From IMG/VR virus record IMGVR_UViG_3300033997_000243, positions 1 through 64,000 of that record: 64,000 nt of DNA; one strand, 5' to 3'. Below are positions 1 through 64,000 of the stretch, one piece after another. The notes under the pieces were generated by a model. It did not search any database, had not been told where the DNA came from, and worked only from the letters and a program-made list of their open reading frames with translations. Each line of letters begins with the position of its first letter. Within the stretch, counting starts at the first letter, position 1. Position numbers and translations under genes: made by a program.

Positions 1-420
1 AAGATCTCAAGGCATTTGAATTAGCCCACAGCGATCAGTGGAACAGATCATAAAAAGGCGGAGGTCTGCCTAAAATTTGCCTTCGTCAAATTAACAGGCC
101 AGATCTTTTTTTTTTTTTTTTTTTTTGAGGTGGAAAATGAGATCAGTAGAAAAGCAAAGATCTGTTTATTAATTGTTTGTTGGGGATCTGGGCATGGGGA
201 AATTGGATCAAGATCTTAAATCTACTACGTAGATTAAGAGCTGTACTTCGCTCCGCTTCGTACAACCTTAAAAGCAAACGAAAAAGCAAACATACTAACT
301 GGGTTATTGATCTTTTCCAGGATCCTTTTTCCGGTTCCGCCGCGCCGACCTTTCCCCTCACCAACTTTCGCGGACACCGACAACCCGCAGCCGCGCCTTC
401 GCAGCTTCTTCAATAAGGAA
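1..420. other. Non-coding GATC-dense region, candidate replication origin
   Basis: 11 GATC sites in 1-324, a T21 run at 106-126, a hairpin at 214-239, three AAAAGCAAA copies and two GCCGCGCC copies. No convincing gene. Confidence 0.4.
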
Positions 421-425
421 AACTT

Positions 426-860
426 ATGTACAATGACGAAACCTGTAAGCAATTAATCGAGCTTCAAAAGCTTGTCCATGATGCCAGACCAAAAGGTAAA
501 AAACGTGTTGAATTTGAAGAATTCAACCAACTTTTTAATGATCATCCAGAATTATTTTGCATTGGATTGACTAATAGGATATACCTATACTGTAAATATC
601 TTGATAGGCAAGTTCAAGATAGTTTTATAGAATACGTAAATCAGTCACATTCCAAACGAATACCACTAAAGAAAAAATTCCAATATAGAACAGCTTCTGA
701 GAAACGAGGTAAATTTCAATTTGTAGTATTTACTGAGCATCCAATTAAAGATAGTGGCTGGTATGTTTTTGGATTGAACACAGAATTTGCTATGGTTTCA
801 AAAGAAATGATGGATAAGATACAGTCCATTAAAGTCTCTTTTCTTAAAAACCAAATTTAG
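426..860 (+). CDS. Hypothetical protein (144 aa)
   Basis: ATG preceded by TAAGGA RBS; no recognisable motif. Confidence 0.75.
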   Translation: MYNDETCKQLIELQKLVHDARPKGKKRVEFEEFNQLFNDHPELFCIGLTNRIYLYCKYLDRQVQDSFIEYVNQSHSKRIPLKKKFQYRTASEKRGKFQFVVFTEHPIKDSGWYVFGLNTEFAMVSKEMMDKIQSIKVSFLKNQI

Positions 861-903
861 GCCGTAATGCCCATAATTTTTAAATTCCAATCAGGAGAAA
901 TAT

Positions 904-2133
904 ATGACAAGTGTAATTTGTGGATTAAAAGCCGGAAAGAAACCTAAAACTAAGGTTAAGGCCAAGAAAGGCAAAGTAGAAGAAATTGTGGTAAAGAAAA
1001 AGAAGGTTGCTGTTACCAAAGTGGAATTGGGTGACATTGAAAAGACCAAAAAGAAAATGGCAAAGAAGATAGCTGAAGGCGCTATTGATAAGGCCAAAAA
1101 ATCTTCAAAAAAATCTGACTCTGATTCTAAAACAGTTGTTGAGTCCAGCCAAGTTGCTTACGAAAGTGATGATCACTTGATTGTAAAGATTGGCACTAAA
1201 AATGTTCTTGGTCTTTATATAGGCCGTAACCGAATTCTTTTAGAAGATGGGGTTGAACGTGATGACTCTGACAACCAAAAAGAATTTAAACCTGAAGATG
1301 TTATTGCTAACTTAGGCAAAAAGCCAGCTATCGGCAGCGTGTTCGGGGTTAAGATAGAACCTTTTATTAAAAAGTTGACTTTGCCTGATATTGGTGAAGT
1401 TCGTTTATACCGTGAAAAGTTTACTAAACAACATTTTGATCTTCTTAAAAGTTGTTCTGAAACAGTTTTCAAATTGTTCAAAAAACACCGCATGACTTCT
1501 TGGTTAGATAACTTTAGCCATATAGAGTTACGCACTAAAGTAAGTAAGTATGCCGGAACATTTACTTACAAGCGTACAAAAGAAGGTGGCAAAACAGATT
1601 TCATTGTTATCAACGGAATTAATTTCGATGATCGTCAATATCTGGAATACGTACTTACCCACGAATTCTGCCACGGTGTCTGGTTCCGCCAAGTTCCTGA
1701 TCACTTAAAATCAAAATGGGCTGGAGTTTATGGTAAGCGTATTAAACGCCAGTCATTCGATTCGGATGATCTGAAAACACTGTTAAAAGATATTCAAGGC
1801 TACGATGGCGCAATTAATGCGTTCATGAAAGAAATGGCTGACGAAAATCAAGTAACCTTGATTAAAGAAATTTATTCTTATATGAAGCGTGTTCATCGTC
1901 TTGATCGTAATGACGTTGACATGCTGGTTCAGAACAATCGTGATGCACTCGAAGAGTTATGGCCTGAGCATCAAGATATTAGCGATCAAGTAAACGATGT
2001 TGGTTCTGAATATGCCCTTACCAATGTACGTGAATTCTTCGCTGAAACAATGACAGCGCATCTGCAAGGTAAAAAATTGCCAAGCGATGTAACTAAGGCT
2101 TGCGAATCCACAATACAAAAGTTGATTCGTTAA
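904..2133 (+). CDS. Zincin metallopeptidase (lethal-factor-like motif arrangement) with Lys-rich N-terminus
   Basis: AGGAG RBS; HEFCH (HExxH) at 1660-1674; C-terminal SEYALTNVREFFAE supplies the Tyr and third-ligand Glu typical of ATLF-like zincins. Confidence 0.7.
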   Translation: MTSVICGLKAGKKPKTKVKAKKGKVEEIVVKKKKVAVTKVELGDIEKTKKKMAKKIAEGAIDKAKKSSKKSDSDSKTVVESSQVAYESDDHLIVKIGTKNVLGLYIGRNRILLEDGVERDDSDNQKEFKPEDVIANLGKKPAIGSVFGVKIEPFIKKLTLPDIGEVRLYREKFTKQHFDLLKSCSETVFKLFKKHRMTSWLDNFSHIELRTKVSKYAGTFTYKRTKEGGKTDFIVINGINFDDRQYLEYVLTHEFCHGVWFRQVPDHLKSKWAGVYGKRIKRQSFDSDDLKTLLKDIQGYDGAINAFMKEMADENQVTLIKEIYSYMKRVHRLDRNDVDMLVQNNRDALEELWPEHQDISDQVNDVGSEYALTNVREFFAETMTAHLQGKKLPSDVTKACESTIQKLIR

Positions 2134-2142
2134 ACAGATCAG

Positions 2143-2868
2143 GTGCAGACAAAAACTCTGCACCTTTTATCAACGGAATATAACAAAATGAAAGTTCATA
2201 ACACAATAAACCCGTCCGACTACGACAAAAACTCCGAACTAAGATCAAAAGTTTGGACTGAATACACTGAAGGTCATCAAGTAATAGGTATTGATCTCGA
2301 TGAATCTATTCTGGCTACCGTAGAAGTTCTTCTTAACATGGTCAATGAAAGATGCGGAACAAAATACACGTTGTCTGATGTAGTTCGCTATGATATGGTT
2401 GAAACTCTTGGCCTCGATCTTCAAATGTTTTTGGATATTCTACATAACTCTAACTATTTGAGTATGACAAAACCATTTGAACATACAAAAGAATTCATAC
2501 GCAAATTGCGTGATGGAGAATTAAACGAGCAATTCAATTTACGTAATGACCAACCTGTTTACCTTGCATTTATTACACACAGAGGATTCCGCTCTGACGG
2601 CTTTAAACTAACTCACGATGTTTTAGTTGAGAGCGGTTTAATTCCAGATATGTTAATTGTTTGTCCTGTAGGGCATTCAAAGTTGGATATTCTCGATGAT
2701 TTATTTGGCGATAACGTACAACTGATTATAGAAGATCAGCCTAAGATCTTAAATGATTTTACTCAGGCTGGTATTCAAACTGTTAAAAATCTGCGACCTT
2801 GGAATAAAGATCATTGGACAGACTATACAATTGATCTTACTTGCAGTCCTGATCCAATATTTGCTTAA
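2143..2868 (+). CDS. HAD-superfamily 5'(3')-deoxyribonucleotidase-like protein
   Basis: IGIDLDES (DxD motif I), FITHR (motif II), K, IIEDQP (motif IV). True start may be ATG 2188. Confidence 0.75.
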   Translation: MQTKTLHLLSTEYNKMKVHNTINPSDYDKNSELRSKVWTEYTEGHQVIGIDLDESILATVEVLLNMVNERCGTKYTLSDVVRYDMVETLGLDLQMFLDILHNSNYLSMTKPFEHTKEFIRKLRDGELNEQFNLRNDQPVYLAFITHRGFRSDGFKLTHDVLVESGLIPDMLIVCPVGHSKLDILDDLFGDNVQLIIEDQPKILNDFTQAGIQTVKNLRPWNKDHWTDYTIDLTCSPDPIFA

Positions 2869-2913
2869 TTGATTTGAACGCATTTACTCGCATTTACAAA
2901 TCAAACTTTTTAC

Positions 2914-3100
2914 TCGATTCAATGTTAAAAATCAACAGCACTATAATTTGTATTTAGATAGTTCGCTATCTTCCTGGTGGATTAAAGTCAATGGATTTGA
3001 CGCTGTTGATTTGAATCGAAAATGGAGTGAGTTTCCCCTTAACTCCTATTAGATTTACTGGCTGGTTACGATACGCTAATGTCGTGCCAGCCATTTTTTT
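2914..3100 (+). ncRNA. Candidate structured non-coding RNA
   Basis: Long stem (2914-2920/3013-3019 and 2929-2939/3002-3012) enclosing a UUCG hairpin (2956-2971) and a second hairpin (2987-3001), followed by a terminator. No ORF over about 10 aa on the + strand seen. Confidence 0.4.
3059..3100 (+). terminator. Rho-independent terminator
   Basis: TGGCTGG/CCAGCCA stem with an inner TACGATA/TGTCGTG stem, followed by T7. Confidence 0.8.
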
Positions 3101-3111
3101 GTCCTGTCAAT

Positions 3112-3120
3112 ACTGTAAAT
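3112..3120 (+). promoter_or_regulatory. ACTGTAAAT putative phage promoter element
   Basis: The same 9-mer recurs just upstream of gene starts at 6643, 10014 and 28199. Here it is 28 nt before the clamp loader ATG. Confidence 0.55.
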
Positions 3121-3148
3121 CCTAGTGTATAAACCTAGAGGATTTACC

Positions 3149-4303
3149 ATGTCTAAAAAACTTGTCAGTAAGAAACCCAAAACACTCGAAAGTTACAACC
3201 TTCCTGAAAAATACCGTCCAACAAAACTTTCTGATTATATTGGTCAAACTAGCGCTCAAAATACAATGAGTGGTTGGCTTGAGCGTAAACGCTTTCCCTC
3301 AACAATTTTAATCAGCGGTTTAACTGGTAGTGGAAAGACCACGCTTGCCAAAATGATAGCGCGTTACGTAAACTGTGAAAAGAATACAGCTTGCGGTAAA
3401 TGTGATGCTTGTAAATTCTCTGATGACCAAATTCCAGATTTAATTGAAATCAATGCTGGTGAAGCTGGTAACATAGATGACATTCGCAATCTGTTACAAC
3501 GCGCAAAACGTACACCCCGTTTTAACAAACAAATCATTTTGATTGACGAAGCCCATTTACTTAGTGATAAAGCTGAAAGCACTTTGCTGGTTCCACTAGA
3601 AAAGCCGAGCAAAAACTGCATCTGGATTTTATGTACTACTAATCCAGAAAAACTTAAGAACACAATTCGCAATCGCTGCACACACATAACGCTTAATCCA
3701 ATATCAGCCAAAGAAGTTTATGCTCGTTTAGAGATCATTGTGAGAGAAGAAGGTCTTAAGATTAAAGACAAAGACTTATTCAAAAAATGCCTTAAGCGTA
3801 TTGCCGAACTTTGTGAAGGCCAGATGCGTAATGCAATAAGTATGTTGGACACATTGATCAGCATTGTTTCAAGTGGTAACAAATATGATGAAAGTGTTGT
3901 CAGCGATCTTGGTATGCAAGCAACTGAAGAAGAATTGAATTCTGTTTCTGCTGAAATACTTGTTGCAGTTCTTGGTAACAATTTGTTGGGTATCGTTAAA
4001 AACTGCAAAGGTTGCAAAGAACCTCGTAAACTTATTTCACAACTGCGTTATCTTATTGACTGGCAAATTGAAAGTATTACTGGCATTGCAAAATATGTTC
4101 CAGCCATTGGTAAACTTTTTGTTTCGTCCGTTAATAAAAACAAGGTAAAAGTTTCGTTGCCCGCTTTGTTAAAAGTTCAATCTGTTTTACTTGATGTCGA
4201 TCACAAAATCTTAACGGTTCCGGCTTATCCTGCGGCTGTTGCACTTTATACTGCATTAGCTGATTTAAGTGTTGACGACTATTTTAACAAGGTGAAAAAA
4301 TGA
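3149..4303 (+). CDS. dnaX: Clamp loader AAA+ ATPase, DNA polymerase III gamma/tau-like
   Basis: PEKYRP, Walker A GLTGSGKTT, Zn module C...CGKCDAC, Walker B IDEAH and SRC-equivalent IRNRC. GAGG RBS before ATG 3149. Confidence 0.9.
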   Translation: MSKKLVSKKPKTLESYNLPEKYRPTKLSDYIGQTSAQNTMSGWLERKRFPSTILISGLTGSGKTTLAKMIARYVNCEKNTACGKCDACKFSDDQIPDLIEINAGEAGNIDDIRNLLQRAKRTPRFNKQIILIDEAHLLSDKAESTLLVPLEKPSKNCIWILCTTNPEKLKNTIRNRCTHITLNPISAKEVYARLEIIVREEGLKIKDKDLFKKCLKRIAELCEGQMRNAISMLDTLISIVSSGNKYDESVVSDLGMQATEEELNSVSAEILVAVLGNNLLGIVKNCKGCKEPRKLISQLRYLIDWQIESITGIAKYVPAIGKLFVSSVNKNKVKVSLPALLKVQSVLLDVDHKILTVPAYPAAVALYTALADLSVDDYFNKVKK

Positions 4304-4542
4304 TTGAAGTTCAAAACGAAGCATCCATTTCAATAGCTTTATTTTTACTATGCTTATTTTCTGCGGTTGCTGTACTAGCCTTTGCTGTCTACAAGATTTT
4401 CTTTAGTAATCCTGATCACAAAATCAGCTATCATGAATTTGATAATGGTGTGGAATACGATCATCGTGATACTGGTGCAGAAATGAATGACATTATTTCA
4501 CATGCCGAAAAATCTAGGCAAGGAGATAAGAATGATGGATAA
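4300..4542 (+). CDS. Small membrane protein
   Basis: Hydrophobic segment ISIALFLLCLFSAVAVLAFAVY; ATGA overlap with the upstream gene. Confidence 0.7.
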   Translation: MIEVQNEASISIALFLLCLFSAVAVLAFAVYKIFFSNPDHKISYHEFDNGVEYDHRDTGAEMNDIISHAEKSRQGDKNDG

Positions 4543-4855
4543 AACATTTACAATAGATTTTTCTGGATTCTTCCCAAGCGATAAAAGGCCAAAGTTAACA
4601 ATTGATGTTCCTGAGTCTTTTCATGAAAAGGCATTCAGTTCACCTTTACCGACTGAAGGTTGCTTTGATTGTACTTTTGAAGAAGAGAAGCCTTCAGTCG
4701 GTGCAATACGAGATATTTTTTCTAAGTGGGCTGAATTAATGTATGATCAGCCAATTTATAAAGATCCTCTTGCTGAATTTCGTCCGAGAGCACTCAAAGC
4801 TGTTAACGAAATTCAGCAACACAATTTTGAAGTAAATAAAGTATTTACTTGTTAA
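4532..4855 (+). CDS. Hypothetical protein (possibly the N-terminal part of a gene interrupted by TAA 4853-4855)
   Basis: AGGAG RBS before ATG 4532. The same frame stays open after the stop until 5329. Confidence 0.65.
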   Translation: MMDKTFTIDFSGFFPSDKRPKLTIDVPESFHEKAFSSPLPTEGCFDCTFEEEKPSVGAIRDIFSKWAELMYDQPIYKDPLAEFRPRALKAVNEIQQHNFEVNKVFTC

Positions 4856-5329
4856 ATAACAGAGCTTGAACATTGGAGCTATGGTATTCCCGATAGTAAA
4901 TTTTTACGTGAGTACGAATCAGGAACTATTGTAGTTTATATTCCTGTTGTTAAGGCTCAGAAATTTGAAATAATCCACTGTATAGATAAACAATTGTCAG
5001 CTCGTTTGTCTTTTCTTGCAGGTAAAAAAGTTAAAGCTCGTTATTGTTATGCGATTACAGAAAAATTTGAGAAAAACGGTTTAGCATACACCAAACCTGA
5101 TTTGATTGATAACTTTGTCTTGCTTCATACTTTGAAGTTTGGTAATGTAAAAAGTATTTATCACGGATCTACTGAGCTACAGCTTACTGATGGCACTATT
5201 GGAAATAGTTCATTGATAGCAACAGCTGTTCTTGATTATGTAAATCCGTATGATATTGATCCGACCGAACAAAAACCAATGAATAAAGTTTCAGTTGAGA
5301 TTAACACTGAAACCAATGGAGAAATTTAA
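4856..5329 (+). CDS. Hypothetical protein or in-frame continuation of the previous gene
   Basis: Frame open from 4856 (ITELEHWSYG...). The first canonical start is TTG 4994, with no clear RBS. Confidence 0.5.
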   Translation: MTELEHWSYGIPDSKFLREYESGTIVVYIPVVKAQKFEIIHCIDKQLSARLSFLAGKKVKARYCYAITEKFEKNGLAYTKPDLIDNFVLLHTLKFGNVKSIYHGSTELQLTDGTIGNSSLIATAVLDYVNPYDIDPTEQKPMNKVSVEINTETNGEI

Positions 5330-5330
5330 A

Positions 5331-6107
5331 ATGCAAACAATTCAAACTGTACAAAAATCTTTCGGTAGTGATATGCAGCGTATTTGCGTTTCCGGTATGC
5401 CTTCAAAAGAAATCTGCAACTTATTTTTTGATCAACCTGATACTCAGTTCACTGACGGCATTAAAGAATTAATGCTTATTCAGTTTGCTAATGTTCTTGA
5501 TAAAGACTCTATTAATCTTTTATCTGTATCTAAGCGTGTTGATGTGCATTCTCCATTTTCTAAAATTGGTGTTCTTTCTCGTTTGAGAACAACTCGGTTT
5601 CTTACCAACCTTGTACTTCACACTCGTTTTAATGAATACTACAACAATGCTGGCCGCAAAAGATTTTCCGGTAAGTACAGAGTAAGACTTGCAGAAACTG
5701 ATATTGATCAAAAGCGTATTGAAAATAGTGTTGTAGTTAATCCTATGTACGATATTTCAAAACGTATAAGTCACACAATTGTCATGTGTTCTGCGCTTCA
5801 ACGTGAAACATATTTTAAGTATGTTACAGATTTCTTTGCTTTCATAGATAATGTTCGCAATGGAACTATTAGTACAGAACTCGGAGATCAAAGTTCTACT
5901 TTACCTCCGCTTGGCCGCACTGACTACATGCTTAATTCTTCTCAGGTTGTACGTTTAGCTAGTATCTACGAAGATCTTTATAAAATCTTCAAGGCAAGTT
6001 ATGCGAGTGATCTTGATACAGATCAAATTGTTTTCCAAATACGTCCAGATTTACTGATTAAAAAACCTGTGCTTGTTTTTATAGCACCTTCTGAGGTGAA
6101 AGACTAA
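5331..6107 (+). CDS. Hypothetical protein
   Basis: GGAGA RBS before ATG 5331; long ORF tightly packed with neighbours. Confidence 0.75.
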   Translation: MQTIQTVQKSFGSDMQRICVSGMPSKEICNLFFDQPDTQFTDGIKELMLIQFANVLDKDSINLLSVSKRVDVHSPFSKIGVLSRLRTTRFLTNLVLHTRFNEYYNNAGRKRFSGKYRVRLAETDIDQKRIENSVVVNPMYDISKRISHTIVMCSALQRETYFKYVTDFFAFIDNVRNGTISTELGDQSSTLPPLGRTDYMLNSSQVVRLASIYEDLYKIFKASYASDLDTDQIVFQIRPDLLIKKPVLVFIAPSEVKD

Positions 6108-6109
6108 CA

Positions 6110-6649
6110 ATGAATTTTCACGCAGCTGATTTGCATTTCGGTCAGTCGAATGTTTGTAAATACAGAACTCATTTCTCTTCTGTGCAAGAACATGACACTG
6201 TTATTTTTGAAAATATTTTAAGACAACTTAACAAAAGATCTACCCTTTATCTTCATGGAGATATTTGCTTTAGTGAAGAATCGTTAAAGTATATCGAGCA
6301 ATTTCGTGAAACTGGGGCCACCGTTATTTTGATAGGTGGCAACCACTGCACAGATAAAATTCCATTGAAGAGACTGTGCGAAGTCTACTCAGCGGTTTAT
6401 TTTTATCAAAACAAATATGGTTTTACTTTAAGTCATATGCCACTGCATCCAGAACATTTACGTGGTAAATTAAATGTTCATGGCCACTTGCATGATAAAG
6501 TTATTGAAGATCCTCGTTATTTGAATGTTAGTCTTGAACAAACAAACTATCATGCACTTAGCTTGGATCATATTCGTGAAATTTTTTCTGAAAGAATTTC
6601 TTCTGGAAAGCTCTGTGAAACATACAAGCAGAGTCTGAAGTTACTGTAA
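6110..6649 (+). CDS. Calcineurin-like metallophosphoesterase
   Basis: Motifs DLHFG, HGD, GNH, SHMP and HGHLH. Confidence 0.9.
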   Translation: MNFHAADLHFGQSNVCKYRTHFSSVQEHDTVIFENILRQLNKRSTLYLHGDICFSEESLKYIEQFRETGATVILIGGNHCTDKIPLKRLCEVYSAVYFYQNKYGFTLSHMPLHPEHLRGKLNVHGHLHDKVIEDPRYLNVSLEQTNYHALSLDHIREIFSERISSGKLCETYKQSLKLL

Positions 6650-6651
6650 AT
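6643..6651 (+). promoter_or_regulatory. ACTGTAAAT putative phage promoter element
   Basis: Recurrent motif, here overlapping the stop codon of the preceding gene. Confidence 0.5.
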
Positions 6652-6662
6652 AAGGTAGTACA

Positions 6663-6755
6663 ATGTTTGACGATCCACGCATGTTAAGTGAGTTCCAAAA
6701 GATATTTGGTGAACAAAAAGAATCTGAAGAAACCACTGAAACAAAAGAAGAGTAG
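6663..6755 (+). CDS. 30-aa acidic microprotein (MFDDPRMLSEFQKIFGEQKESEETTETKEE)
   Basis: TAAGGT RBS at 6651-6656; fills the gap and stops 4 nt before the SbcC ATG. Below the ORF-track cutoff. Confidence 0.5.
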   Translation: MFDDPRMLSEFQKIFGEQKESEETTETKEE

Positions 6756-6759
6756 AACT

Positions 6760-9108
6760 ATGATTAAGCTAAACGGGTTTGGCCTGAAAAACGTATTGAC
6801 CTTTGAAGATACGCTTCTTGAGGTTGGTAGCGAACATGGGTTGTATGTAATCCACGGTAAAAATTTAGACAGTAGAAATCCAGCTAACAAAAATGCTGTT
6901 GGCAAAAGTCGCTTGTTTTCAAGTATTCCTACTGTCGCTTTTGAAACAGACCCTTTAGCCATCAAAAGTCGAAACAAGAAAGATGTGCTTAAAGGTAAAA
7001 AGAGCACTCACATCCTTGAGGTAGAAAATCATTTAGGTGAATGTTATCGTTTTGAGCAAACAGCTTCTGCTTACAGTGTATTCATCAAAAATAAATCTGG
7101 TGAATATGTTAACGTAAACGAAGCTGGAAAACCAGTGAAACTTGAAATTGCCCGTACCCATTTGGATCGGGCTTTTCCTATTTCCGAAGAAATGTTTTAC
7201 GCAACTTCTTATGTTAGCGATCAACGTAGTTGCAACTTTATAAATGCTAGTCCACAGAATAGATTGGCCTTTATAACAAAATTGTTTGGCCTTGATGTTT
7301 ACGATGAACTACGTAAATATTTTACTAAAAAACTGGGTGAAGTTGCTAAAGCAGAGATTGAATATCAAACTTTAGCTCAAGAACTTAAAGCTGCTCAAAA
7401 AAGAATAGAGGAACTTGAGTGGACTTCTGATAAAAATTCCAAGTTAAAACGTGTCCATGAAAAACTGGATGGTGTCAAAGCCAAACTAAAAAAACTTTAT
7501 GAGTTATCTGGCAAACTAACAACAGCAAAAAACAATGCTGATCGTTTAAAGAAGCTTGTTACCAAACAAAAAGAATTACAAAAAGCTTTGGGTAAGTTAA
7601 GCACCAAAGAAGATCTTGCCAAATTAAGAAGCAACCTAAAACTTTCACAGCAGTTTGAATTTTATGTGGAAGCCAGCTCCGAGTATAAAAGTAAATCTTC
7701 TGTCATTCAAAAATCTTTGGATTCCATAACCAAACCCGAATTAAGCACAGACGAATTAGCTGAACAGTATGAAAAATACGTTAGCCTTATTTCAAAACTT
7801 GAACGCGATCTTGAAAACCAAACAGAAAAATATCAGGCTTATATAGAGATCAAAAAACAAAACTCTAAAGCAACAGCCAAGGCTTCAGCTTTGAAGTCCA
7901 CTTTTCTAAAAACAAAATTTGCAAAAAGTCTTGACCTTACCGAAAAAAATCTTGGCAAGAAAACTGACGCTATTTCCAGTCAGGTAGATTTGCTTAAAAC
8001 TACTGTTGCACTTTGGGATCAACTTCAAGATCATGAACATTTAGCAGGATGTCCTGTGTGTGGATCTGAAAAAGTTAAATACAAAGACCTTGAAAATCGA
8101 GTTAAAAAAGCGCAACAGTATTTAGAGGATTATGAAATATATTCAGAGTATGAAGAATTAGGTTCTTCTGTTGAAAGTATTTCTAAAGTAACCATAGATA
8201 CTAAGCTTGAAACCAAGTTAGAGTCGGCTCGTAAAAAGCTCAAACAAATTCGTGAACAAGGTAAACAATCGGAGCAGTATGATAAGTTGATTGCTCAAAT
8301 GGATTCACTTAAGAAACCAGTCAAACCAAAAGTTATTGTTAAAGAATCCAGCGAATCTATCGAACGTAAAATCGAAGCGCTTTCACTGTTACTTCAAAAC
8401 AAAGATCGCATTAAAGATCTTGGCAGCGAACATTACGATGAAAAAGCCCACTCTCGCGTTCAAAAAGAATTAAAGGAACTGACTCAGGAAAACGATCAGC
8501 TTGAAAAACTTTGGCGTAAATTAAATCTTGCCAAAATTGAATTTAAGAATTTAAGTAAGACTGCTGAAGATCTTTCTAATAAATTGAAGGTTGTAGAGCC
8601 ATTATTAAAAATGCGTGAGCAGTATAAGATATTGCAGACTGCATACTCTCCGAATAATTTAAAGCTACAAGCAGCTGAGGCAATAGTTCGTCAATTAGAA
8701 GATAGCTTAAATCGCTATAGTAGTTTAGTTTTTCTTGAACCTATGAAATTTCAAATTCGCACTCAAGCGAATGGCATAAGTGCAGTTGCCATCCGTAATA
8801 ACGGAGAATCAAGCGACATAGTTTACTTGAGTGGTGCAGAAGCCAACTGTTTCCGTTTATTATTCGCAGTTAGTTTATTGCCATTGATTCCAGAAGAAAA
8901 GCGAACCAATTTCTTGATACTTGACGAACCTGATAGTCGATGCAGTACAGCCGTGCGCGAACATTTGATTAGAGAATTTTTACCAAAACTTCGGCAAATA
9001 GTTCCGCATATATTCTGGATAACACCTAAGAGTATAGATGATTTCCAAGATTATACGCTACTAACAGTAGTTAAAGAAAAAGGATCATCATACCTAGAAG
9101 TATCTTAA
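6760..9108 (+). CDS. sbcC: SbcC/Rad50-like ABC ATPase (recombination nuclease subunit)
   Basis: Walker A G..(insert)..NAVGKS, long coiled coil with CPVC Zn hook, signature LSGAE, Walker B LILDEPD. Likely start ATG 6760. Confidence 0.9.
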   Translation: MIKLNGFGLKNVLTFEDTLLEVGSEHGLYVIHGKNLDSRNPANKNAVGKSRLFSSIPTVAFETDPLAIKSRNKKDVLKGKKSTHILEVENHLGECYRFEQTASAYSVFIKNKSGEYVNVNEAGKPVKLEIARTHLDRAFPISEEMFYATSYVSDQRSCNFINASPQNRLAFITKLFGLDVYDELRKYFTKKLGEVAKAEIEYQTLAQELKAAQKRIEELEWTSDKNSKLKRVHEKLDGVKAKLKKLYELSGKLTTAKNNADRLKKLVTKQKELQKALGKLSTKEDLAKLRSNLKLSQQFEFYVEASSEYKSKSSVIQKSLDSITKPELSTDELAEQYEKYVSLISKLERDLENQTEKYQAYIEIKKQNSKATAKASALKSTFLKTKFAKSLDLTEKNLGKKTDAISSQVDLLKTTVALWDQLQDHEHLAGCPVCGSEKVKYKDLENRVKKAQQYLEDYEIYSEYEELGSSVESISKVTIDTKLETKLESARKKLKQIREQGKQSEQYDKLIAQMDSLKKPVKPKVIVKESSESIERKIEALSLLLQNKDRIKDLGSEHYDEKAHSRVQKELKELTQENDQLEKLWRKLNLAKIEFKNLSKTAEDLSNKLKVVEPLLKMREQYKILQTAYSPNNLKLQAAEAIVRQLEDSLNRYSSLVFLEPMKFQIRTQANGISAVAIRNNGESSDIVYLSGAEANCFRLLFAVSLLPLIPEEKRTNFLILDEPDSRCSTAVREHLIREFLPKLRQIVPHIFWITPKSIDDFQDYTLLTVVKEKGSSYLEVS

Positions 9109-9117
9109 AGGTATTTT

Positions 9118-10020
9118 ATGTCTAAAACTTATGTTGTGTATAACGCTCACACAATGGACGGCCAAGCTTCTGCGTTGGCCGCATATTTTAGATTCAAAAA
9201 TGATGCTATTTATTTAGCATTTGATTATGGAAAGCTCAGCATTTTTGAATATTTTACAAAAGGTGATATAGCCGATCACATTTATATTCTCGGCTTACAT
9301 CTTACACCGCAAGATCTTGCACGTATATCATCTTATGGTAAAAACGTGACATACATAGATCATATGCCTGTTGAGCTATCAGAATCAAGCAAAACCAAAA
9401 TAACTCAGTTTTCCATTCCTGAGCGAAGCACTTGCGTATCTGCATGGTCATATTTTTTACCGAGCGACATGGTTCCAGAAACATTACTTATTATAGAGGA
9501 TGTTGTACTACATAAAAATGAAATATCTAATAGCCGTTTTATTTATGATGGATTGCGTTATAAAATGTTGCAGTGTGAGGAAGATGCGTTTTTATTAAAC
9601 ACCCAACATTTTATAAGCCCTAATTTGTCAGAACTTGCGGTTGAAGGTATGCAAGTTGGTTCGTTTTTTCAAACCACTGCTTCTTATCTTGCATCCAATT
9701 GCGGCTATTCAAATTTATTGGATTACAAATGTGCTTTCATTAACGCGCCCAAACTTTTCTCATATCACATAATCAAACATTTACTTAGTTTAGGAAAATA
9801 CGATTATGTGTTTTTGTATTCTGATTGCAGAGTAAGTGGTTACGTGTATCGCAGTTGGTCAGTAGGATGCAGATCTGGACTTGATTATGACGCTTCATTA
9901 ATAGCAAATATTTTTGACGGCTATGGTACTCAAAGTTTTGCAGGATTTGTCAGCTCTTTAAATTTACGCGAAAACGATATTTGTAGTGAAATAGTTCAGT
10001 ATATAAACGCTAAACTGTAA
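9118..10020 (+). CDS. DHH/DHHA1-family phosphoesterase-like protein with degenerate motifs
   Basis: YNAHTMDG (motif I), YIDHM in place of DHH, and C-terminal GYGTQSFAGF in place of GGGH..AAGF. Confidence 0.7.
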   Translation: MSKTYVVYNAHTMDGQASALAAYFRFKNDAIYLAFDYGKLSIFEYFTKGDIADHIYILGLHLTPQDLARISSYGKNVTYIDHMPVELSESSKTKITQFSIPERSTCVSAWSYFLPSDMVPETLLIIEDVVLHKNEISNSRFIYDGLRYKMLQCEEDAFLLNTQHFISPNLSELAVEGMQVGSFFQTTASYLASNCGYSNLLDYKCAFINAPKLFSYHIIKHLLSLGKYDYVFLYSDCRVSGYVYRSWSVGCRSGLDYDASLIANIFDGYGTQSFAGFVSSLNLRENDICSEIVQYINAKL

Positions 10021-10022
10021 AT
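10014..10022 (+). promoter_or_regulatory. ACTGTAAAT putative phage promoter element
   Basis: Recurrent motif, 25 nt before ATG 10048. Confidence 0.5.
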
Positions 10023-10047
10023 CTACTACAAAGGAGATACCTAAACC

Positions 10048-10854
10048 ATGCCTGTATTTTATGGAGTAGCTGGACATTCACCAGACGAAGTTATTAAAGC
10101 TTTATTGTCTTTTGATTCCAACCCAACTTTTAAGATCATAAAACCCAAATCCGTATTTACGGCAGAAGGTTTGCGTAAAACCAAATATATCATTTGTCTA
10201 AGTCGAGAAGATTTTGTACGCAATTACAAGATTTTGTGTGGGTTAAAGCAAAAAGTTTTTGTATTTGCTTCACCATTATTCTTGCTTGAGTACAAAGGCT
10301 TTAATAGACTTGATTACGGAATTGATTCTGAAAATAAAACTCGAATAGTTGTTTTTGATGAAATAGATTTAGAGGTTCTTTCTAACCCTGTTGAAAAACC
10401 TATACAGAAAAAGAAAGTAACTTATTTGGACATTGTTATTCAAAAAGCCAAATCTGGATCTGTCTTTGACAAGCTAATGACTTACATTTATAAGTTACCT
10501 GCCAAGACTCACCAAAAACCTGTTAAAAAAATCTGCTGTCAGTTTTTACGCAATGATTGGTCTAAAGAAAAGCTTATAGAAGAACTCAAAAGACTTGGCA
10601 CTCAAATAAAACTTAGCTCGGCAATAGTGTCTGGCATAAGTGATATTCTTTTTTCCGATATTGCACGACGCTATCAAATTGCTTTCAAAGAAATAAATGG
10701 TGTTCCTGATGTAGCTGACGTATCAACAGCTTACGATTTGAATCCTTATGAATTCATGTACATTTTAAAAATGCTTGAAAGCGATAAACAAATAACAGAT
10801 AAAAGCAAGGTCAGTATTGATACTTATCTTGCAAATGAAAAGAAGGGGAAATAA
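10048..10854 (+). CDS. Hypothetical protein
   Basis: AAGGAG RBS; 268-aa ORF. Confidence 0.8.
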   Translation: MPVFYGVAGHSPDEVIKALLSFDSNPTFKIIKPKSVFTAEGLRKTKYIICLSREDFVRNYKILCGLKQKVFVFASPLFLLEYKGFNRLDYGIDSENKTRIVVFDEIDLEVLSNPVEKPIQKKKVTYLDIVIQKAKSGSVFDKLMTYIYKLPAKTHQKPVKKICCQFLRNDWSKEKLIEELKRLGTQIKLSSAIVSGISDILFSDIARRYQIAFKEINGVPDVADVSTAYDLNPYEFMYILKMLESDKQITDKSKVSIDTYLANEKKGK

Positions 10855-10855
10855 A

Positions 10856-11713
10856 TTGAATTTGGATTTAACCAAACTTAATCTTCATCCAGACGGTTTA
10901 GCTGAAACCTATCAACGCAATGCCGCATTGATCTTACGACATCTTACTCATTTGATGTATGCTGCTACGCAAAGCGATCAAGCAAAAACAAATGCAAATG
11001 ATTGCTACGAAATAAACCCAGTAAACTTATATAAAGAGCTATTGAATATAACAGACTCTGATCTTGTTGAGCTTCCTTCAGCAGATCGTGCTGTACTTTG
11101 CGCTATGTTCTGTGGCTACTCTAGTCAGATTTATGATCAGACTTTTGCTTACGTGTCTGGTGGTGAAATCGATTTATCAGTTTTCGATGTTGAGTATAAC
11201 GATCTGGATTTGTTTGATTTTATCAGCACTGGTTACAAGTTCACGGACAAGGTTAAATTCAGAACTACTTTGGAAAGAATTCAGAACAACGGAATAATCT
11301 TGTACAGCAAAAAGTTTGGCAATCAAGCTGGTACAAGTTTCGTAAAAACAGTTCAGATAGATCCTCAGTTCATTGATGATTTTTTCTGCAAGCATTACAT
11401 TCGTCCAATGAAGAAAACAGCTGAAGTGAATCACTATAAATATATAGATGAACATTTTGCTACGTTTTTAGAAAAGCTTGGTCTTAATCCTGACTTGGCT
11501 GCTGGTGCTGGTGCTGCTCACGGTGATAAGTGTTATCAGTATCGTGACACTTGGGAAAAATGGGGAATTTCTTTCGAGAAAGGTTGTTGCATTTATTTGC
11601 TAACGTACTACACACCATTTTCAGATACTGTCCGAAATACACCACAAGGTTGGGTAGATCCTTCACATTGGGTTATTTCTAACCGCAATAAGTTTATGTT
11701 TCTTCTTCCTTAA
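10856..11713 (+). CDS. Hypothetical protein
   Basis: AAGGGG RBS before TTG 10856; long ORF. Confidence 0.75.
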   Translation: MNLDLTKLNLHPDGLAETYQRNAALILRHLTHLMYAATQSDQAKTNANDCYEINPVNLYKELLNITDSDLVELPSADRAVLCAMFCGYSSQIYDQTFAYVSGGEIDLSVFDVEYNDLDLFDFISTGYKFTDKVKFRTTLERIQNNGIILYSKKFGNQAGTSFVKTVQIDPQFIDDFFCKHYIRPMKKTAEVNHYKYIDEHFATFLEKLGLNPDLAAGAGAAHGDKCYQYRDTWEKWGISFEKGCCIYLLTYYTPFSDTVRNTPQGWVDPSHWVISNRNKFMFLLP

Positions 11714-11722
11714 GGATATTTT

Positions 11723-12184
11723 ATGAATCCTGATACTGTTGGATCTCATTTAGATTGGCATCGACTGTGTATGGCGGAACTTGCTGATCTATTTCTGCGT
11801 GATATTGCAGACATATCTTTCTCTGATTGTAACTGCAAATATTTTGCGAAAGTAACCATGCGTGATTTTTCAGACGATCCTGATGCTGTCTCTTTAGAAT
11901 CATTAGCATTCACTCTTGCTATTGCACAAAATATCACGCAAAATCTTAAGAAAAATTTAGAGCCTAATAAAATTCAAGTTGGTTCACTTCAGCAAGATTT
12001 CAAAACTTACTACCATAAGCTTTGTCCTGATGCTCCAATGCTTCCTGTCGTAGACATCACTTTGTTTATGAAACAAGTAACAGATTTTGTAAACTACGCT
12101 GGATATTCTATTGATAGCACTCAACACATTTTGTTTGTTCCAGAAAATATCTTCAAGGTATTTTTAGATGAAGTCGAAGTCTAA
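11723..12184 (+). CDS. Hypothetical protein
   Basis: AAGGA RBS; 153-aa ORF. Confidence 0.75.
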   Translation: MNPDTVGSHLDWHRLCMAELADLFLRDIADISFSDCNCKYFAKVTMRDFSDDPDAVSLESLAFTLAIAQNITQNLKKNLEPNKIQVGSLQQDFKTYYHKLCPDAPMLPVVDITLFMKQVTDFVNYAGYSIDSTQHILFVPENIFKVFLDEVEV

Positions 12185-12509
12185 GGTTCCTCAGTTAAAG
12201 GTCGAACGTACTTCTCCGTGTGGTAATAAGAAAAAGATTTATTATTTCTCTGTTACCACTCACTCTTATCCTTCACCTAGCATTACCTTTACTGACTATG
12301 AATATTTAAAACTCATTGACGGAAAATGGAAAGTAACTCAAAACTATAGTGCTGTTGGTCATCCAAGTAATCTTAAAGAATTTCAACTTGATGAAAAGAT
12401 CTTAAAGTTGGCGCACAAGCAGTATTTGAAATTCATAGACAAATATTTAATCATCCATACAAAAGAAGGCAGTTATGTCACGGGAAGTTCAGGTAATTCA
12501 TACAGGTGA
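12168..12509 (+). CDS. Hypothetical protein
   Basis: 113-aa ORF filling the gap between flanking genes, with short overlaps. Confidence 0.65.
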   Translation: MKSKSKVPQLKVERTSPCGNKKKIYYFSVTTHSYPSPSITFTDYEYLKLIDGKWKVTQNYSAVGHPSNLKEFQLDEKILKLAHKQYLKFIDKYLIIHTKEGSYVTGSSGNSYR

Positions 12510-13536
12510 TTGGCATTTTGATGGTCTGAAAAATCATTTCCCTTCCGACCACGCTGACCGCATAGGATTTGAAGTAGAAAAAGTTTACAAGTACGCTGTT
12601 AAAAAGGCAATTCCTTATATTATTGTTGCTGGTGACATAAGCGACAGTTATAAAATGACTGCCGAAAGTATTCAAAAACTTATTGCTGTCTTGAGTAAGT
12701 ACGACAACCACGTTACAACTTTTTACTTGATGGGCAATCACGATTACGGTGATAACAAAACTTCTAGCCTTAGTATCTTTCAGACTATGGTTGAGTTTAA
12801 AATGCTTAAGAACTTTGTGGTTGTAGACCAAAGAGAAATTCGCAAAATTGGTGGAATAGATTTTAATTTCTGCCCATTTCCGTTTACTGAACTGCTGCCT
12901 TCTGATAAACCAGTTGTGAACATAATACACCGTGATGTTCAAGGTGCTGTTGGTGACAATGGCCGCGAATTAAAAGTAAAAGAAGCACTAAAGGTCAATA
13001 GCCAACGTGACTTCACTGTTAGCGGCCATATACATCTGAGACAGTATCTTAAAAAACTCAGAGTCCTTTATCCAGGCGCTTTATTTCAAAAAACCTTTGG
13101 CGAAACACTACCTAAAGGTTTTGCTGTTGTAAAATACAAGGTCAAGAATGGAGTGATGAAAGCTGATTGGGAATACGTAGATAATATTCCTAAATTTAGA
13201 TTGGAAACTGTTCACATAGCAAATCAGAAAGAATTCGCAGCTTTGCGCGTAGATCCAAACATACGCTATAGGCTTTATGTTGCTGACGGTATTGTTGTTC
13301 CTGCAAAACTAAGACAAGATGTTCCAAACATTGACCAGCTTTGGGGAGTTAAAGGTAAAAAGCTTGAGGCTGATTTGGACTACGACCAAAACTTTTTAAA
13401 AGAAGTTAGCGAACTTCCAAAGATAGATCCCATGCTCGGCCTGAAAGATTTTTATAAAACTAATAAACTAAAAAAGGAAGATTTTCTTTTTGGAAAGAAA
13501 GCAGTTACTGAGGCACTCCGAACTTTAGGCTATTAA
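12475..13536 (+). CDS. sbcD: SbcD/Mre11-like nuclease
   Basis: HTGDWH, AGD, GNHD, GHIH and YPGA...QKTFGE motifs; partner SbcC upstream. Confidence 0.9.
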   Translation: MSREVQVIHTGDWHFDGLKNHFPSDHADRIGFEVEKVYKYAVKKAIPYIIVAGDISDSYKMTAESIQKLIAVLSKYDNHVTTFYLMGNHDYGDNKTSSLSIFQTMVEFKMLKNFVVVDQREIRKIGGIDFNFCPFPFTELLPSDKPVVNIIHRDVQGAVGDNGRELKVKEALKVNSQRDFTVSGHIHLRQYLKKLRVLYPGALFQKTFGETLPKGFAVVKYKVKNGVMKADWEYVDNIPKFRLETVHIANQKEFAALRVDPNIRYRLYVADGIVVPAKLRQDVPNIDQLWGVKGKKLEADLDYDQNFLKEVSELPKIDPMLGLKDFYKTNKLKKEDFLFGKKAVTEALRTLGY

Positions 13537-13648
13537 AAATATTTAAAATATTTTATTTTTATTTTTATAATAGTAATTTTAAGGTAAGAGGATTGTGAGA
13601 GATTCTCGTGGAGAGTAATTAATTTAATTTCAAAAGTAGAGGTCTATT

Positions 13649-14389
13649 ATGGCTGTTAAAGGTAAAGGTAAAGGCAAGGACGGCAAAGGCGCTGGTTCTC
13701 GCTTGGGCGGTAACGTAAACGCTCCAGTTAAAAAACAAACTCCCGCTCAGAAAGCTGCTGCTGCTGGTCATGGTAAAAAAATGACTGCTGCTGAAAAAGC
13801 AAAAGCTAAAAAGCAAGCTGAATTACGTGACCGCAAGAAAACTCCTGCTGAGCGTAAGTTTGAAAAAGAACGCGCTAAACTGTTAGCTGAAAAACGTAAA
13901 GCTAAAGAAGGCAAAGCTCCAGCTAAAGCCCCTAAAGCTTCTACAACTTTAAAAGAGCGTTTGGCCGCTTGGAAAGCTCGTGGTGGTACTATCCGTACTA
14001 AACAAAAAGAGCAATTCAAAGCTTTAACTGAACGTCAAAAAGCCAGCAACAAGTTACGTGCTGAAAAACAGAAAGCTGCTCGTGAAGGTATGAAACAACG
14101 CCATGCTGATCAGCTGAAAAAGTACGAAGCTCGTAAACCTGGTACTAAGGCTCCAGCTCCAGCTGGTAAGAAACCTGCTGCTCCTGCTGGCAAAAAGCCA
14201 TCAACAGCTCCTGCTGGCAAAAAGCCAAGTGCTCCAGCCGGTAAAAAACCTGCTGCTCCTGCTGGTAAAAAGCCAAGTGCTCCTGCTGGCAAAAAACCTG
14301 CTGCTCCTGCTGGCAAAAAACCTGCTGGCAAAAAACCTGCTGCACCAGCTGGTAAGAAACCAGGAACTTCGAAGTTCCCTAAGAAGTAA
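13649..14389 (+). CDS. Histone H1-like Lys/Ala/Pro-rich basic protein
   Basis: GAGG RBS, extreme K/A/P composition, nine PAGKK(P) repeats at the C-terminus, own terminator. Confidence 0.75.
   Translation: MAVKGKGKGKDGKGAGSRLGGNVNAPVKKQTPAQKAAAAGHGKKMTAAEKAKAKKQAELRDRKKTPAERKFEKERAKLLAEKRKAKEGKAPAKAPKASTTLKERLAAWKARGGTIRTKQKEQFKALTERQKASNKLRAEKQKAAREGMKQRHADQLKKYEARKPGTKAPAPAGKKPAAPAGKKPSTAPAGKKPSAPAGKKPAAPAGKKPSAPAGKKPAAPAGKKPAGKKPAAPAGKKPGTSKFPKK
14159..14362 (+). repeat. Degenerate ~24-bp coding tandem repeat (PAGKKP[A/S]A)
   Basis: Nine copies of the PAGKK core with synonymous variation. Confidence 0.9.
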
Positions 14390-14404
14390 TTCTTAGTTAA
14401 AAAG

Positions 14405-14436
14405 AAAAGGCCGAGATTAATTTCTTGGCCTTTTTT
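14405..14436 (+). terminator. Rho-independent terminator (possibly bidirectional)
   Basis: AAAAGGCCGAGA-loop-TCTTGGCCTTTTTT. Confidence 0.85.
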
Positions 14437-14506
14437 CGTTTCTGTCGTTAAAAACACTCTGATATATAATTTTAGTGTATATCCATAGCAACCGTTAAGG
14501 CCAATT

Positions 14507-15925
14507 ATGTTTAAGGTAAATCGCTTATCAGAAAGAGCGGAATCAATTCGCTCAGCACGTTCTGTAAAAGAATTAGCTGCTATTATAAGTACACTGAGCG
14601 ATGAAGTTAAAATCTTGAGTGAAGATACGGAACATTTTCTGCAATCTGTATCATCTAAAAAAACTAAACCTTCAGTGTACACGATTGCAATAGCCAGTTC
14701 TAAAACCAACAGAATCGAACTTGGCGATCTAGATGATCAACAAGATAGAATCGAAGAATACGAAGCAAAGAAAGTCAAAAAGAAACGCGAAGCTGGTACT
14801 CCAATTCCTGCTTCAGATGTAAAGCTTCCTAGCGTTACGACAAAATTGACTTCTTTCACTGCTCCTGATTTAAAAGAAATTGCGAAAGAAAATGAAACTC
14901 TGCACAAACTTGAGCAGCACATTGCCGAGCTTGAGATAGCAGAACAAGTTTTAATGAGTTCCACTTTTACAAAGATGGAAAACAATCGTCTGCTTCGTCA
15001 GAATTTACGTGCCTCAATTAACTTGGCTAAGACAGCTGTTGAAGATCAGCTGAAGGCTATGTCCAAAATTGCGCGTGAAACAAGACCTAAACATCATAAT
15101 GCAATGATCAAAGGTGTCGTCGAATATTTAACTGATGTCATCGACAAGCGTTTGTACAGTGCAATTACTCAGAACACTTTTGTCTACAAAACAACTTCTC
15201 CCGACACAACAGCTTATGTTGGTAAATCAGGACGTCCTGAAGGTAAGAGTATTGATCGTAGCAAAATCAACTACCAAACTTTTATTCATATAAAAGATTT
15301 GGTGACTGTTGGCGGTCATGTGCGTGATGATTATTCAATTGTTGTTACTGGTTCAATTGATATTGGAACTGGTGAACTTTCTTACCATGTTATTAGTTTA
15401 ACAAGTGATAAGATTCCTGGTTCTTTCCCAATCGGTAAACCTTTATCTAACACAGCTGAAATGAAACGCTTAATTGGTGCAATGTTAACTCAGGATATGG
15501 GTAATCCAACTCGTGATCGCGTAGCCGTTGGCTTAACAACCAGCCAAATGAAACGTATTCCTGAATTTGCATCAATTGAATATGTTGACCAGTTACGTCA
15601 AGTTGATGATTTCTTGATTTTCCGTTTGGTCAAAGGCTTAAGCAAAGAAGAAGAGTTGGAAGCAAAAACACAAATTGCTGCGGCAGTAGATCGTGTTTAC
15701 TACAACAAGATTGCCGATCTGAAAAAGATTACTTCTCAGATCCAAACACGTACACGACCAAACATGCGTGAAGAAGTCGGCCGCAATTCTCGTCGCAAGT
15801 ACATTCGTGTTGCAATGGTTTCTAAAACCAAACACGATTTGACACGCGATAAGATCAAAAAACTTGGAACGGAACTTCACTTAAAACCTGAAGTCGTGAA
15901 TGAAATGCTTCGGACGATTCAATAA
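14507..15925 (+). CDS. Hypothetical protein (472 aa)
   Basis: Long ORF after an AAGG RBS; coiled-coil-like N-terminal half. Confidence 0.8.
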   Translation: MFKVNRLSERAESIRSARSVKELAAIISTLSDEVKILSEDTEHFLQSVSSKKTKPSVYTIAIASSKTNRIELGDLDDQQDRIEEYEAKKVKKKREAGTPIPASDVKLPSVTTKLTSFTAPDLKEIAKENETLHKLEQHIAELEIAEQVLMSSTFTKMENNRLLRQNLRASINLAKTAVEDQLKAMSKIARETRPKHHNAMIKGVVEYLTDVIDKRLYSAITQNTFVYKTTSPDTTAYVGKSGRPEGKSIDRSKINYQTFIHIKDLVTVGGHVRDDYSIVVTGSIDIGTGELSYHVISLTSDKIPGSFPIGKPLSNTAEMKRLIGAMLTQDMGNPTRDRVAVGLTTSQMKRIPEFASIEYVDQLRQVDDFLIFRLVKGLSKEEELEAKTQIAAAVDRVYYNKIADLKKITSQIQTRTRPNMREEVGRNSRRKYIRVAMVSKTKHDLTRDKIKKLGTELHLKPEVVNEMLRTIQ

Positions 15926-17082
15926 TGCACTTGTCTGCTGCCTCTACATTTAAGCTTAACCCAGTTAATGGTTTAAGCCGACAAGTCAAACGTGCATTGG
16001 TGGTCAGAGAAAACAATGGAACAGAGGATCTAGGTAGACACTTAGGTTCTTTGTTCACATTTATTTTGAATCGATTAGAGAGTTACCCATTTGTTCTTGT
16101 TCGAGCAAATAGCTTTTCTTTAGTGAATGTATCTACTTCACTTGGCAAAAGCTTCGGTTACTCTGAAGTTAATTTTAAGAAAAGAAGCACATTGCCTTCT
16201 AATCTTATAACCTTCACCTTTTGTTTGACTGGCCGACCTTTGAAAAAGATTGAACAGTTAACAACAATCGACTTGATTAGTAATGATTTTCTTTTTGGCC
16301 CCGACCTAAGAAATTTAAACTACTTAACCATTACTGTGGATCAAAGTACGGCTCGTAAATATGGAATTGATTTCAATATTCACAAGCAACTTGAATTTCT
16401 TTATAACACTGTTGGACTTGTCTCAAAAAGTTTTGTTGTTCATCCTCGTGGTTGGTGGGATTCTTCTGTGTATTCCACACATTTTTTAAGAAGTTTGTAT
16501 AACCAATTTTACGAAAAGCAACCTGAGTATCTTTTCAAAGAAGTACCAATTGGCTATTGGCATTACAACAAAAAGTTTTGGCAAGATTACTCACATTTGC
16601 TTGTTCCAAAACTTATCGATGAAGGGTTTTATAAATACTTTACTGTTTTTATCTTGGATAGTATTTACATAGGTCAAAATTTGGATGCTGAAGCATTTAA
16701 CTGGATCTATGGCCCAACTTCCTCACTTACTGCTTTTATTGAATCTGGCATTAGAAAACTTATGTCAGAAATTCATTCAAGCATTCAGCGACAACTAACA
16801 CCTAACGATATTGACATGAACATAATCGATGACAGTGTTCATTGCGTTATTCACTTGCTTTATCGTTATCATGAAACTTTAGGTGTGGGTCTTGATGATC
16901 AACTTGTTGCTTCTCTTTATACTAAAATTCTTCGCAAGGTAACAAAAGGCGATGGCATGTATAGCGAAGAAGCTTATGGTCTTATGAGAAAATTGTTTGC
17001 TGTTCAAGATAAAGCAGCTTACTCACTCATAGATCAAGATGTTGAATTCAAAAAACTCAGCGACCAACTTTTCGAGGAATAA
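15925..17082 (+). CDS. Hypothetical protein (385 aa)
   Basis: TAATG stop-start coupling; long ORF. Confidence 0.8.
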   Translation: MHLSAASTFKLNPVNGLSRQVKRALVVRENNGTEDLGRHLGSLFTFILNRLESYPFVLVRANSFSLVNVSTSLGKSFGYSEVNFKKRSTLPSNLITFTFCLTGRPLKKIEQLTTIDLISNDFLFGPDLRNLNYLTITVDQSTARKYGIDFNIHKQLEFLYNTVGLVSKSFVVHPRGWWDSSVYSTHFLRSLYNQFYEKQPEYLFKEVPIGYWHYNKKFWQDYSHLLVPKLIDEGFYKYFTVFILDSIYIGQNLDAEAFNWIYGPTSSLTAFIESGIRKLMSEIHSSIQRQLTPNDIDMNIIDDSVHCVIHLLYRYHETLGVGLDDQLVASLYTKILRKVTKGDGMYSEEAYGLMRKLFAVQDKAAYSLIDQDVEFKKLSDQLFEE

Positions 17083-17085
17083 GAA

Positions 17086-18246
17086 ATGCGTGTAGTTGAG
17101 GGAAGTCAGCAAAATTTAACACAAAAAATGTTGGAGCCTGACGGAACTCCGATATATCCGTATGAGGGAACCGGAGGCCCAACTGTAACACTTTTTGATC
17201 TTGATAACAGTATCATTGATCGCAGAGAAGCCACCCCCACAACTGTTGTTGGCGAATGGCAAGTTGATTTTGTTTTCCCTAACATGAATTTAACTGATGA
17301 AGTTGATTTGCGTGTTTTATGGGAAATGACTGATGACGGTTGCAACCGTGTCAGTTATGAACTCAAAGTAACTGTAGAACCTGCCACTAATAAGCGTTAC
17401 GGTGATATTGTTTGTTTACACAGAGCATCTGGAAGCAAATTTACTTTTGTACTTGAGGCTCCTGTGAAACAAACAGATTCTGTATTGATGGATATTTCTA
17501 TAAATAATGAATCTGTTCTTGAAGATCTTGATTTGATGACTGATCCAAATGTGACACGTACCATAACAAAAACTCGTGCTGTATTCGAGGTTCCTTTTGA
17601 TATGGACGTTAGTTTGCTAAGACTGGAACCTATAAGCGTTGTTGTTAATCACACTGATGCCAGAATGGTTCCAAACATGCACCAGTCAAATTTGTGGGTC
17701 ATTACAAACCAAATAATGGTAGCTGTTGGTATGATGCAAAAAGCTATTGATAAAGCAAAGCTTGAAAACATTATACCGGAACTTGAATATACTACGGCAG
17801 ATTACGTTAACTATCTGTATCGTGGACTTCAAATGTTTAATAGTTACCCGCCTTTAGTGACATCTATTCGCGGAACAAACATGCAAGGTATTTTATTGCA
17901 TTTGTGGATTGTGTGTTCTTCGTTAGAATGTTTGAAAGCTCAGACTTTAGCTGAAGGTGCAAGTGCTTTTGATTTCAGTGGACAAACTGTTAATCTTAAT
18001 GTAGACAGAACTCCGAGTTTAGAGGCTGCTATAGGCAGACTTGAATCTCAGATTGAAAACGAAGTAAAGCCTTACAAGAAATTGTTAGGCAAGGCCAGTA
18101 TCACTGATAACGATGGATCTATCGGATCATCTAACTTAGCAAGTGCAATAGCACGTAGCTTAGGAAGAACAAGCGTTATTAACAGTGCTACAACAAAACT
18201 GAGAAGAGGTCCGGGATTCTGGATGCGTTCTTCAATAAAGCGTTAA
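17086..18246 (+). CDS. Hypothetical protein, probably virion structural
   Basis: GAGG RBS; beta-rich N-terminal half and helical C-terminal half. The structural role is inference only. Confidence 0.55.
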   Translation: MRVVEGSQQNLTQKMLEPDGTPIYPYEGTGGPTVTLFDLDNSIIDRREATPTTVVGEWQVDFVFPNMNLTDEVDLRVLWEMTDDGCNRVSYELKVTVEPATNKRYGDIVCLHRASGSKFTFVLEAPVKQTDSVLMDISINNESVLEDLDLMTDPNVTRTITKTRAVFEVPFDMDVSLLRLEPISVVVNHTDARMVPNMHQSNLWVITNQIMVAVGMMQKAIDKAKLENIIPELEYTTADYVNYLYRGLQMFNSYPPLVTSIRGTNMQGILLHLWIVCSSLECLKAQTLAEGASAFDFSGQTVNLNVDRTPSLEAAIGRLESQIENEVKPYKKLLGKASITDNDGSIGSSNLASAIARSLGRTSVINSATTKLRRGPGFWMRSSIKR

Positions 18247-18281
18247 TTGATTTCAAAATAAATGTACTATGGAGAATAACC

Positions 18282-19094
18282 ATGCAAGTAAAGATCACAA
18301 GTTTTAAAGCTTTAGCTGGCGGCGCAATGATTATCGCTGACGTATCTCACGGCTTAAATCAAGTTGTGTCTGCTTCTGATTTTCACAACGGTTTTCAGCA
18401 ATTAACTAAAAGCAACATGATGGCCGTTGCTGGAAGTTTTCAAGTTATTGAAAAAAGCCCTTACCGCACTTTAGTACGTGGTGCAGCTATTCCGACAAAA
18501 GACATCATTCGCTATCAAGAAGGTATGGCTGGTTTCCGCAGTCTGAGTAAATCTATTTACGAAGATGAAAACGACAATATGTGGTCACTGACTACAAATG
18601 CCGATGGTAAATATTTAGTACGTGCCAACAATGTTGACAACGCTACTGAAATCAATGAACTTATGGCAAGTTTATGTAGTTCACCGGTTCCTGGTTCTGA
18701 TAATGCATATTTCTCTGCTGTTGCTTCTGCTGACAATGCAAAAGACAATGTTCAAAGCGGTGACTTCGCACTTTACTTACAAAAAGGCGAGTTACGTGCT
18801 GGTGTTGTTTTAGCCAGCGTGAGCGCTGATGGTGCTGATGCTTTGGCAGTTCTTGCTCCGAAAGAAGAAGAGTTGGACATTATCGATCCAGATCAGGTAA
18901 TGACATATTCAAGTTTAAGTGCTGCTCCAGATTTAAGTGGTCTGAAATTAACTGTTCCAGAACACTTAACTGTTGAAGCTGGTTCAGAAAATACAGTAGA
19001 TAAGTTAGTAAGTTTCTACCAAAAAGTTTACGGCTTCAACCGTACTTACTGGGATAAATACGAAGCTATCATTCGCGGCCATGCTTGGGCATAA
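18282..19094 (+). CDS. Hypothetical protein, probably abundant/virion
   Basis: GGAG RBS, strongly biased codons, followed by a terminator. Confidence 0.6.
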   Translation: MQVKITSFKALAGGAMIIADVSHGLNQVVSASDFHNGFQQLTKSNMMAVAGSFQVIEKSPYRTLVRGAAIPTKDIIRYQEGMAGFRSLSKSIYEDENDNMWSLTTNADGKYLVRANNVDNATEINELMASLCSSPVPGSDNAYFSAVASADNAKDNVQSGDFALYLQKGELRAGVVLASVSADGADALAVLAPKEEELDIIDPDQVMTYSSLSAAPDLSGLKLTVPEHLTVEAGSENTVDKLVSFYQKVYGFNRTYWDKYEAIIRGHAWA

Positions 19095-19114
19095 TCTCAA
19101 GATAAGACAAAACA

Positions 19115-19145
19115 AGTGGGGCTTTAATAGCCCCACTATTTGTTT
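19115..19145 (+). terminator. Rho-independent terminator
   Basis: AGTGGGGCT-TTAAT-AGCCCCACT followed by ATTTGTTT. Confidence 0.75.
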
Positions 19146-19158
19146 CTAGGGGAAAAAG

Positions 19159-19929
19159 ATGGCAGGTAAGAAAATAGAATTGTCAGAAATGACTACCAAA
19201 CGAAAAGCCACTTCGGAAAAGAAAAAAGCTAAGGTAGTTGTTAAACAGGAAAAGCCTACTAAAACCAAACCTAAAGTTACTCCACAAGGTAAACCAAAGT
19301 TAAAAACCAAAGAAGTTCCGAAGCCTAAGTTAAAAACCAAAGAAGTTCCGAAGCCTAAGTTAAAAACTAAATCTTCGATTAAAGATAAAAAAGATCTTCC
19401 ATCTAAGTTGACTGGCAAATCTTCAAAATCCTTGCAAGATCTTCAAAAACATAAAGCGGCTTTGGTTGCTGAGGCTAACGGACTTCTTGAGCAAATGGGC
19501 GACAACGTATTCGATGATAATCGTAGATACGTCAATCAATACGAAACAATGTTCAAACAGTTGATAACTATCTCAGACATGGCTGAAAAAAAGTATTTCA
19601 AGAGCAAGGATAGTCGAGACATTTATGCGCTTATGAAAGTTTATGATCAGATGCGCGATGTTATTGCGGATATGAAAAGTTTACAAAATGTTGGCGAATA
19701 CATTGATGCTCTTGTTCAAGATGTTTTGAATCCGTTCGCTATGACTACCTCTCAATCAATTTTGGATTTTGTAAATCATCTTAATTCTTATGTACGAAAA
19801 AACATCCCAACTGATTTGCAAGATGAAGTCATTAAGTATTGTAAAACTCAGGCAAAAGCTTCAGCTGTTAAAATGAAAGAAAGCTATTTAGCCTCCATAG
19901 AAAATACAAAACGTATACTGACAGGTTAA
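19159..19929 (+). CDS. Hypothetical protein with Lys-rich repetitive N-terminus and helical C-terminal domain
   Basis: AGGGG RBS; PKLKTKEVPK repeats. Confidence 0.8.
   Translation: MAGKKIELSEMTTKRKATSEKKKAKVVVKQEKPTKTKPKVTPQGKPKLKTKEVPKPKLKTKEVPKPKLKTKSSIKDKKDLPSKLTGKSSKSLQDLQKHKAALVAEANGLLEQMGDNVFDDNRRYVNQYETMFKQLITISDMAEKKYFKSKDSRDIYALMKVYDQMRDVIADMKSLQNVGEYIDALVQDVLNPFAMTTSQSILDFVNHLNSYVRKNIPTDLQDEVIKYCKTQAKASAVKMKESYLASIENTKRILTG
19297..19367 (+). repeat. Exact 30-bp tandem repeat, about 2.4 copies
   Basis: AAGTTAAAAACCAAAGAAGTTCCGAAGCCT at 19297 and 19327, partial copy at 19357. Confidence 0.95.
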
Positions 19930-19935
19930 ACGCAT

Positions 19936-20301
19936 ATGGGAATTGCTCAGAGAAACCGAGGATTTAAAAAATCCGGCAATAGACTTTCCGGCCCACTTAA
20001 ACCAAAATCCGATTTAAGATCTGGCCCTGAATGGGAAAGAGTAAAAGCTATTGTAAAAGAACGTGATGATTATACTTGTGTTTGTTGTGGTGCTGAGGAT
20101 AATCCTAATAATCCTAGTGCTGTTCAACTGACTGTTGATCACATTGTTCCTGTTGCAAGAGGAGGTTTGAATATTCTTTCAAATCTTGAAACTTTATGCG
20201 CTACCTGTCATTCTAAAAAACGAGGTAAGGCAAATGAGGCAGGTAAACATCTGTTGAAAGCTTTACAAACAAGAAAGAACAAACGTCTATTTGGAGGTTA
20301 A
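19936..20301 (+). CDS. Free-standing Zn-binding HNH endonuclease
   Basis: RDDYTCVCCG...VDHIVP...GG.N..SNL.TLCATCH. Confidence 0.9.
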   Translation: MGIAQRNRGFKKSGNRLSGPLKPKSDLRSGPEWERVKAIVKERDDYTCVCCGAEDNPNNPSAVQLTVDHIVPVARGGLNILSNLETLCATCHSKKRGKANEAGKHLLKALQTRKNKRLFGG

Positions 20302-20304
20302 CCA

Positions 20305-21048
20305 ATGAGTTTTGCCTCTACACTCAAAAAACATGGTTTGCGTATAGGGCACAAATCAGATTCCTACCCTTCTATGGTTAAACAGCATGAAGGTGACGCT
20401 CTTTGGGAAAAATTTAATGATACTCAAACCATAAAAGATGTAAGAACTTTGTATGAAACCAATGCTGATATTCTAGTTAGTATTCTTTTCATAAACTATC
20501 TGAACAATATTACCACTAATGCTTTTGTTGGTGGTAAAAAATACGAAGCAAGTCAATTTAGTTTGAATCTTATAACAACTTTGTTGAAAACTGTAAATAT
20601 TAAATTGAATGAATTGTTTCGTCGAAAAAACTTATTAGTCTTTCGCCAAGGCACTAGATCTATAGATGTTGGATTGAATTACAATTCTTTTCTACATGCT
20701 TCTGCCTTACCAAACGTAAGCATCTATCAGAATCTGATAATTCCAAAAGGTAATATGGATGCGGCTTTGCATACACTTAAGGGATTTCTTTACAGAGATT
20801 TTCCAAAACCTTTAAGTGTTGACCGAGACTTCACTTTAGATTCGATTAAAAAGCAAAATATTTACAGCTGGTTTTTTGTTGGTGATGTTAGTGGAATTAA
20901 GGTGCATTTGAAAAGATTGAACAAAGATATTCTTTGTTTAAAAATATCTTTTGACTTTCCTTACGTTTTACCTATGGGAAAATATACAAAGCAATCTTTC
21001 CATAATTTACTAATAAGATCACTCAATTCATTTAACGCGGGATATTGA
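20305..21048 (+). CDS. Hypothetical protein
   Basis: GGAGG RBS; 247-aa ORF. Confidence 0.8.
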   Translation: MSFASTLKKHGLRIGHKSDSYPSMVKQHEGDALWEKFNDTQTIKDVRTLYETNADILVSILFINYLNNITTNAFVGGKKYEASQFSLNLITTLLKTVNIKLNELFRRKNLLVFRQGTRSIDVGLNYNSFLHASALPNVSIYQNLIIPKGNMDAALHTLKGFLYRDFPKPLSVDRDFTLDSIKKQNIYSWFFVGDVSGIKVHLKRLNKDILCLKISFDFPYVLPMGKYTKQSFHNLLIRSLNSFNAGY

Positions 21049-21050
21049 AT

Positions 21051-21473
21051 ATGAAAAGCACTTCCATTGTTCTTCCTTTGGTGGCAAGAGATTACCCCAA
21101 AGCAATTTTTTCAAGATCTTCAGAAGATGAATCAAATGATGACAAGCAAACTATAGCGGAATTACGCAGACAAGTTGCTTTGCTTGAAGAACGTCTTGCC
21201 TTCTATACGCAAACTGAGGAACTTCCAGAAGATCTTCAGGGCGGTGATGTTCTTGAAACTCCTGAAGAGGATGACAAACTTGCTCAACGTCGAGAGCATA
21301 TTCAGGCAGAGATAGACAATCTTACTTCAGAGAATATGTTTTTGATTTACAATAACAAGGCAACTTGGGACACTTTAAGTTCTTTGGATGCCAAACTTTA
21401 TGCTACAGCTTTGATTCAACGCTGTTCACAAGAAAAAATTGCAGCTAATCCTCTTTGGAATTTATTTATTTAG
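21051..21473 (+). CDS. Hypothetical protein
   Basis: ORF with short coiled-coil segments; ATG 21051. Confidence 0.75.
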   Translation: MKSTSIVLPLVARDYPKAIFSRSSEDESNDDKQTIAELRRQVALLEERLAFYTQTEELPEDLQGGDVLETPEEDDKLAQRREHIQAEIDNLTSENMFLIYNNKATWDTLSSLDAKLYATALIQRCSQEKIAANPLWNLFI

Positions 21474-21488
21474 TGTAAGGAAAAACAA

Positions 21489-24400
21489 ATGGCAATTACA
21501 ATCGACGGAGAATTTACTTCGACGAGTGCTACAGCGGAAGAGTTGTTGACTAAAGCTGTTGCTCCTGTTGAGTTAGATCCGAAATTAAAAAAGCTGTATA
21601 CAGAAGCATTTTACACTGTTAATAACAGACCTACTGAAGCTGGTTTCAAAATGGACGGTTTCCGTGAGGCTGCAAGTAAAACACTTTCTGTCAGCATGGG
21701 CCTTAACAATTTCTTTGCTTTCTGTCGTAAAGCTTTAGAGCAAGCAAATATTTTAGATGATATGCCCGACAGCCAAGTAACTGCTGAGCTTCAAGCATTG
21801 GCATCTAATATTATTCAAATGAATGAAGAACCAAGTGAAGATATGGTTCGCCATTTGTTAATTGCTTTAAGTACACAACGCGATACACAAAGTGAAGATG
21901 CTGAAGATAGTCGCTTTCCAAAAGATATGCCTTTTGAAGATCGTCCAACAGCAAACACTATTATCAAACCTTCCTCACGTTATAAAGGCGGTTACGATAT
22001 TCTGTTTAGTGGACAATATGGTCGTGGCGGTTTAAAACTTCACATCAAACCATTCCCTGCTTTACCGACTCGTCCGAATGATGCGCGTCATTTAGGTATG
22101 ATGCAAACAAACTATTCAACACCAATTGCCCAACGCATTATGGCGGCTGCACAGAAAATCTGTGAATTAGTTACTATGCGTAGTGATAAAGGTGTACTGA
22201 CTTTAGATAACGCGCACCAACGTCGTCTTTGTCAATTTCCAGTTGATTACAACTTCAAAAGTTGGAACAGCGAAATAAGTAAACTGATTGGCTTTCCACT
22301 AAACTTCTTTAATAACTTAGATGGTTCAGTTACTTTGTATAAGAGTTTCCTGAACGTACTGGTTATTATCGAACAAGAGCCAGAGTTAATGCAGCCTTGG
22401 GCTTCTTGGAATTCAAGTCAAACTCGCGCACAAATTTCTGGAACAGAATCTATTGAAGTTCCTCGTCCGAAAAACGAAACTTTAATTACACCAACAGTTG
22501 TATTTACTCCTCGCGTTGGTGGATCTATTTCATTAAGTTTTGAACGCGCTATCGTAAACTTTATGTGTCAGAGCGAAACTGGCGATAAAGCACTTTATTG
22601 TTTAAGCTCTTGGGTTACTCAGTGGGCTGGTGCTTTCTTAAAACCAAAACATGCTAAAGGCATTAACTACGATCCTCGTCGTACTGCACAGTATGTTATT
22701 CCACCAAGTCGTATTCAAGAACTTGCTGGTTATCGTGAGAAATTTGGCTATCATGTTTCTGAAAGTAAATCAGATGATGATGGTCTTGTGATTATGCCTG
22801 ATGGACGTTTCGGTTACATTCCAAGTCCTGCCGATTCTTCAAATGATAATGCACTTGCTTATGAGCAAGCATATGAAGAAATGCTGTCACTTTCTTACGA
22901 ATTAGGTTTACCTGCTGGTAGTCCTGCTGGTGCATCTGTTACCGCAAGTAATCCTGAGAAATTAAATATCGCTGGCACAAACGGTTTAATGGCAGATAAA
23001 AACTCTAAGTTAAAATCAATGCGCGGTGCGCTGATTGCATTTAACTGGGATTACAACACTCTGCTTTACGCAAGTGAAACCGATAACTTAGTTCCAAAAG
23101 ATCTGAACGGTTGTACTCCACCGGACGATCTGATTATGGCAGATTTCCTTGGTTTTGATTTTAAAGAACCAGGAGAAAAATCTCAGAAGAAACATATTTT
23201 AACTTCTCTTTCTGAGTTCCGCCATGATCCTGATGCACTGCATACACTGACAAACTTGAACAGTATTTTGCAAATCAGAAAACTTGCACCAGATTTGAAC
23301 ATTCCTGAAGAACGTAAAAAGTTGGTAGATGCTCCAATTTATTTGCGTGTTTTCTTGAACCAGCGTCTTATCAAGTTATTTGAAACCTACAGCTTTTATG
23401 CAAAAGAAGGTGTGGTTCCAAACATTGTTCAATTGATTGAAGAAACCAAGAAAGAAAAGAATTACACTTCTTTTACCTTGGAAGGTACACCGTTAGACTT
23501 CGATCTGTATAGCAATTTAATTCCTGATACAATTGATGGAAGTTCTTTGCTTGCTGATCATTTATATGGTCAAGGCTATGTTGTACTTGCTTTCCTGTTG
23601 AAAGCATTGGCTGATGCCGAAGGTACTCCCGGAACAAATCTTCACGCCATGATTGCAGATGAAGTCGGCTTTAGTAATGTCAAAACTGAATTGCCTGACC
23701 ATCCTGCTCATTTAAACTTCCGTAGTGCTGATACTACTATGGCCAAGTTTAATAACATCTATACTTACTTTGGTGGTTGTTTATTCAAGAATATGTGTAA
23801 GCATATTACTTTGATTCCGAAGAAAGAGCTGTTATATCCTAAGCGTGACGAAAAAGATTTAAACAACAAAAACTTGCCTTCGTTCAACTATATCAGTACG
23901 GATGTTCTACCGCTTGCTTACATATTTTCAAAGTATGTTCCAAAAGCGTTGGATTATTTTGAACGTGCTGAAGAAATGTTTGACCGCTATCAACAAGATT
24001 CTGATGTTGATGTTGAAGATATTGTTGCTCCAGGTATTGTTGCTGTTAACGGCAAAAAACCTCAAATGTTTCCTCACCAAGTAAAAGCTCACCAGTTTTT
24101 ACGAAAAGCGCCGAAGTATGCAATTCTCGACGTAAGTCCAGGTGGCGGTAAAACATTAATTGGTATTACAGACATTTTATGTTTGGCCGAGAAACACAAA
24201 GCAGATCACTTCGTTCCACTCGTACTTGCTCCAGATGGATTGTGTGCAAACTGGTGTGAAGATACTGCCAAGTTTACTAACGGTAACTGGAATACTATTC
24301 CAATCACAACCAAAATCGTTAAAATTTGGGGTCTGGATTTACTGACCAAGATTATTAAGGATGCTCCACGTAACACAATTATTGTTGCTGGTATTCACTT

Positions 24401-27400
24401 CCTTAGTAAAACAAATACATTCGATTTGACTTTTGGTACGCGCAAAATTAAAATCAGTGGTGGTGTTGAATTCTTAAAACAATTCAATCCTAACTATGTG
24501 TTGCTTGATGAAAGTCATAAAGCAAAAACATTTATGCGTAGTGGCAAGACCTCAACAATTCATACTGTAATCAAAGAAGTATTTACTATGACTGGCGTTG
24601 CTTATGCGCGTTTAGCCACAGGTACTTTGGTTCACGGTATTCTTGCTGATGTTATCGGTCAAGCTGCTTTAATGAATGCTTACGCACTTAAAACTCCTGA
24701 TGAAATGGATAAACTTGGAATCAATCTTTCTGCTGAAGATGGTCCTGGTAAAATGCGTACAAAACTTGGTAAGTATTGCAGCATGATCACTCTGAAACGT
24801 AAAGAGTGGGCGTTCATGTTGCCTAATCCAATTGATACGTTTATTCAAATTCGTTTGTTCGATCCTACAGACGAAACAATGAATAAACTTGGTAACAAGT
24901 TACACCAAGAAGCTTACGAACACGTTATCAACGAAGTTAAATCTATCATTCTTTCTGGTGACATCGGTAAAGCTGATGACGATGAAGATGACGATGATGA
25001 AAACTCTTTCGATGATGAATTGGAAGAAAATGATGACGAAGAAGGTGGCGGTGGTGGTCGTGGAAAAGTTGTTGATGCCAGTGGTGTTATCAATGCTTCT
25101 ATGTTACCTACTATCGACAAAAAATACTTCCAACGTGTTGAGCAGCTAATTACAAATCCTTGGGGTGATTCTTACTTCAAAGAGTTGGCAGCTATTGCTG
25201 GTGTAAGACAAGGCGATTTTGTTCCATCAAAAGTTTCGATGGTAATAGAACGCTTACGTGAACATTTTGAAAGTGTTAAGTATGATGCAAACGCAGATCA
25301 AACTGGACGTATTATTCAGTGGGATCGTGAAATGCAAGCGAAAGAGTACGATATAGTTGAATATAAAGGTCAACTGTATATGCGTCGTCCAATTCCACTT
25401 GGGCCAGACGAATTACCGACTATAAAACGTCGATTGACTCCGAAAACTTCTACGCCACCAGATCAAGATTTGGATAACTGGAAACCGGAGATTAAAGGTA
25501 AGGTACTTATTTTCTGCCGCTACACAGGTAACACGAAATATATTTTCGATTCGTTACCTCCTGAGTACAAACGCAAAGCGCGTATGTTCCACGGTCAGAT
25601 TCCAGAAGATCAACGTAAGCAAAACTTACAAGACTTCATGAAATCAAAAGATGTAGAAATTTTCGTAGCCAACGAACAAGCTATTACAGAAGGTTACAAC
25701 CTTCAAATGGCAAGTCGTATTATTCGTGTTGATACTCCGTGGTCACCAGGTGATTACGAACAAAGTACAGCACGTATTTTCCGTCCAGATCCAGCCGCAG
25801 CAAAATTTACTGATGGTCAACCTGGAGATATGGCGCGTGAAGTTATTTACGTCGATTGGATTATGACTGGCGGTACATTGGAAGTTGGTAAAGTTGCTCG
25901 TTTGATGTGGAAAACTGTTGACAGTATTCGCTTCAATGAAAAAGGCAACAGACGTTATGAACCTTTAAACGAATACGTCTTGAAGCCAATCAAGATGTCT
26001 TTAGACTTGTTGTTTGAGCGCTGTGAATTAGAGGATTACCGTGGTACGTTAGAAGAAACGGAAAATGGTGAAACTCGTATTGTAAACGATTACTTTGGTG
26101 CAAAAGCTTTATTAGCAAACATCGAAGCAAGCGAATTTACGGAAATGCGTAAAACAACTCGTGCGGAAATGTTGGATCTTGATATTCCACCTATTCCAAA
26201 AGATTTCAAAACGATGCCACAAATTCCAACAATGCCGAATCAAAATATTCCTGATCCAGAAGGATTTGGTTTGGTTAAATTGTCAGAATATATTCCAACG
26301 CGCATCGAAGAAATTTTAGAAGATGCAGAAGCAGTGTTGAAAGGTAGTCCAGTTCGTACTGGTTTTGGTACTGGTACAATTGTTGGTTTGCAACGTACTC
26401 GGAAAATTCCTGATCCTGATAATCCAGGAGAAATGATTTCTGATCCACGCAGACCGATTCATAGTGTTCGTATTAAATATCATGAACGTAACATGCTGGA
26501 AAATATACCTCCTGTACTGATGCCTATTAGTATGGTTTATATTGCAACAAAAGTTTCCGGTAAAGTTTATGATCAGTTTTTCAAACCTACAGAAATGTGG
26601 GGAACGAAAACTGAGAAACTTCAGATGGAACGTGCAGCAGCCAAACAACAGGCAGAAGCTGATCGTATTCGCGCTCAGAGAGAACAGGCTGAGGAACAAC
26701 GCATCAAGCAAGAACGTGAAGATGCTCGTCGTCAGACACGCGAACGCGAACGTGCAAATATCCGCAAAGACAACATTGAGAAAAAACGCCCAGTAAATCA
26801 AGGTGTAGAAGTTGTTCCAAAAGTTCCGCGTGTACGGCCAACTGTTAGCGTGGTTCCTGCTGGTACACTTTCAGGTCGTGTTCCACCTAAACGTCCTGTT
26901 GCACCTGCGGCTCCAGCGATTAAACCTAAGAAGATTAAATTAATTCCTTCTTTCTATAACGGCTTATTGTGTATGCACGTTACGAATAATGATGCAGATG
27001 CAGATGGCTTGTTGAAATTTGGCTTCAAAAACTTTGAAGATTTCGTATACGTAGATTTCAAAGCGTTCCCTGCGTACTACGCTTTCTTGAACTGGATTGA
27101 AGAAAAATCAGACAAAGGACAGTTGGAAATTGATGGCCCAACTTATAATCGTTTGGTTGCTGTTTACGATATGTTTAGTGACAAGAAGATCGATCCTAAA
27201 CAACTCTTTAACCAACGTCATGCTAAGAAAATCATGAATGATGTTCAAGATTTTTTCCGTGCGCGTTTGCGTGAAAGCAAGAATACTAAAATGGTTAAAA
27301 TGTATCCGGTAACGATGCACGACCGTTTACGTATTGTTGTGGACAAAGCAACTAACCCATTTGCGAAACGTCTTGAAGGAAAAGCAATTCCTGGTGGCGG

Positions 27401-27557
27401 TGTAGGTGGAACTTGGAAGCTTCATCCTGGTATGCACATTTATTTCGCAGCTGGTAAACGCGAATTCATGAGCAAACTTAAAGAGTTGAAAGAAGCTGGT
27501 TACGTTATCACTAACCAAGATCAACTTGTTGCAAAAATTGATGATTTACGCATGTAA
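21489..27557 (+). CDS. Very large SNF2-family (SF2) helicase/translocase, 2022 aa
   Basis: FPHQ Q-motif, DVSPGGGKT, LLDESH, LATGT, KVLIFC, EGYNLQ.A and QSTARIFR. Long unassigned N- and C-terminal regions. Confidence 0.85.
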   Translation: MAITIDGEFTSTSATAEELLTKAVAPVELDPKLKKLYTEAFYTVNNRPTEAGFKMDGFREAASKTLSVSMGLNNFFAFCRKALEQANILDDMPDSQVTAELQALASNIIQMNEEPSEDMVRHLLIALSTQRDTQSEDAEDSRFPKDMPFEDRPTANTIIKPSSRYKGGYDILFSGQYGRGGLKLHIKPFPALPTRPNDARHLGMMQTNYSTPIAQRIMAAAQKICELVTMRSDKGVLTLDNAHQRRLCQFPVDYNFKSWNSEISKLIGFPLNFFNNLDGSVTLYKSFLNVLVIIEQEPELMQPWASWNSSQTRAQISGTESIEVPRPKNETLITPTVVFTPRVGGSISLSFERAIVNFMCQSETGDKALYCLSSWVTQWAGAFLKPKHAKGINYDPRRTAQYVIPPSRIQELAGYREKFGYHVSESKSDDDGLVIMPDGRFGYIPSPADSSNDNALAYEQAYEEMLSLSYELGLPAGSPAGASVTASNPEKLNIAGTNGLMADKNSKLKSMRGALIAFNWDYNTLLYASETDNLVPKDLNGCTPPDDLIMADFLGFDFKEPGEKSQKKHILTSLSEFRHDPDALHTLTNLNSILQIRKLAPDLNIPEERKKLVDAPIYLRVFLNQRLIKLFETYSFYAKEGVVPNIVQLIEETKKEKNYTSFTLEGTPLDFDLYSNLIPDTIDGSSLLADHLYGQGYVVLAFLLKALADAEGTPGTNLHAMIADEVGFSNVKTELPDHPAHLNFRSADTTMAKFNNIYTYFGGCLFKNMCKHITLIPKKELLYPKRDEKDLNNKNLPSFNYISTDVLPLAYIFSKYVPKALDYFERAEEMFDRYQQDSDVDVEDIVAPGIVAVNGKKPQMFPHQVKAHQFLRKAPKYAILDVSPGGGKTLIGITDILCLAEKHKADHFVPLVLAPDGLCANWCEDTAKFTNGNWNTIPITTKIVKIWGLDLLTKIIKDAPRNTIIVAGIHFLSKTNTFDLTFGTRKIKISGGVEFLKQFNPNYVLLDESHKAKTFMRSGKTSTIHTVIKEVFTMTGVAYARLATGTLVHGILADVIGQAALMNAYALKTPDEMDKLGINLSAEDGPGKMRTKLGKYCSMITLKRKEWAFMLPNPIDTFIQIRLFDPTDETMNKLGNKLHQEAYEHVINEVKSIILSGDIGKADDDEDDDDENSFDDELEENDDEEGGGGGRGKVVDASGVINASMLPTIDKKYFQRVEQLITNPWGDSYFKELAAIAGVRQGDFVPSKVSMVIERLREHFESVKYDANADQTGRIIQWDREMQAKEYDIVEYKGQLYMRRPIPLGPDELPTIKRRLTPKTSTPPDQDLDNWKPEIKGKVLIFCRYTGNTKYIFDSLPPEYKRKARMFHGQIPEDQRKQNLQDFMKSKDVEIFVANEQAITEGYNLQMASRIIRVDTPWSPGDYEQSTARIFRPDPAAAKFTDGQPGDMAREVIYVDWIMTGGTLEVGKVARLMWKTVDSIRFNEKGNRRYEPLNEYVLKPIKMSLDLLFERCELEDYRGTLEETENGETRIVNDYFGAKALLANIEASEFTEMRKTTRAEMLDLDIPPIPKDFKTMPQIPTMPNQNIPDPEGFGLVKLSEYIPTRIEEILEDAEAVLKGSPVRTGFGTGTIVGLQRTRKIPDPDNPGEMISDPRRPIHSVRIKYHERNMLENIPPVLMPISMVYIATKVSGKVYDQFFKPTEMWGTKTEKLQMERAAAKQQAEADRIRAQREQAEEQRIKQEREDARRQTRERERANIRKDNIEKKRPVNQGVEVVPKVPRVRPTVSVVPAGTLSGRVPPKRPVAPAAPAIKPKKIKLIPSFYNGLLCMHVTNNDADADGLLKFGFKNFEDFVYVDFKAFPAYYAFLNWIEEKSDKGQLEIDGPTYNRLVAVYDMFSDKKIDPKQLFNQRHAKKIMNDVQDFFRARLRESKNTKMVKMYPVTMHDRLRIVVDKATNPFAKRLEGKAIPGGGVGGTWKLHPGMHIYFAAGKREFMSKLKELKEAGYVITNQDQLVAKIDDLRM

Positions 27558-27566
27558 GGAAATTAA

Positions 27567-28151
27567 ATGGAAACCAATATCCAACGCTTACAACGTCAGC
27601 AAATGATTTTGAAGTTTCTTGGGTATTATACCGGAGCGTGTGACGGCATTTGGTCTGAAAAGACCATTGCCGCCAAACGTGCTTTTGAAGTTAGCGGTAA
27701 ATTCAGTCCGGCATATCCGAATCATGGTATGCCTTTTGACTTTACCTCAAAACTTCCTTCTGGCATAATGCTTGATTATACGAAACCGAAAAGTGGATTG
27801 CTTACTCACGTAGATATACCAACGGGTTACTACGAAAAGTTGGCTGCTGAACTTGTTAAAGTAGATCAGGTTTTTGATCCAACCCAAAACATAAAAGCCG
27901 CTTACGATCCATTAATGGCTGATACGGTAAGATCTCAAACTGTCGAACCCCGTAGACAGAAAGTTGAACCAGTAGAAGTTATTAAAACTGCTGAAGCGGT
28001 TGTGACTGAAAATGTTGAACAACCGCCTGAGCAAAATAAAGATGCTGGAGCTACCGATAATTCACAGGTAAAAACAGCTGAACAGCTGAATGCTAACCGT
28101 GATCAAAATCGGCATCACAAGCATCCTAATCAAAACCACAGACCGCGTTAA
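27567..28151 (+). CDS. Peptidoglycan-binding-domain protein
   Basis: QMILKFLGYY.G.CDGIW...T.AA.RAFE matches the PG_binding_1 pattern; disordered C-terminus. Confidence 0.7.
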   Translation: METNIQRLQRQQMILKFLGYYTGACDGIWSEKTIAAKRAFEVSGKFSPAYPNHGMPFDFTSKLPSGIMLDYTKPKSGLLTHVDIPTGYYEKLAAELVKVDQVFDPTQNIKAAYDPLMADTVRSQTVEPRRQKVEPVEVIKTAEAVVTENVEQPPEQNKDAGATDNSQVKTAEQLNANRDQNRHHKHPNQNHRPR

Positions 28152-28155
28152 ACTC

Positions 28156-28187
28156 AAAGGGCAGCCTAACGGTTGCCCTTTTTCTTT
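28156..28187 (+). terminator. Rho-independent terminator
   Basis: AAAGGGCAGCC-TAAC-GGTTGCCCTTTTT. Confidence 0.85.
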
Positions 28188-28198
28188 GCTTGTACAAA

Positions 28199-28207
28199 AC
28201 TGTAAAT
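28199..28207 (+). promoter_or_regulatory. ACTGTAAAT putative phage promoter element
   Basis: Immediately after a terminator and 29 nt before the DNA polymerase ATG. Confidence 0.55.
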
Positions 28208-28236
28208 CAATATGTGTAAACTAAGAGGTTAATCAC

Positions 28237-30201
28237 ATGGCAGTTGTTTCAGCAAAGAAAAAACATGCTAAACAAGAGATTCCACTTCGTTGGATAGACT
28301 TAGGCTATAAACCTAAAAAATCCATAAGGGAGGCTCTTAAGTCACGCTTTTCAGATGGAAATCTGTACAACGTGAAAGCAGTCCGGTATAAAAATCCAGA
28401 TGCTAAGAAAAGAATATTATTTGTACTCGATCATGTACCTACAGAAGATCTTGAGAGCAATCGTTTGCTTTCTGGTGCGACAGGTGAAAAGTTTTTATTG
28501 CTTTGTAAACTTGCACACGAGTATTATAGATCGGAATGTGCTGAAAGTGACTATGATTGGGTAGCAACAAACTTTAATCAGTTTAAAACTTATGGTAAAG
28601 CTTACGCAGATACGCTTGATGAAAGCAATCAGGATTTTGCACGGCATTTAAAGCAAACTATTTGTGAGTACAAGCCTGACATTGTTGTTACATTTGGGCA
28701 AGATCCTTTTACTTATTTGTGTCCACTTGCTTATCAAAAATCTAAGCAGAACTTTGTCAACTACTTAGGTCAAGCTGTTGATGCTAACGTAAGTATAAAG
28801 AATAAAGATGGAAAAACAATAGAGCATGATTTTGTTGTAGTTCCTTCTCTTTCATTTAACACAGTATTTAGCACCAAAACAAAAGAGAATTATTATCTTA
28901 GTGGTTATTCAGCCAGAAATCTTGTAACAGCTCTTGATGGCGGTATTAATCGCTACAACATTCAACCTGTACACATAATGAAACGGAACAAATTCGTTCC
29001 AAAGTATAAAACTCATTATGTGACAAAAGTTTCCGAAGTAGAGCGCATTCTGAAAAAGATGGCTGCTGCTGAATACGTGGCTGTCGATACTGAAACCGAG
29101 GATCTTAGTAAGGTTCTTAATAAAGTTCAGACTGTGCAATTATGTTGTGATGCTAAGAACGCTTATGTAATTCCAATTTATCACTTTGATACTCCATTTA
29201 GTCGTAAGGAGCTTGATCGAATCAAAGTGCTTATGCGAATGTTTTTTGAGAGAAAGAATAAAAACAAGTTGCATATTACCACCAACGGAAAGTTTGACCT
29301 TAATGTAATGAGGGCAAATTTTGACATCAGACATTTCAAAGCTGATATGTGGGATATTGCGGCTGGTGAATTCATCTTAGATGAAAACATGAAAGTGTTA
29401 TCTACTGCTACAGGTAAAGGTTACTTTAATTTAGGTAATCTTTCAATGCAGTATGGATGCACTGCTTTCCTTGACAATCCATTTGGTAAAGAAAATCGCG
29501 CACACATTGCACAAACTCCATTGACTGAACCTGTACTTCAATATTGTAGTCTCGACGTTGTTGTTCCTTGGTTGATCTTTCATCAGCAATTACGCAGAGC
29601 GAAAGATATTGGATTTAAAAAGTACCAGAAAACAGTTTCAACCATTGTTGGAGATCAGATACATTCGTTCTCTATTTTGGAATCTACTGGTGCGCTTTGT
29701 GATGTTGATTACTTGTTCTATCTAAAAACAAAAGATAGTCCAGTGAACCAAATCATTAAGGAACGTGAACTCAATATTAAAAACAGCGATGAAGTTCGTA
29801 AAGCCAATAAGATTCTGGCTAAGAATCGTGGTGCGCCTCAACGCGGATTGTTTGGTACTGTTGAACTGAACAACTTTGATCTTAGCAAAGAAGAACATAA
29901 ACAAATATTGTTCTTTGACGTTTGTAAATTGGAACCAGTAAACTTTTCTACCAAGAAAAAGCGTAAAGGTACTGACCAGCCAATGCCTCAGATTGATAAA
30001 CAATTTCAGGCCAAGCACAAAGACGTTAAAATCGTTAAGAACTTCACGGATTTACAAAAAGCTCAGAAGTTACGAAACAGTTATGTGAATAGTTTTATTA
30101 AATTGTTTGCTACTGATAAAGACTTCAAGCACACACGTAGATTAAGACCTAACTATAGTTACCAAGCTGTTGTTACTGGTCGGACGAGTGCATCAAATCC
30201 T
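28237..30201 (+). CDS. polA: Family A DNA polymerase, exon 1 (UDG-like domain, 3'-5' exonuclease, thumb)
   Basis: ExoI AVDTET, ExoII NGKFD, ExoIII YCSLD. Ends at TGRTSASNP, which continues as NLQQVP in exon 2; spliced product 1089 aa. Confidence 0.9.
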
Positions 30202-31058
30202 AGATTGGGCTTCATGTAGGAAACTGCATGTCGAAAGCTACCTAAACGGGGAAGAGTCCTGTGTAGAGAATACATGGGAAGAACCCCGTAGCAAAGAATG
30301 TTATACGTGATATAGTCTTAACCAGAGGAGTAAGATTATGTTACTGACCGCGACTAAATTTCATGGTATTTTTATAAATAAAAGGACAAAGAAGGTATAC
30401 TCTAAACGATCTGGAAGTTTAAAAGAGTTAAAGCAATCCCATGTCTATGATAAAAGGAAGAGAAAACCTAAACCATATATTCAGGTTGGCGTTCCAGAAT
30501 GTACCCTTCTTCATAGAATTATCGCCTATACTTTTATCGGAAATGCTGATGGTTTGACTGTTAATCATAAAAACGGCAATACATTAGATAACCGAATCAA
30601 AAATTTAGAGATAGTGACCCTTGAGCAAAATCTTTTGCATGCAAAAGAAACCGGTTTACTATCGAAAGGCGAAAGTCACGGGAGATCTTTATACAAAGAC
30701 TCTTTATTACTAAAAGCATTGAAGAGAATATCTTCTGGTTTTTCTGTCAAAAGCACCGCTGAAAAATATAAAGTAAGCCAAAGTTATTTAAACAAAGTTA
30801 AAAACGGCGTTTACAGACGAGACTTATTAAATCGCGTATAACAGGAAAAGCTCTAACGACTATCGCTGAAATGCGAGTAGGGTGATAAGCAAATGATCAC
30901 TCCAAACGGTAGCGGCCTACGTTTATTGAAAAATAAATATGGCCTTGATATAGTCTCAACTTCCATTTGTAAAGAATGGAGCGATGTGTAAGACGAGGAT
31001 TGCTGAAACTCGCATCATCGGGATATGTTTTGCGAACATATCTTAAGAAAGAATAAAG
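30202..31058 (+). mobile_element. Self-splicing group I intron (IA2-like, 857 nt)
   Basis: Exon ends in U (30201) and intron ends in G (31058). IGS AGAUUGGG pairs with ligated exons CCU|AAUCU. P2 has a GAAA loop; P3 GCTACC/GGTAGC; P7 GACTA (30858)/TAGTC (30951); P7.1, P7.2, P8 and P9 stems visible. Splicing restores PNLQ in frame. Confidence 0.93.
30338..30841 (+). CDS. Intron-encoded HNH homing endonuclease (I-HmuI-like HNH core)
   Basis: LHRIIA.TF...VNHKNG...DN...NLE.VT..QN..HA with a C-terminal HTH-like segment; GAGGAG RBS; lies in the P6a loop. Confidence 0.9.
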   Translation: MLLTATKFHGIFINKRTKKVYSKRSGSLKELKQSHVYDKRKRKPKPYIQVGVPECTLLHRIIAYTFIGNADGLTVNHKNGNTLDNRIKNLEIVTLEQNLLHAKETGLLSKGESHGRSLYKDSLLLKALKRISSGFSVKSTAEKYKVSQSYLNKVKNGVYRRDLLNRV

Positions 31059-32363
31059 AATCTCCAGCAAGTACCTAGCCGTGATGAATTAGGCTACCAT
31101 ATTAAACGTCTGCTTATTTCTCAACCTGGAACATTATTGATCAAGGTTGACTACTCGGCTCACGAAGTACGTGGTTGGTCTATTATTAGTGGCGATAAAA
31201 ATGTTGCTGATGTTTTCCAAGTTGGTGCTGATTTACGTAATCGCTATAAGTTTGTTCCAGATCCTTGGATTGCTCACCGAATAGAAATTGAAGGTGACGT
31301 TCACCGTATCAACGCTAGTTACTTCTTTGGACTTCCAATCCATGAAGTAAGTAAGCCTATTCGTAACGCAGTAAAAACAGTTATCTTCGGTTTGATTTAT
31401 CAACAAGGTGATGATGGTTTATCCTTATCTACTGGTCAGACTGTTGAGAAAATTCGTGAACTTAAAGCGAAGTTTCTTGAAAGATTCCCTGTTGGTTACG
31501 GTTGGTTTGATACCTGTAAGAAAGATGCGGTTGACAATTTGTTTGTTGAAAGTCCTGTTGGTCGTCGTCGTACATTATGGCCACTGATGTTCAAGAAACT
31601 TGTTGATCGTCAAACTGATTACAGAAGCAAGGACAAACATTTAAACAGTATTATCAATCGTTGTTTACGTCAAGCGGTTAACAGTCCAGTTCAAGGTTTT
31701 GGTAGTGACCTTATGATGTTGGCAATACGTTTGATTGATAAATACAAATATCAACATTTCTTGGACACTGGTAAATATCCATTAATGAACCTTAATGTTT
31801 CCGTACACGACAGTTTAACTGTTGAAGTTGGTTACGAGTGGTTCTGGTTAGCAGTTAAATTTATCGAACGTGCTATGACTACTGGAGCTAAAACTCTGGT
31901 AGAAGAAAAGTTTGATTATAAATTTACTAGCGCACCTGAAATGGATTTTGATATTGGTGGAAACGAGCGGGATGTTAAGGCGTGGAACTTTAGTTTCTTA
32001 AGTATGGAAGCTTTAGTTCGTAAGAGTCTTGAGTTCCAAAGTAAAGAATTGGGCCACAAAGTAAACATTGATAAAGTTGTAGATACTATCATGCAAGATC
32101 AGTATGCTGATATGCCTGAGTGGTTACAAAAACAATTGTGGGCTAATAACATCAAAATCAGAAGTATGCCAAAGAAAAATCCTTTGACTAAAGAGGAAAT
32201 CAAATTGGCTGCTGTTTACGCAAAAGAAACTCGTAGTAACAAAGTTTTACTTGACAAGGCGATTGCTGAAATTGAAGCAAGCAAGAAAAAAGCTGCTAAA
32301 ACAGAATCAACTAGAAGTGAGACAGTTGCTGCGGCCAAGAAGAAACTTAAGGAAGCGGCCTAA
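31059..32363 (+). CDS. polA: Family A DNA polymerase, exon 2 (polymerase domain)
   Basis: NLQQVP, motif A DYSAHEVR, motif B RNAVKTVIFGLIY (Phe at the E. coli 762 position), NSPVQG and motif C VHDS. Confidence 0.92.
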   Translation, partial: NLQQVPSRDELGYHIKRLLISQPGTLLIKVDYSAHEVRGWSIISGDKNVADVFQVGADLRNRYKFVPDPWIAHRIEIEGDVHRINASYFFGLPIHEVSKPIRNAVKTVIFGLIYQQGDDGLSLSTGQTVEKIRELKAKFLERFPVGYGWFDTCKKDAVDNLFVESPVGRRRTLWPLMFKKLVDRQTDYRSKDKHLNSIINRCLRQAVNSPVQGFGSDLMMLAIRLIDKYKYQHFLDTGKYPLMNLNVSVHDSLTVEVGYEWFWLAVKFIERAMTTGAKTLVEEKFDYKFTSAPEMDFDIGGNERDVKAWNFSFLSMEALVRKSLEFQSKELGHKVNIDKVVDTIMQDQYADMPEWLQKQLWANNIKIRSMPKKNPLTKEEIKLAAVYAKETRSNKVLLDKAIAEIEASKKKAAKTESTRSETVAAAKKKLKEAA

Positions 32364-32384
32364 TTAGGCCGCTATGGTTCTTTT

Positions 32385-32759
32385 ATGTTAGAGCAAATTC
32401 TCAAAAAACATTTCCCCGATATTACTGCTGAAACTTTGGCCGAAGTTACGTCAGAGATTAAAAAACAACAGGCTACGGATGCAGCAAATCTTTTGAATCA
32501 TATGCTGGAAAAAGATCCTCGCGCTGTCTCCGCTTTATTATCCACAAATTTCATTTGCAGTCTTGCTATTGCAGATACAGATGTTTTCGCTACCCAACTT
32601 AATCAAGATCTTTGCAGTTTAGGAATTCTTGGACTACTTCAGGGAGTTATTGGTAGCGAAAATATAATTCGCGCTATCCCACATGACGTAGTTGGCTTGA
32701 ATACCGTTTCAGTTGTTCGTTATTTTACAATACAACCTAATACGGAGCAAACATCTTGA
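32385..32759 (+). CDS. Hypothetical protein
   Basis: 124-aa ORF between the polymerase and the clamp. Confidence 0.7.
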   Translation: MLEQILKKHFPDITAETLAEVTSEIKKQQATDAANLLNHMLEKDPRAVSALLSTNFICSLAIADTDVFATQLNQDLCSLGILGLLQGVIGSENIIRAIPHDVVGLNTVSVVRYFTIQPNTEQTS

Positions 32760-33877
32760 GTAATGTATTTGTTGTTGATGGGAAAGAATTAAAGGAAGCA
32801 CTTGATCGAGTTGTACTAACAGTTCCTGTTGGTGAACTCACTCACTACGGTTTTGTTTTTGGTAAAAAAGCCGTTAAGTTGGTTGCTATGGATTCAGACC
32901 GTGTTGCTTCAGTTGTTCTTACCCCGAAAAGATTTAAAGGCGAAGGAGAATTCTTCTTTGCCGATGCTGTTACATTGAAAACAGCTGTTAATGGTCGTGA
33001 TGAAGTTACTATTGAATTCACCCATGATAAAATAGTGTTTTCTGCTGGCCGATTCAAAGGCGATTTAAAACGTAGCGAACCCGGAGCTTCAGCTCTTGCA
33101 GATTTAAAACTTGGATCAAGTATTGACACTGATTCAAGTATAGCAATCGATAAAGATTTTTTCGGTTCATTGGGTGATGGCGTTAAAGTTGCACGTTTAA
33201 AAGATCCATATAACGATAATTACATTCCATCGGCAACAATTGTTTATGATGGTAAGTATTTAACGGTAATGGGTAATGATGATTATCACTTGCATATATA
33301 CAAGCGAAAAATCAAGTCTAAGACTGCGCCTTTGAAACTCACAATACCTATAGGTATTTTTTCTATTTTAGATCGCATTATCAAAGATGATGCTAAATTC
33401 TTTATTACGGACGAGCGTTTGTTTATTCGTGGTAAAAACATAACTGTTTCTTTGCCCCCAATAGATACTGAAGTAAACTTGGAGCAAATAGAAAATTTCT
33501 TGGCTGGACTTAAAAAACCAATCAAATCTTTTACAATAGGTTCTGATTTCGCAACTGCTTTTCAGAACATTGCTGGTTATTTTAAGAAGGGGGTTTCTTC
33601 GCTTTTAATTAAAACCAACAAAGATCGAATCCAGTTACACTATCAAAATGATGGTGGTTCAATTGAAGATGTTGTAAAAGTCAAGGACGCAAAAGGATCA
33701 GAATTTAGCGCTCAAATAGATCCAGTTATCTTTGAGGACAGTTATAAAAACATTCGAGGCTGTAAGAAAATCGAGTTTTCTGTTTATCCTAACAAGCAAG
33801 GAGATCCTGCCTGTTATAAAATGGAAACTGAATTTTCTGATGGAGTCTTGGTAGCTTACGGATATTTCAAAGAATGA
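32756..33877 (+). CDS. dnaN: DNA sliding clamp, DnaN/beta-like
   Basis: 373 aa (beta-clamp size); N-terminal F.VD.KELKEAL.RV; VAMDSDR and VMGNDDYHL resemble the beta ATDxxRL segments. Clamp loader present in the window. Confidence 0.7.
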   Translation: MSNVFVVDGKELKEALDRVVLTVPVGELTHYGFVFGKKAVKLVAMDSDRVASVVLTPKRFKGEGEFFFADAVTLKTAVNGRDEVTIEFTHDKIVFSAGRFKGDLKRSEPGASALADLKLGSSIDTDSSIAIDKDFFGSLGDGVKVARLKDPYNDNYIPSATIVYDGKYLTVMGNDDYHLHIYKRKIKSKTAPLKLTIPIGIFSILDRIIKDDAKFFITDERLFIRGKNITVSLPPIDTEVNLEQIENFLAGLKKPIKSFTIGSDFATAFQNIAGYFKKGVSSLLIKTNKDRIQLHYQNDGGSIEDVVKVKDAKGSEFSAQIDPVIFEDSYKNIRGCKKIEFSVYPNKQGDPACYKMETEFSDGVLVAYGYFKE

Positions 33878-34287
33878 TTATTCGAGATCCTAGATTACCC
33901 TTCAGTATTAGAAAAATGCCGTTGAACACTTTTATTGTTCTCGGCGTTGATTCTAAAAATAAAACTCAGTTGCTTTATGTTACATCAAACGAAAAAAGCA
34001 CTGTTTCAATCGACAGAGACAGTGTTCTTGAATATGGGCCTCATTGCAAATGTTATCCCATAGTCAGCGCAACAAATGCTATAGTGGGATCTCTCCTTTT
34101 AATCGATACTCACTATCTTGAATTTAAAACATCGCACGTTATGGTAACGCGAAAGTCTGAAATAGGATCTTACACGCTTAAACAGGCTGAAGGTGTTGGT
34201 GGACTCATGACTTTTATTGATGAATACGACAACGTATTGATTGTTCCTTATGATCCAACTAACAGCAAACTCACTGTAACTGATTAA
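33874..34287 (+). CDS. Hypothetical protein
   Basis: ATGA overlap; 137-aa ORF. Confidence 0.7.
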   Translation: MIIRDPRLPFSIRKMPLNTFIVLGVDSKNKTQLLYVTSNEKSTVSIDRDSVLEYGPHCKCYPIVSATNAIVGSLLLIDTHYLEFKTSHVMVTRKSEIGSYTLKQAEGVGGLMTFIDEYDNVLIVPYDPTNSKLTVTD

Positions 34288-34297
34288 AGGTGATATA

Positions 34298-34834
34298 GTG
34301 GATAAGCAAACACGCGAAAGAGTAAAGAGAATCCTTAAAAAAGACGCAAAGCTTTTACGTTTGAAACAGACGTTTCAAGATTTGCCTCAATACAATTTGG
34401 ACTTTGATGAATTAAAGCAGGAAATGAAGCACTTGCATTCAAGTCGCAAACTTCATTCACTCGAAGTTAATAGCCCTAACTTCGTTCGCAACTTAAGTAA
34501 GGCAGCTATTTTAGATCATAGCTTTCGTACACGCCTCACCGAAATTCAGGTTATGGGTTTAGAGGCAACAACTCTTTTATCCAAAACTCTGAACAGTATG
34601 GTCGATTATTTGGTTAATGAATATGCCAATGATCTTGCAAAGTTGCGTACAAAAGAAGAAAGAAAACAATTCGTAGTTGGTATCATGGAACCTTACTATG
34701 AATATTTGATTGATGCTGAGCAGTTGCTTCAAATCTGTAAATCTTACATTGACAACATTGATAAAGGCGGATTCATGATAACGCAGTTAGTTAACGCGCA
34801 TCAGGTTATCCGTAAATTTGAAGGTAACACTTAA
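34298..34834 (+). CDS. Hypothetical helical protein (possibly UvsY-like)
   Basis: AAGGTG RBS and GTG start. All-helical and coupled to a UvsW-like helicase; the UvsY call is context inference only. Confidence 0.5.
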   Translation: MDKQTRERVKRILKKDAKLLRLKQTFQDLPQYNLDFDELKQEMKHLHSSRKLHSLEVNSPNFVRNLSKAAILDHSFRTRLTEIQVMGLEATTLLSKTLNSMVDYLVNEYANDLAKLRTKEERKQFVVGIMEPYYEYLIDAEQLLQICKSYIDNIDKGGFMITQLVNAHQVIRKFEGNT

Positions 34835-36495
34835 TGAGTAAGCCACCATTGGTGCTACGAGAACATATCTATATACCAGTGAAGGTTGTTGATATGGATC
34901 TTGCGGAAAAGCATTATATTAAACATTTTTACGAAGAAAAAGTTTGTCGTCGTTGCCCTTATAAACGAGATCGTTTCTCAGAGTTCTGCGCTAACTGCGA
35001 ACTTGGCGGTTATAAAGGTGGCGTTAATTTATTAAAACGTAAAATGGTTGGTGGCACAAACTACGTTGGATTTCCAATAGGTGATCGCTTAAACCTTGAA
35101 GATAAAATTGATATTGATTTTGATGATTTTAAAATCATTGATAAGCGTAAGCGTGTTCCAATGGACAAACGCATAAAGTTTGTTAGTGAATTGAGAGATT
35201 ATCAAATAGAAATTCTTGGTGATTGGAGTAAAGCCAAACATGGCTTGTTAAAAGCTCCACCAAGATCTGGTAAAACAATAACAACATTAGCTATTGCAAT
35301 AAAGATGGGCCAGCGCACAGTTATTATTGCTGACCAAAAAGATTTCCTTGACAACTTTTTAGAGGAAATGGAAGCACATACAAACATCAAACAAATTCAG
35401 GAATTGGCTGGTAAAAAGATCTACGGATTTCTCAAGAAAAAAGAGGACTTTGAGAATTTTCAAATAGGCTTAGCTACCTACCAAAGTTTCATCAAAGATA
35501 GTGGTATGAGTGAGAAGCGGTTAAAGTGGCTTAAAGACAATTTTGGTATGGTATGGTGTGATGAAATTCACCGTGCTAACGCAACACTTTACGCAAAATT
35601 TATCAGTAAGCTTCCGGCACTTTATAAAGGCGGCTGCACCGCGACGGACGTTAGAAAGGACGGACGGCACATAATTATTGAAAATTTAGTTGGCCCAGTT
35701 GTTGCTGAAACTACTGTAGACAGCATGAAACCTGTTGTTACAGTTCACGCAACAGACTGTGCGCCAAAGAACAGAAATAGTTATACTCGTGGGCCAGCTG
35801 CTTGGACATACGCAAACAGATTTTTATCCAAACATCCAGCACGTAATAAAAAAATCATTGAAGGAGTTGTGCATGATTTAAGAGCAGGACGCTCAATTGT
35901 TATGGCTGTTATGTTCAAGGAGCATGTTAAAGAATTGGTCGATGGAATCAATAATGCTTTTGGTGAAAAAATTGCAATTGGCTTTACTGGCGGTGGCGGC
36001 GAAAAGAACAAACGTGAACGTATTCAAATAATTCAAGATGCTCGTGCTGGAAAAGTTCGGGTTGTTGTAGGTATCAGACGTTTAATGCAATTGGGTTTGA
36101 ATGTTCCACGTTGGGACACTCTTTATATGGTTTCTCCAATTAGCAACAAGCCTAACTGGGAACAAGAGTCTCGCCGTATCTGTACTCCAATGGAAGGAAA
36201 GAAGCAACCACTTATTCGTATGTTTGTTGATATTGACATGCCCATTAGTTTTGGTTGTTTTAAAAATACCTTGGGACATAGTATAGAACTTGGCTATCGT
36301 TTAAGCAAAAAAGCAAACAGAGTTTATGGAAGTTTGCTTGATAAAAAGCTACAACGTCCTGATAACGATTCTGGAATGTACGACAGTGAAGAACGTGATG
36401 CGTACTCCGAACGCAAATCTAACAAGAAGAAAAAATCTGGCCCCAATATTGAACGTGGTTTGTTTTCTATGTTTGGAAATATGGCTAAAAAATGA
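34834..36495 (+). CDS. SF2 DNA helicase, UvsW/RadD-like
   Basis: LRDYQ, APPRSGKT, DEIH, TAT..RKDG, GLNVP..D and QESRRI. Confidence 0.9.
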   Translation: MSKPPLVLREHIYIPVKVVDMDLAEKHYIKHFYEEKVCRRCPYKRDRFSEFCANCELGGYKGGVNLLKRKMVGGTNYVGFPIGDRLNLEDKIDIDFDDFKIIDKRKRVPMDKRIKFVSELRDYQIEILGDWSKAKHGLLKAPPRSGKTITTLAIAIKMGQRTVIIADQKDFLDNFLEEMEAHTNIKQIQELAGKKIYGFLKKKEDFENFQIGLATYQSFIKDSGMSEKRLKWLKDNFGMVWCDEIHRANATLYAKFISKLPALYKGGCTATDVRKDGRHIIIENLVGPVVAETTVDSMKPVVTVHATDCAPKNRNSYTRGPAAWTYANRFLSKHPARNKKIIEGVVHDLRAGRSIVMAVMFKEHVKELVDGINNAFGEKIAIGFTGGGGEKNKRERIQIIQDARAGKVRVVVGIRRLMQLGLNVPRWDTLYMVSPISNKPNWEQESRRICTPMEGKKQPLIRMFVDIDMPISFGCFKNTLGHSIELGYRLSKKANRVYGSLLDKKLQRPDNDSGMYDSEERDAYSERKSNKKKKSGPNIERGLFSMFGNMAKK

Positions 36496-37163
36496 ATAAA
36501 CCAAAACCCAAAACCCAAAAAGACATATCGACATTAGTGTCTTGTATCTTTCCTAAAGACCGTGAGAAATTCTTGCTCTCGTGTGGCATGGATCGCCTCG
36601 TTATTGCAAATCGTAGATTAACATTCGACTTGTTAAATTGCGTATCAAGTTTTAAGCCTAAAATTTCTGAGGTCAAAACAAGAAACGTGGGTGAGCAAAA
36701 GCAAATAGAATGCTATCAAAAATTAATGGCAAATCCATTGAAAGGAAGTGGCACTTTTGTTATAAATAGTTTTCCAACTGATCTAAGGGCCAAGCAATTG
36801 GCCGCTGTTGTTATGAATAGAGCTATGGATATTTACAGCGATTTCGATAGCAGACATCGCGCTGGAAGATCCGCTCCAATGTGGATTAAGTTAACTGGCT
36901 ACAGTTCTCATGATGTTATTAAACAAATCCGTGAGACAAATCCTTGCATGTTGGTCATAACAAATATAAATGATGAATCAACTCCGTACAAAATAGAAAA
37001 ACTTCGAGACATTCTCGATGTATTCGATAGCATTCCAAAACTTGTTGTGACAGCTGGACAAGACCCACTTACATTTTTTGCGCGTAAGCTGTATTATCCT
37101 GTCACTGCCGCAATAAGAATTGGTTCCGATCAAAAAATAACACATATTCTGGATATGCTTTAA
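36492..37163 (+). CDS. Hypothetical protein, degenerate DnaC/IstB-like AAA+ fold
   Basis: Pattern FVINSFPTDLRAKQLAAVVMN...MLVITNI...LRDILD...LVVT follows the DnaC layout without intact Walker motifs. Confidence 0.45.
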   Translation: MNKPKPKTQKDISTLVSCIFPKDREKFLLSCGMDRLVIANRRLTFDLLNCVSSFKPKISEVKTRNVGEQKQIECYQKLMANPLKGSGTFVINSFPTDLRAKQLAAVVMNRAMDIYSDFDSRHRAGRSAPMWIKLTGYSSHDVIKQIRETNPCMLVITNINDESTPYKIEKLRDILDVFDSIPKLVVTAGQDPLTFFARKLYYPVTAAIRIGSDQKITHILDML

Positions 37164-37669
37164 TGGACTCACTGCTTTATTGGTTGTTTCAAGGTAAACA
37201 ACATTTACCTATGAAATTTATTTTTCAAAAACCTGTATTCAATGTTACTTTTGATGGTATAAATTTTCAGGATAAGTTTGCCGAGTGGAAAGAAAACAGA
37301 AGCTTTTACGGAAGAAAGTCGAGAGATTTATTGATCCCTCTTAACTATGTAGTAAGGGAAGAACCCGCAACTGGATTCTACTATTTATTAAATGGCTACT
37401 ATGTAGATCCAAAGCAGTATGCAGATTGTGCTTGTCAGGCCGTAACACTACTGGCCAGTTGGTATGTGGAAAGGCATGTTAGCATTGAAGATAGATCGGA
37501 TATGCTTGCAGATTTACCTCATATTGTGGATGCTGATTTCGCTGAAAGTCTTTTGGCCGGAACTTATCATCCATTTGAAATATTTATGAAAAAATTTCCT
37601 TCAGGATCTATACATGACATGCCTCTGTATAGAATAAATCATCCATTCAAAGTTCGGATAAATAAATGA
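37163..37669 (+). CDS. Hypothetical protein
   Basis: TAATG coupling; 168 aa. Confidence 0.7.
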   Translation: MDSLLYWLFQGKQHLPMKFIFQKPVFNVTFDGINFQDKFAEWKENRSFYGRKSRDLLIPLNYVVREEPATGFYYLLNGYYVDPKQYADCACQAVTLLASWYVERHVSIEDRSDMLADLPHIVDADFAESLLAGTYHPFEIFMKKFPSGSIHDMPLYRINHPFKVRINK

Positions 37670-38415
37670 AAATATTAAGTAAATCAGTTTTAGGTATTTG
37701 GCACAAAAAATTCGCATGGTTTCCTGTTACTGACAATCGTGCGGAAGGTAACGACTTGACGACAACAACAATTTGGCTTGAAGATTATTGGAGTCGTACA
37801 ATTGTATCTCGTCAAGATCGTAGTTTAAAAACTCAGGTTCTTACAACCGAAGATTACTTGAAGTTTTGGTTGGAAGCAACTATTCCATTTGTGTACAGAA
37901 GATTACCTTCTGGTTCAGTAGATGCTTTAGATCAAGAAACTTTTATCAAGTGTTACATGGATCGTTCAATCGAAGAAGCTGCTGACACTCTTCAAACGCA
38001 CAACATGCTGACTACTCAACTGGATATACTTATTCCAGAATTCTTAAATACTGGAATAAGTGGTGAAGAAGTTGTGGAGAAAAGTTCGGGCTTGAGTTTT
38101 GAACAGTTCAAGTTTAATCTGCTTGCTCGTGCTTGGAATCCTCATGTTCCAACTTTAATGAAGCAGCATGGTAAAACTTTAGAGCTTCCTGAAGGCCACA
38201 CTTCTGATTCTTTACTCAGTTTGTTGATGGAATCTAAATATTTTGCAAATAATCCTATTTACGCACAGTACGATTATTTGCAGAAAATGCTTTCTGATAA
38301 ACGAATTTGTTTCACATACAATCCTAAAAATGTTGTTACCGGAATAAATTTGATGAACAGTCGCCTTACTCAAGTTGAAATCAGTGTAAGTGTTGCAGCA
38401 CCTAAGAAGGATTAA
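37666..38415 (+). CDS. Hypothetical protein
   Basis: ATGA overlap; 249 aa. Confidence 0.75.
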   Translation: MKILSKSVLGIWHKKFAWFPVTDNRAEGNDLTTTTIWLEDYWSRTIVSRQDRSLKTQVLTTEDYLKFWLEATIPFVYRRLPSGSVDALDQETFIKCYMDRSIEEAADTLQTHNMLTTQLDILIPEFLNTGISGEEVVEKSSGLSFEQFKFNLLARAWNPHVPTLMKQHGKTLELPEGHTSDSLLSLLMESKYFANNPIYAQYDYLQKMLSDKRICFTYNPKNVVTGINLMNSRLTQVEISVSVAAPKKD

Positions 38416-38417
38416 AA

Positions 38418-38606
38418 ATGTCATTAGATGTTCTTAACAGATTATTAGCCGATCCCAAATTAAATCTTCCAAAACACCGCAGAAGCGTTAGTGAAGGCGG
38501 CTCGAATTTAAAGTGGTTAAAAGATCATATCGAGGACAAGAATGAGATTAGTCCAGAATTGCGCTCATTGCTCGATACTCCAATTCAAAATCTTGTGAAA
38601 GGTTAA
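38418..38606 (+). CDS. Small hypothetical protein
   Basis: AAGGA RBS; fills the gap exactly. Confidence 0.7.
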   Translation: MSLDVLNRLLADPKLNLPKHRRSVSEGGSNLKWLKDHIEDKNEISPELRSLLDTPIQNLVKG

Positions 38607-38611
38607 AACTT

Positions 38612-39520
38612 ATGTTCGGCTCAAGTAACGATATGCGACCTAGATGGATAGGATGGGATAAAGCCCGTCCAGATATTCCAGAACAGTTTGAAGAAAAAAC
38701 ATCGGAACCTGATGTCCGAACAGAAGTATATTTGCCTGTATTATTTGACGAATCAAATATAGATCTGACCAGTATCGAAAATCAAATTCAATACTGGCAG
38801 CGCAAGATCGATGAAAACAAGATAATCAAGGCTCATGTTGAATCTCTTGAGGAACAGGTTAATAAAACACTTTCTAAATATCCGACCTATATGGAACTCT
38901 TTCATGAATTAAATATGCTTATAGCAGAAAACATGATTGAGCGCGAAAAATACGAAGAAAATTTAAAGCAGGAAATGCTTCGTATGAAACAGGAAGGAGC
39001 TGCTGGTAAAGAAATTCTTGAAAGACTTCGAGCTTTAAATGAAAGTCAGACAATTAGTGCTAATGAAAAACCTAAATTGTCGGATAAGCAAATTCAAAAG
39101 TTGTATAAAGCTCTCAAGAAAGAACTTAATAGAGTTCTGCATCCAGATAAATTGGGAAGTGATTTCAGCAAAGCAATGTACGATCATGCGAAAACTTTAT
39201 TAGAAGCACATGCTTTTGATGAACTTCGTACATTACTCGATGAATTAAAAATAACCAAGAATAAAAAAGCCAGCAAATTCTCTAAGAAAGCTGCTGCCGA
39301 AAAATTGAAGCGCAGAGTTGAAGAATTGAAGGCACAGGCAATACAAATTCAGGAAGAAGTAAAATCAATTTTACTGAGTCCTCGTGGAATGCTGTGCGCT
39401 GCTTATGAACAATTTGGTGATAGCTATGCTTTGATGCGTACTGCGATTAATTTAATTTCAGAACAAATCAGAATGGCTAAAGCCGAAAAGTTTAGATTCA
39501 AACAAACTGAATTCGACTAG
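38612..39520 (+). CDS. Coiled-coil protein with a J-domain-like HPD motif
   Basis: IQKLYKALKKELNRVLHPDK (HPD at 39140-39148) flanked by coiled coils. Confidence 0.6.
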   Translation: MFGSSNDMRPRWIGWDKARPDIPEQFEEKTSEPDVRTEVYLPVLFDESNIDLTSIENQIQYWQRKIDENKIIKAHVESLEEQVNKTLSKYPTYMELFHELNMLIAENMIEREKYEENLKQEMLRMKQEGAAGKEILERLRALNESQTISANEKPKLSDKQIQKLYKALKKELNRVLHPDKLGSDFSKAMYDHAKTLLEAHAFDELRTLLDELKITKNKKASKFSKKAAAEKLKRRVEELKAQAIQIQEEVKSILLSPRGMLCAAYEQFGDSYALMRTAINLISEQIRMAKAEKFRFKQTEFD

Positions 39521-39525
39521 CCAAC

Positions 39526-39554
39526 AAAGGGATCTTGCGATCCCTTTTCTTTTT
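39526..39554 (+). terminator. Rho-independent terminator
   Basis: AAAGGGATC-TTGC-GATCCCTTTTCTTTTT. Confidence 0.85.
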
Positions 39555-39635
39555 CTACCTCAAAATTTAATCATTGTCAAAACTCCATAATTTATGTCTA
39601 TACTGAAAAAGTATTGTCAATGGAGCAAAAACGCT

Positions 39636-41288
39636 ATGATTAACCCTTCAAATCCGGCACCTGGTGTCTACGGATATATTAAAGACGCTTCTGAAAGATT
39701 TCCACTCGTTTCCTCAAGTATTCCGGCTTATGTTGGCGAAGCTCAACGTGGTAAACCGAATACACCTATTTTCGTAACCGACAATGAAGATCGTCGTGCT
39801 AAGCTTGGCGATCTGAATCCACAAAAATATGGATTTGCTGGTTACTGTTTAGATCGTAACTTAAGAAATACTAACCGTGCGTTTTTCGTGCGTGTTGTCA
39901 ATCAGGCTAAAACTGCTTTTGCTTGGTTGACTGTTGATGATCCGGCTGCTGTTAATCCTGTAATGCGCTTAACAAATAATTCTGTTGCCGGATCTAATGT
40001 TCCTGAAGGCAATGAAGATCCAATGAAAAATATTGGATTTCTTGCAACAACTCCTGGAATTCAAAACGTAACTGGTTTCTTTAGCGCCAAAGATCCAGGT
40101 GCTTGGAATAATCAAATAACTGTTGCTGTTGGCCCATCAAATCCAGCTGGTGTTCCATTACGTTCAAATGGCCACAACCCAAAACATTTGAATGTTTATG
40201 TTTATTACGGAGCATTTGCTGCTGGTATAGCACCGATTGAAAAGTTTACTGTTAGTTTAACTCAAGAAGTTAACGAGAACGGCGAGCAAATGTATATTGA
40301 AGATGTTATTAACGTCAACAGTAAATACATTGATTTCAAACACAACGAATTGTTTGGCGCTCAATACGAATTCGTTACTTCTGCCCACGAAACTTTGGCT
40401 GGCGGTGATGATGGCCAACGCGCCACAGTAACTCAAATAGTTAATGCTTGGGATGCTTACTCAGATCCTGAACAAATTGACATCAGCTTGTTAGTAAACG
40501 CTGGTTACACTCACCATTTGATTCAACACAAAATGTTGCAATTGGCTGAACAGCGCGGTGATGCTTATGCAATTCTTGATACACCAAGTAATATGCAAGA
40601 AGTTTCAAACAGTGTTGCTTATCGTCGTCAAACATTAAATGCTAATACCTTTTGGGGTGGCATGTACGGCCCTGATATTTTGATTTACGATACATTCACT
40701 GATCGCCAGCTTTATATTCCTATCAGTGGTGACGTTGCACAACGTATGGCATTTACCGCAAGTAATCGTGCTCTTTGGTTTGCCGCTGCTGGTATGGAGA
40801 ATGGTACTCTGCAAAATATTCTTGGTGTTCGCCATGAATATGATCAAGGTGCTCGTGATGCTCTGGAACAAGCTCAAGTTAACTACGTGCGTAAACTTCC
40901 AGATGGTTTAGGTTACTGCTTATGGTCACAGAATACATTGCTTGCTCGTGCAAGTGCTTTCCGTGATGCTAACGTAGTTGCACTTTCACTTCACATTTTG
41001 AAAGCCAGCAAAACTTACACAGAGAATAAATTGTTTGATCCAAACGATGCTTTCTTACGTGCAAGTATCAAAACAAGTGCTGATGATTTTATGCGTCCAA
41101 TTAAAGCTGGCCGTGGTGTTGAATATTTCAATAACCAATGTGATGAAAGAAATAACACTAAAGATTTAATTGCAAACGGCGATTTAGTATTGGACATGCT
41201 TTATGATCCGACTATTGCAACAAAACGTGTACACGTTCGTTTCAATTTGAATCCGAAGGGCAGCACTTTTACAGGCATTGAAGCATAA
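39636..41288 (+). CDS. Contractile tail sheath protein
   Basis: PGVY N-terminus, G.AQRG, FFVRV, AKDPGAWNN, LAGGDDG, WFAAAG, FDPND and CDERNNT...I.NG.L motifs. GGAG RBS before ATG 39636. Confidence 0.92.
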   Translation: MINPSNPAPGVYGYIKDASERFPLVSSSIPAYVGEAQRGKPNTPIFVTDNEDRRAKLGDLNPQKYGFAGYCLDRNLRNTNRAFFVRVVNQAKTAFAWLTVDDPAAVNPVMRLTNNSVAGSNVPEGNEDPMKNIGFLATTPGIQNVTGFFSAKDPGAWNNQITVAVGPSNPAGVPLRSNGHNPKHLNVYVYYGAFAAGIAPIEKFTVSLTQEVNENGEQMYIEDVINVNSKYIDFKHNELFGAQYEFVTSAHETLAGGDDGQRATVTQIVNAWDAYSDPEQIDISLLVNAGYTHHLIQHKMLQLAEQRGDAYAILDTPSNMQEVSNSVAYRRQTLNANTFWGGMYGPDILIYDTFTDRQLYIPISGDVAQRMAFTASNRALWFAAAGMENGTLQNILGVRHEYDQGARDALEQAQVNYVRKLPDGLGYCLWSQNTLLARASAFRDANVVALSLHILKASKTYTENKLFDPNDAFLRASIKTSADDFMRPIKAGRGVEYFNNQCDERNNTKDLIANGDLVLDMLYDPTIATKRVHVRFNLNPKGSTFTGIEA

Positions 41289-41299
41289 GGAGAATCCTG

Positions 41300-41962
41300 A
41301 TGGCAAGTCCGGCAATGGAACTTCGTTTACAGAAATTCATTGATGCTGCTGAAATAATCAGTAACATGGGTGATCTTAATAACGAAACACCTGTTGCTTT
41401 GCGTCATCAAGATCCAACAAGTTTACGTACCACAACTTTTGTGTGCAGTCAGGTAGAACCAACTCGTATGGTTCTACCTGCTAACGTAATTTGGATCAAC
41501 TTTGATCGCAATAGCAAATTTTATAAGCAAGCACTACAACGTACAAGTAAAACAAGCGGTTCCCACAGTGAATTTGAACACAGTTGGGAACTTCTGTATT
41601 TCTATGACGAAGTTTTTGATCAGCAATACTATGATCCTTCAGACTTAGAAGGCATGGATGATGAACCAGTTTCTTATGCAACAACATTAGAAGCCGGTAT
41701 TTTTAAACTGACTACTCAACCTACTATTGCACTTGCTCCACGTATCATAAGTGAAGGGCATTATACTCTTACAAATGATCGAGATCCAACTGCACACGAT
41801 CATCCAGAAAAACCTGCAACGATGTTAAAGACAGTCAGCGCCTTTGTTACTGTTCAAAATCAAAATGCTCCAGCTATTGGAATGGCTTTGGTCTGTGACA
41901 GTCACACAACTGCAATTTGGCGCAGATTAACAGAAGCTGATGTAAATATGGGAGCAGCGTAA
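41300..41962 (+). CDS. Virion structural protein, paralogue 1 of 3
   Basis: Follows the sheath; shares EP...LP.NV.WI...YK..L.R and HxHPE.PA.MLKT motifs with the next two genes. Confidence 0.7.
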   Translation: MASPAMELRLQKFIDAAEIISNMGDLNNETPVALRHQDPTSLRTTTFVCSQVEPTRMVLPANVIWINFDRNSKFYKQALQRTSKTSGSHSEFEHSWELLYFYDEVFDQQYYDPSDLEGMDDEPVSYATTLEAGIFKLTTQPTIALAPRIISEGHYTLTNDRDPTAHDHPEKPATMLKTVSAFVTVQNQNAPAIGMALVCDSHTTAIWRRLTEADVNMGAA

Positions 41963-42969
41963 TGGATAGTCGTCAAACAGCATTCGTCGCTGCATTAACC
42001 GAATTTACTCAGATTGAAAATTTAAGTACCAACACTCCAATAATTGCAAAGCGCACTAACAGCGTGTTGGGTAAAACTAATATTTTTGCTTGCTCTAAAA
42101 TTGAACCGCATGAATATGTTTTACCACTTAATGTGATGTGGATTGATTACAACCGAACAAGTTTACGTTACAAACGTGTTCTTGCTCGCGTAAGTAAAGA
42201 TCCTGATCCGCTGTATGGCACTCAGCATACTTGGGTGGCTATAACTAATTTCGATGATATGTGGTATGATCATTTTTACTTACCAGGTGAAGAACCTAAT
42301 GGTGAAATTGAATTAGCTACTGTAGATCGTATCGGTATCGTTACGTTAACTCGTACTCCTACTCATGTGGCTGAACGTGAAACTCCAACAGTTGTTTCTG
42401 CTGAAGATCCACGCAATACAAATCCTCGGAATCCATTGCCTCACGATGGAATGCACCCTGAAATTCCAGCGCGTATGTTAAAAACAACTGGAAGAACTGT
42501 TGTGATTGACAACGGAAATGCGGAAGCAAATTTCTCTGTGATCGCAAATGTATCAGGCGATAGTAGTTACAGAAAATTGTTGCTGTCTGAAGTTCACGAA
42601 ACTTCTCCAACTGCTCCTGCATTAAATCCTTCAGCACTAAATGTTCCTCCTTACTCTGGTGAACTTTTTATTCCAGAGTTAACTGTATTTGATCGTGCTA
42701 ATGGTGTGATTGTTACAGAAGCACGTACATTCACAATTAACATCAAAGCATTTGGTGAATCAGATCCTGAAACAAAATTTAGAACTTATTTAGGCACATT
42801 TGTTCCAAGTGTTATTGTTTTACGTCATGAAGGTGTTATTCAATCCATTTCTGGAAACACTTTTGTGGCTAACCAAGTTGGTAAATACACAATACAAGCA
42901 ACGCTGGTTGACATCAACGGAATGAGCAGCATTCAGGTTGAAGGTGCTGTTGTTGTGGTGGAGGAATAA
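41962..42969 (+). CDS. Virion structural protein, paralogue 2 of 3, with C-terminal Ig-like domain
   Basis: Shared N-terminal domain; C-terminal G.YTIQATL beta-sandwich pattern. Confidence 0.7.
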   Translation: MDSRQTAFVAALTEFTQIENLSTNTPIIAKRTNSVLGKTNIFACSKIEPHEYVLPLNVMWIDYNRTSLRYKRVLARVSKDPDPLYGTQHTWVAITNFDDMWYDHFYLPGEEPNGEIELATVDRIGIVTLTRTPTHVAERETPTVVSAEDPRNTNPRNPLPHDGMHPEIPARMLKTTGRTVVIDNGNAEANFSVIANVSGDSSYRKLLLSEVHETSPTAPALNPSALNVPPYSGELFIPELTVFDRANGVIVTEARTFTINIKAFGESDPETKFRTYLGTFVPSVIVLRHEGVIQSISGNTFVANQVGKYTIQATLVDINGMSSIQVEGAVVVVEE

Positions 42970-42972
42970 ACG

Positions 42973-45588
42973 ATGACTTTAGCTGAATTTATTGAAAAGC
43001 ATTACCAGCTTTGTTCATATCGTGGCATAGATCCGCTCAACCCAATTGATTTCATTATTCAACCAGTTGAAGGTGTTGATGAAACTTGGACATTATTATG
43101 TAGCGTTAGTGAACCTACGTTTTCTCGCGTTGCCTACAATATCTTATGGATGCCATTGAATCCGATTGATCCTAACTACAGAAAAGTTTTGCGTAGAACG
43201 GATCATGAAACTTCAACCGCTCCATACAAAAGTGCTTGGATTGAAATCACCGATTACGATATGTTGTGGGACGAACCTCAGTATTGGATTCCAGTTGTTA
43301 CCGATCCAAATTTGTTAGGTATTGAAACACCTAATGAAAATATTGGGCCAGCAACAACATCGATTTTAGGTCTTGCTTATTTAGAACCTAATCTGCCGGA
43401 TTCGGAAAATAATATAGAGCCAGTTTTACCAATCGGTGTAGAAAAAGACGATTTGCGTATGAGCAATGATCGTTACCCAAATCTGCACACGCATCCCGAT
43501 TACGCAAGAACAATGATAAAGATCAATGCTACGCAATATGCGCGTGTTGATACAAGTTTTCCTCCTGAAGATGGAATGCTTTTATTTTTAGATGCGATTA
43601 ATCCAGATAATGCTAATGAATTTTTAGCTGTATGGCGTTATCCTCGCTCTGAAGATATTGCATTTGTTGACAGAAGCTTGTTAAGTATTGAAATTGTTGG
43701 CCCTACTGTTGTACAAGAACAATCAACTGAGCAGTATGAAGTTATTGCTCATTTCGCTGATGGTTCAAGTCGTGCAGTTGTCCCATCAATATTTGAAAAC
43801 GAGTTAAACACTTCTGCCGCCAGCATAAACATTAGTGGTTTGTTGACAACAAATAACATCAGCGTAAATACTCCGATTAGATTGGCCGCAAGTTATACTC
43901 ATTTAGGTATTACTCGCTCCGCTACTTTGAACGTGAATATAGTTGCTGGTATAGAAGTAATTGCTTTAGAAATTTTAGGTGCTGATGAAGTAACTGAAAA
44001 CACAACGTCAAGTGTTTATAGTGTACGTGCAACTTTCAGCGATAACTCGCAGTCAATTGTAACTCCACTTACTTTTGTTACAAACTCTCCGGCACTTGTG
44101 TCGATAAATCCAAACAGAAGTCTAACTGTTGGTGAAGTTAACGCAGCTACTCCAACAATTCTTACTGCAACCTATAGTTTTGGTGGCGCTACTGCTACAG
44201 CAACAAAACAAGTTACAGTTATTGAAGCTCCTGTTGTCCCACAATCGCTTGCAATTATTGGCCCAAGTCCGGCTACATTAATGGAAGGTGAAAGTTTTGT
44301 ATTTACTTTCCGTGTTACATACAGCGATGGAAGTATAGTTGTTTATAACACAACTAATATTTTCGCAAGCGAGAATACAGCTGTACTTGCTGTAAATCAA
44401 AATGGTGGTGTAGCAACTGGTACTGCTGGAAGTGTTACAACAAATACAACGGTACGATTAAACGCCAGCTATATTGAAGGTGGAGTAACTTTAAATGACA
44501 GTATGAATATTACTGTTACTGATGTTGCTGTTCCAACAGGTGCCGAAATTTATAACGGATTAACTGACTTCTTTGAAGATCAGCCTCAAGTTTTCCGTAG
44601 TCGTATTCGTTTTGATAATAACACAACACTTGCGGTTACAGATAGTACACGTACAGTCTGGAGTATTGTGAATGGTGGCGCTCATGCCTCTATCACAGAA
44701 CATCCAACTGACGGATCTGCAACTTTAGTTCCAAACAATATAACTGCGAACCAAACAGTTCGTATTCGTGTTGTTGTAACTTATAACGGTGTTGATTATG
44801 CGGTTGAGCAAAACTTAACTATTCGCGCTCGTTTAAATACACCAAACACACTGAAAATATTTGAAGCCAGTGTTGCTCCAGCAAACTATGATGGTGCTGT
44901 TACCAGCATTAACGTGAATGCAGGAACAACAGAAGATTTCAAACTTGCTGCAAAAATGTCATTCACTCCAACACAGTGGACAGCTATAGCAGCAAACAGT
45001 GGACAAGTTACGTTCTCAATTGCGTCACCAAACTATGGAATAACTGCTGTTGTTGATCCAAATAACAGTAACAATATTCTTGTTTCAGTTCCATTGAGTT
45101 TAGATCAAAACCGCACAGTGCAATTAATTGCAAGTTATGTGAATGACGGTGGCACCGCTAACGCCAGTTACACAATTAACGCAAAAGCAATTAGCACTGA
45201 CATTTCTCCACGTTTTGGTATGGCTCCACAGCAAAACTTAAAAGCAGATTACGCAACATCTGCATTCTATGATTTGTTGACAGGAACTTTAACTGGAGTA
45301 AACAACGAAACATTCACTACTGGTGCAAGCACTAACATGCAATCGTTGGCTTATATTATGTATCCTAAATCTTGGGGTTACATTTATATTGTCAACACTG
45401 GTAATAATGTTGCTGGTTCTTGGGATGGCGCTGGAACAACTGCAAGCGATGGTACATTTAATAGTGCTGAAGAAGTCACTGTTAATGGCAAGCAGTATTA
45501 TGTTTATCGTGTTACATTCCCTTATGGCCCTGCGATCACTTGGCGCATTAGTTATGGCTCCAGTGTTCCAGATTCAAGTATTCCATAA
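42973..45588 (+). CDS. Virion structural/fibre protein with tandem Ig-like domains, paralogue 3 of 3
   Basis: Shared N-terminal domain, then ~90-aa repeats (L.I.G...V.E...Y.V.A.F.DGS...L.ASY); Thr/Asn/Val-rich. Confidence 0.75.
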   Translation: MTLAEFIEKHYQLCSYRGIDPLNPIDFIIQPVEGVDETWTLLCSVSEPTFSRVAYNILWMPLNPIDPNYRKVLRRTDHETSTAPYKSAWIEITDYDMLWDEPQYWIPVVTDPNLLGIETPNENIGPATTSILGLAYLEPNLPDSENNIEPVLPIGVEKDDLRMSNDRYPNLHTHPDYARTMIKINATQYARVDTSFPPEDGMLLFLDAINPDNANEFLAVWRYPRSEDIAFVDRSLLSIEIVGPTVVQEQSTEQYEVIAHFADGSSRAVVPSIFENELNTSAASINISGLLTTNNISVNTPIRLAASYTHLGITRSATLNVNIVAGIEVIALEILGADEVTENTTSSVYSVRATFSDNSQSIVTPLTFVTNSPALVSINPNRSLTVGEVNAATPTILTATYSFGGATATATKQVTVIEAPVVPQSLAIIGPSPATLMEGESFVFTFRVTYSDGSIVVYNTTNIFASENTAVLAVNQNGGVATGTAGSVTTNTTVRLNASYIEGGVTLNDSMNITVTDVAVPTGAEIYNGLTDFFEDQPQVFRSRIRFDNNTTLAVTDSTRTVWSIVNGGAHASITEHPTDGSATLVPNNITANQTVRIRVVVTYNGVDYAVEQNLTIRARLNTPNTLKIFEASVAPANYDGAVTSINVNAGTTEDFKLAAKMSFTPTQWTAIAANSGQVTFSIASPNYGITAVVDPNNSNNILVSVPLSLDQNRTVQLIASYVNDGGTANASYTINAKAISTDISPRFGMAPQQNLKADYATSAFYDLLTGTLTGVNNETFTTGASTNMQSLAYIMYPKSWGYIYIVNTGNNVAGSWDGAGTTASDGTFNSAEEVTVNGKQYYVYRVTFPYGPAITWRISYGSSVPDSSIP

Positions 45589-45605
45589 GACTAGGAGTTA
45601 GTTTT

Positions 45606-46409
45606 ATGCCGTTGGCAGCTACAGATTTTTATCAGCCAGCGACAAACTTTGTTCCGTTCATCCTTGAGGATAATTTCCTCAAGGGTGGCTACAGAGTTTT
45701 TGCTACAATTGCTGATCGTGATCAATTTTTGGTTGACGCTGCATCTAAAAGTTTTGGTATTGAACAATTTGATGCTCGTAAGAAAATGATGCTCTGTGGT
45801 GTTATGGAAACTCCAGGGATCATTTATTATCTGGATGAAACCAAAGAAGCTTGGCTTGAGTATGAAAGCGGCTTAGTTTTTACCACAGAAACTCCATTGG
45901 AATTTTTAGGTGAAAACCAAGATCGTTTATCTATCAATCCGAACTATTTGGTTCCGCAACAAGGAAAGGCAGTTAGTAAAGTTTTAACTGTTCGACTTGA
46001 CGGCACTATAGGTTGGGAATATGTTGGCCTTGGTGCTGGTCAACGAGTTACAAGAACTTACCAACCGTTGAACAGTATTGCAGCTGGTGAAGAACATCCT
46101 TTTGAACTTAATTTAGGATTGAGTGTATTACTTGCTTATGTAGAAGTTAACACACCTGATTTTGAATTAAAAGGATTTACAACAGCCGCTCGTACTGATC
46201 GAAATCCTTACAAATTTGTAAGTAGTCCAGAATTTCTGTTTGATGAAGGTATTACCAATATAAATGGTGACTACATTAATCACAGGCGTTTTAGCTTTAT
46301 GCTTAATTTGTCTGAAGCACCTAGCACAATGCAATATTTTACTTTAAAAAATGTTGGTGCTGTTGACTCAAGACCTACAGTAACAATCACAGCTTTGACA
46401 TTGCAATAA
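45606..46409 (+). CDS. Putative tail/fibre-associated structural protein
   Basis: AGGAG RBS; within the structural operon; KGGYR...T.ADRD segment. Confidence 0.6.
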   Translation: MPLAATDFYQPATNFVPFILEDNFLKGGYRVFATIADRDQFLVDAASKSFGIEQFDARKKMMLCGVMETPGIIYYLDETKEAWLEYESGLVFTTETPLEFLGENQDRLSINPNYLVPQQGKAVSKVLTVRLDGTIGWEYVGLGAGQRVTRTYQPLNSIAAGEEHPFELNLGLSVLLAYVEVNTPDFELKGFTTAARTDRNPYKFVSSPEFLFDEGITNINGDYINHRRFSFMLNLSEAPSTMQYFTLKNVGAVDSRPTVTITALTLQ

Positions 46410-46420
46410 CAGGAGTTAAC

Positions 46421-47512
46421 ATGCCCGGACATTTTAACAGAACTGGCTTCGTAAATCTTCAGGTTATGGTGCGTGACATAGTTACCGATTTAAAATCAGC
46501 TGGTTTTACTTTGTTAACTGCTTATACAGCAGTCGCGCAAGGTGCAAATACTGCACCTAACCACGATGAAAATACACACGTTTATGTTCTTGCTCCAACG
46601 ACTGCCGTTGATCCATTAGCGGTAGAAGAAGGTGCAACTTCAGATCCAAACTATTCTCGTCGTCAACCTTGGAGACTTGTGATTCAAGTTTCACATGCAG
46701 ATCATTATATACGTTATTGGGCTTGTACCCCAACACAAGTTATTACTGAAGCCAACGGATTAATTTCTGTCTCTGCGTATAAAGCAGATGCAACAGATGT
46801 TCGTCAATCTGGTTTCTTTGGAAAAAATAATATTGTTTCTGTTGGGCCAAATCAAAAGTATTTCTTCCGTGCTTTCAAAGATGCGAATAATACTGTGTGG
46901 CCTAGCTTTAATGGTGAAGAGTTGGATTATGAAGCCTTACCTATGTCCTATATGTTGAGTGTGACCGATCATGGTGTAACATTAAACACATGGGCAGAAA
47001 GTTATGACAGTAGTGGCAAATGCTTTAACTGGTTTGCTATCCAACGTCTTGTGAAAGAAGATGGTTCAATACTGTTAGATGAAAAATCTCCACTGTTTTG
47101 TTTGTTTACTCAAGATGGTGGCGGTGGAACAGATGACAATGCAATTTCACCTGATGGAATTCTTTATTTTGTTGTACGTGAAGAAGATATTTCTGCACCA
47201 ACAATTCCGTTAAGTGCAGTTGTTGCGTCTGCTGATAGTTTCCCATTAATAAATCCTATTCAACAAGTAGGTATGATGGTAAATCGTAACTTTGTTATTC
47301 ATTTCCCTAAAGGTATGAACACACATCGTTACTACTATCCGTATAAGTTGGACATGATTGGATATGCTAGTGCAGAATTACTTTCTCAAAAATCTGTGCA
47401 GCCGTTAACGATGTTTGGGCAACAAAGAGTTTATGAGGCTATTCAAGCCAATTCACCTTATAACAAAGGTGTTCGTATTTGCGTTATGAAACAAGGTGCT
47501 GGTATACAGTAA
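46421..47512 (+). CDS. Putative virion structural protein, paralogue of the next gene
   Basis: Shares VDPLA.E.GAT, RQPWR, TDHGV, KSPLFC.F, YFVVRE.D and RY.YP..LDMI.Y.SA with 47531-48832. Confidence 0.7.
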   Translation: MPGHFNRTGFVNLQVMVRDIVTDLKSAGFTLLTAYTAVAQGANTAPNHDENTHVYVLAPTTAVDPLAVEEGATSDPNYSRRQPWRLVIQVSHADHYIRYWACTPTQVITEANGLISVSAYKADATDVRQSGFFGKNNIVSVGPNQKYFFRAFKDANNTVWPSFNGEELDYEALPMSYMLSVTDHGVTLNTWAESYDSSGKCFNWFAIQRLVKEDGSILLDEKSPLFCLFTQDGGGGTDDNAISPDGILYFVVREEDISAPTIPLSAVVASADSFPLINPIQQVGMMVNRNFVIHFPKGMNTHRYYYPYKLDMIGYASAELLSQKSVQPLTMFGQQRVYEAIQANSPYNKGVRICVMKQGAGIQ

Positions 47513-47530
47513 ATTTTAGGAGATAGCTAA

Positions 47531-48832
47531 ATGGCTACAAGTTATATCGAACGTGGTAATTTTATCAACGTGCAAAGCATGGTCGCTTCTTTAGTGATGG
47601 ATTTGCAAGCTCGTGGTTTCAAAGTGTTGAACATAAACGATTCAGCAGTAACTGCTCACCCAACAACTGTTGATAGCACTGTTAAACGTGTGTTGTTAGC
47701 TGCAACGGAACAAGTAGATCCGTTGGCTATCGAAGATGGCGCAACAATGATGCCAGACGGCACTACTCCGAATCCACTTTATGATAATCGTCAACCGTGG
47801 CGTTTTGTTATCGAAGTGAATTCTGAAGGCGCTGGCGGTATTCCACTTGCAAGCGCTAAAGGTTGGATCAACTGGTATGTTTGTACACCAACAAACATTA
47901 TCGATGCTGATGGCGAATTTAAAGTTGCAATCAGTAAAGATGTTATGGTTGGCACTAACCGTCAAGTTTCTCGCACTGGTTTGTTAACTACAAATTCAAT
48001 TGCTAAAACTCCTAATGGTAAAGATTGGATTCATCCAGATTGTAAGCAAGGTACTGACGCTGCAAGTTGGGCTGCTCTTGCGTATCAAGATCGTCCAAGC
48101 TGGCGCTATGAACACTTCGGCTTCTATATCAACCGCCAAGGTACTGATGTAGTTAACGAAGAATCTATTCCACTGACTTACGCATTATCAACAACCGATC
48201 ACGGTGTTGCATTTATGATGTGGACAGAAGCTCGTGATAACACTGGTGATCGTTTCCATTGGTGGACTGTTCAACGCATGGTTGATAAAGATACTGGACA
48301 AACAATTTTAGGAAATGAAACTCCTGGTGTTGTTGGTAAGTCTCCATTATTCTGCGTATTCAGTATGGCAGGTGGTGGTGATCTGGCTTCAAGCCTTGGT
48401 GATGATATTCAAGGGCCAGATCTGTTGGATGCTTTCGATGACGTTTACTATTTCGTTGTTCGTGAAAGTGATGTTCACACTCCAACAGTTCCAGTTACCG
48501 CTTGTTTTGATACAAACGACAGCTCACGTATTATCAACGTGATGCAACAAGTAAGTATCAGTGAAAACAACGACCTGACCATGAACATGATCAAAGGTCT
48601 GAGTACACAGCGTTATTCATACCCACACGAATTGGATATGATTACTTATATTTCAGCTGATGTTGTTTCTCAGTTTGCTGAAGTAGAAGTTAACGTGTAC
48701 AACGAAATGAACGGTAATGATCCGCATAAACGTGTGTATAAGGCATTGAAAGCAAACCGTCGTGACAACAAAGGTATGCGTTTAATGTTCTTAAAGGCCG
48801 GTGGTGATTTACCTGCTCCTGTTACTCCTTAA
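47531..48832 (+). CDS. Putative major fibre/virion structural protein
   Basis: AGGAG RBS, strong codon bias, paralogue of the upstream gene, followed by a terminator. Confidence 0.7.
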   Translation: MATSYIERGNFINVQSMVASLVMDLQARGFKVLNINDSAVTAHPTTVDSTVKRVLLAATEQVDPLAIEDGATMMPDGTTPNPLYDNRQPWRFVIEVNSEGAGGIPLASAKGWINWYVCTPTNIIDADGEFKVAISKDVMVGTNRQVSRTGLLTTNSIAKTPNGKDWIHPDCKQGTDAASWAALAYQDRPSWRYEHFGFYINRQGTDVVNEESIPLTYALSTTDHGVAFMMWTEARDNTGDRFHWWTVQRMVDKDTGQTILGNETPGVVGKSPLFCVFSMAGGGDLASSLGDDIQGPDLLDAFDDVYYFVVRESDVHTPTVPVTACFDTNDSSRIINVMQQVSISENNDLTMNMIKGLSTQRYSYPHELDMITYISADVVSQFAEVEVNVYNEMNGNDPHKRVYKALKANRRDNKGMRLMFLKAGGDLPAPVTP

Positions 48833-48847
48833 GTTACAAAACTAAAC

Positions 48848-48872
48848 AAAGGCGGCCAAGCGCCGCCTTTTT
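48848..48872 (+). terminator. Rho-independent terminator
   Basis: AAAGGCGGC-CAAGC-GCCGCCTTTTT. Confidence 0.85.
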
Positions 48873-48889
48873 CGTTTGGAGAAATATTC

Positions 48890-51800
48890 ATGCGCTTAAT
48901 AGATGTTCGTCCAGATCGTGAAGCGGGTCAGCGCTATACCTCTCTTACATTTACACCAGATCCTGCATTATTTCTTTTTGATGCTCAAGGCAATCCGTTT
49001 GCTAATATAACTATCAGCAATGGTCAGTTGCAAACACAATCAGGATCAGTTTTAGGTTCCGGTGCAGACGTTGCTCCTGATGCTGAATTGAAAATTTTAT
49101 TAAGTTCTTCAAATACAAATGGCGCAAGCGCTGTTAGTGTGGTTCGACAAAATGGAGTTGTAGTAGGCTATTACGCTCTTATCACAAAAAACATAGCCAC
49201 ATTTAGCTATGATGAACGATACAACGATTTATTTAGTGCTGAAGTGATTCCAGAATTAACTTGGGCTCCTAATAGCCAACGGTATTTAAAAAGTTTCGAT
49301 TTCAATGGCATTCAAACTCACAGTTACGATCTTAATGCTCAGCCTACAAATGCGTTTGCTTTAAATGCGTTTGCTGTATTAGATTTTAATCGTAATCAAA
49401 CAATCATCTTTGATACAGACTCTAAAACTATTGCAAAAACTTTAGCAGGTGCTGGCCCAATAAGTTCCTCAAATTTATATGGCTCAGACCAAATTCGTCT
49501 TTGTACAGCAGTTGCTTACAATAAAGACAATAGTATTGTCATATATGATGCTTTCTTTTCTCCAATAACATCTTTAAGCTTGAGCGATGTTGCCGGAGTC
49601 TTATTCAATGACAATAAGCTTTATGCTTATGCACAAGGCTCCACAGTTTTAAAAGTTTGGGCAGTAGATTCATCTTTAAATTTTGTCGCACAGCCAGATA
49701 TAACATTTGCTGGAAGAATTCACAGTCTTGCCTCAAAAGACACAACCATATATGTTATGTCTGAGCATGAACTTGTGGATCTTAATGATGTGGCTTTAGC
49801 TGCACTAGATGCTGACGCAAGAAACAGTTATGTAAATGATAATACTCTTTACATAACTCACGGCTTTAATTCATTCATTACAAAAATAAACCTCACCGAC
49901 TTTTCTACGCAAAAAATAAATATACCTGACGCATTATTTTTAGATGTTGTGATTGTTCAAGCAAGCGGCCGCATTTATGTCAGTGACGTAGAAGCTAAAA
50001 AAGTTTATGTTCGTGACGAATTTAATCAAGATTGGTCTGTAGGCTTTGGTGCTTATGGTATAGCATTAGCAGATGAAATTTATTTATTTGATGCCTATGC
50101 GAACATTCCAAACAAGATTGATATGGATCAACTTGTTTATACTCTGGATTCTTCGGAATTTATTGATATAACAGATTTTCCATTAGGTGATACAGGTGTA
50201 ACTGGCCCAATTGAAATCCTTACCGCTAATAAGCCAATAAGAATCCAATTGTTTCCGGCGGAATCTAATTACACTTTAATGGTAAATGGTGTACCACAAC
50301 CAAATGTTACTTCAGTTACTTCCAACGATAGTATTCAAGTTCGTTTTGATTATATTCCTGGAGTTCCAGATCCTCTTTTCTTTGGCGTTGTTGTAGACCA
50401 ACAAATTTTCACTGCTTCAGTTTATCTTGATGATAGCAGAATTGTTCCATTTGATTTTAAATTCAATCCTGTATTTGGTGCGGCTCCAGAATCTTTTGTT
50501 GTCAGTAACACCGTAACAATCTCACATTTAACTTCTCCTGTTGAAGTAGAAACTGATACTGGTATTTTTGTACACAACGGAAATTTCGTAGGAACTTCGG
50601 TTATAATTCAAAATGGTGACACACTGGCCGTTCGAGTTCAAGCTGATGCTTTAGGTTGTGCTGTTGTTACCGCAAGAATAACTATTGAACAGGAAAGATT
50701 TGAAACTCCATTTAGTGTTAGTACGCTTGCTGAGTCAGATACTGCTGTATTGCCAAGACCTGTACTTGAATTTGATAGCACATATGACAATCCACTTGGT
50801 ACTTTTGTTTACTCGAATGAAATTAATTTGAGTGGAACAAACTATGAGCCGACTGTATTCAAAATCCCTGATCAATATGAGGCGCAGTTTGTCGTCAACG
50901 GAATTGAATCAGGACAAACAATCACCGCCAGAACAGGCGATAAAATCAAGATCAAAGTTAAAACAACGTATAACTACGACACACCGCACAATGTTGCGGT
51001 CTCGACTTGTTATGCGGTGGGTGGATTCGTTGCTTATACTATTGGTGATACTACTCCTGACGCATTTAACTTTGGAACTATTGTCGGTGCAAGTATAAAG
51101 GATTTTTTATCCAGTAACACAGTTTCAATAACTGGAATTGGAAATTCAGTTAATGTTCCGGTGGTTGTTCCTTACGGCACAGAATTATATCATAATGGAC
51201 AGCGTGTTGATTTAGGATCTGCTCGACTTGATTGGCGCGGTATGCCATTAAATGATGTATTTCGTACAATCAATATGGATGATGGTGATACACTTCAACT
51301 TAAAGGTTATGGCCGACCAATACATGGTGATACTGTAAATCTAAGTGTATATGTTGGAGGGCGTCGAGGCTTTTGGACTATTGAGACTTTTGATAGCAAT
51401 ATCAGTGTTACACTAGATCCCGAACTTTATTTTGGTCAGTTAGGTTCTGCTGTTGAAACAGATACGACAGTTGATTATGTTCGTGCTCAAAGTTATAGCA
51501 TGAAAGTAAATCATAGTAATGGAACTAAAGCGGCCACTGTTCTTAAACCAATAAAAGTCTCTAATGCACCTGTTGTTTTAGGTCAACCTAATAGCATAGT
51601 GCCTGAATCAAATAAAAGTTTGGTTTTGGCTGATCACAGTGAAGTAGTTCCTCAGAAAAATAAAAACTTCTCTGAGATACTACGTGATTCAAACTATGTT
51701 GTTACCAAACCGAATATTGTCACACCTTCAGATTTCAACTATGTGTTTGATGCTGGTGTAGATTTAGTTTCAATGCGTGGACTGAGAATTAATGTAGGTT

Positions 51801-52885
51801 ACGCAAACAATGTTTTATCTATACCAATGTTACTGGAAGTTGTTACTCCTAATAACACAGAACATTTGATTGATGTTGGCCGAAAAGTTGCTGTAGACAA
51901 TTCAGCTCATTTAGTAAATTTAAAATCAAGTATAGCCGTTGTTTATTCAAACGCTACTTACACAGTCAATGTCTTGGACACCAACAATGTTCAAGCCGTT
52001 GTGTTCAGTGGTTATGATAATCCAGTAATATTGACTGAGTTTACCGTTGTTAGGTATGACAATAAGCCTTTCACTTTATTTGATATGTCGAATGGTCAGG
52101 TTCTGCAATTTGGACACTCTCCAACTTACACACCTAACTATGTTTGGAGATCCGACACTGCTTATTACATTGATCGTGATGGTTGGTTTGATGACGAGCA
52201 AAATAGAAACTTTATTACTGCATCGAGAAATTGGTCAGTATCTGAATCACACACTGAAGTAAAAACATCTACGAATTTTTGGATTGTTAAACAACCAGAT
52301 CCTGTTAAATTTGTTTTGGATTATTCAGTTAATGACTCCAATGTTGTGTATGCCAATACTAAATATTCGGTCAGCGATTTGGGATCTGCCTACACGTTCA
52401 CTACGCAATATGCGGTTCCAATGGTAAGTGATTTAATAAGTTTTGCTCCAAAATATGATGCACGATTGAGTGGAACAGATCCAAAATTTGGATTAACTCG
52501 TATGACTGATGGAGATCCATCGAATCGCATTTACATCAAAGATCCATTCGATACTGTAGTACATAAGACAAATTCGCCTGTTGTTATTCGTGAAGTTGCT
52601 TACACAGATACAGATAGAAACTTTGTATTTGCTGTGGCTGCTGTTGAACCACTTGAATTTACATCTACGTTTGTTCGTACTCCACCTGCTAATGAATTGC
52701 ATCCTGGTTATTTTGCAACTCAAGAGCTTGCTGAAGATAACGCACTAACCTATGGTTATACGTCAGGACAATTTTACGCTGTTTACGTTGAAGAGAAAGG
52801 ATGGGCTTGGACAGCCATAATGCCTTGCGAAAACTTATGTAATCCAGACGATTGCCCTCCTCGTGGTTACATTCACGGCGGTTAA
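48890..52885 (+). CDS. Large tail-fibre/adhesin-like structural protein (1331 aa)
   Basis: Beta-propeller-like N-terminal region; repeated P..F.F...SN.V.I.G...NG...GD.L beta-sandwich units; Cys-rich C-terminal CENLC...CPPRGY. Confidence 0.65.
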   Translation: MRLIDVRPDREAGQRYTSLTFTPDPALFLFDAQGNPFANITISNGQLQTQSGSVLGSGADVAPDAELKILLSSSNTNGASAVSVVRQNGVVVGYYALITKNIATFSYDERYNDLFSAEVIPELTWAPNSQRYLKSFDFNGIQTHSYDLNAQPTNAFALNAFAVLDFNRNQTIIFDTDSKTIAKTLAGAGPISSSNLYGSDQIRLCTAVAYNKDNSIVIYDAFFSPITSLSLSDVAGVLFNDNKLYAYAQGSTVLKVWAVDSSLNFVAQPDITFAGRIHSLASKDTTIYVMSEHELVDLNDVALAALDADARNSYVNDNTLYITHGFNSFITKINLTDFSTQKINIPDALFLDVVIVQASGRIYVSDVEAKKVYVRDEFNQDWSVGFGAYGIALADEIYLFDAYANIPNKIDMDQLVYTLDSSEFIDITDFPLGDTGVTGPIEILTANKPIRIQLFPAESNYTLMVNGVPQPNVTSVTSNDSIQVRFDYIPGVPDPLFFGVVVDQQIFTASVYLDDSRIVPFDFKFNPVFGAAPESFVVSNTVTISHLTSPVEVETDTGIFVHNGNFVGTSVIIQNGDTLAVRVQADALGCAVVTARITIEQERFETPFSVSTLAESDTAVLPRPVLEFDSTYDNPLGTFVYSNEINLSGTNYEPTVFKIPDQYEAQFVVNGIESGQTITARTGDKIKIKVKTTYNYDTPHNVAVSTCYAVGGFVAYTIGDTTPDAFNFGTIVGASIKDFLSSNTVSITGIGNSVNVPVVVPYGTELYHNGQRVDLGSARLDWRGMPLNDVFRTINMDDGDTLQLKGYGRPIHGDTVNLSVYVGGRRGFWTIETFDSNISVTLDPELYFGQLGSAVETDTTVDYVRAQSYSMKVNHSNGTKAATVLKPIKVSNAPVVLGQPNSIVPESNKSLVLADHSEVVPQKNKNFSEILRDSNYVVTKPNIVTPSDFNYVFDAGVDLVSMRGLRINVGYANNVLSIPMLLEVVTPNNTEHLIDVGRKVAVDNSAHLVNLKSSIAVVYSNATYTVNVLDTNNVQAVVFSGYDNPVILTEFTVVRYDNKPFTLFDMSNGQVLQFGHSPTYTPNYVWRSDTAYYIDRDGWFDDEQNRNFITASRNWSVSESHTEVKTSTNFWIVKQPDPVKFVLDYSVNDSNVVYANTKYSVSDLGSAYTFTTQYAVPMVSDLISFAPKYDARLSGTDPKFGLTRMTDGDPSNRIYIKDPFDTVVHKTNSPVVIREVAYTDTDRNFVFAVAAVEPLEFTSTFVRTPPANELHPGYFATQELAEDNALTYGYTSGQFYAVYVEEKGWAWTAIMPCENLCNPDDCPPRGYIHGG

Positions 52886-52897
52886 GGAAAAATTTTG

Positions 52898-54595
52898 ATG
52901 AAAAAACTTCGTTTCAACTTAAATCCGTTATCGGTTTCTAACTTGCTTTCTCTTAGTGCTAAATATGATGAACTTGATGATTTTTCTTGGCATAGATTTC
53001 ATGGATCTCGTGGAATAAAAATTGTCCAGCGTAGTCATACTCGCACTATAACTCAGAACGATATTTATGGTATTCGCGCTGCCAGAAGCGGCAACTTTTA
53101 TGTTGTGCTTCCTGATTTATACCATGTAAATTTTGCAATAACTCAAAAAGAAGCTAACAAACTTCTGGAGAACAGTAAAAAAGTCAAAAGACCTGCTATT
53201 AAAAATTTAGCAGGTCAAGACGGCAAGATTGTTCGGGTTATCAATAAACAATCCGACAATCGTGCATGGGATGCGGCTTATTTTAAAGCCGCTCGTGCTG
53301 TTAATGCTGAAGCAAAAGAAGGTGTAAATTTTGCCAATTACCAATGGCGTAGAGTTGGTGATCCTTCAGGCTTTACCGTAAAGAAAGCTGATAAAAAAAT
53401 TCACTACAAACGTGGTGATGTGTTTGGCATTCGCTTTATAAAACCTGCCACTGGTGGAGTGTTAATAGATCAGAATTTTAATCGGTTCGCTATTAACCTT
53501 GACACCTATGACATAATTCTTTCAATGACAACTGTTTTACCAAAAAATAAATGGCCTGAAGGTGGATTCACCAAGGCTGATATGGAAAACAGTATGGAAG
53601 AACAGCGTTTGCGTGAAAAAGAAAAGAGAGCAAGGGAACGTCAATTAATTCGTGAACGGGAAGCTGCTGCAAAACGTAAGCAAATTCAGGAGTTAAGTGA
53701 GAAACGTGCGGCTGAACGTCAAAGACGTAAACAAGAAGCTGAAGATGCTAAAGCTCATTTGCAAACTCTTGAAGAACACATGATTAAAGTTCGTAAATCC
53801 CAAACAGTTAAAATGTCTGACAAGGAAATTGCCAAGCAGATTAAACGTAGACGTTTAGTTAACGCTGAAGATCTTGGCTTGCGTGTTGATCATTTGGCTG
53901 ATGAAGAAGATTTCGATTTGAATTTAGATCTTGACAATCTTCAGATAGAAGGTGAGTTCAATAAAAAGGATGAACCTGAGCGCGAAGCGAAAAAAGTAGA
54001 AGTTGCTGAAATGTTTGAACAGGCAATTTCCGATCTTAAAAAGACTATACCAAAACCTAAACTGGATCTTTCTCAATTTGCTGAAGAAGAAACTGTTGAT
54101 GATCTTGAGGCAGACGAAGAAGTAGAGTACGAGTCCGATGAAGATCAGGAAGAATCTGAAGAAGAGTTTGAAGATGAAGTTGTTGAGGAACCGGAAGAAG
54201 AATTGGTTGAAGATGAAGATCCAGTTGATTTAGATACTGATGATTCAGAAGTAGATACTGCTATTAAAGAGCTTGAAGAACCTGAAGTGAAAAAAGTCGT
54301 TAAAGATTTTGAAGAAGGTTCGATCATAAAGTTCAATAATGATCGCAGTGAACAACGGGAATTCTTGATTTTCGACATATCTACTATGGAAGGTAGCGAT
54401 CACATTATCATCTACAAACTTTATGATTTGACCAACGAGCCTGATGACTATCGTACTGTACGTATTGATAAACGTCAGAAACGTAGAATCGAAGATATGG
54501 CCGAATTTGTTCGCAAGCTTCCGGTTCGTCAGTTGATTGAAAAACAAAGTTTAGCTGACACACTAACAAAAAATAAAGAACCTATTGAGAGTTGA
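52898..54595 (+). CDS. Hypothetical protein with basic N-terminal half, coiled coil and acidic linker
   Basis: AAGGA RBS; leader MKKLRFNLNPLSVSNLLSLSA. Confidence 0.8.
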   Translation: MKKLRFNLNPLSVSNLLSLSAKYDELDDFSWHRFHGSRGIKIVQRSHTRTITQNDIYGIRAARSGNFYVVLPDLYHVNFAITQKEANKLLENSKKVKRPAIKNLAGQDGKIVRVINKQSDNRAWDAAYFKAARAVNAEAKEGVNFANYQWRRVGDPSGFTVKKADKKIHYKRGDVFGIRFIKPATGGVLIDQNFNRFAINLDTYDIILSMTTVLPKNKWPEGGFTKADMENSMEEQRLREKEKRARERQLIREREAAAKRKQIQELSEKRAAERQRRKQEAEDAKAHLQTLEEHMIKVRKSQTVKMSDKEIAKQIKRRRLVNAEDLGLRVDHLADEEDFDLNLDLDNLQIEGEFNKKDEPEREAKKVEVAEMFEQAISDLKKTIPKPKLDLSQFAEEETVDDLEADEEVEYESDEDQEESEEEFEDEVVEEPEEELVEDEDPVDLDTDDSEVDTAIKELEEPEVKKVVKDFEEGSIIKFNNDRSEQREFLIFDISTMEGSDHIIIYKLYDLTNEPDDYRTVRIDKRQKRRIEDMAEFVRKLPVRQLIEKQSLADTLTKNKEPIES

Positions 54596-54596
54596 C

Positions 54597-56561
54597 ATGA
54601 CAAAAACTCAATTAAAATCTTTTCTTAGTGATGGGTGGCGTAAAGCCACTCGCACTGAGTTTGATGCACTATTGGATTATTTAGATCACCAATACTACAA
54701 TCTGGCTAAAAAACCGATTGCAGATAATGATTACGATGATCTGAAGGAAAAATATTTATCTCGGTTTCCTAAATCACCTCGTAAGTTCAAAGTGGGACAT
54801 AAGGTTGGGAATAAAAGAGTCGAAGTGCGTTTACCTAATCCAATGAGTAGTCTTGATAAAATCAAAGACGATAAAAAAATTGGATTATTCACCAAGAAAT
54901 ACAGTGGCCCTTACGTTCTCAGTGACAAAGAAGATGGAATGAGTTTACAACTTTGTTATGACAAAGGTGTTCCAGTCGAATTGTATTCTCGTGGTGATGG
55001 ATTAAAGGGCCAAGATATTTCTCATTTACTTCCTTATCTAAAGATTCCAAAACGCATTAAAATTAAAACACGTTTTGACATTCGTGTCGAAGCAATTGCG
55101 GCTAACTCTACTTTTGATAAACATCTGCATAAGGATTCTGGTGGAGATTTTAGTGCAGTACGTAATGCGGCTGGTGGCATCATTAATAAGTTACCTACCA
55201 GTAAAGATTTTGCAAAGTACGCAAACTACGCAAAACATTTGACTCTGTTCGCCTTTAAAATTCTTAACGGCCAAGGAAGTAAACTTAAACCAAGCGCTCA
55301 GTTTAAATTGCTTGAATCGCTTGGCTTCAAAGTAGTGCCTCATAAAGTTGTCAAAACAATCAACTTCAGTATTCTTTCGGAATACTTGGCAAAACGCATT
55401 CAACTTAGTGATTATGAAATTGACGGCATTGTTGTCGAAGAAGATAACTACTATCCTGTAGGTCATGAAGATCCAAAACACGCTAAGTCTTTTAAAGAAA
55501 ATAGCGCAGCCAGTATGGTGGATATTCCAGTTAAATCTGTTGAGTGGGAAGCAAGTCGTACTGGAAATTTAATTCCGGTTGTTACCATTAAACCTACTCG
55601 AATTGGTGGAGTTACAGTAAGCAACTTTACTGGACACAACGCATTTTATATTCAACATGGATATAAAAGTGAGTTGAAAGATACACCTCCATATAAAGCT
55701 CGACCTTTAGGTAAAGGCGCGATCATTCGTGCTGTAAGATCTGGCGGTGTAATTCCTTATATTGTTGAAGTGGTTAAGGCCGCACCTAAACCACAGATGC
55801 CAGATGTTCCTTATAAAATATCTGGTATACACGCCAAACTTTTAAACAAAACAAGTTCAGGTTCTGATCTTCAGAAGCAAAAGAAAATTGAACACTTCTT
55901 TGTTCGTATCGGTGTGGATGGATTCAAACTTAGTACCGTACAAAAGTTTTGGGACAACGGTTACAAAAAACTCAGCCAATTTCTTAAATTGGATGCCGAA
56001 GATTTTATCAACATCGAAGGTCTAGGTACACGTAAAGCCCAACTGTTTGAACAAAGTTTAGAGAAAGCTTTGAGTGAACTTACCTTTACTAAAGTTGCTG
56101 ATGCCAGCGGTTATCTTTTGAATTTTGGTACTCGTAGACTTGACGCTATTTCTGAAGCATATCCTGATGTTTTATCTTGGGCTGATAAATATAGTCAGAG
56201 TCAGATAGAAACTAAAATACGTATGCTCACTGGTTTTAAAGATTTGGCCGATGAATTTGCTATTGCCTTACCTAAGATCAAAAAGTTTGTAGATACATTC
56301 AAACTCAAGATTAAGGTTGTTAAGAAAGTTATTAAAGGCAATAAATTGTCGGGAACAAACGTAACCTTTACTGGTGTACGTGACGAAGAACTGAAAAAGT
56401 TCATTACAGAGCAAGGCGGCAAGGTACAGGACTGGCGCAAGGACACTAATTTAGTCTTAGTGAAAGATCTTGGCTTCTCAAGTGGAACCACAGGTAAAGC
56501 GCAGGATGCTGGTATTCCAATTATGTCTGTGGAACAATTCCGCAAAAAATACAGGGTGTAA
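54597..56561 (+). CDS. ligA: NAD+-dependent DNA ligase
   Basis: Domain Ia YYN...D.DYD.L, MSSLDK, motif I DKEDG, SRGDG, RNAAGG, EIDGIV, RSGGVIP, HhH segments and C-terminal BRCT (FTG...GG...T..V). Confidence 0.95.
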   Translation: MTKTQLKSFLSDGWRKATRTEFDALLDYLDHQYYNLAKKPIADNDYDDLKEKYLSRFPKSPRKFKVGHKVGNKRVEVRLPNPMSSLDKIKDDKKIGLFTKKYSGPYVLSDKEDGMSLQLCYDKGVPVELYSRGDGLKGQDISHLLPYLKIPKRIKIKTRFDIRVEAIAANSTFDKHLHKDSGGDFSAVRNAAGGIINKLPTSKDFAKYANYAKHLTLFAFKILNGQGSKLKPSAQFKLLESLGFKVVPHKVVKTINFSILSEYLAKRIQLSDYEIDGIVVEEDNYYPVGHEDPKHAKSFKENSAASMVDIPVKSVEWEASRTGNLIPVVTIKPTRIGGVTVSNFTGHNAFYIQHGYKSELKDTPPYKARPLGKGAIIRAVRSGGVIPYIVEVVKAAPKPQMPDVPYKISGIHAKLLNKTSSGSDLQKQKKIEHFFVRIGVDGFKLSTVQKFWDNGYKKLSQFLKLDAEDFINIEGLGTRKAQLFEQSLEKALSELTFTKVADASGYLLNFGTRRLDAISEAYPDVLSWADKYSQSQIETKIRMLTGFKDLADEFAIALPKIKKFVDTFKLKIKVVKKVIKGNKLSGTNVTFTGVRDEELKKFITEQGGKVQDWRKDTNLVLVKDLGFSSGTTGKAQDAGIPIMSVEQFRKKYRV

Positions 56562-56562
56562 T

Positions 56563-57027
56563 ATGAAAAAACGCAGAATCCAATTGAACATACCTTTAAA
56601 AAGTTTGGCTGCTGGTGAACGTGTTCGTAAACAGACTGGTGTTATACCTTATGCTTACGATAAAAAGGGCGTGTTACATATTTTATTAATTAGTTCACGC
56701 CATGCTGGAAACTGGGGCATACCAAAAGGTAAAAAAGAAAAAGACTTGGGCAAAAAAGAAAGTGCTGAAGTTGAAGCTTGGGAAGAAGCCGGAGTCGATG
56801 GTGATGTTACCTTCAATCTCGGCCAATACTCTTACCGCAAAGGATCTACTGGTGTTGCTCAAAAAGTAACTGTGTACGGCCTTAAGGTAGAGAATATGTA
56901 CAAAAAGTTTCCAGAAAAAGATATGCGCGTTCGCAAATGGTTTGAAGCCAAAGATGCTTTGAAAAAACTTAATGCAAAATTGCGCCCATTTCTTTCTCAT
57001 TTGATTGTAAACTTAGACAACGAATAG
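56563..57027 (+). CDS. Nudix hydrolase
   Basis: ILLISSR...WGIPKG and Nudix box G.....ESAEVEAWEEAGV. ATG 56563. Confidence 0.9.
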   Translation: MKKRRIQLNIPLKSLAAGERVRKQTGVIPYAYDKKGVLHILLISSRHAGNWGIPKGKKEKDLGKKESAEVEAWEEAGVDGDVTFNLGQYSYRKGSTGVAQKVTVYGLKVENMYKKFPEKDMRVRKWFEAKDALKKLNAKLRPFLSHLIVNLDNE

Positions 57028-57037
57028 TAGGTACATT

Positions 57038-57958
57038 ATGTTTGGTAGCATGATTGTAGCCAGCGACTATTGGAGACACTTTATACCTTTTGCTCCTGAC
57101 ATTGAAGTATCAGTCACTTTGGGGCAAGAGGTATTTATTGATCTTGAGCCTTATATAATTCAGGGCGCTCGTGATTTCTTTGATAGTTCAAGTCCAGATC
57201 CTTTAGTTCTACCTTTACGTGTTCCTGTTCAACGTGGTTGGCGTTTGGATTATATTGCTGAAGTTATGCCAAAGAAAGGCACTTTACGAAAAGATGAATT
57301 CAAGAAAGGATTTATTTATAGACCTTATGGTGAGATTGGTAATACGGAGGATTGCTTTAACTATCAATTCAGCAATGGAACACAAAAATCCAATTTTGGC
57401 AAAATCTCTATAAATGTAATTGAGCCATTTAAAGTAGATTGGAAAATATATGCTAAAACTCGTGATGATGTTACAGGTATATCTCCTGCGCGTTTCAGAA
57501 TGAGCATTAGCGTTGCGGCCAATCATCCAAGTTTCTTTCTTGATACGATTCACGGTTTCCGTTGGTACTATGAACGTATTTATGTGGATCAAGATGGCTT
57601 TGTTCGTAATGTAAGAACATTCATGTACGGATTTGAAACATTTACCAATTCAGATCAACGTACAACCATGATTGATCGCGCTAGAAATCTTAGCGAAAGA
57701 ACATTTAAAACAGACTCTGACATTGTTGGTATAGATCCTCGCACTAATCTGCGCTATGTACCAACAAACAAGTTTCCTAAAATAGAATGTGAGTTCTGGA
57801 ATTTTCCGTACTCAAGAAGAGTTTATTACGCTTCTGATAGCCCTGCTTTCTATTTGGTCACTGACATGAGCAGACCTGAAGTTTATACTTTACCAATCGA
57901 ATCTTTATTTACAAGAAGCTGGAACACCAGCGGAAAAATAATACTACCACCAGTGTAG
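57038..57958 (+). CDS. Hypothetical protein with an Ig-like (Big_9-type) domain
   Basis: P.KGTL...FIYRP...D.F.Y.FSNG...S..G.I.INV pattern. Confidence 0.55.
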   Translation: MFGSMIVASDYWRHFIPFAPDIEVSVTLGQEVFIDLEPYIIQGARDFFDSSSPDPLVLPLRVPVQRGWRLDYIAEVMPKKGTLRKDEFKKGFIYRPYGEIGNTEDCFNYQFSNGTQKSNFGKISINVIEPFKVDWKIYAKTRDDVTGISPARFRMSISVAANHPSFFLDTIHGFRWYYERIYVDQDGFVRNVRTFMYGFETFTNSDQRTTMIDRARNLSERTFKTDSDIVGIDPRTNLRYVPTNKFPKIECEFWNFPYSRRVYYASDSPAFYLVTDMSRPEVYTLPIESLFTRSWNTSGKIILPPV

Positions 57959-57966
57959 GGGAATTT

Positions 57967-59091
57967 ATGAGAGTTGCAGTTTATACAACATGCTTTAACA
58001 ATTTAAGTATCATTGAGAATTTTCTTGCGGAAACAAAGCAAGCAAGTTTGATCTTTATTATGGATCTTGGAAGTACAGATGGATCTTATGAAGCACTTAA
58101 AGCCGCTGAAAACTCAGATTCCAGAATTAAAGTTTCTGAATTTGGGGCTGCTAGTGGAATGGATTTGGCTGCGGCTAAAAACATGCTTCTTCATATGTGC
58201 CAAAATACTTATGCTGATTGGTGTGTAAATTTTAATATAGACTGCAACTTATCTTTATTTACTAAAGGTGGCTGGTTTTCCGCTCTGGAGAAAGCTGTTT
58301 CAGAAAATCCAAGCGCGACAAATTTTTCTATATCCCACTCACTTCTACAGTTAAGGGATAATAACACTACACTGGGTATTTCCTCCACAACACAAGTTAC
58401 CACTATTGTAAGTGGTACAGCTCGTGCTGTATGGGAACACCCAGTTTTTCCCGTTTTAAAGGCCGTTGGTGATAACGCTTATGCCAGCATTACAATGTCA
58501 ACCTCAAGTTTTGGTATCTATGATTTTATACAACAAAACATAGATTACTGGAACAAGAATCGTTCAAGTCAACTTGCCACTTATTATGCTGCTCGTGCGC
58601 TATCCAATAGCTCTAATATCAAAAGCTTTTTGCCTACACTAGAGGCAGCATTGAACCTTGAGCTTGATAGTAGTCTGGATCTATGTGTAGAAATTTGTTG
58701 TCTGTTAAATCAAATAACAGATGATAGTAAATTTTTATATCGTGCTCTTTCCTATTGCCCTACCTCAAGAGATGTATTTTATTCTCTTGCTCATGACTTT
58801 TTCTTGGATGAAGATTACTGGCAGTGTATAGGCATTTGTCATCAAATCCTCAAGATTCCTCAAGATGCTGATAATTTTATTGTATATCGCGATCCGAACA
58901 TTCTGTCAAAGACATATCACTTACTTTCCACTGCTTTATACAGAATTGATTCCGAGGTTTTACTTGGTGAATCCATAAAATACTTAGAGCAAGCTATTCA
59001 GCTAGATCCTAATTCTGTTGCACTTAAGAATGATTTAGCTAAGTTGATTCAAGCTGCTCAGGAGACTAATAGTGAAGAAAGTACAACTTGA
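57967..59091 (+). CDS. GT2-fold glycosyltransferase-like protein with C-terminal TPR repeats
   Basis: VAVY....N...I..F...IFIMDLGSTDGS...AAAKN...ADWC...W..PV; TPR-like YLEQAIQLDPN. The DxD position reads NID. Confidence 0.7.
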   Translation: MRVAVYTTCFNNLSIIENFLAETKQASLIFIMDLGSTDGSYEALKAAENSDSRIKVSEFGAASGMDLAAAKNMLLHMCQNTYADWCVNFNIDCNLSLFTKGGWFSALEKAVSENPSATNFSISHSLLQLRDNNTTLGISSTTQVTTIVSGTARAVWEHPVFPVLKAVGDNAYASITMSTSSFGIYDFIQQNIDYWNKNRSSQLATYYAARALSNSSNIKSFLPTLEAALNLELDSSLDLCVEICCLLNQITDDSKFLYRALSYCPTSRDVFYSLAHDFFLDEDYWQCIGICHQILKIPQDADNFIVYRDPNILSKTYHLLSTALYRIDSEVLLGESIKYLEQAIQLDPNSVALKNDLAKLIQAAQETNSEESTT

Positions 59092-60769
59092 TCTAGTGGA
59101 TTCATTGTTTGTATCTGAATCCGCAAGAAAAATAACTAAAGAGCCTGATTGGTGGAAAAAATTATCCACCAATCAGCAAAAGAAGTATCTGGAAAAACAC
59201 AAAACAAGTCAACTTGCCAAATACCTGCGTGAAAAAGAAGCGCAGAAAAAACGTCTGGCTAAAAAGAAGGCGGAACGTGCGAATAAAGCAGTTGACGTTG
59301 AACCTGAAGAACTTGATCAGGATATAGCGGAACTTGAAGTTCCAGAGCCTGAAGTTGATTTGGTTCCTCCACTGACTCCTGTAGATCCTGCTAAAAAGAA
59401 GGAAAGTATTTTTAGCAGATTACGTAAAGCTGTTGCTCCAATTTTAAAACGTAAGAAAAGATCTCCAGAAGAATTAGCGGTTGCTATAGAACGTGTAACT
59501 CGTGACGAAATTGATCGCAGAGCAAACGATAAATTTCCACAAGTCAGATCTACAATCGCAGAACAGACATCCAAATTTAGCAATAAAGTAAAATCTGTTG
59601 CTAGTGCCATAAGCGATCAATTATCACCTGCAAAGAAAAAAGAATTAGGTTCTTACCTTAAAGCAAAATCTAAGGGAATGAGTACCAAGAATGATTCTAA
59701 AGGTGAACAAGTTGCTCGTGATGTAGGTTTTGGTCTTGCTGAAGTTGCATTAGGCTTAGGTGCGTTAGTAGCAGTTTTTTCAGGTGCTGCTGTTATAGCT
59801 GGAGCATTGACTGCCGCTTATCTTGGTTTCCGTGATTATAAATCAACTATTCCACGTTCACGTAAAAAAGATATTCCTGTTCCACAACAAGAGCAAGAAA
59901 ATCCAGCTGAAGTTGAACAGAACTCTACTGAAACCAAAGCGCAGGAAAGCACTGATACAAGTAATCAACAAGAGACAGTTCCTTCTGAAACTAAAGTGGA
60001 AGAAGTTAAGACTGAGCCAGTTAAAGAAAAAGACGATCTAGATTTTGAAGATGACGATTCAGAACTTGATCGTATGCTGGAAAATGCACATAAAAGTTTA
60101 GAGGAAGAAGAACCTGCTTCTGAAAAAGCTCCAGAGGAATTGGAAAGTAAATCTTCTGATGCAGAAATTGAAGATGATCCTGTTGAATTCTTAACAGCTG
60201 ATTTTGCTGTGTGGTTACAAGATCAAGATTTAGATTTGATTGCACGTAAGATCTCTGAATACATTGCTATAGAAGAAATGAAGGCCGAAGGTTGGCAACC
60301 AAAGCTTAGTGATTTATCCGATGACGAACTTGACGCTGTTTTAAGTCCTCGTCAAGAAATAGAAGAACTTGTGTCCAATAGTTCTGATGACTCTGATGAA
60401 GATTACGAACAGCTTTATGTTGAAGTTTCTGACGATAAGCCTAAAAAGCTTACACTACGCTGCGATAAAGAATGCGCCAAACTTCCTGTTGATCAACGCT
60501 GGCGCTATAACTTACGCTTTGGAAATCGTATTATAGGAAATATTCGTTGTGTTGACAAAACAACCGGCGGAAAATTTTCACGTAAATGGATATGTGTGTT
60601 AGAGGATGGATTTGACGAAAGCGTATATCGTTCAGGTCGTCCAATTAAAAATGATCAACCGTACACACTTATCAAACGCGGAAAAATTTATCTTGTTCAG
60701 CCAATCAAACAAACATTTGATGAATGTTATGCTTGGGCTAAATTGAACATAGACAAGGAATTTTTATGA
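59072..60769 (+). CDS. Hypothetical protein with central hydrophobic hairpin and acidic linkers
   Basis: GGAG RBS and GTG start; WWKKLS..QQKKYLEKH motif; hydrophobic GFGLAEVALGLGALVAVFSGAAVIAGALTAAYLGF. Confidence 0.75.
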   Translation: MKKVQLDLVDSLFVSESARKITKEPDWWKKLSTNQQKKYLEKHKTSQLAKYLREKEAQKKRLAKKKAERANKAVDVEPEELDQDIAELEVPEPEVDLVPPLTPVDPAKKKESIFSRLRKAVAPILKRKKRSPEELAVAIERVTRDEIDRRANDKFPQVRSTIAEQTSKFSNKVKSVASAISDQLSPAKKKELGSYLKAKSKGMSTKNDSKGEQVARDVGFGLAEVALGLGALVAVFSGAAVIAGALTAAYLGFRDYKSTIPRSRKKDIPVPQQEQENPAEVEQNSTETKAQESTDTSNQQETVPSETKVEEVKTEPVKEKDDLDFEDDDSELDRMLENAHKSLEEEEPASEKAPEELESKSSDAEIEDDPVEFLTADFAVWLQDQDLDLIARKISEYIAIEEMKAEGWQPKLSDLSDDELDAVLSPRQEIEELVSNSSDDSDEDYEQLYVEVSDDKPKKLTLRCDKECAKLPVDQRWRYNLRFGNRIIGNIRCVDKTTGGKFSRKWICVLEDGFDESVYRSGRPIKNDQPYTLIKRGKIYLVQPIKQTFDECYAWAKLNIDKEFL

Positions 60770-61311
60770 AAAAAGCTAAATTGTTTTTAAGTACATCAGG
60801 TGTCAGTGCTATTGTAAAAGGCTACCAGACTCCTGTTTATATGGCTGCACTTCAATGCTTTCCGCCAAATCAACAACTTGATGTTAAAAGAGCTGTTGAG
60901 CAAATAGATTTCTTAGGTAAGCAAGCACTTAAAGAAATGAAAGTCGCTGTTGTTCCTGCGGGTAACAGTGAATTTACTCAAGGAAAGCTTGCCAGCGATT
61001 TAGAAAGTTTACAGCAAGCTTATCAAGCAAGCTTAAGCGGCCACAATAACAAACACGAGTTATACAACTTATTCAATAGTTTGCGTAACCGTGTTGAGTT
61101 GGAAATACGTAAAGAATTTCCTCTTGCAAGTCTTGTAGAAATGTTTGCTTATCTTGACGTTATTTGCAAACACTTTATCGAACAAAATAAAGGCATCGAT
61201 CTTATTTCTGATTACATATTTACTGATGGTCAGAAATTTAAACGTAATCCCACACTGTTGCTTGCTCAGCAAAAACGCTTAGAGCAGCAAATTGCTGAAA
61301 ACATTGATTAA
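60766..61311 (+). CDS. Hypothetical protein
   Basis: AAGGA RBS; leader MKKAKLFLSTSG. Confidence 0.75.
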   Translation: MKKAKLFLSTSGVSAIVKGYQTPVYMAALQCFPPNQQLDVKRAVEQIDFLGKQALKEMKVAVVPAGNSEFTQGKLASDLESLQQAYQASLSGHNNKHELYNLFNSLRNRVELEIRKEFPLASLVEMFAYLDVICKHFIEQNKGIDLISDYIFTDGQKFKRNPTLLLAQQKRLEQQIAENID

Positions 61312-61324
61312 GGAGAAGTACACA

Positions 61325-62119
61325 ATGGTTCCTGTTAAGTTAAATACGGATATAGGTAAGTTTGTATCTTCTTCTTTTGATATTGGCCGTTATTCAGTTC
61401 GTGAAGGTGAAGGTCGCGGTATAGATCTGCACAAACTTTCAAAAAACAATATGGCAATCACAGCTAAACCAGAAATGGTTGGTGGCTGTGAGGGTGTTGT
61501 ACTTGATGTTAATGCTTGGCTTCCAGCCGCTGCAAAAGTTTACAACACAAGTCCTGATATTCGTGATTATGTAATGGTTCCTACTCCGGCATTAATCACA
61601 GATCTGCCAAATACAAATGGCGATAGTGCAAGCTTGAGTGAGTTGTTACAGTTCAAACCTAAGTTGGGTATGCAAGCATACAAAACTTACAAAGGTAAAC
61701 CAACTTTCCGCGAACATGATAATCAGGATCACACCAAAGCGCGTGGCATTATTTTAGATGCTTATTTAAAACCGCTTCGTGGTTTCCGTAACAATCACGC
61801 AAAATTAATTCTGCTGTTGGCATATGATCGTACTCGTGATCCTGAAATCTGTAATCGCATTCTGACAAACGAATGCAATACGCATAGCGTAGGATTTTAT
61901 TACACAAGTTACACTTGCAGTTATTGCGGCCACACTACCCACCAAGACACTATGTTAACTTGTTCACATACTCGTTTAGGTCGCAAGCCGTACTTGAAAG
62001 ATGGGCAAATTGTTTACCGTTGGTGTCACGATTCAACTGGTTTTGAATGCAGCCAAGTTGAAAATCCGGCTTACGTAAGTAACCAACACGATCCTAAAAA
62101 CATTATGATGGTGCGCTAA
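61325..62119 (+). CDS. Prohead (capsid maturation) serine protease, HK97/herpes-type, with Zn-finger insert
   Basis: N.NGD, F.EH (His), HSVG (Ser), CSYC...CSH insert and FECSQVENPA (E.S.V..PA). AAGGAG RBS before ATG 61325. Confidence 0.7.
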   Translation: MVPVKLNTDIGKFVSSSFDIGRYSVREGEGRGIDLHKLSKNNMAITAKPEMVGGCEGVVLDVNAWLPAAAKVYNTSPDIRDYVMVPTPALITDLPNTNGDSASLSELLQFKPKLGMQAYKTYKGKPTFREHDNQDHTKARGIILDAYLKPLRGFRNNHAKLILLLAYDRTRDPEICNRILTNECNTHSVGFYYTSYTCSYCGHTTHQDTMLTCSHTRLGRKPYLKDGQIVYRWCHDSTGFECSQVENPAYVSNQHDPKNIMMVR

Positions 62120-63039
62120 TGGAATTCAGATACAATTCAGATACTCCATTCCAATTAGGTGAATGGTTTAAAATAGAGCGTAATCATTTCTGGCATGTGT
62201 ACTTAGATTCACGTATTAAAATTCGTGATGACAAAGGCGCTGTTGCTGTAGTTGATGAACGTACTTTGCGAGATCTTGTTGAAAAAAGCTTAATGCTTAA
62301 TGGCGATCCTGCTTTGTTCGATTCTGTTTGGATTACACTAAACAACATTAAACCTGTTGCCATTGACTCTAAGGATATTGTTAGCGAAAGTGCAACATTG
62401 AATTACAACTACCGTGTTGTTCTTCAACCTCCTGCAATTAAAAAAGCGCATCCATTAGCAATAGGTTTTCTTGAGGAAAATCTTGAACGCAGAAGAAATG
62501 AATGGTGCTACCCATTAGCTGACATTGAGCGTAAGGCCGTAAATCAAGCTTTAGATTACACAGGATTTAAGAAGAAGATCAACTTAAATCATTTTATTCT
62601 GTGTAAATCTGATGTAGTACCTACTTGCTTCAGTCGTCAAACCGATGCCTCTATAAAAGCGCGTCAGTTGCTTGTTCTGAACTTCAATCAACTTCAAGGC
62701 TTACGTTCAGGTGCAATAACTTCAGGATTCCTTGCTCAAGTTATCACGCACGAGCTTGCTCACTTTTTAATGTATGATGGCATTGTACGTCAATCTCAGA
62801 TGGAGCGTTACAAACAAGCTTTGGTTGCAAGACGTTTGCATCCAGATCAATTTAATCATGCAGGATATACTTATCCTTGGTATGAAGAAGCTTGGGCTAC
62901 ATTGTGTGAGTATATGGTTCACGGTAAATCTGAACGTGGTTTAAGCTGCACAGATGGTTGGGAACTTGCAAAACAATACTTCGATAACAACTTTTTAATT
63001 AACGGAAATCCAACTGGTGATCGCTTAATTAAAATTTAA
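62119..63039 (+). CDS. Zincin metallopeptidase-like protein
   Basis: ITHELAHF (HExxH) with downstream EEAWA third ligand. Confidence 0.65.
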   Translation: MEFRYNSDTPFQLGEWFKIERNHFWHVYLDSRIKIRDDKGAVAVVDERTLRDLVEKSLMLNGDPALFDSVWITLNNIKPVAIDSKDIVSESATLNYNYRVVLQPPAIKKAHPLAIGFLEENLERRRNEWCYPLADIERKAVNQALDYTGFKKKINLNHFILCKSDVVPTCFSRQTDASIKARQLLVLNFNQLQGLRSGAITSGFLAQVITHELAHFLMYDGIVRQSQMERYKQALVARRLHPDQFNHAGYTYPWYEEAWATLCEYMVHGKSERGLSCTDGWELAKQYFDNNFLINGNPTGDRLIKI

Positions 63040-63048
63040 GGAAAACAT

Positions 63049-63447
63049 ATGAAAATCAAAGTATTCGTTTCGCAAAGTTCGTACTCTTTGGCCAGACTTA
63101 AAGCATCTGACTCTAAATTCAGACAGTTGGCTGACGACAGATTTACTTCGTCACAAATCAAAAAACTTATGACCAAAGGAACGAAACTTCTTATGGTTGT
63201 TACAGGTGCTTACACACGTAAGGCTGATAACAAAGTAACTCCACAACTAAACAAATATACTCTTGTCATCAAAGAAGTTGAAATAGCTGGCAACGGAAAA
63301 TTAAAAAGAGTGTTGATTGCTCCAGAAGGTAAACATTCAAAAGATGAAATTAAACCTTTATCTGCGGCTGCTTTGGCAAAACTGTTGAACGGCGAAAAGG
63401 CTACTCTTAAATCTAAGAAAGGCACCAAAAGTGCTTCTCTTAAATAA
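63049..63447 (+). CDS. Small basic hypothetical protein, paralogue of the next gene
   Basis: AAGGA RBS; leader MKIKVFVSQSS. Confidence 0.75.
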   Translation: MKIKVFVSQSSYSLARLKASDSKFRQLADDRFTSSQIKKLMTKGTKLLMVVTGAYTRKADNKVTPQLNKYTLVIKEVEIAGNGKLKRVLIAPEGKHSKDEIKPLSAAALAKLLNGEKATLKSKKGTKSASLK

Positions 63448-63465
63448 ATTCAATAGGAAAATCTT

Positions 63466-64000
63466 ATGAAAATTCAAGTTATGTTGTCTGAGAGCGCAGA
63501 TTTAACTGCTGCCCAAGAAAAGAAAATTGTTGTTGGCGGTACTTTTACTTTATATACAATAGTATCAACTAAAAAGACTCCACCAAGACCGAGCATTGGC
63601 TTTATTCCGAAAGAAACTATAGAGCGCTACAAAAAGATGCCTCCTGTTATAACAAAGGCGGCCACTAACTATCGTATAACCGAAGTGAATAGCACTAAAT
63701 CTGGATCAGTTAAATCCATAGTTGCTGTTGCAGAGCGTGACAATTCTCTTACACGTAAGCATCCCGGCAATTTATCAACTTTAACATTAACTAAAGCTAA
63801 ACTTTTGAGTTTAATCGGAAACAAAATAACAAAAGAAGATGTTGGAAGTCAGAGTATAACACTTACTACAAATTCTAAAGATACAACAGCATTCTTTAAC
63901 AAAACTGAGGCAAAAGACAAACAACGCATAAAAGCCTTAGATGAACAAATAGCTAAACTTCAAAAACAACGTGAAGAATTAGCTGGAGTTCAGAAAAAGC
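63466..64000 (+). CDS. Basic hypothetical protein (runs off the window end)
   Basis: AGGA RBS; ATG 63466, MKIQVMLSESADLTAAQEKK...; open to 64000. Confidence 0.75.
   Translation, partial: MKIQVMLSESADLTAAQEKKIVVGGTFTLYTIVSTKKTPPRPSIGFIPKETIERYKKMPPVITKAATNYRITEVNSTKSGSVKSIVAVAERDNSLTRKHPGNLSTLTLTKAKLLSLIGNKITKEDVGSQSITLTTNSKDTTAFFNKTEAKDKQRIKALDEQIAKLQKQREELAGVQKK

What the first reader, a model, noticed from the sequence alone, without database searches (positions are those of the whole stretch)
1..420. oriC-like non-coding region with 11 GATC sites, a DUE-like 13-mer, a hairpin and local G/C asymmetry
Seen: GATC at 3, 33, 46, 102, 141, 159, 185, 206, 212, 309 and 321, against about 1 expected by composition. 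GATCTGTTTATTA at 159 resembles the E. coli oriC 13-mer GATCTnTTnTTTT. A hairpin TCTTAAATCTAC-TAC-GTAGATTAAGA spans 214-239; the + strand is G-run rich before it (182-206) and C-rich after it (about 330-410). There are three AAAAGCAAA copies and GCCGCGCC at 339 and 390. Established: gammaproteobacterial oriC has dense GATC clusters read by Dam and SeqA. Inference: a phage origin or terminal/packaging region, possibly regulated by methylation or acting as a SeqA sink.
Basis: partly seen in the sequence, partly recalled or inferred. Interest (0 to 1): 0.65.

Follow-up and report, generated by a model that had tools for sequence, protein, structure and literature searches.

The report
Conserved GATC-dense control region, jumbo phage
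The flagged stretch is half of an 880-base gene-free region, kept at the same place in a whole clade of giant phages, that holds a phage promoter, the genome's densest cluster of Dam methylation sites and mirrored hairpins, and is most likely the phage's replication origin or replication-control region.

Summary
All 11 GATC sites, the hairpin, the AAAAGCAAA copies and the G-to-C skew switch are present. Position 1 is not a genome end. The record is a 319,518-bp circular assembly with a 127-bp overlap, and an independent contig carries the junction internally. The true unit is about 880 bp (record 318937-319391 plus window 1-425), the largest gene-free gap in the genome. It holds 15 GATC, 13 of them within 420 bp (next best in the genome: 8).

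It lies in the replication/recombination module, with primase, resolvase, SSB, RecA and sigma upstream and the clamp loader downstream. The gap is syntenic in more than 10 relatives, including PaBG and NCTB.

Conserved parts:
- a terminator
- a phage promoter-like motif firing rightward
- a domain enriched in bare GATC (18/kb against 1.6/kb upstream, seven lineages)
- an inverted pair of arm-plus-hairpin units around a centre with a T21 tract
- a GC-rich block

The phage encodes a T4-Dam-like methylase.

Best reading (about 0.45): a transcription-fed, methylation-sensitive origin. Rivals are a structured non-coding RNA or leader, a P1-like pac site, and an invertible switch. The oriC 13-mer likeness is at chance level, and there are no DnaA boxes. 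No raw reads were available, so termini and copy number remain untested.

The parts
1..425 (.). Right-hand 425 bp of an approximately 880-bp gene-free region. The left 455 bp are record positions 318937-319391, outside the window. Window 1-127 is repeated at the record end.
   Evidence: Junction contiguous in independent contig L003.
3..324 (.). Eleven of the fifteen GATC sites of the cluster. The selected unit is the bare tetranucleotide, with no extended consensus.
62..70 (+). AGGTCTGCC box, the counterpart of the AGATCTGCC box conserved in relatives L016, L017 and L020 and of GAGGTCTACC in L023.
106..126 (+). T21 tract, the only homopolymer of 10 or more in the 319-kb genome. Relative L020's contig ends in a T21 run, and NCTB's record starts beside an A37 run. 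It is also the place where the assemblies break.
102..162 (.). Facing pair of GATCT-plus-T-rich 13-mers: 102-114 on the + strand (perfect match to GATCTnTTnTTTT) and 150-162 on the - strand (1 mismatch).
   Evidence: (inverted repeat I10)
159..173 (+). It is unique in the genome and recurs exactly in relative L021.
173..185 (+). Right inverted-repeat arm. It is complementary (12 of 13, with one G-T) to record 319349-319361, 202 bp upstream. The arms co-vary in relatives.
   Evidence: (I12)
215..240 (.). It mirrors a palindrome at record 319308-319322 in the left unit.
242..264 (+). Right unit hairpin: 5-bp stem around a conserved TTCGC..GCTTC core. An inverted copy lies at record 319278-319306. 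There are 11 instances in 4 phages, with different stems and a conserved core.
   Evidence: A related core is present in the L023 and PaBG gaps.
150..290 (+). Three AAAAGCAAA copies, at 150, 270 and 282.
301..420 (+). GC-rich (55-68%), C-skewed block with CGCG-type words just before the next gene. A GC-rich block closes the gap in the 7 relatives inspected.
426..860 (+). First gene after the gap (144 aa, no family). It is weakly similar to the C-terminal part of the 258-305-aa protein that follows the gap in relatives.
3125..4303 (+). Clamp-loader (DNA polymerase III gamma/tau-like) gene, which marks the replication module downstream. It is preceded at 3112 by the promoter-like motif.

Best explanation
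The finding is the right half of a single-copy, approximately 880-bp non-coding control region in the replication/recombination module of a 319-kb Lupandier-group jumbo phage. It is most likely the phage's replication origin or replication-control region.

Proposed working (only the sequence features are shown):
1. A phage-type promoter (ACTGTAAAT, record 319176, + strand), of the same class that precedes the primase, clamp-loader, SSB and sigma genes, transcribes rightward into the region.
2. Transcription helps to open, or to prime, a centre that holds the T21 tract.
3. Two inverted arm-plus-hairpin units flank that centre. The conserved hairpin core therefore lies on the minus strand to the left and the plus strand to the right, which is the lagging-strand template of each diverging fork. 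There the hairpins could act as primase or helicase entry signals.
4. The dense bare GATC sites are methylated by the phage's own T4-Dam-like enzyme. Passage of a fork leaves them hemimethylated, which marks the region as 'just fired', as at oriC and P1 oriR.

Shown: anatomy, uniqueness, conservation, genomic context and the methylase gene. Inferred: transcription, methylation, unwinding, priming and any origin activity.
For: Size and position:
- It is the largest gene-free gap of the genome.
- Its arm and box motifs are single-locus; the 9-mer hairpin core has three other copies in the genome.
- It holds the only long homopolymer of the genome.
- It holds the genome-wide GATC maximum.

Context:
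- PD-(D/E)XK nuclease, DnaG-like primase and RuvC-like resolvase lie just upstream.
- RecA, SSB and sigma lie 9-13 kb upstream.
- The clamp loader lies 3 kb downstream.

Conservation:
- The gap (0.5-1.5 kb) is syntenic in L016, L017, L020-L024, L032-L034, NCTB, Yoloswag and PaBG. The flanking protein is only 35-69% identical across these.

Promoter-like motif:
- There are 34 exact copies in the genome. About 22 sit 16-64 nt before gene starts in the gene's orientation, although only 4.7% of the genome is non-coding.
- The motif is present in 7 of 10 gaps, with 1-mismatch forms in two more.

GATC:
- Density is 18.2/kb downstream of that motif against 1.6/kb upstream, over seven lineages.
- GATC is the first or second most over-represented 4-mer in six gaps.
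- The flanking bases match the genome background, so the bare site is what is kept.
- A Dam-family methylase is encoded, whose best solved relative is T4 Dam.

Inverted units:
- The arms change sequence together between phages.
- All 11 hairpin instances fold, with at least 6 different stems around a conserved core.
- NCTB's gap has three 16-nt direct repeats spaced 47-48 bp next to an A37 run, a classic iteron-plus-A/T-tract look.
Against: - There is no direct evidence of initiation. All public runs are stored as contigs, so copy-number gradients and ends could not be read.
- GC skew turns at every gene-strand switch. Its global minimum is 1.4-5.7 kb away from the element, so the skew tracks transcription and does not locate an origin.
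- The region is not the most AT-rich spot of the genome.
- No recognisable initiator was found. The adjacent 385-aa protein models as a beta-sandwich with no solved relative.
- There are no DnaA boxes beyond chance.
- G000 itself has only short direct repeats.
- NCTB and Yoloswag encode a Dam-family enzyme but show no GATC enrichment in their gaps. PaBG has neither.
- In L016, L017 and L021 each right-hand unit ends in a + strand terminator-like hairpin. This fits discrete RNAs as well as it fits an origin.
Confidence: 0.45

Rival explanations
1. The region encodes a structured non-coding RNA, or a long regulated leader. In this reading a transcript of roughly 450-640 nt, started at the ACTGTAAAT motif, folds through the long-range arm pairing and the hairpins. 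It then controls expression of the downstream operon or acts in trans. GATC methylation would tune the promoter or the region at the DNA level.
For: - The promoter-like motif is directed into a stretch with no ORF for 633 nt.
- Folding is stronger than in shuffles: z = -5.8 (L017), -3.4 (L016), -2.6 (L021) and -2.4 (L003, 98% identical to G000).
- The arms and hairpin stems co-vary.
- L016, L017 and L021 carry two + strand terminator-like hairpins each, 3-6 such sites per gap on both strands against about 1 in shuffles.
Against: - No Rfam family matches.
- The z-score is the same on the opposite strand (-5.8), so the signal comes from inverted repeats and is not strand-specific.
- Sub-windows of G000 are not significant (z -0.3 to -1.7).
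- G000 has no strong terminator before the next gene.
- An RNA role gives no reason for enrichment of a bare palindromic DNA methylation site.
- Arm copies look exchanged between positions (L021's first right arm resembles L016's), as repeated DNA sites do.
Confidence: 0.2
2. The region is a headful packaging initiation site (pac) whose cleavage is gated by Dam methylation, as in phage P1.
For: - The locus is unique and carries a dense GATC cluster in a phage that encodes its own Dam-family enzyme.
- Established knowledge: P1 pac holds seven GATC-containing hexamers and is cut only when they are methylated.
- Three assemblies (G000, L020, NCTB) break in this region.
Against: - The breaks sit exactly at the homopolymer, which is enough to explain them. 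The junction is internal in L003 and in all long relatives.
- The GATC sites share no hexamer consensus.
- TerL and portal lie about 62-68 kb away, and no terminase gene adjoins the gap.
- The flanking genes are replication and recombination genes.
- The promoter, the mirrored hairpins and the GC-rich block are not features of P1 pac.
Confidence: 0.12
3. The region is an invertible (phase-variable) segment. The 13-39-nt inverted arms would be recombination sites, and the roughly 190-220-bp centre would flip to switch a promoter.
For: - Inverted arms flank a short centre in G000, L016, L017, L021 and L022.
- On the gene-sense strand the homopolymer is T in G000 and L020 but A in NCTB.
Against: - No recombinase or invertase family was found among the 17 neighbouring genes scanned.
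- G000 and L003 have the same orientation, and no contig shows the flipped form.
- The arms are imperfect (73-93% complementary).
- Three relatives carry two right arms in tandem, which does not fit a simple switch.
Confidence: 0.05
4. The region is an assembly artefact, a true physical end, or a host-derived chimera at the start of the contig.
For: - The window starts inside the region.
- The record carries a 127-bp terminal repeat that ends one base after the T21 run.
Against: - The same sequence is internal and contiguous in an independently assembled 214-kb contig at 98% identity.
- Gene order across the junction is the same in more than 10 relatives.
- Public runs from seven studies hold at least part of the stretch.
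- A 127-bp overlap is what a k=127 de Bruijn assembler leaves on a circular path (own knowledge, not tested).
Confidence: 0.02

Closest known systems
E. coli oriC (Dam/SeqA-controlled chromosomal origin)
   Same: Very dense bare GATC: 13 in 420 bp here against 11 in about 245 bp at oriC. GATCT-plus-T-rich 13-mer-like words are present. A flanking promoter reads into the region.
   Different: There are no DnaA boxes beyond chance. The phage has no SeqA gene. The inverted hairpin units, the T21 tract and the GC-rich block have no oriC counterpart.
Phage P1 oriR (Dam-dependent, iteron-type origin)
   Same: It is a phage element whose origin carries clustered GATC and needs adenine methylation, in a phage with its own Dam. 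NCTB's syntenic gap has three spaced direct repeats next to an A/T tract.
   Different: G000 has no clear 17-22-bp iterons. No Rep-like initiator was recognised next to the gap. There are no DnaA boxes.
Phage P1 pac site
   Same: It is a unique site with a GATC cluster and a phage-encoded Dam.
   Different: No TGATCA/G hexamer consensus is present. The site is not in or beside a terminase gene. Cleavage was not testable.
Transcription-primed origins (T4 oriF/oriG, ColE1 RNA II, T7 primary origin)
   Same: A promoter of the class used by replication genes points into a non-coding stretch that holds an easily melted tract. G-runs (182-206) would lie in the transcript.
   Different: Promoter activity and R-loop formation are untested. 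Those origins have no GATC cluster and no mirrored hairpin units.
RSF1010 oriV ssiA/ssiB (paired single-strand initiation hairpins on opposite strands, next to AT-rich and GC-rich blocks)
   Same: Two copies of one hairpin type lie in inverted orientation, one per strand, beside A/T-rich and GC-rich segments. A primase gene is close by.
   Different: There is no sequence likeness. The primase here is DnaG-like, not RepB'-like. Recognition is untested. This comparison is recalled from the literature and was not tested here.

Membership tests
oriC-type DnaA-dependent origin | Cluster of GATC sites far above background | tested here: met
   13 in the best 420-bp window against a maximum of 8 elsewhere in 319 kb. 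P = 8e-7 against local composition.
oriC-type DnaA-dependent origin | Several DnaA boxes (TTWTNCACA) | tested here: not met
   No exact match. Three 1-mismatch matches in 880 bp against 2.9 expected from the genome-wide rate.
oriC-type DnaA-dependent origin | Three tandem AT-rich 13-mers GATCTnTTnTTTT | tested here: not met
   Matches lie at 102 (+, 0 mismatches, part of the T run), 150 (-, 1 mismatch) and 159 (+, 2 mismatches). They are not tandem on one strand. Two-mismatch matches are at chance level in the window (56 against 71.6).
oriC-type DnaA-dependent origin | GC-skew switch at the origin, independent of gene orientation | tested here: inconclusive
   The global cumulative-skew minimum is at 313.7-317.5 kb, 1.4-5.7 kb from the element. 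Every turning point coincides with a gene-strand switch.
P1 pac-type Dam-gated packaging site | GATC embedded in a repeated hexamer, in two groups around the cut region | tested here: not met
   The bases flanking 84 GATC sites in seven lineages match the genome background. G000 contexts are mixed.
P1 pac-type Dam-gated packaging site | Phage-encoded Dam methylase | tested here: met
   PF02086 match at 120920-121651(-), 100.9 bits. Best solved relatives are T4 Dam structures, E = 2.5e-25. The TIGR00571 score (109.5) is just under its cut-off of 114.85. GATC specificity is inferred.
P1 pac-type Dam-gated packaging site | Site lies in or beside the terminase genes | tested here: not met
   TerL is at 254.4-257.1 kb and portal at 251.4-253.1 kb, about 62-68 kb from the element.
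P1 pac-type Dam-gated packaging site | Molecule ends start at the site | not testable with these tools
   All 14 runs found are stored as contigs. No ends or depth steps can be read.
Iteron-type phage/plasmid origin | Three or more spaced direct repeats of about 17-22 bp | tested here: inconclusive
   G000 has only 9-14-nt two-copy repeats. NCTB's syntenic gap has three 16-nt repeats spaced 47-48 bp. L016, L017 and L021 have one left and two right copies of 25-39-nt arms.
Iteron-type phage/plasmid origin | Adjacent initiator (Rep) gene | tested here: inconclusive
   The always-adjacent 385-aa protein (phrog_21298) has no Pfam family. Its model (pLDDT 75) has a beta-sandwich and no PDB match at E <= 0.001. 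The downstream 144-aa protein has no family.
Transcription-primed origin (T4 oriF/G, ColE1) | Promoter reading into a non-coding unwinding region | tested here: inconclusive
   The motif evidence is strong: 22 of 34 copies lie at gene 5' ends, and one lies at 319176(+) with no ORF for 633 nt. Neither promoter activity nor unwinding was measured. T21 is the only candidate tract, and the region is not the genome's AT maximum.
Paired ssi-type hairpins (RSF1010-like) | The same hairpin on opposite strands flanking the start region | tested here: met
   The left copy (record 319278-319306) is the inverse of the right copy (window 242-264). There are 11 instances in 4 phages, with varying stems and a conserved core.
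Paired ssi-type hairpins (RSF1010-like) | Recognition by the cognate primase | not testable with these tools
   A DnaG-like primase gene lies 3.4 kb upstream. There is no binding test.
Described RNA families (Rfam 15), tRNA, tmRNA | Covariance-model or ARAGORN match | tested here: not met
   The only match is a chance-level one (E = 0.53) in G000 and there is none in five relatives. No tRNA or tmRNA was found.
Invertible promoter segment (inverton) | Inverted repeats, both orientations present, and an invertase nearby | tested here: inconclusive
   Inverted repeats are present. Only one orientation was seen in G000 and L003. No recombinase was found among the neighbours. No raw reads were available.

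The most novel reading that the evidence does not exclude
The gap is the first defined replication origin of the Lupandier group of jumbo phages. It would be a composite type not described before. A phage-sigma promoter primes or opens a T-tract centre. Mirrored hairpin units on the two lagging-strand templates load the phage's DnaG-like primase and helicase. A domain of bare GATC, written by the phage's own T4-Dam-like enzyme, acts as a fired/not-fired mark.
Probability: 0.25. Interest if true: 0.7.

Novelty: new variant of a known kind. Interest (0 to 1): 0.55.

Why it matters
Replication origins of jumbo phages are essentially unmapped. The papers found on this clade (PaBG, Lu11, NCTB and the Erwinia and Dickeya phages) do not mention this gap, which is left unannotated in PaBG's record.

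A single, conserved, easily recognised non-coding element inside the replication module gives a concrete place to test several things in cultured relatives:
- marker-frequency sequencing
- methylation calling
- transcript-end mapping
- deletion of the element

It also explains why metagenomic assemblies of these phages tend to break, and to be 'circularised', at this spot. The cause is a long homopolymer, not a genome end. In addition, it yields a clade-wide promoter-like motif that is useful for annotating these genomes.

Tried and rejected
- **Near-identity DNA search of phage records.** No match.
- **Rfam and tRNA scans.** Nothing found.
- **Sigma-70 and terminator consensus scans of G000.** Only the terminator after the upstream small ORF was found.
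- **RNA folding of G000 sub-windows.** Not significant. The full-length fold is modest (z = -2.4).
- **Reads.** All runs are contigs. The tool itself skips the T-run as a repeat, so contig breaks there prove nothing. No molecule ends, no joints and no flipped form were seen.
- **GC skew.** It follows gene orientation.
- **AT-richness.** The genome minimum of stability is at 13.5 kb, not in the element.
- **DnaA boxes.** At chance level.
- **Phage MutH and SeqA.** Absent.
- **Pfam terminase models.** No match. TerL was found instead by tblastn with PaBG's protein.
- **The 385-aa neighbour as initiator.** The fold gave no support. This is no evidence against DNA binding.
- **CsrA-sponge idea (GGA inside GGATC).** Rejected, because the GATC flanks equal the genome background.
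- **NCTB's gene upstream of the peptidase.** It is not homologous to the 385-aa protein. The true NCTB homologue lies at the record start.
- **Profile search with 40 sequences.** It was repeated with 10 sequences.
- **Link between Dam presence and GATC enrichment across relatives.** It does not hold for NCTB and Yoloswag.
- **Shared CTTCGCT-type core.** Present only in G000, L016, L023 and PaBG, so it is not universal.

Full report
**What the window is.** The window is the first 64 kb of a 319,518-bp virus record whose first 127 bases recur at its end. I take a 127-bp overlap to be what a k=127 de Bruijn assembler leaves on a circular path; this is my own knowledge and was not tested. An independently assembled 214-kb contig (L003, 98% identical) carries the record's end and start as one uninterrupted internal stretch. 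Position 1 is therefore an arbitrary cut and not a molecule end. The overlap ends one base after a run of 21 T. L003 reads T22 followed by garbled G's, so length heterogeneity at this homopolymer is the likely reason why the graph was cut there. By protein similarity the phage belongs with PaBG, Lu11, NCTB and the Erwinia and Dickeya jumbo phages, called the 'Lupandier group' in PMC7412058.

**Check of the observation.** All eleven GATC positions are correct. GATC is over-represented throughout: 341 in the window against 169 in shuffles, and 4.98/kb genome-wide. About 2 sites, not 1, are therefore expected in 420 bp. The cluster is still the extreme of the genome, with 13 in the best 420-bp window across the junction against at most 8 anywhere else, and 0-3 in the other large gaps. 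The hairpin (215-240), the three AAAAGCAAA copies, the two GCCGCGCC words, the G-rich then C-rich asymmetry and the GC-rich block are all real. The likeness of 159-171 to the oriC 13-mer has two mismatches and is no better than chance.

**True extent.** The upstream gene block ends with a 69-aa ORF and a terminator hairpin at record 318944-318966. The next gene starts at window 426. The gene-free region is thus 318937-319391 plus 1-425, about 880 bp, and is the largest in the genome. It holds 15 GATC. The finding covers its right half.

**Context.** Upstream lie a PD-(D/E)XK nuclease, a DnaG-like primase, a RuvC-like resolvase, a conserved 385-aa protein of unknown function and the small ORF. 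RecA, SSB and an RpoD-like sigma factor lie 9-13 kb upstream. Downstream come a 144-aa ORF, a peptidase and the clamp loader. TerL, portal and DnaB lie 60-68 kb away.

**Conservation.** Homologues of the 385-aa protein (35-69% identical) led to contigs with the same gene order. All of them keep a gene-free gap after the small ORF:

| Relative | Gap length |
|---|---|
| L016 | 1,150 bp |
| L017 | 1,142 bp |
| L021 | 998 bp |
| L020 | at least 674 bp (contig ends in a T21 run) |
| L022 | 909 bp |
| L023 | 824 bp |
| L024 | 757 bp |

IMG/VR relatives L032-L034 show the same. Among isolates and published genomes:
- Yoloswag has 500 bp.
- NCTB has about 712 bp, and its record start sits beside a run of 37 A.
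- PaBG has 1,478 unannotated bases.

The papers found do not discuss this region.

**Anatomy, from alignment and repeat analysis.** The order of parts is:
1. A terminator.
2. About 240 bp that are almost free of GATC.
3. The word ACTGTAAAT.
4. A GATC-rich domain. It contains a left unit (a hairpin with a conserved core, a palindrome, then an arm starting CCCC), a centre of roughly 190-220 bp (a conserved AGATCTGCC-type box and T-rich sequence, which is T21 in G000 and L020), and a right unit that is the inverse of the left one.
5. A GC-rich, C-skewed block before the next gene.

In G000 the arms are record 319349-319361 and window 173-185. The right unit is duplicated in tandem in L016, L017 and L021.

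The arms differ between phages but stay complementary within each phage: 13 nt in G000, 28 nt at 93% in L017, 39 nt at 90% in L021, and about 35 nt of quite different sequence in L022. All eleven hairpin instances fold, with at least six different stems around a conserved core. A related core recurs in the L023 and PaBG gaps. In G000 the arm and box motifs occur nowhere else (the 9-mer hairpin core has three other copies), and T21 is the only homopolymer of 10 or more in the genome.

**The promoter-like motif.** ACTGTAAAT occurs 34 times in the genome. About 22 copies sit 16-64 nt upstream of start codons in the gene's orientation, although only 4.7% of the genome is non-coding. The genes they precede include primase, clamp loader, SSB, sigma and the methylase. 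The copy at 319176(+) points into the element, and the next ORF is 633 nt away. The motif is kept in 7 of 10 gaps, with 1-mismatch forms in two more.

**GATC.** Over seven lineages the density is 1.6/kb between the terminator and the motif and 18.2/kb from the motif to the next gene. GATC is the first or second most over-represented tetranucleotide in six gaps. The positions do not align between relatives. The flanking bases match the genome background. What is conserved is therefore the density of the bare site, which is the signature of a reader of GATC itself.

The phage encodes a Dam-family methylase whose closest solved relatives are T4 Dam structures. It encodes no MutH or SeqA. The link to Dam is imperfect. 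NCTB and Yoloswag have a Dam-family gene but no enrichment, and PaBG has neither.

**RNA or DNA?** From the motif to the first terminator-like hairpin, the relatives fold better than shuffles: z = -5.8, -3.4 and -2.6, and -2.4 for the G000-like L003. The opposite strand of L017 scores the same, so the signal comes from the inverted repeats and does not name a strand. In L016, L017 and L021 each right unit ends in a + strand terminator-like hairpin, which argues that + strand transcripts end there. G000 has no strong terminator. No Rfam family matches.

**Interpretation.** The following fit a replication origin or replication-control region best:
- a single-copy, position-conserved locus inside the replication module
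- a promoter of the replication-gene class reading into it
- a bare-GATC domain together with a phage Dam
- mirrored hairpin units on opposite strands
- an A/T homopolymer
- a GC-rich block
- in NCTB, three spaced direct repeats

I put this at about 0.45. The mechanism given under Best explanation borrows from oriC and P1 oriR (methylation state), T4 oriF/G and ColE1 (promoter-fed opening or priming) and RSF1010 ssiA/ssiB (paired hairpins). These are resemblances recalled from the literature. Membership in oriC and in P1 pac fails on tested features: DnaA boxes, the hexamer consensus and the position of the terminase.

The main rival is a structured RNA or leader (0.2). Next come a P1-like pac site (0.12), an invertible switch (0.05) and an artefact or physical end (0.02). 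The rest is unassigned.

**Limits.**
- No raw reads were available. The single read-laying run used 5,901 bases, within the operators' limit, and returned only contig pieces, which stop at the homopolymer that the tool itself skips.
- GC skew follows gene orientation.
- The element is not the AT maximum of the genome.
- The 385-aa neighbour gave no informative fold.
- The host is unknown. Runs from seven studies hold at least part of the stretch: subsurface runs hold most of it, and wastewater runs hold smaller shares.

Noticed in passing
whole record G000 (window 1-64000 included): GGATCC occurs only twice and CGATCG not at all in 319 kb, although GATC itself is about 1.4-2 times over-represented. 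This looks like avoidance of BamHI- and PvuI-type sites. One of the two GGATCC copies is at window 320-325, inside the element.
   Followed up: no
window 13531-13570: A 40-bp stretch of 100% A+T, the most AT-rich spot of the whole genome.
   Followed up: no
whole record; in the window at 589, 3112, 6643, 10014, 20590, 28199 and 51332: ACTGTAAAT is a clade-wide promoter-like motif. There are 34 exact copies, and about 22 sit just upstream of genes in the gene's orientation, including primase, clamp loader, SSB, sigma and Dam. The phage encodes an RpoD-like sigma factor at record 309343-310341(-).
   Followed up: partly
record 254419-257073 and 305952-308051 (outside the window): The TerL and RecA matches are each split into two pieces about 0.5-0.7 kb apart. 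Inteins or introns are likely. The PaBG paper reports inteins in terminases of this group.
   Followed up: no
record 301670-303392 (outside the window): The only tRNA of the genome, Gly-TCC at 302921-302995(-), lies between the second and third largest gene-free gaps (685 and 439 bp). Both have ordinary GATC counts and no promoter motif.
   Followed up: no
L029:8154-9630 (PaBG KF147891.1 116153-117629); L026 and L004 (NCTB record start): Published genomes carry the syntenic gap unannotated. PaBG's is 1,478 bp, with repeated GTTCGCTGGCGCTCAC words and an A-rich tract. NCTB's has three 16-nt direct repeats spaced 47-48 bp next to A37, and the record's first base lies beside that run.
   Followed up: partly
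L015:8062-9219 (record 317561-318718): The 385-aa protein that always precedes the gap has four invariant cysteines (C61, C63, C168, C171), a disordered middle and a confident C-terminal beta-sandwich. It has no Pfam family and no solved relative.
   Followed up: partly
L016:8140-8190: Relative L016 carries a CTTTT microsatellite of a dozen or so units inside its gap, where G000 has unrelated sequence.
   Followed up: no
window 330-365 compared with L003:5440-5465: The C-rich block is the one part of the element that differs by indels between G000 and its 98% relative. A wastewater contig carries insertions at the same place.
   Followed up: no

What the first reader, a model, noticed from the sequence alone, without database searches (positions are those of the whole stretch)
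2914..3100. Candidate multibranch structured ncRNA in the largest internal intergenic gap
Seen: TCGATTC (2914-2920) pairs with GAATCGA (3013-3019) and AAATCAACAGC (2929-2939) with GCTGTTGATTT (3002-3012). They close a junction holding AGATAG-TTCG-CTATCT (2956-2971, UUCG tetraloop) and GTCAA-TGGAT-TTGAC (2987-3001). A GGAGT...ACTCC hairpin (3024-3046) and a strong terminator follow. About 280 non-coding nt is unusual in this densely packed window. It is not tRNA-like. Inference: a phage small RNA or structured 3' UTR. A TATAATTT at 2942 could start a shorter isoform lacking the 5' stem arm and folding differently.
Basis: partly seen in the sequence, partly recalled or inferred. Interest (0 to 1): 0.6.

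Follow-up and report, generated by a model that had tools for sequence, protein, structure and literature searches.

The report
Conserved jumbo-phage small RNA gene
The 280-base gap in front of the clamp-loader gene of this uncultivated 320-kb phage most likely holds a roughly 145-nt small regulatory RNA gene that at least nine related phage lineages keep, and in some of them the end of the upstream message can fold back over it; it is a new RNA family of a familiar kind, with no expression data yet.

Summary
The region folds far better than shuffles (z -5.95 with the terminator, -5.10 without it).

The gap (2869-3148) lies between a 241-aa ORF and the clamp loader of a 319.5-kb jumbo phage distantly related to Pseudomonas phage Lu11. 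Fourteen related metagenomic loci (clamp loader 48-62% identical) keep a 207-281-nt gap with the same layout:
- an invariant TAATTT, which looks like a -10 promoter element;
- a 5' hairpin that starts 4-10 nt after it;
- a body with a UUCCC-type hairpin loop, and often a GGA loop;
- an AU-rich stretch, then an intrinsic terminator about 155 nt downstream;
- the phage's ACTGTAAAT promoter for the clamp loader.

The gap is more conserved than synonymous sites in the flanking genes. A covariance model built from one clade finds the window at E 1.6e-7. Rfam and ARAGORN find nothing.

It recurs with changed sequence in three lineages (-22 to -27 kcal/mol), and in four of the six loci only on the + strand.

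Best reading: an autonomous sRNA gene sitting in the 3' region of the upstream message, with a second, masked or processed form on read-through transcripts. No RNA data could be obtained.

The parts
2869..2910 (+). AT-rich hairpin directly after the stop codon (TTGATTTG 2869-2876 / CAAATCAA 2897-2904), followed by ACTTTTT. It encloses a direct repeat of CGCATTTAC (2879-2887 and 2889-2897). It may be a weak terminator or a protein-binding site; its role is open.
   Evidence: Sequence; MFE fold of the whole gap.
2914..2939 (+). 5' arm of the long closing stem P1: P1a TCGATTC 2914-2920, an 8-nt bulge 2921-2928, and P1b AAATCAACAGC 2929-2939. It lies upstream of the -10-like element, so it is present only in transcripts that read through from the upstream ORF.
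   Evidence: Duplex energy is -23.4 kcal/mol and 0 of 34 natural control windows reach it.
2942..2949 (+). TATAATTT. The TAATTT at 2944-2949 is invariant in all 14 related loci. I read it as a -10 element without a conserved -35; the inferred start is near 2955-2957. RNase E site is the alternative reading.
   Evidence: TAATTT also peaks 30-39 nt upstream of start codons elsewhere in this genome. L016 has a canonical terminator just upstream of its TAATTT.
2956..2971 (+). P2, the 5' hairpin AGATAG-TTCG-CTATCT. A purine-rich 5' hairpin of the AGAG.../...CUCU type stands at this position in most relatives. In the window it competes with a 10-bp alternative hairpin (2959-2968 / 2975-2984).
2970..2986 (+). 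Junction CUUCCUGGUGGAUUAAA. It carries a pyrimidine-rich anti-Shine-Dalgarno-like CUUCC and the conserved CUGGU(A/G)G motif.
   Evidence: covariance-model consensus.
2987..3001 (+). P3 hairpin GTCAA-TGGAT-TTGAC with GGA in its loop. An A-N-GGA loop recurs in the hairpins read from the sequences (L011, L013, L015, L005, L018, L019, L021, L004). Single-sequence MFE folds place GGA in a loop only in L011, L013 and L015.
   Evidence: (two compensatory pairs inside the L011 clade).
3002..3019 (+). 3' arm of P1 (GCTGTTGATTT + GAATCGA). Its core UUGAAUCG is conserved in sequence with the L011 clade (UUGUAUCG in L008 and L012). In a short transcript it has no long-range partner.
3024..3046 (+). P4 hairpin GGAGTGAG-TTTCCC-CTTAACTCC with a C-rich apical loop (mean unpaired probability 0.86). 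A UCCC or UUCC hairpin loop is found in 13 of 14 family members.
   Evidence: The loop is complementary to the G-rich Shine-Dalgarno variant (A)GGGGAA(A) found at 11-13 phage start sites.
3047..3058 (+). AU-rich single-stranded spacer UAUUAGAUUUAC directly before the terminator. Relatives have UUUUGAUUAG, GAUUUUUGAUAG and similar. This is the layout of the 3' module that binds Hfq in known sRNAs.
   Evidence: (conserved UG-UUUUGAU in the model consensus).
3059..3100 (+). Intrinsic terminator: bulged 14-bp G+C-rich stem 3059-3093 and T7 at 3094-3100. The minus strand has no T run after the stem.
   Evidence: A terminator stands at this position in all 14 loci, with T runs of 5-10.
3112..3120 (+). 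ACTGTAAAT, the phage's recurrent promoter motif, here serving the clamp-loader gene. It is not part of the RNA; it marks the RNA's downstream boundary.
   Evidence: About 40 copies lie upstream of genes in the genome. The core matches the 'putative middle/late promoter' annotated in phage Lu11. It is present in all 14 loci and in distant relatives that lack the gap.
3137..4303 (+). Shine-Dalgarno sequence AGAGGA (3137-3142) and the clamp-loader gene (ATG at 3149). This is the downstream neighbour, given for context.
   Evidence: phrog_5846 E 1.3e-79; PF13177.

Best explanation
The gap holds a single-copy gene for a base-pairing small RNA of about 145 nt, roughly 2955 to 3100 on the + strand. 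Each step below is marked as shown or inferred.

1. Transcription. It starts about 7 nt after the invariant -10-like TAATTT and ends at the intrinsic terminator. This is inferred from conservation, not from RNA data.

2. Shape of the RNA. It begins with a 5' hairpin. It displays pyrimidine-rich motifs (CUUCC in the junction, UUUCCC in the apical loop of P4) and a GGA hairpin loop. It ends in an AU-rich stretch, a terminator and a U tail, which is the layout that binds Hfq in Gammaproteobacteria, the probable host group.

3. Probable action (inferred). It pairs with G-rich ribosome-binding sites of host or phage messages and changes their translation or stability.

4. Position. The gene sits in the 3' region of the upstream message, at the border between that transcription unit and the ACTGTAAAT-driven replication module.

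5. The closing stem P1. In the window's lineage and two others, transcripts reading through from the upstream ORF also carry a 5' arm. The pairing itself is shown by recurrence and strand asymmetry.

6. Role of P1 (inferred, undecided). The embedded copy is either masked or cut out, and a stem of this length is long enough for RNase III. Equally, the free sRNA could pair in trans with the 3' end of the upstream message.
For: **Conserved layout**
- Fourteen loci keep the order peptidase, ~220-aa ORF, gap, clamp loader, with gaps of 207-281 nt.
- All 14 have TAATTT. The distance from TAATTT to the end of the terminator T run is 121-214 nt, and 152-170 nt in eleven of them.
- The first base pair lies 4-10 nt after TAATTT in every locus.

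**Selection on the gap**
- Gap identity is 65-83%, against 33-69% at roughly four-fold third codon positions of both flanking genes, in six pairs.
- Indels in the gap are 1-2 nt, which argues against coding.

**Homology between clades**
- Model R1, built only from L011, L013 and L015, finds the window at 38 bits (E 1.6e-7), L018 (E 1.2e-8) and L005 (E 2e-5).
- Model R2 adds L012 (E 0.0016), L019 (E 0.004) and L008 (E 0.056). All hits lie in the syntenic gap on the + strand.

**Pairing**
- On the model-guided alignment, 92.8% of cells pair and 26 of 52 pairs change on both sides. No shuffle of 500 reaches this, and slid controls pair at 26-46%.
- On a plain MAFFT alignment of one clade, P1 keeps pairing through C-G/U-G and G-C/G-U changes, and P3 has two compensatory pairs.

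**P1**
- Duplex energy is -22.5 to -26.8 kcal/mol in the window, L011, L013, L015, L008 and L012, with different sequences. Natural control windows reach this 0-1 times out of 13-34.
- In L011, L013, L015 and L008 the minus-strand version is only -10.6 to -13.0 kcal/mol.
- Long forms fold at z -5.1, -6.2, -4.1, -2.9 and -2.5.

**Autonomy**
- L016 has a canonical terminator between the upstream ORF and TAATTT.

**Loops and host**
- C-rich hairpin loops occur in 13 of 14 members.
- The phage GroEL is 70-71% identical to Rheinheimera and Alishewanella GroEL, and the nearest cultured phages infect Pseudomonas, Yersinia and Erwinia.
Against:
- No conserved -35 element lies upstream of TAATTT, and the sigma-70 consensus scan does not call a promoter there.
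- Across clades, sequence-only alignment recovers little beyond the terminator. The cross-clade covariation therefore rests on an alignment fitted to the structure.
- Five lineages (L004, L016, L017, L020, L021) are joined to the family only by layout, not by a significant model score.
- P1 is not detectable in about half of the lineages.
- The short body alone is only mildly more stable than shuffles, with z from +0.14 to -3.8.
- The best phage target, an 11-nt match to the groEL ribosome-binding site, is not significant (P 0.27).
- The host, and therefore the presence of Hfq, is inferred.
Confidence: 0.62

Rival explanations
1. There is no internal promoter. The element is a structured 3' UTR of the upstream ORF's message, and the functional form is the long multibranch fold closed by P1. 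TAATTT is then an RNA feature, for example an RNase E site (AA|UUU fits the known R-N|W-U-U preference) that releases a processed 3'-UTR-derived RNA.
For: - The window has no strong terminator between the ORF and the element.
- P1 is conserved and strand-specific, and its 5' arm lies inside the ORF in L012.
- In the L011 clade, only the long form is more stable than shuffles.
- No conserved -35 is present.
Against: - L016 carries a canonical terminator upstream of TAATTT, which would block read-through.
- About half of the lineages lack a detectable P1 yet keep TAATTT, the hairpin spacing and the body.
- TAATTT also sits 30-39 nt upstream of many start codons in this genome, as a -10 element would.
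Confidence: 0.2
2. The element is a cis-acting leader: a riboswitch-like or protein-dependent attenuator. The multibranch fold would be the sensor, and the terminator at 3059-3100 would decide whether upstream transcription runs into the clamp-loader and replication genes.
For: - A structured domain followed by a terminator directly upstream of a gene is the usual attenuator layout.
- The arrangement is conserved in 14 loci.
- In the L011 and L008 clades, the 3' arm of P1 overlaps the next hairpin, so alternative folds exist.
Against: - The phage's own ACTGTAAAT promoter lies between the terminator and the gene in every locus, so the clamp loader does not depend on read-through.
- I found no sequence that could pair with a terminator arm as an antiterminator when inspecting.
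- No Rfam riboswitch or leader matches, even at E 10.
- The body sequence diverges quickly between clades, unlike ligand-binding cores.
Confidence: 0.07
3. It is a DNA-level element: an inverted repeat flanking a promoter, serving as an operator pair, a recombination site or an origin-related site.
For: - In the window the two arms are perfect Watson-Crick complements and fold equally well on both strands.
- A CGCATTTAC direct repeat lies just upstream.
Against: - In L011, L013, L015 and L008 the stem holds 3-6 G-U pairs. It is worth -22 to -27 kcal/mol on the + strand but only -10.6 to -13 on the minus strand, which fits RNA and not duplex-DNA symmetry.
- The arm sequences differ completely between lineages, so no common protein-binding site exists.
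Confidence: 0.03
4. It is a chance fold in a neutral spacer that merely separates a terminator from the next promoter.
For: AT-rich spacers with a terminator and a promoter are common. The body alone reaches only z -2.5.
Against: - The gap is more conserved than synonymous sites in six pairs.
- The covariance-model hits are significant.
- TAATTT and its spacing are invariant.
- The wider phage group manages without any spacer here.
Confidence: 0.02

Closest known systems
sRNAs nested at the 3' end of a gene with their own promoter and a terminator shared with the upstream message (the DapZ and MicL type in enterobacteria; from my own knowledge)
   Same: A -10-like element sits at or just after the end of an ORF. 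In the window one terminator serves both the sRNA and the upstream message. The 3' end has the Hfq-type layout, and short unpaired seed-like motifs are present.
   Different: This one is phage-encoded and shares no sequence with them. Some lineages add a 21-25-bp fold-back between the end of the upstream message and the middle of the sRNA. The promoter is not shown experimentally.
sRNAs of virulent and jumbo phages (four ncRNAs reported for PA5oct, PMC7318152; one candidate in phiKZ not confirmed by Northern blot, PMC8244752; review PMC12197685)
   Same: [quoted passage not shown]
   Different: The phage group differs (distant Lu11/PaBG relatives), and cultured relatives lack the gene. It is defined here by comparison of 14 loci rather than by RNA-seq.
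Long-range RNase III processing stalks (stems flanking 16S and 23S rRNA, phage T7 R sites) and lambda sib retroregulation (from my own knowledge)
   Same: The duplex is about two helical turns long and is formed by sequences far apart. It exists only in the longer, read-through transcript, as with sib.
   Different: Cleavage is untested. The stem carries a one-sided 4-8-nt bulge and encloses a putative promoter and part of an sRNA.
C-rich-loop sRNAs that pair with G-rich Shine-Dalgarno sequences (RsaE and RoxS in Firmicutes; from my own knowledge)
   Same: UCCC or UUCCC motifs are exposed in hairpin loops in 13 of 14 members. They are complementary to the GGGGAA-type ribosome-binding sites used by 11-13 genes of this phage.
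   Different: There is no Rfam match to RsaE or any other family. The probable host is a gammaproteobacterium. No target is established.
CsrA/RsmA-titrating RNAs (CsrB, RsmY, RsmZ)
   Same: A hairpin with A-N-GGA in its loop (P3) recurs in the hairpins read from the sequences of eight lineages.
   Different: Only one to three GGA motifs are present, against many in the sponge RNAs. There is no match to those Rfam families.

Membership tests
Any curated Rfam 15 family (4227 models) | Score at or above the family's gathering threshold | tested here: not met
   No hit reached gathering score anywhere in the window. With E up to 10 on 2700-3300, only four chance-level snoRNA or sRNA hits appeared, at 15-20 bits against thresholds of 43-100.
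tRNA / tmRNA | Cloverleaf or tmRNA fold recognised by ARAGORN | tested here: not met
   No genes found in the window.
Hfq-type base-pairing sRNA (3' module) | Rho-independent terminator ending in a U tail of about 6 or more | tested here: met
   The window has a 14-bp stem and T7. Across the 14 loci, T runs are 5-10.
Hfq-type base-pairing sRNA (3' module) | A/U-rich single-stranded stretch directly upstream of the terminator hairpin | tested here: met
   UAUUAGAUUUAC at 3047-3058. The model consensus has a conserved UG-UUUUGAU.
Hfq-type base-pairing sRNA (3' module) | Physical binding to Hfq and dependence on Hfq | not testable with these tools
   The host is uncultured and inferred to be a gammaproteobacterium only from GroEL similarity and cultured relatives.
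3'-nested sRNA with its own promoter (DapZ/MicL type) | A promoter inside or just after the upstream ORF that gives a primary 5' end | tested here: inconclusive
   TAATTT is invariant and the spacing to the hairpin is fixed in 14 of 14 loci, and L016 has a terminator upstream of it. Against this, there is no conserved -35, no consensus-scan hit and no RNA data.
3'-nested sRNA with its own promoter (DapZ/MicL type) | Terminator shared with the upstream message | tested here: inconclusive
   The window has no strong terminator between 2868 and 2942, which implies read-through. L016 does have one.
RNase III processing stalk | About 20 bp or more of double-stranded RNA formed by distant segments | tested here: met
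   21-25 bp including a one-sided bulge, at -22.5 to -26.8 kcal/mol, in six loci from three lineages.
RNase III processing stalk | Cleavage by RNase III | not testable with these tools
   Needs an enzyme assay or RNA ends mapped in wild-type and rnc-mutant hosts.
Riboswitch / transcription attenuator | A terminator that competes with an antiterminator and directly controls the downstream gene | tested here: not met
   A separate ACTGTAAAT promoter stands between the terminator and the gene in all loci. No antiterminator pairing was seen. No Rfam leader or riboswitch matched.
CsrB/RsmZ-type CsrA sponge | Many GGA motifs (typically five or more), mostly in hairpin loops | tested here: not met
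   One to three GGA motifs per member. Only the P3 loop motif recurs.
RsaE/RoxS-like C-rich sRNA | Unpaired UCCC motifs in loops | tested here: met
   Present in 13 of 14 members. The window has UUUCCC in the P4 loop, unpaired probability 0.86.
RsaE/RoxS-like C-rich sRNA | Homology to the RsaE family model | tested here: not met
   No Rfam match at E up to 10.

The most novel reading that the evidence does not exclude
The same RNA sequence is made in two states with different activity.

- From its own promoter it is a free regulator. Its central UUGAAUCG segment and C-rich loops are open, and it may control a set of G-rich ribosome-binding sites that includes the phage's own groEL.
- On read-through transcripts of the upstream gene, a co-evolving 5' arm clamps that central segment in a 21-25-bp stem. 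This would either silence the embedded copy or create an RNase III site that couples decay of the upstream message to release of the sRNA.

That would be a built-in switch at the border between early transcription and the replication genes of a jumbo phage.
Probability: 0.25. Interest if true: 0.7.

Novelty: new member of a known kind. Interest (0 to 1): 0.5.

Why it matters
Few sRNAs are known from virulent phages, and hardly any from jumbo phages. Those that are known come from RNA-seq of single cultured phages.

Here, comparison alone defines an RNA family that at least nine uncultivated jumbo-phage lineages share. It has a clear gene anatomy and a fixed place in front of the replication module. 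It also carries a co-evolving fold-back onto the neighbouring message, which predicts two RNA forms that can be tested.

The family could be added to Rfam-type libraries to improve phage annotation. It also gives a concrete candidate for studying how large lytic phages use RNA regulators.

In kind it is still an ordinary promoter-to-terminator sRNA gene, and no expression data exist yet.

Tried and rejected
**Searches that found nothing useful**
- Rfam at permissive and gathering thresholds: nothing.
- ARAGORN: nothing.
- blastn against GenBank phages: only short hits inside the clamp-loader gene.
- IMG/VR holds one other contig that is 100% identical over the region aligned (window 2700-3200), so it is useless for covariation.
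- The metagenome scan added little.
- PDB search of the upstream 241-aa ORF: no function found.
- Model search of the window for paralogues: none. DNA search of the whole genome: single copy.

**Tests that were uninformative or had to be redone**
- RNAduplex on full-length segments did not discriminate, because long interior loops are allowed (one search timed out). I replaced it with a contiguous-helix test and a compact-window test.
- MAFFT plus RNAalifold across clades recovers only the terminator and a partial P3. Cross-clade pair counts therefore rely on the model-fitted alignment.

**Ideas considered and rejected**
- *Small ORFs in the gap.* The 34, 42 and 32-aa frames and a 7-codon frame at 2991 are not kept in relatives, and indels are 1-2 nt.
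- *groEL as a target.* The 11-nt perfect match of the P4 loop to the groEL ribosome-binding site is not significant (P 0.27). It cannot be tested by covariation, because L005's and L004's genomes lack groEL.
- *CsrA sponge.* Too few GGA motifs.
- *Conserved -35 or MotA-box-like element upstream of TAATTT.* None found.

**Limit of the family**
More distant relatives (clamp loader at or below 45% identity, and Lu11 and NCTB) have no such gap.
Full report
**1. What is in the sequence**

The window is the first 64 kb of a 319,518-bp IMG/VR virus record with direct terminal repeats. The finding lies in a 280-nt gap, 2869-3148. Upstream is a 241-aa ORF of unknown function (2143-2868; phrog_16292 and phrog_420). 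Downstream is the clamp-loader gene (ATG at 3149; phrog_5846 E 1.3e-79, PF13177).

The stretch 2905-3102 folds at -61.2 kcal/mol against a shuffle mean of -37.4 (z -5.95). The minus strand scores almost the same (z -5.83), because the window's long stem has no G-U pairs. Without the terminator the long form still has z -5.10. The body alone (2954-3056) has z -2.52. Rfam gives nothing at gathering score, only chance-level hits at E up to 10, and ARAGORN finds no tRNA.

**2. The phage**

By protein search, the nearest cultured relatives of the clamp loader are Pseudomonas phage Lu11 (38%), phage NCTB, Yersinia phage fHe-Yen9-02, the Erwinia and Dickeya Yoloswag, Y3 and AD1 phages, and PaBG. This is the 'Lupandier' group, whose members encode their own sigma-70-like factor (PMC7412058).

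The genome also encodes GroES and GroEL. The GroEL is 70-71% identical to those of Rheinheimera, Alishewanella and Arsukibacterium. Strong Shine-Dalgarno sequences are used. I therefore infer an aquatic gammaproteobacterial host. This is not shown.

**3. Relatives keep the gap and its layout**

I fetched DNA around clamp-loader homologues of 48-62% identity. This gave 14 loci, counting the window, from at least nine distinct lineages. All have the order peptidase, ~220-aa ORF, gap of 207-281 nt, clamp loader.

Every gap has, in order:
- (i) TAATTT, preceded by TA in the window, L008 and L012, which gives TATAATTT;
- (ii) a hairpin whose first pair lies 4-10 nt after TAATTT;
- (iii) a body of about 100 nt;
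- (iv) an A/U-rich stretch and an intrinsic terminator with a T run of 5-10;
- (v) 14-35 nt further on, the motif (A)CTGTAAAT, then a Shine-Dalgarno sequence and the start codon.

The distance from TAATTT to the end of the T run is 121-214 nt, and 152-170 nt in eleven of the 14 loci.

ACTGTAAAT occurs about 40 times in the genome, mostly 25-45 nt upstream of start codons. Its core is the 'putative middle/late promoter' annotated in front of the Lu11 clamp loader. So the clamp loader has its own phage-type promoter downstream of the terminator.

Lu11, NCTB and more distant IMG/VR relatives (at or below 45% identity) have the promoter but no gap. The element is therefore an acquisition of one sub-clade.

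**4. Selection on the gap**

In six pairs of related loci, the gap is 65-83% identical. Roughly four-fold third codon positions of the two flanking genes are 33-69% identical. For example, L008 against L012 gives 71% against 39-41%, and L005 against L018 gives 77% against 42-48%. Indels in the gap are 1-2 nt, and the small frames in the window's gap are not kept in relatives. The constraint is therefore not on a protein.

**5. Homology and pairing**

A covariance model built only from L011, L013 and L015, with the helices P1-P4 and the terminator, finds the window at 2898-3100. The score is 38.1 bits, E 1.6e-7. It also finds L018 (E 1.2e-8) and L005 (E 2e-5).

A second model built from these six finds L012 (E 0.0016), L019 (E 0.004) and L008 (E 0.056) with filters off. 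Each hit lies in the syntenic gap on the + strand. L004, L016, L017, L020 and L021 do not score significantly, so they belong to the family by layout only.

On the model-guided alignment:
- 92.8% of cells pair;
- 26 of 52 pairs change on both sides;
- no shuffle of 500 reaches this;
- structures slid by 1-3 columns pair at only 26-46%.

That alignment is fitted to the structure, and a plain MAFFT alignment across clades recovers only the terminator and part of P3. Inside the L011 clade, where MAFFT is reliable, P1 is kept through C-G/U-G and G-C/G-U changes, and P3 has two compensatory pairs.

**6. The long closing stem (P1)**

Its 5' arm (2914-2939) lies upstream of TAATTT. It can therefore only be part of a transcript that starts further upstream. 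The 3' arm (3002-3019) lies between P3 and P4.

The same arrangement exists in L011, L013 and L015, and in L008 and L012, with quite different sequences. In L012 the 5' arm lies inside the end of the upstream ORF.

- Duplex energies are -22.5 to -26.8 kcal/mol over 21-25 bp.
- Equal-sized natural windows from the same loci reach these values 0-1 times out of 13-34.
- In L011, L013, L015 and L008 the stem holds 3-6 G-U pairs. It drops to -10.6 to -13.0 kcal/mol on the opposite strand. This points to + strand RNA rather than a DNA palindrome.
- With the 5' arm included, folds have z -5.1 (window), -6.2 (L008), -4.1 (L012), -2.9 (L011) and -2.5 (L015). The short bodies of the L011 clade score -0.8 to +0.1.
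- The core of the 3' arm, UUGAAUCG, is conserved in sequence between the window and the L011 clade (UUGUAUCG in L008 and L012), while the rest of the stem co-varies.
- In about half of the lineages no such stem is detectable. L017 may have a variant.

**7. Is it an independent gene?**

For:
- TAATTT is invariant and the spacing to the 5' hairpin is fixed.
- TAATTT fits the three key positions of a -10 hexamer (TAnnnT).
- The same hexamer peaks 30-39 nt upstream of start codons elsewhere in this genome.
- L016 has a canonical terminator (AGACCTGC-ATAATC-GCAGGTCT-TTTTT) between the upstream ORF and TAATTT.

Against:
- There is no conserved -35.
- The consensus scan gives no hit.
- There are no RNA data.

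The main rival is a 3' UTR processed at AA|UUU by RNase E.

**8. How it may work**

A UCCC or UUCC motif sits in a hairpin loop in 13 of 14 members. In the window this is UUUCCC in P4, with unpaired probability 0.86. A GGA loop (P3) recurs in the hairpins read from the sequences of eight lineages. The 3' end has the A/U-rich stretch plus terminator plus U tail that binds Hfq in known sRNAs.

The P4 loop is complementary to a G-rich Shine-Dalgarno variant, (A)GGGGAA. This variant occurs at 11-13 of about 398 start sites and accounts for 31% of all GGGGAA in the genome. One of these is an 11-nt perfect match to the groEL site, but a match of that length is expected by chance (P 0.27). It could not be tested by covariation, because the two complete relatives searched lack groEL.

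I therefore commit to a base-pairing sRNA that acts on G-rich ribosome-binding sites. Its targets are unknown.

For P1 I see three options that cannot be separated here:
- masking of the embedded copy in read-through messages;
- an RNase III site that links decay of the upstream message to release of the sRNA;
- pairing of the free sRNA with the 3' end of the upstream message in trans.

In the window, the short form is predicted to refold. The alternative fold is -26.2 kcal/mol, against -16.4 for P2+P3+P4, and it exposes UCUUCC and UUUCCC loops.

**9. Comparison and verdict**

The closest matches in kind are:
- 3'-nested sRNAs with their own promoter;
- the few sRNAs described in virulent and jumbo phages (PMC7318152, PMC8244752, PMC12197685);
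- long-range RNase III stalks and lambda sib retroregulation, for P1.

It belongs to no curated RNA family. It is a new family of a known kind. The gene is well supported by comparison, the promoter is moderately supported, and function is unsupported.

Noticed in passing
window 3112-3120; about 40 further copies in the genome (for example 589, 6643, 10014, 28199 on the + strand); L022:2407-2422: ACTGTAAAT is a recurrent promoter-like motif 25-45 nt upstream of start codons. Its core equals the 'putative middle/late promoter' annotated in Pseudomonas phage Lu11. It also precedes the clamp loader in distant relatives that lack the sRNA gap (L026, L031, L033).
   Followed up: partly
own genome 106241-108164, minus strand (outside the window; L024): The phage encodes GroES and GroEL. 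The GroEL is 70-71% identical to those of Rheinheimera, Alishewanella and Arsukibacterium, which hints at an aquatic gammaproteobacterial host. Two complete related phage genomes (those of L005 and L004) lack it.
   Followed up: partly
own genome, 11-13 start sites (for example 19159, 57967, 106241, 134186, 150827, 212910): A G-rich Shine-Dalgarno variant, (A)GGGGAA, is used by a subset of genes and accounts for 31% of all GGGGAA hexamers in the genome. It is complementary to the UUUCCCC loop of P4, so it is a possible regulon.
   Followed up: partly
window 2879-2887 and 2889-2897: CGCATTTAC is directly repeated one helical turn apart, inside the AT-rich hairpin 2869-2904 that follows the upstream stop codon. 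It could be a protein-binding site or a weak terminator.
   Followed up: no
window 30842-31136: This is a second stretch of about 295 nt with no ORF of 60 aa or more, if the next gene starts at the TTG at 31137. It shows no obvious TAATTT-hairpin-terminator layout.
   Followed up: no
own genome + strand 265441-265480: A 20-bp near-perfect complement (-26.8 kcal/mol, about 7 sd below the genome-wide mean) to the sRNA junction 2969-2990. It lies antisense to a minus-strand gene (264065-265708), so it would matter only if that strand is transcribed.
   Followed up: no
L016:2232-2262 and L004:2340-2443: L016 has a canonical terminator between the upstream ORF and the sRNA's TAATTT. L004 has a longer RNA (about 204 nt) that ends in two tandem terminator hairpins.
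   Followed up: partly
L011, L013, L015 (alignment A4 columns 140-147) and L008:2385-2400: In these clades the outer 3' arm of P1 overlaps the 5' arm of the next hairpin (P4, or AGACG...CGTCT). The long and short transcripts must therefore fold differently there. The window has no such overlap.
   Followed up: partly

What the first reader, a model, noticed from the sequence alone, without database searches (positions are those of the whole stretch)
29839..36465. Clamp-binding-like motif QRGLF in the Pol A thumb and ERGLF in the helicase tail
Seen: QRGLF at 29839-29853 lies just before FDLSKEEHKQILF, the equivalent of the Pol I thumb FNL.S..QL..ILF segment. ERGLF at 36451-36465 lies in the disordered C-terminus of the UvsW-like helicase. 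The HNH at 19936 ends in KRLFGG, a weaker match. Established: beta-clamp partners use QL[S/D]LF-type pentapeptides, and T7 polymerase carries its thioredoxin-binding processivity loop at this thumb position. Inference: this Pol A gains processivity by docking on the phage DnaN-like clamp through a thumb-tip peptide, and RGLF is a phage-specific clamp code shared with the helicase.
Basis: partly seen in the sequence, partly recalled or inferred. Interest (0 to 1): 0.65.

Follow-up and report, generated by a model that had tools for sequence, protein, structure and literature searches.

The report
Clamp-docking loop on phage polymerase thumb
A jumbo phage's DNA polymerase has a deeply conserved Gly-Leu-Phe-Gly loop on its thumb, at the spot where T7 polymerase binds thioredoxin; modelling puts this loop in the peptide pocket of the phage's own DnaN-type sliding clamp, and a similar motif ends the neighbouring helicase.

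Summary
The window is the start of a complete 319.5-kb jumbo phage of the Lu11/PaBG/Erwinia-Y3 group. It encodes a family A polymerase, a true DnaN-type beta clamp and a DnaX-like clamp loader.

In the polymerase the conserved unit is P-x-x-G-L-[FWMY]-G, not QRGLF. It holds in 120 homologues down to 37% identity and in relatives as distant as RSL1 and RHEph12. Q and R vary. The motif lies in the linker just before FDLSK/helix H1, the point where the T7 thioredoxin-binding domain ends.

A complex model of the clamp dimer with the thumb scored ipSAE 0.66, against 0.00 for the best control. Its most confident contacts are G537, L538 and F539 in the clamp cleft that maps onto the E. coli beta peptide pocket.

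Helicase tails cannot be aligned, yet GLF sits in the last 20 residues of 27 of 120 homologues (shuffles average 0.5). Their docking could not be modelled.

The HNH ending KRLFGG is absent from orthologues and is probably chance.

Verdict: a likely internal clamp-binding loop, a new variant of a known kind. It rests on computation only. "RGLF code" overstates the shared core, which is hydrophobic-aromatic-Gly.

The parts
28237..30207 (+). Family A DNA polymerase, exon 1: N-terminal domain, 3'-5' exonuclease and thumb, ending in ...TGRTSASNP
   Evidence: Pfam DNA_pol_A_exo1 1e-13 and DNA_pol_A. phrog_17 1e-45. AF2 model pLDDT 93 with Foldseek top hits to Klenow and other Pol I structures. An uninterrupted homologue, P0008, aligns up to 30207.
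29827..29874 (+). Thumb linker, residues 531-546, between helix H (518-530) and FDLSK/helix H1 (552-562). It occupies the position of the T7 thioredoxin-binding domain.
   Evidence: AF2 secondary structure; pLDDT dips to 79-86 here against above 90 on either side. T7 and E. coli anchors: G-to-F spacing is 62 residues here, 34 in E. coli Pol I and 103 in T7.
29836..29856 (+). Candidate clamp-binding motif P-Q-R-G-L-F-G (residues 534-540). Conserved core: P-x-x-G-L-[FWMY]-G.
   Evidence: Column counts in 120 homologues, distant phages and 67 IMG/VR loci. The lowest-error contacts with the clamp are at G537, L538 and F539.
30208..31058 (+). 851-nt intervening sequence that splits the polymerase gene inside SASNP|NLQQ. 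Probably a group I intron.
   Evidence: tblastn with the uninterrupted P0008. Exon 2 reading. Exon 1 ends in T and the insert ends in G. Weak Rfam Intron_gpI match at 30815-30981, E 0.24, below the family's threshold.
30338..30841 (+). HNH endonuclease ORF inside the intervening sequence
   Evidence: Pfam HNH_3 1e-10. phrog_59 3e-27.
31059..32363 (+). Polymerase exon 2: palm and fingers, then a Lys-rich C-terminal tail ending in ...KEAA
   Evidence: Pfam DNA_pol_A 3e-29. Translation.
32756..33877 (+). Phage DnaN-type beta sliding clamp, 373 aa. Predicted peptide cleft: residues 152-155, 174-179, 244, 248, 279-280, 322, 353, 368-373.
   Evidence: phrog_947 6e-11. A 115-sequence profile hits T. 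maritima DnaN at 1e-20 over its full length. AF2 pLDDT 93, Foldseek TM about 0.8 to E. coli and B. subtilis DnaN. Interface and mapping to E. coli residues.
34834..36495 (+). SF2 helicase, 553 aa, of XPB/Rad25-UvsW type, with a Cys-rich N-terminus and a Lys-rich C-terminal tail
   Evidence: Pfam ResIII 1e-16 and Helicase_C. phrog_16 2e-43. Closest solved relatives are XPB/Rad25. NCBIfam XPB match is well below the family cut-off.
36457..36477 (+). Helicase C-terminal motif G-L-F-S-M-F-G (residues 542-548), a candidate second clamp-binding peptide
   Evidence: Translation. Motif enrichment in homologue tails. The helicase is the only gene family near the polymerase with a real terminal enrichment.
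3125..4303 (+). DnaX-like (gamma/tau N-terminal) clamp-loader ATPase
   Evidence: PF13177 1.4e-29 and PF00004 2.7e-16. TIGR02397 dnaX_nterm 2.8e-58, below the equivalog cut-off.
19936..20301 (+). HNH endonuclease ending in KRLFGG. Listed because the finding names it; I do not count it as part of the system.
   Evidence: Pfam HNH 7e-13. The ending is absent from the NCTB, HRDY3 and Lu11 orthologues and from 34 of 34 distinct IMG/VR tails.

Best explanation
The polymerase is the replicative family A enzyme of a Lu11/PaBG-type jumbo phage. It is tethered to the phage's own DnaN-type ring, which a phage DnaX-like loader puts on DNA. The tether is an internal clamp-binding peptide, P-x-x-G-L-[FWMY]-G, displayed on the linker between thumb helices H and H1. 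L538 and F539 insert into the hydrophobic cleft between clamp domains II and III, next to the clamp's C-terminus, as the last two residues of bacterial QL[SD]LF motifs do. The loop lies at the thumb tip over the exiting duplex, so a ring behind the polymerase can reach it. T7 polymerase uses the same port to hold thioredoxin. The SF2 helicase three genes downstream probably uses a related C-terminal peptide, after a Lys-rich linker, to bind the same cleft. That would make the clamp a shared platform.

Shown here: the motifs, their conservation, the clamp and loader identities, and the positional equivalence with the T7 TBD. Predicted only: the docking. Inferred: the gain in processivity and clamp binding by the helicase.
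For: - Clamp identity: profile hit to DnaN at 1e-20; fold TM about 0.8 to E. coli and B. subtilis DnaN.
- Loader: PF13177 1.4e-29 and a dnaX_nterm match at 2.8e-58.
- Gene order: polymerase, small ORF, clamp, two small ORFs, helicase. This order holds in NCTB, Yoloswag, Y3, PaBG, Sen-NF, fHe-Yen9-02 and Lu11.
- A clamp homologue was found in all five phage records searched whole, including BcepSauron, RSL1 and RHEph12.
- Motif conservation: G537 117/120, L538 103/120, aromatic or Met at 539, G540 110/120, while the flanking residues vary. It is kept as SLFG, GLFG and FLFG in RSL1, RHEph12 and BcepSauron, whose thumbs are 27-33% identical to this one, and in all 67 IMG/VR loci.
- The loop has the lowest confidence inside an otherwise very confident domain (pLDDT 79-86), as an exposed loop would.
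- Position: the loop directly precedes FDLSK, as T7 TBD 262-338 directly precedes FNPSS (PMC10201439).
- Complex model of clamp x2 plus polymerase residues 486-636: ipSAE 0.62, 0.66 and 0.71 (median 0.66); best of 3 controls 0.00. In the tool's calibration 58 of 80 solved complexes and 2 of 110 mismatched pairs reached this mark. The runs agree in at least 70% of contacts and the partner's pLDDT is at least 70. The interface is polymerase 528, 531-534, 536-539, 542, 544-546 and 548. Of the 25 lowest-error pairs listed, 17 involve G537, L538 or F539; the rest involve neighbouring loop residues.
- The clamp contacts map by HMM alignment to E. coli R152, T172, G174, H175, R176, L177, N320 and S346, plus the C-terminal residues. 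From established knowledge, these line the E. coli peptide cleft.
- Helicase: GLF in the last 20 residues of 27/120 homologues against 0.5 in shuffles; [GS][LIM]F in 47/120 against 1.7. No other gene family near the polymerase shows a real terminal enrichment.
Against: - Nothing has been measured.
- The complex tool warns that a pass may reflect memory of the many solved clamp-peptide complexes. It also notes that my own alignments and the two-copy set-up differ from its calibration.
- The invariant Pro and two Gly residues, and the short beta-bridges in the monomer model, would also fit a purely structural turn.
- The predicted clamp contact residues are not more conserved than the rest of the clamp (mean information 1.60 against 1.51 bits, permutation p about 0.27). 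H178 (108/115), D322 and aromatic residues at 152 and 248 do stand out.
- The canonical Gln of bacterial motifs is not conserved.
- One relative has GLRG (Sen-NF) and one has GLLR (P0124).
- I saw no clean covariation between the residue at 539 and the pocket residues that is independent of phylogeny.
- The helicase motif is degenerate. It is absent or replaced by endings such as ...RRL or ...RSL in many homologues, and it was not docked.
Confidence: 0.6

Rival explanations
1. The G-L-F-G turn is a structural or DNA-contacting element of the thumb. It might cap helix H or pack against H1 to position the basic thumb tip on the duplex. It would then be conserved for folding or DNA binding. The docking would be an artefact of a model that places any exposed Leu-Phe into a beta-clamp pocket.
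For: Pro534, Gly537 and Gly540 are the most invariant positions, which is typical of tight turns. The monomer model gives short beta-bridges and a fairly high pLDDT of 79-86. The pocket is not significantly conserved. The tool itself warns about memory of solved complexes.
Against: Two adjacent large hydrophobic residues are kept for 120 homologues on the least confident loop of the domain. All three controls scored 0.00, including the same thumb against an unrelated protein. The interface does not involve the hydrophobic helix H1. The same tripeptide is enriched at helicase C-termini, where it can have no structural role. The site is a known port for a processivity factor in T7.
Confidence: 0.2
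2. The loop is a docking peptide for a different partner. Candidates are the host's DnaN, the conserved small proteins encoded between polymerase and helicase (32385-32759, 33874-34287, 34298-34834), or a replicative helicase or primase, as the T7 TBD also contacts gp4 and gp2.5.
For: The T7 TBD is a hub for several partners (established knowledge). The small ORFs are syntenic across the group. The phage clamp's cleft maps onto the E. coli beta cleft, so the motif could also fit a host beta clamp.
Against: The phage encodes its own clamp and loader in every relative I checked. The specific model with that clamp passes its controls. No alternative partner was tested, so this rival is weakened only indirectly.
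Confidence: 0.12
3. The likeness between the polymerase loop and the helicase tail is coincidental. The helicase tail motif (G..F-G after a Lys-rich stretch) serves something else, such as DNA or SSB binding, contact with the polymerase, or packaging or localisation.
For: The exact [QE]RGLF match is limited to the closest relatives. Helicase motifs vary widely (GFISRFG, GGRRFG, LGMRRF, GRPFG). In the Lu11 clade the motif lies 25-30 residues from the end. No docking was run. The tail holds a second conserved acidic motif, D-S-G-M-Y-D-S-E, which suggests a more complex tail.
Against: A C-terminal, disordered, basic-flanked hydrophobic-aromatic peptide is the classic architecture of a clamp client. 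Enrichment is strong and specific to this gene family. The helicase is encoded next to the clamp throughout the group.
Confidence: 0.35

Closest known systems
Bacterial beta-clamp-binding motifs (consensus QL[SD]LF, e.g. E. coli Pol II QLGLF; also Pol III alpha, Pol IV, delta, Hda, MutL)
   Same: A short peptide whose last two hydrophobic residues enter the cleft between DnaN domains II and III. The predicted clamp contacts map to E. coli T172, G174, H175, R176, L177, N320 and S346. G-L-F matches positions 3-5 of the Pol II motif (from my own knowledge).
   Different: Gln is not conserved (16/120). Invariant Gly residues flank the Leu-aromatic pair. The peptide is internal, on a folded thumb, not at a terminus. 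The client is a family A replicase and the clamp is phage-encoded.
T7 gp5 thioredoxin-binding domain
   Same: The same port: the segment between thumb helix H and FN.SS/helix H1 (PMC10201439). Its proposed role is the same, to hold a processivity factor over the exiting duplex.
   Different: T7 has about 70 extra residues and binds host thioredoxin. Here there are about 28 extra residues in the segment, with a 16-residue linker, and the partner is a ring clamp. No sequence homology was detected. The only resemblance is T7 P-K-V-G-G-I-F against the subclade form P-E-K-V-G-G-W.
M. tuberculosis Pol I internal clamp-binding motif QLSLLDD, residues 457-463 (bioRxiv 10.64898/2026.09.19.751633)
   Same: A family A polymerase that binds a DnaN clamp through an internal, lineage-specific motif in its Klenow part, at the canonical cleft.
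   Different: That motif is canonical in sequence, lies at a different place in the protein and belongs to a cellular repair polymerase with the host clamp. It has been shown experimentally. The case here is computational.
T4/RB69 gp43 C-terminal tail bound to the gp45 clamp
   Same: A phage replicase tethered to a phage-encoded clamp by a short hydrophobic peptide. Other phage proteins reuse the same clamp site (established knowledge).
   Different: Family B polymerase, trimeric PCNA-like clamp, motif at the C-terminus.
PhiKZ Rhc, a clamp-derived subunit that works with the polymerase thumb (PMC13648687)
   Same: A jumbo-phage replicase whose thumb cooperates with a clamp-related protein on the exiting duplex.
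   Different: Family B split polymerase, a single clamp-like domain and no ring. It is an unrelated phage lineage.

Membership tests
Beta-clamp-binding motif (CBM) clients | Pentapeptide or hexapeptide matching QL[SD]LF or QxxLxL, with a conserved Gln | tested here: not met
   Gln at 535 in only 16 of 120 homologues. The conserved core is G-L-[FWMY]-G. Only the two C-terminal hydrophobic positions fit the consensus.
Beta-clamp-binding motif (CBM) clients | Motif conserved among orthologues while its flanks vary | tested here: met
   Polymerase. Helicase: GLF in 27/120 tails against 0.5 in shuffles.
Beta-clamp-binding motif (CBM) clients | Motif lies in an exposed or disordered segment | tested here: inconclusive
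   Polymerase loop: local pLDDT minimum of 79-86, with no helix. Helicase tail: Lys-rich, unalignable, and lying beyond the Helicase_C domain.
Beta-clamp-binding motif (CBM) clients | Binds the hydrophobic cleft between DnaN domains II and III | tested here: inconclusive
   Prediction only. ipSAE median 0.66 against 0.00 for the best control; 58/80 solved complexes and 2/110 mismatched pairs reached that mark. The runs agree in at least 70% of contacts and the partner's pLDDT is at least 70. Contacts map to the E. coli cleft. No binding experiment. The helicase was not modelled.
T7-type thioredoxin-binding domain | Insertion between thumb helix H and helix H1 | tested here: met
   T7 residues 262-338 end at FNPSS; here the loop ends at FDLSK. 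G-to-F spacing is 62 residues here, 34 in E. coli and 103 in T7. PMC10201439 confirms the TBD position.
T7-type thioredoxin-binding domain | A domain of about 70 residues, homologous to the T7 TBD, that binds thioredoxin | tested here: not met
   The linker is only 16 residues, with about 28 extra residues in the segment. The family HMM does not align to the T7 thumb. Thioredoxin binding was not tested.
DnaN beta sliding clamp (ORF 32756-33877) | Sequence and fold of the three-domain beta clamp | tested here: met
   Profile against the PDB: 1vpk at 9.8e-21 over positions 5-355. Foldseek TM 0.75-0.82 to many DnaN structures. Pfam and NCBIfam models give no hit, so it is highly divergent.
DnaN beta sliding clamp (ORF 32756-33877) | Head-to-tail dimer ring loaded by a DnaX-type loader | not tested
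   Two copies were folded, but only the partner chain was scored. A loader gene is present. Delta and delta-prime equivalents were not sought.
Family A DNA polymerase | 3'-5' exonuclease and Pol A catalytic domains | tested here: met
   Pfam PF01612 and PF00476. Profile hit to Klenow at 2e-44. Fold match. The gene is interrupted at SASNP|NLQQ by an 851-nt insert. Splicing was not shown.
   The SF2 core is confirmed (ResIII and Helicase_C). The closest solved sequences are archaeal and eukaryotic XPB/Rad25. PaBG's annotators call the orthologue uvsW. I made no direct comparison with UvsW.

The most novel reading that the evidence does not exclude
The H-H1 linker of the family A thumb is a general, evolvable port for processivity factors. 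In this large jumbo-phage clade it carries a non-canonical (Gln-less) beta-clamp motif, which would make these phages use a hybrid replisome of T7-type polymerase, bacterial-type clamp and loader. The T7 thioredoxin-binding domain, which holds P-K-V-G-G-I-F, would then be an expanded descendant of such a clamp-binding loop, retargeted from a ring to thioredoxin.
Probability: 0.12. Interest if true: 0.8.

Novelty: new variant of a known kind. Interest (0 to 1): 0.6.

Why it matters
Family A replicases are textbook examples of clamp-independent polymerases. T7 borrows thioredoxin, T5 is processive on its own, and E. coli Pol I is said to lack a clamp motif (bioRxiv 10.64898/2026.09.19.751633).

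A whole clade of jumbo phages (Lu11, PaBG, Erwinia Y3, Yoloswag, RSL1 and related phages) encodes a family A polymerase together with a DnaN-type clamp and a DnaX-type loader. The PaBG paper lists these genes (PMC7412058). A 2021 jumbo-phage survey reported the loader but no detectable clamp for such phages (PMC7824862). In the literature I could search, nobody says how this polymerase and ring connect.

A conserved thumb loop at the T7 thioredoxin port would give a concrete mechanism that mutants can test. It would be a case of convergent use of one structural port for two unrelated processivity factors. It would also define a Gln-less motif that could be used to look for other clamp clients in these phages.

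Tried and rejected
1. HNH ending KRLFGG as a third client: rejected. The ending is absent from the NCTB, HRDY3 and Lu11 orthologues and from 34 of 34 distinct IMG/VR orthologue tails.
2. A genome-wide scan for further clients with loose terminal patterns gave many hits and nothing convincing. The one other family with apparent enrichment (19159-19929) has an alignable C-terminal helix with a clade-specific IFS, not a linear motif.
3. Conservation of the predicted clamp pocket: not significant (p about 0.27).
4. Covariation between polymerase residue 539 and the pocket residues or helicase tails across 67 loci: each clade has its own combination, and I found no signal independent of phylogeny.
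5. Looking for relatives that have this polymerase but no clamp, to test co-absence: none found. All five whole records searched, including the three most distant, hold a clamp, as do 63 of 67 IMG/VR loci within 10 kb.
6. The search for related loci with the clamp alignment failed because no stretch is conserved enough. I used the polymerase alignment instead.
7. The family HMM did not align the T7 thumb. A single-sequence search of the thumb against the PDB gave only E about 0.9 and a misregistered alignment to Bst. I therefore fixed the position with the two anchors NG..D and FN.SS.
8. Model coordinates are not exposed, so I could not compute solvent accessibility for L538 and F539.

Full report
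WHAT IS THERE

The window is the first 64 kb of a complete 319,518-bp virus record with terminal repeats. The polymerase has 45-52% identical relatives in Phage NCTB, Erwinia phages Yoloswag and Y3, the SNUABM phages and Dickeya phages AD1 and JA11. More distant relatives occur in Lu11, PaBG, Xanthomonas, Burkholderia, Ralstonia RSL1, Vibrio and Rhizobium jumbo phages.

They belong to the ORFs 28237-30219 (660 aa) and 34834-36495 (553 aa).

THE GENES

- ORF 28237-30219 carries a 3'-5' exonuclease and the start of a family A polymerase domain. ORF 31137-32363 carries the rest.
- An uninterrupted homologue, P0008 (81% identical), aligns to 28258-30207 and then to 31059-32324. The gene is therefore split inside the conserved SASNP|NLQQ motif by 851 nt that hold an HNH ORF (30338-30841).
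- Exon 1 ends in T and the insert ends in G. Rfam gives only a weak group I intron match (E 0.24). The last five residues of the 660-aa ORF (RLGFM) are read-through into this insert.
- ORF 32756-33877 has no Pfam or NCBIfam hit. A profile of 115 relatives matches T. maritima DnaN at 9.8e-21 over its full length. Its AF2 model (pLDDT 93) superposes on E. coli and B. subtilis DnaN with TM about 0.8. It is a divergent but genuine beta clamp.
- A DnaX-like loader lies at 3125-4303 (PF13177 1.4e-29, dnaX_nterm 2.8e-58).
- The helicase is an SF2 enzyme whose closest solved relatives are XPB/Rad25.
- The order giant SNF2-like protein, (lysozyme), polymerase, small ORF, clamp, two small ORFs, helicase is kept in NCTB, Yoloswag, Y3, PaBG, Sen-NF, fHe-Yen9-02 and Lu11.
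- The PaBG paper already lists a UDG-exo-Pol I, a Pol III beta and a Pol III gamma as hallmarks of this group (PMC7412058). A 2021 survey reported an RFC-like loader but no detectable clamp in such phages (PMC7824862).

THE POLYMERASE MOTIF

In 120 homologues down to 37% identity the column counts are P534 112, G537 117, L538 103, position 539 F70/W22/M14/L7/Y6 and G540 110. Positions 535, 536 and 541 vary freely, and Q535 is kept in only 16. A subclade reads V-G-G-W.

The most distant phage relatives keep the motif as SLFG (RSL1), GLFG (RHEph12) and FLFG (BcepSauron). So do all 67 IMG/VR loci. The conserved unit is therefore P-x-x-G-L-aromatic-G. The Q and R that made it resemble a bacterial motif are features of the closest relatives only.

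WHERE IT SITS

The AF2 model of the 660-aa ORF (pLDDT 93) has helix 518-530, a non-helical stretch 531-551 with the lowest confidence inside the domain (79-86), then helix 552-562, which is the EEHKQILFF segment.

The profile aligns FDLSK to Klenow FNLSS. In T7 gp5, residues 262-338, the thioredoxin-binding domain, run straight into FNPSS at 334-338. I counted from the conserved NG..D strand to the Phe of FN.SS. The spacing is 34 residues in E. coli Pol I, 62 here and 103 in T7. Czernecki et al. state that the TBD precedes helix H1 (PMC10201439).

DOES IT DOCK ON THE CLAMP?

I chose the whole subdomain rather than a peptide so that the hydrophobic helix H1 (QILFF) stayed buried.

- The tool's verdict is that the model supports binding but does not show it. 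ipSAE was 0.62, 0.66 and 0.71 (median 0.66), and the best of three controls scored 0.00.
- In the tool's calibration 58 of 80 solved complexes and 2 of 110 mismatched pairs reached this mark.
- The runs agree in at least 70% of contacts and the partner's pLDDT is at least 70.
- The interface on the polymerase is 528, 531-534, 536-539, 542, 544-546 and 548, which is the loop and nothing else.
- Of the 25 lowest-error pairs listed, 17 involve G537, L538 or F539; the others involve neighbouring loop residues.
- On the clamp the interface is 152-155, 174, 176-179, 244, 248, 279-280, 322, 353 and 368-373.
- An HMM alignment maps these clamp residues to E. coli R152, Y153, T172, G174, H175, R176, L177, N320 and S346, plus the C-terminal residues. 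From established knowledge these line the peptide cleft of E. coli beta.

Caveats. The tool warns that likeness to solved clamp-peptide complexes can produce a pass from memory, and that my alignments and the two-copy set-up differ from its calibration. The pocket residues as a set are not more conserved than the rest of the clamp (p about 0.27). H178 (108/115), D322 and aromatic residues at 152 and 248 do stand out.

THE HELICASE TAIL

Homologue tails cannot be aligned and are Lys-rich. Even so, GLF falls in the last 20 residues of 27 of 120 homologues. Shuffled tails give a mean of 0.5 and a maximum of 4, and the two preceding windows hold 1 and 0. [GS][LIM]F is found in 47 of 120 against 1.7 in shuffles.

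The variants include GFISRFG, GGRRFG, LGLGFG, LG[LM]RRF, GRPFG and GGMFGGMFS. What they share with the polymerase is a hydrophobic-aromatic-Gly core, not RGLF.

Among 24 gene families within 10 kb of the polymerase in the 67 loci, only the helicase shows a real terminal enrichment: 15 of 43 distinct tails against 2.1 in shuffles. The one other apparent hit is an alignable helix. This architecture is typical of a clamp client, but I could not model it, so clamp binding by the helicase remains an inference.

THE HNH

KRLFGG is present but absent from every orthologue examined. I treat it as chance.

MECHANISM AND RIVALS

The most likely reading (about 0.6) is as follows. The DnaX-like loader places the phage DnaN ring on primed DNA. 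The polymerase holds the ring through L538 and F539 of the thumb loop in the domain II/III cleft. The helicase competes for, or shares, the second cleft of the dimer through its tail.

- Rival 1 (about 0.2): the turn is structural or contacts DNA, and the docking reflects model memory.
- Rival 2 (about 0.12): the loop binds another partner, such as host DnaN or one of the small syntenic proteins.
- Separately (about 0.35): the helicase motif may serve a different purpose even if the polymerase loop does bind the clamp.

COMPARISON AND NOVELTY

The loop works like a bacterial clamp-binding motif but fails the sequence definition because it has no conserved Gln. It occupies the T7 TBD port but is not a TBD.

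The nearest precedent for an internal clamp motif in a family A polymerase is the 2026 preprint on M. tuberculosis Pol I, with QLSLLDD at a different site. I found no paper that links the polymerase and clamp of this phage group mechanistically. The searchable library excludes most subscription journals.

I rate it a new variant of a known kind, with interest 0.6. The evidence is computational throughout.

Noticed in passing
window 30208-31058 (HNH ORF 30338-30841): The polymerase gene is split inside SASNP|NLQQ by an 851-nt insert with splice-site features of a group I intron (exon ends in T, insert ends in G) and only a weak Rfam match. Window 30197-30260, spanning the 5' junction, is 98% identical over 64 nt to Erwinia phage pEa_SNUABM_40, whose polymerase protein is only about 45% identical. 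That points to a mobile intron shared across distant phages. Salmonella phage Sen-NF is also annotated with a two-part polymerase.
   Followed up: partly
window 32250-32363 (end of polymerase exon 2): The polymerase C-terminal tails are Lys-rich. In 41 of 104 full-length homologues they end in Ala-Ala, most often KAA or EAA (shuffled tails: mean 1.4, maximum 7). The window's tail ends in ...KEAA. This may be a second terminal linear motif with an unknown partner.
   Followed up: partly
window 36367-36390 (helicase residues 512-519): The helicase tail holds a second conserved motif, D-S-G-M-Y-D-S-E (G-[LMI]-[YF]-D-S type), upstream of the Lys-rich linker. It occurs in 13 of 120 homologues (shuffles 0.17), and looser Y-S-E-S-E forms occur in others. 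It is another Gly-hydrophobic-aromatic element, this time in an acidic context.
   Followed up: partly
L009 (T7 gene 5), residues 292-298: The T7 thioredoxin-binding domain contains P-K-V-G-G-I-F. This resembles the P-E-K-V-G-G-W form of the loop in one subclade of these polymerases and P-x-x-G-L-F-G in the rest. It lies 36 residues before FNPSS, not 8 as in the window's polymerase. It could be chance or a relic.
   Followed up: no
window 3125-4303: A DnaX-like (gamma/tau N-terminal) clamp-loader ATPase is encoded about 25 kb upstream of the polymerase-clamp block. I did not look for delta or delta-prime equivalents.
   Followed up: partly
window 21489-27557: A 2022-aa protein with an SNF2-like helicase segment (weak DpdE and DrmD matches around residues 1333-1432) sits upstream of the polymerase block, with one or two small genes (lysozyme in several relatives) between, in every relative checked. 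Those records annotate it as an ATP-dependent DNA helicase.
   Followed up: no
helicase homologues P0179, P0185, P0222; loci L007, L028, L044, L073: Several orthologues of the helicase carry intein domains (PF14890) or are annotated in two pieces (fHe-Yen9-02). Their ORF tails look like intein or homing-endonuclease sequence. The replication genes of this group appear to be hot spots for selfish elements.
   Followed up: no
window 28237-28950 (polymerase residues ~45-240): The polymerase has an N-terminal alpha/beta domain of about 200 residues before the exonuclease. The PaBG paper and Czernecki et al. describe a family 4 UDG-like domain in such polymerases. Pfam gave no UDG hit here at E 0.01.
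   Followed up: no
L011 (BcepSauron) 4124-4450: BcepSauron encodes a thioredoxin about 6 kb upstream of its polymerase, which carries the F-L-F-G form of the loop. This is probably unrelated (nucleotide metabolism), but it is worth noting given the T7 parallel.
   Followed up: no
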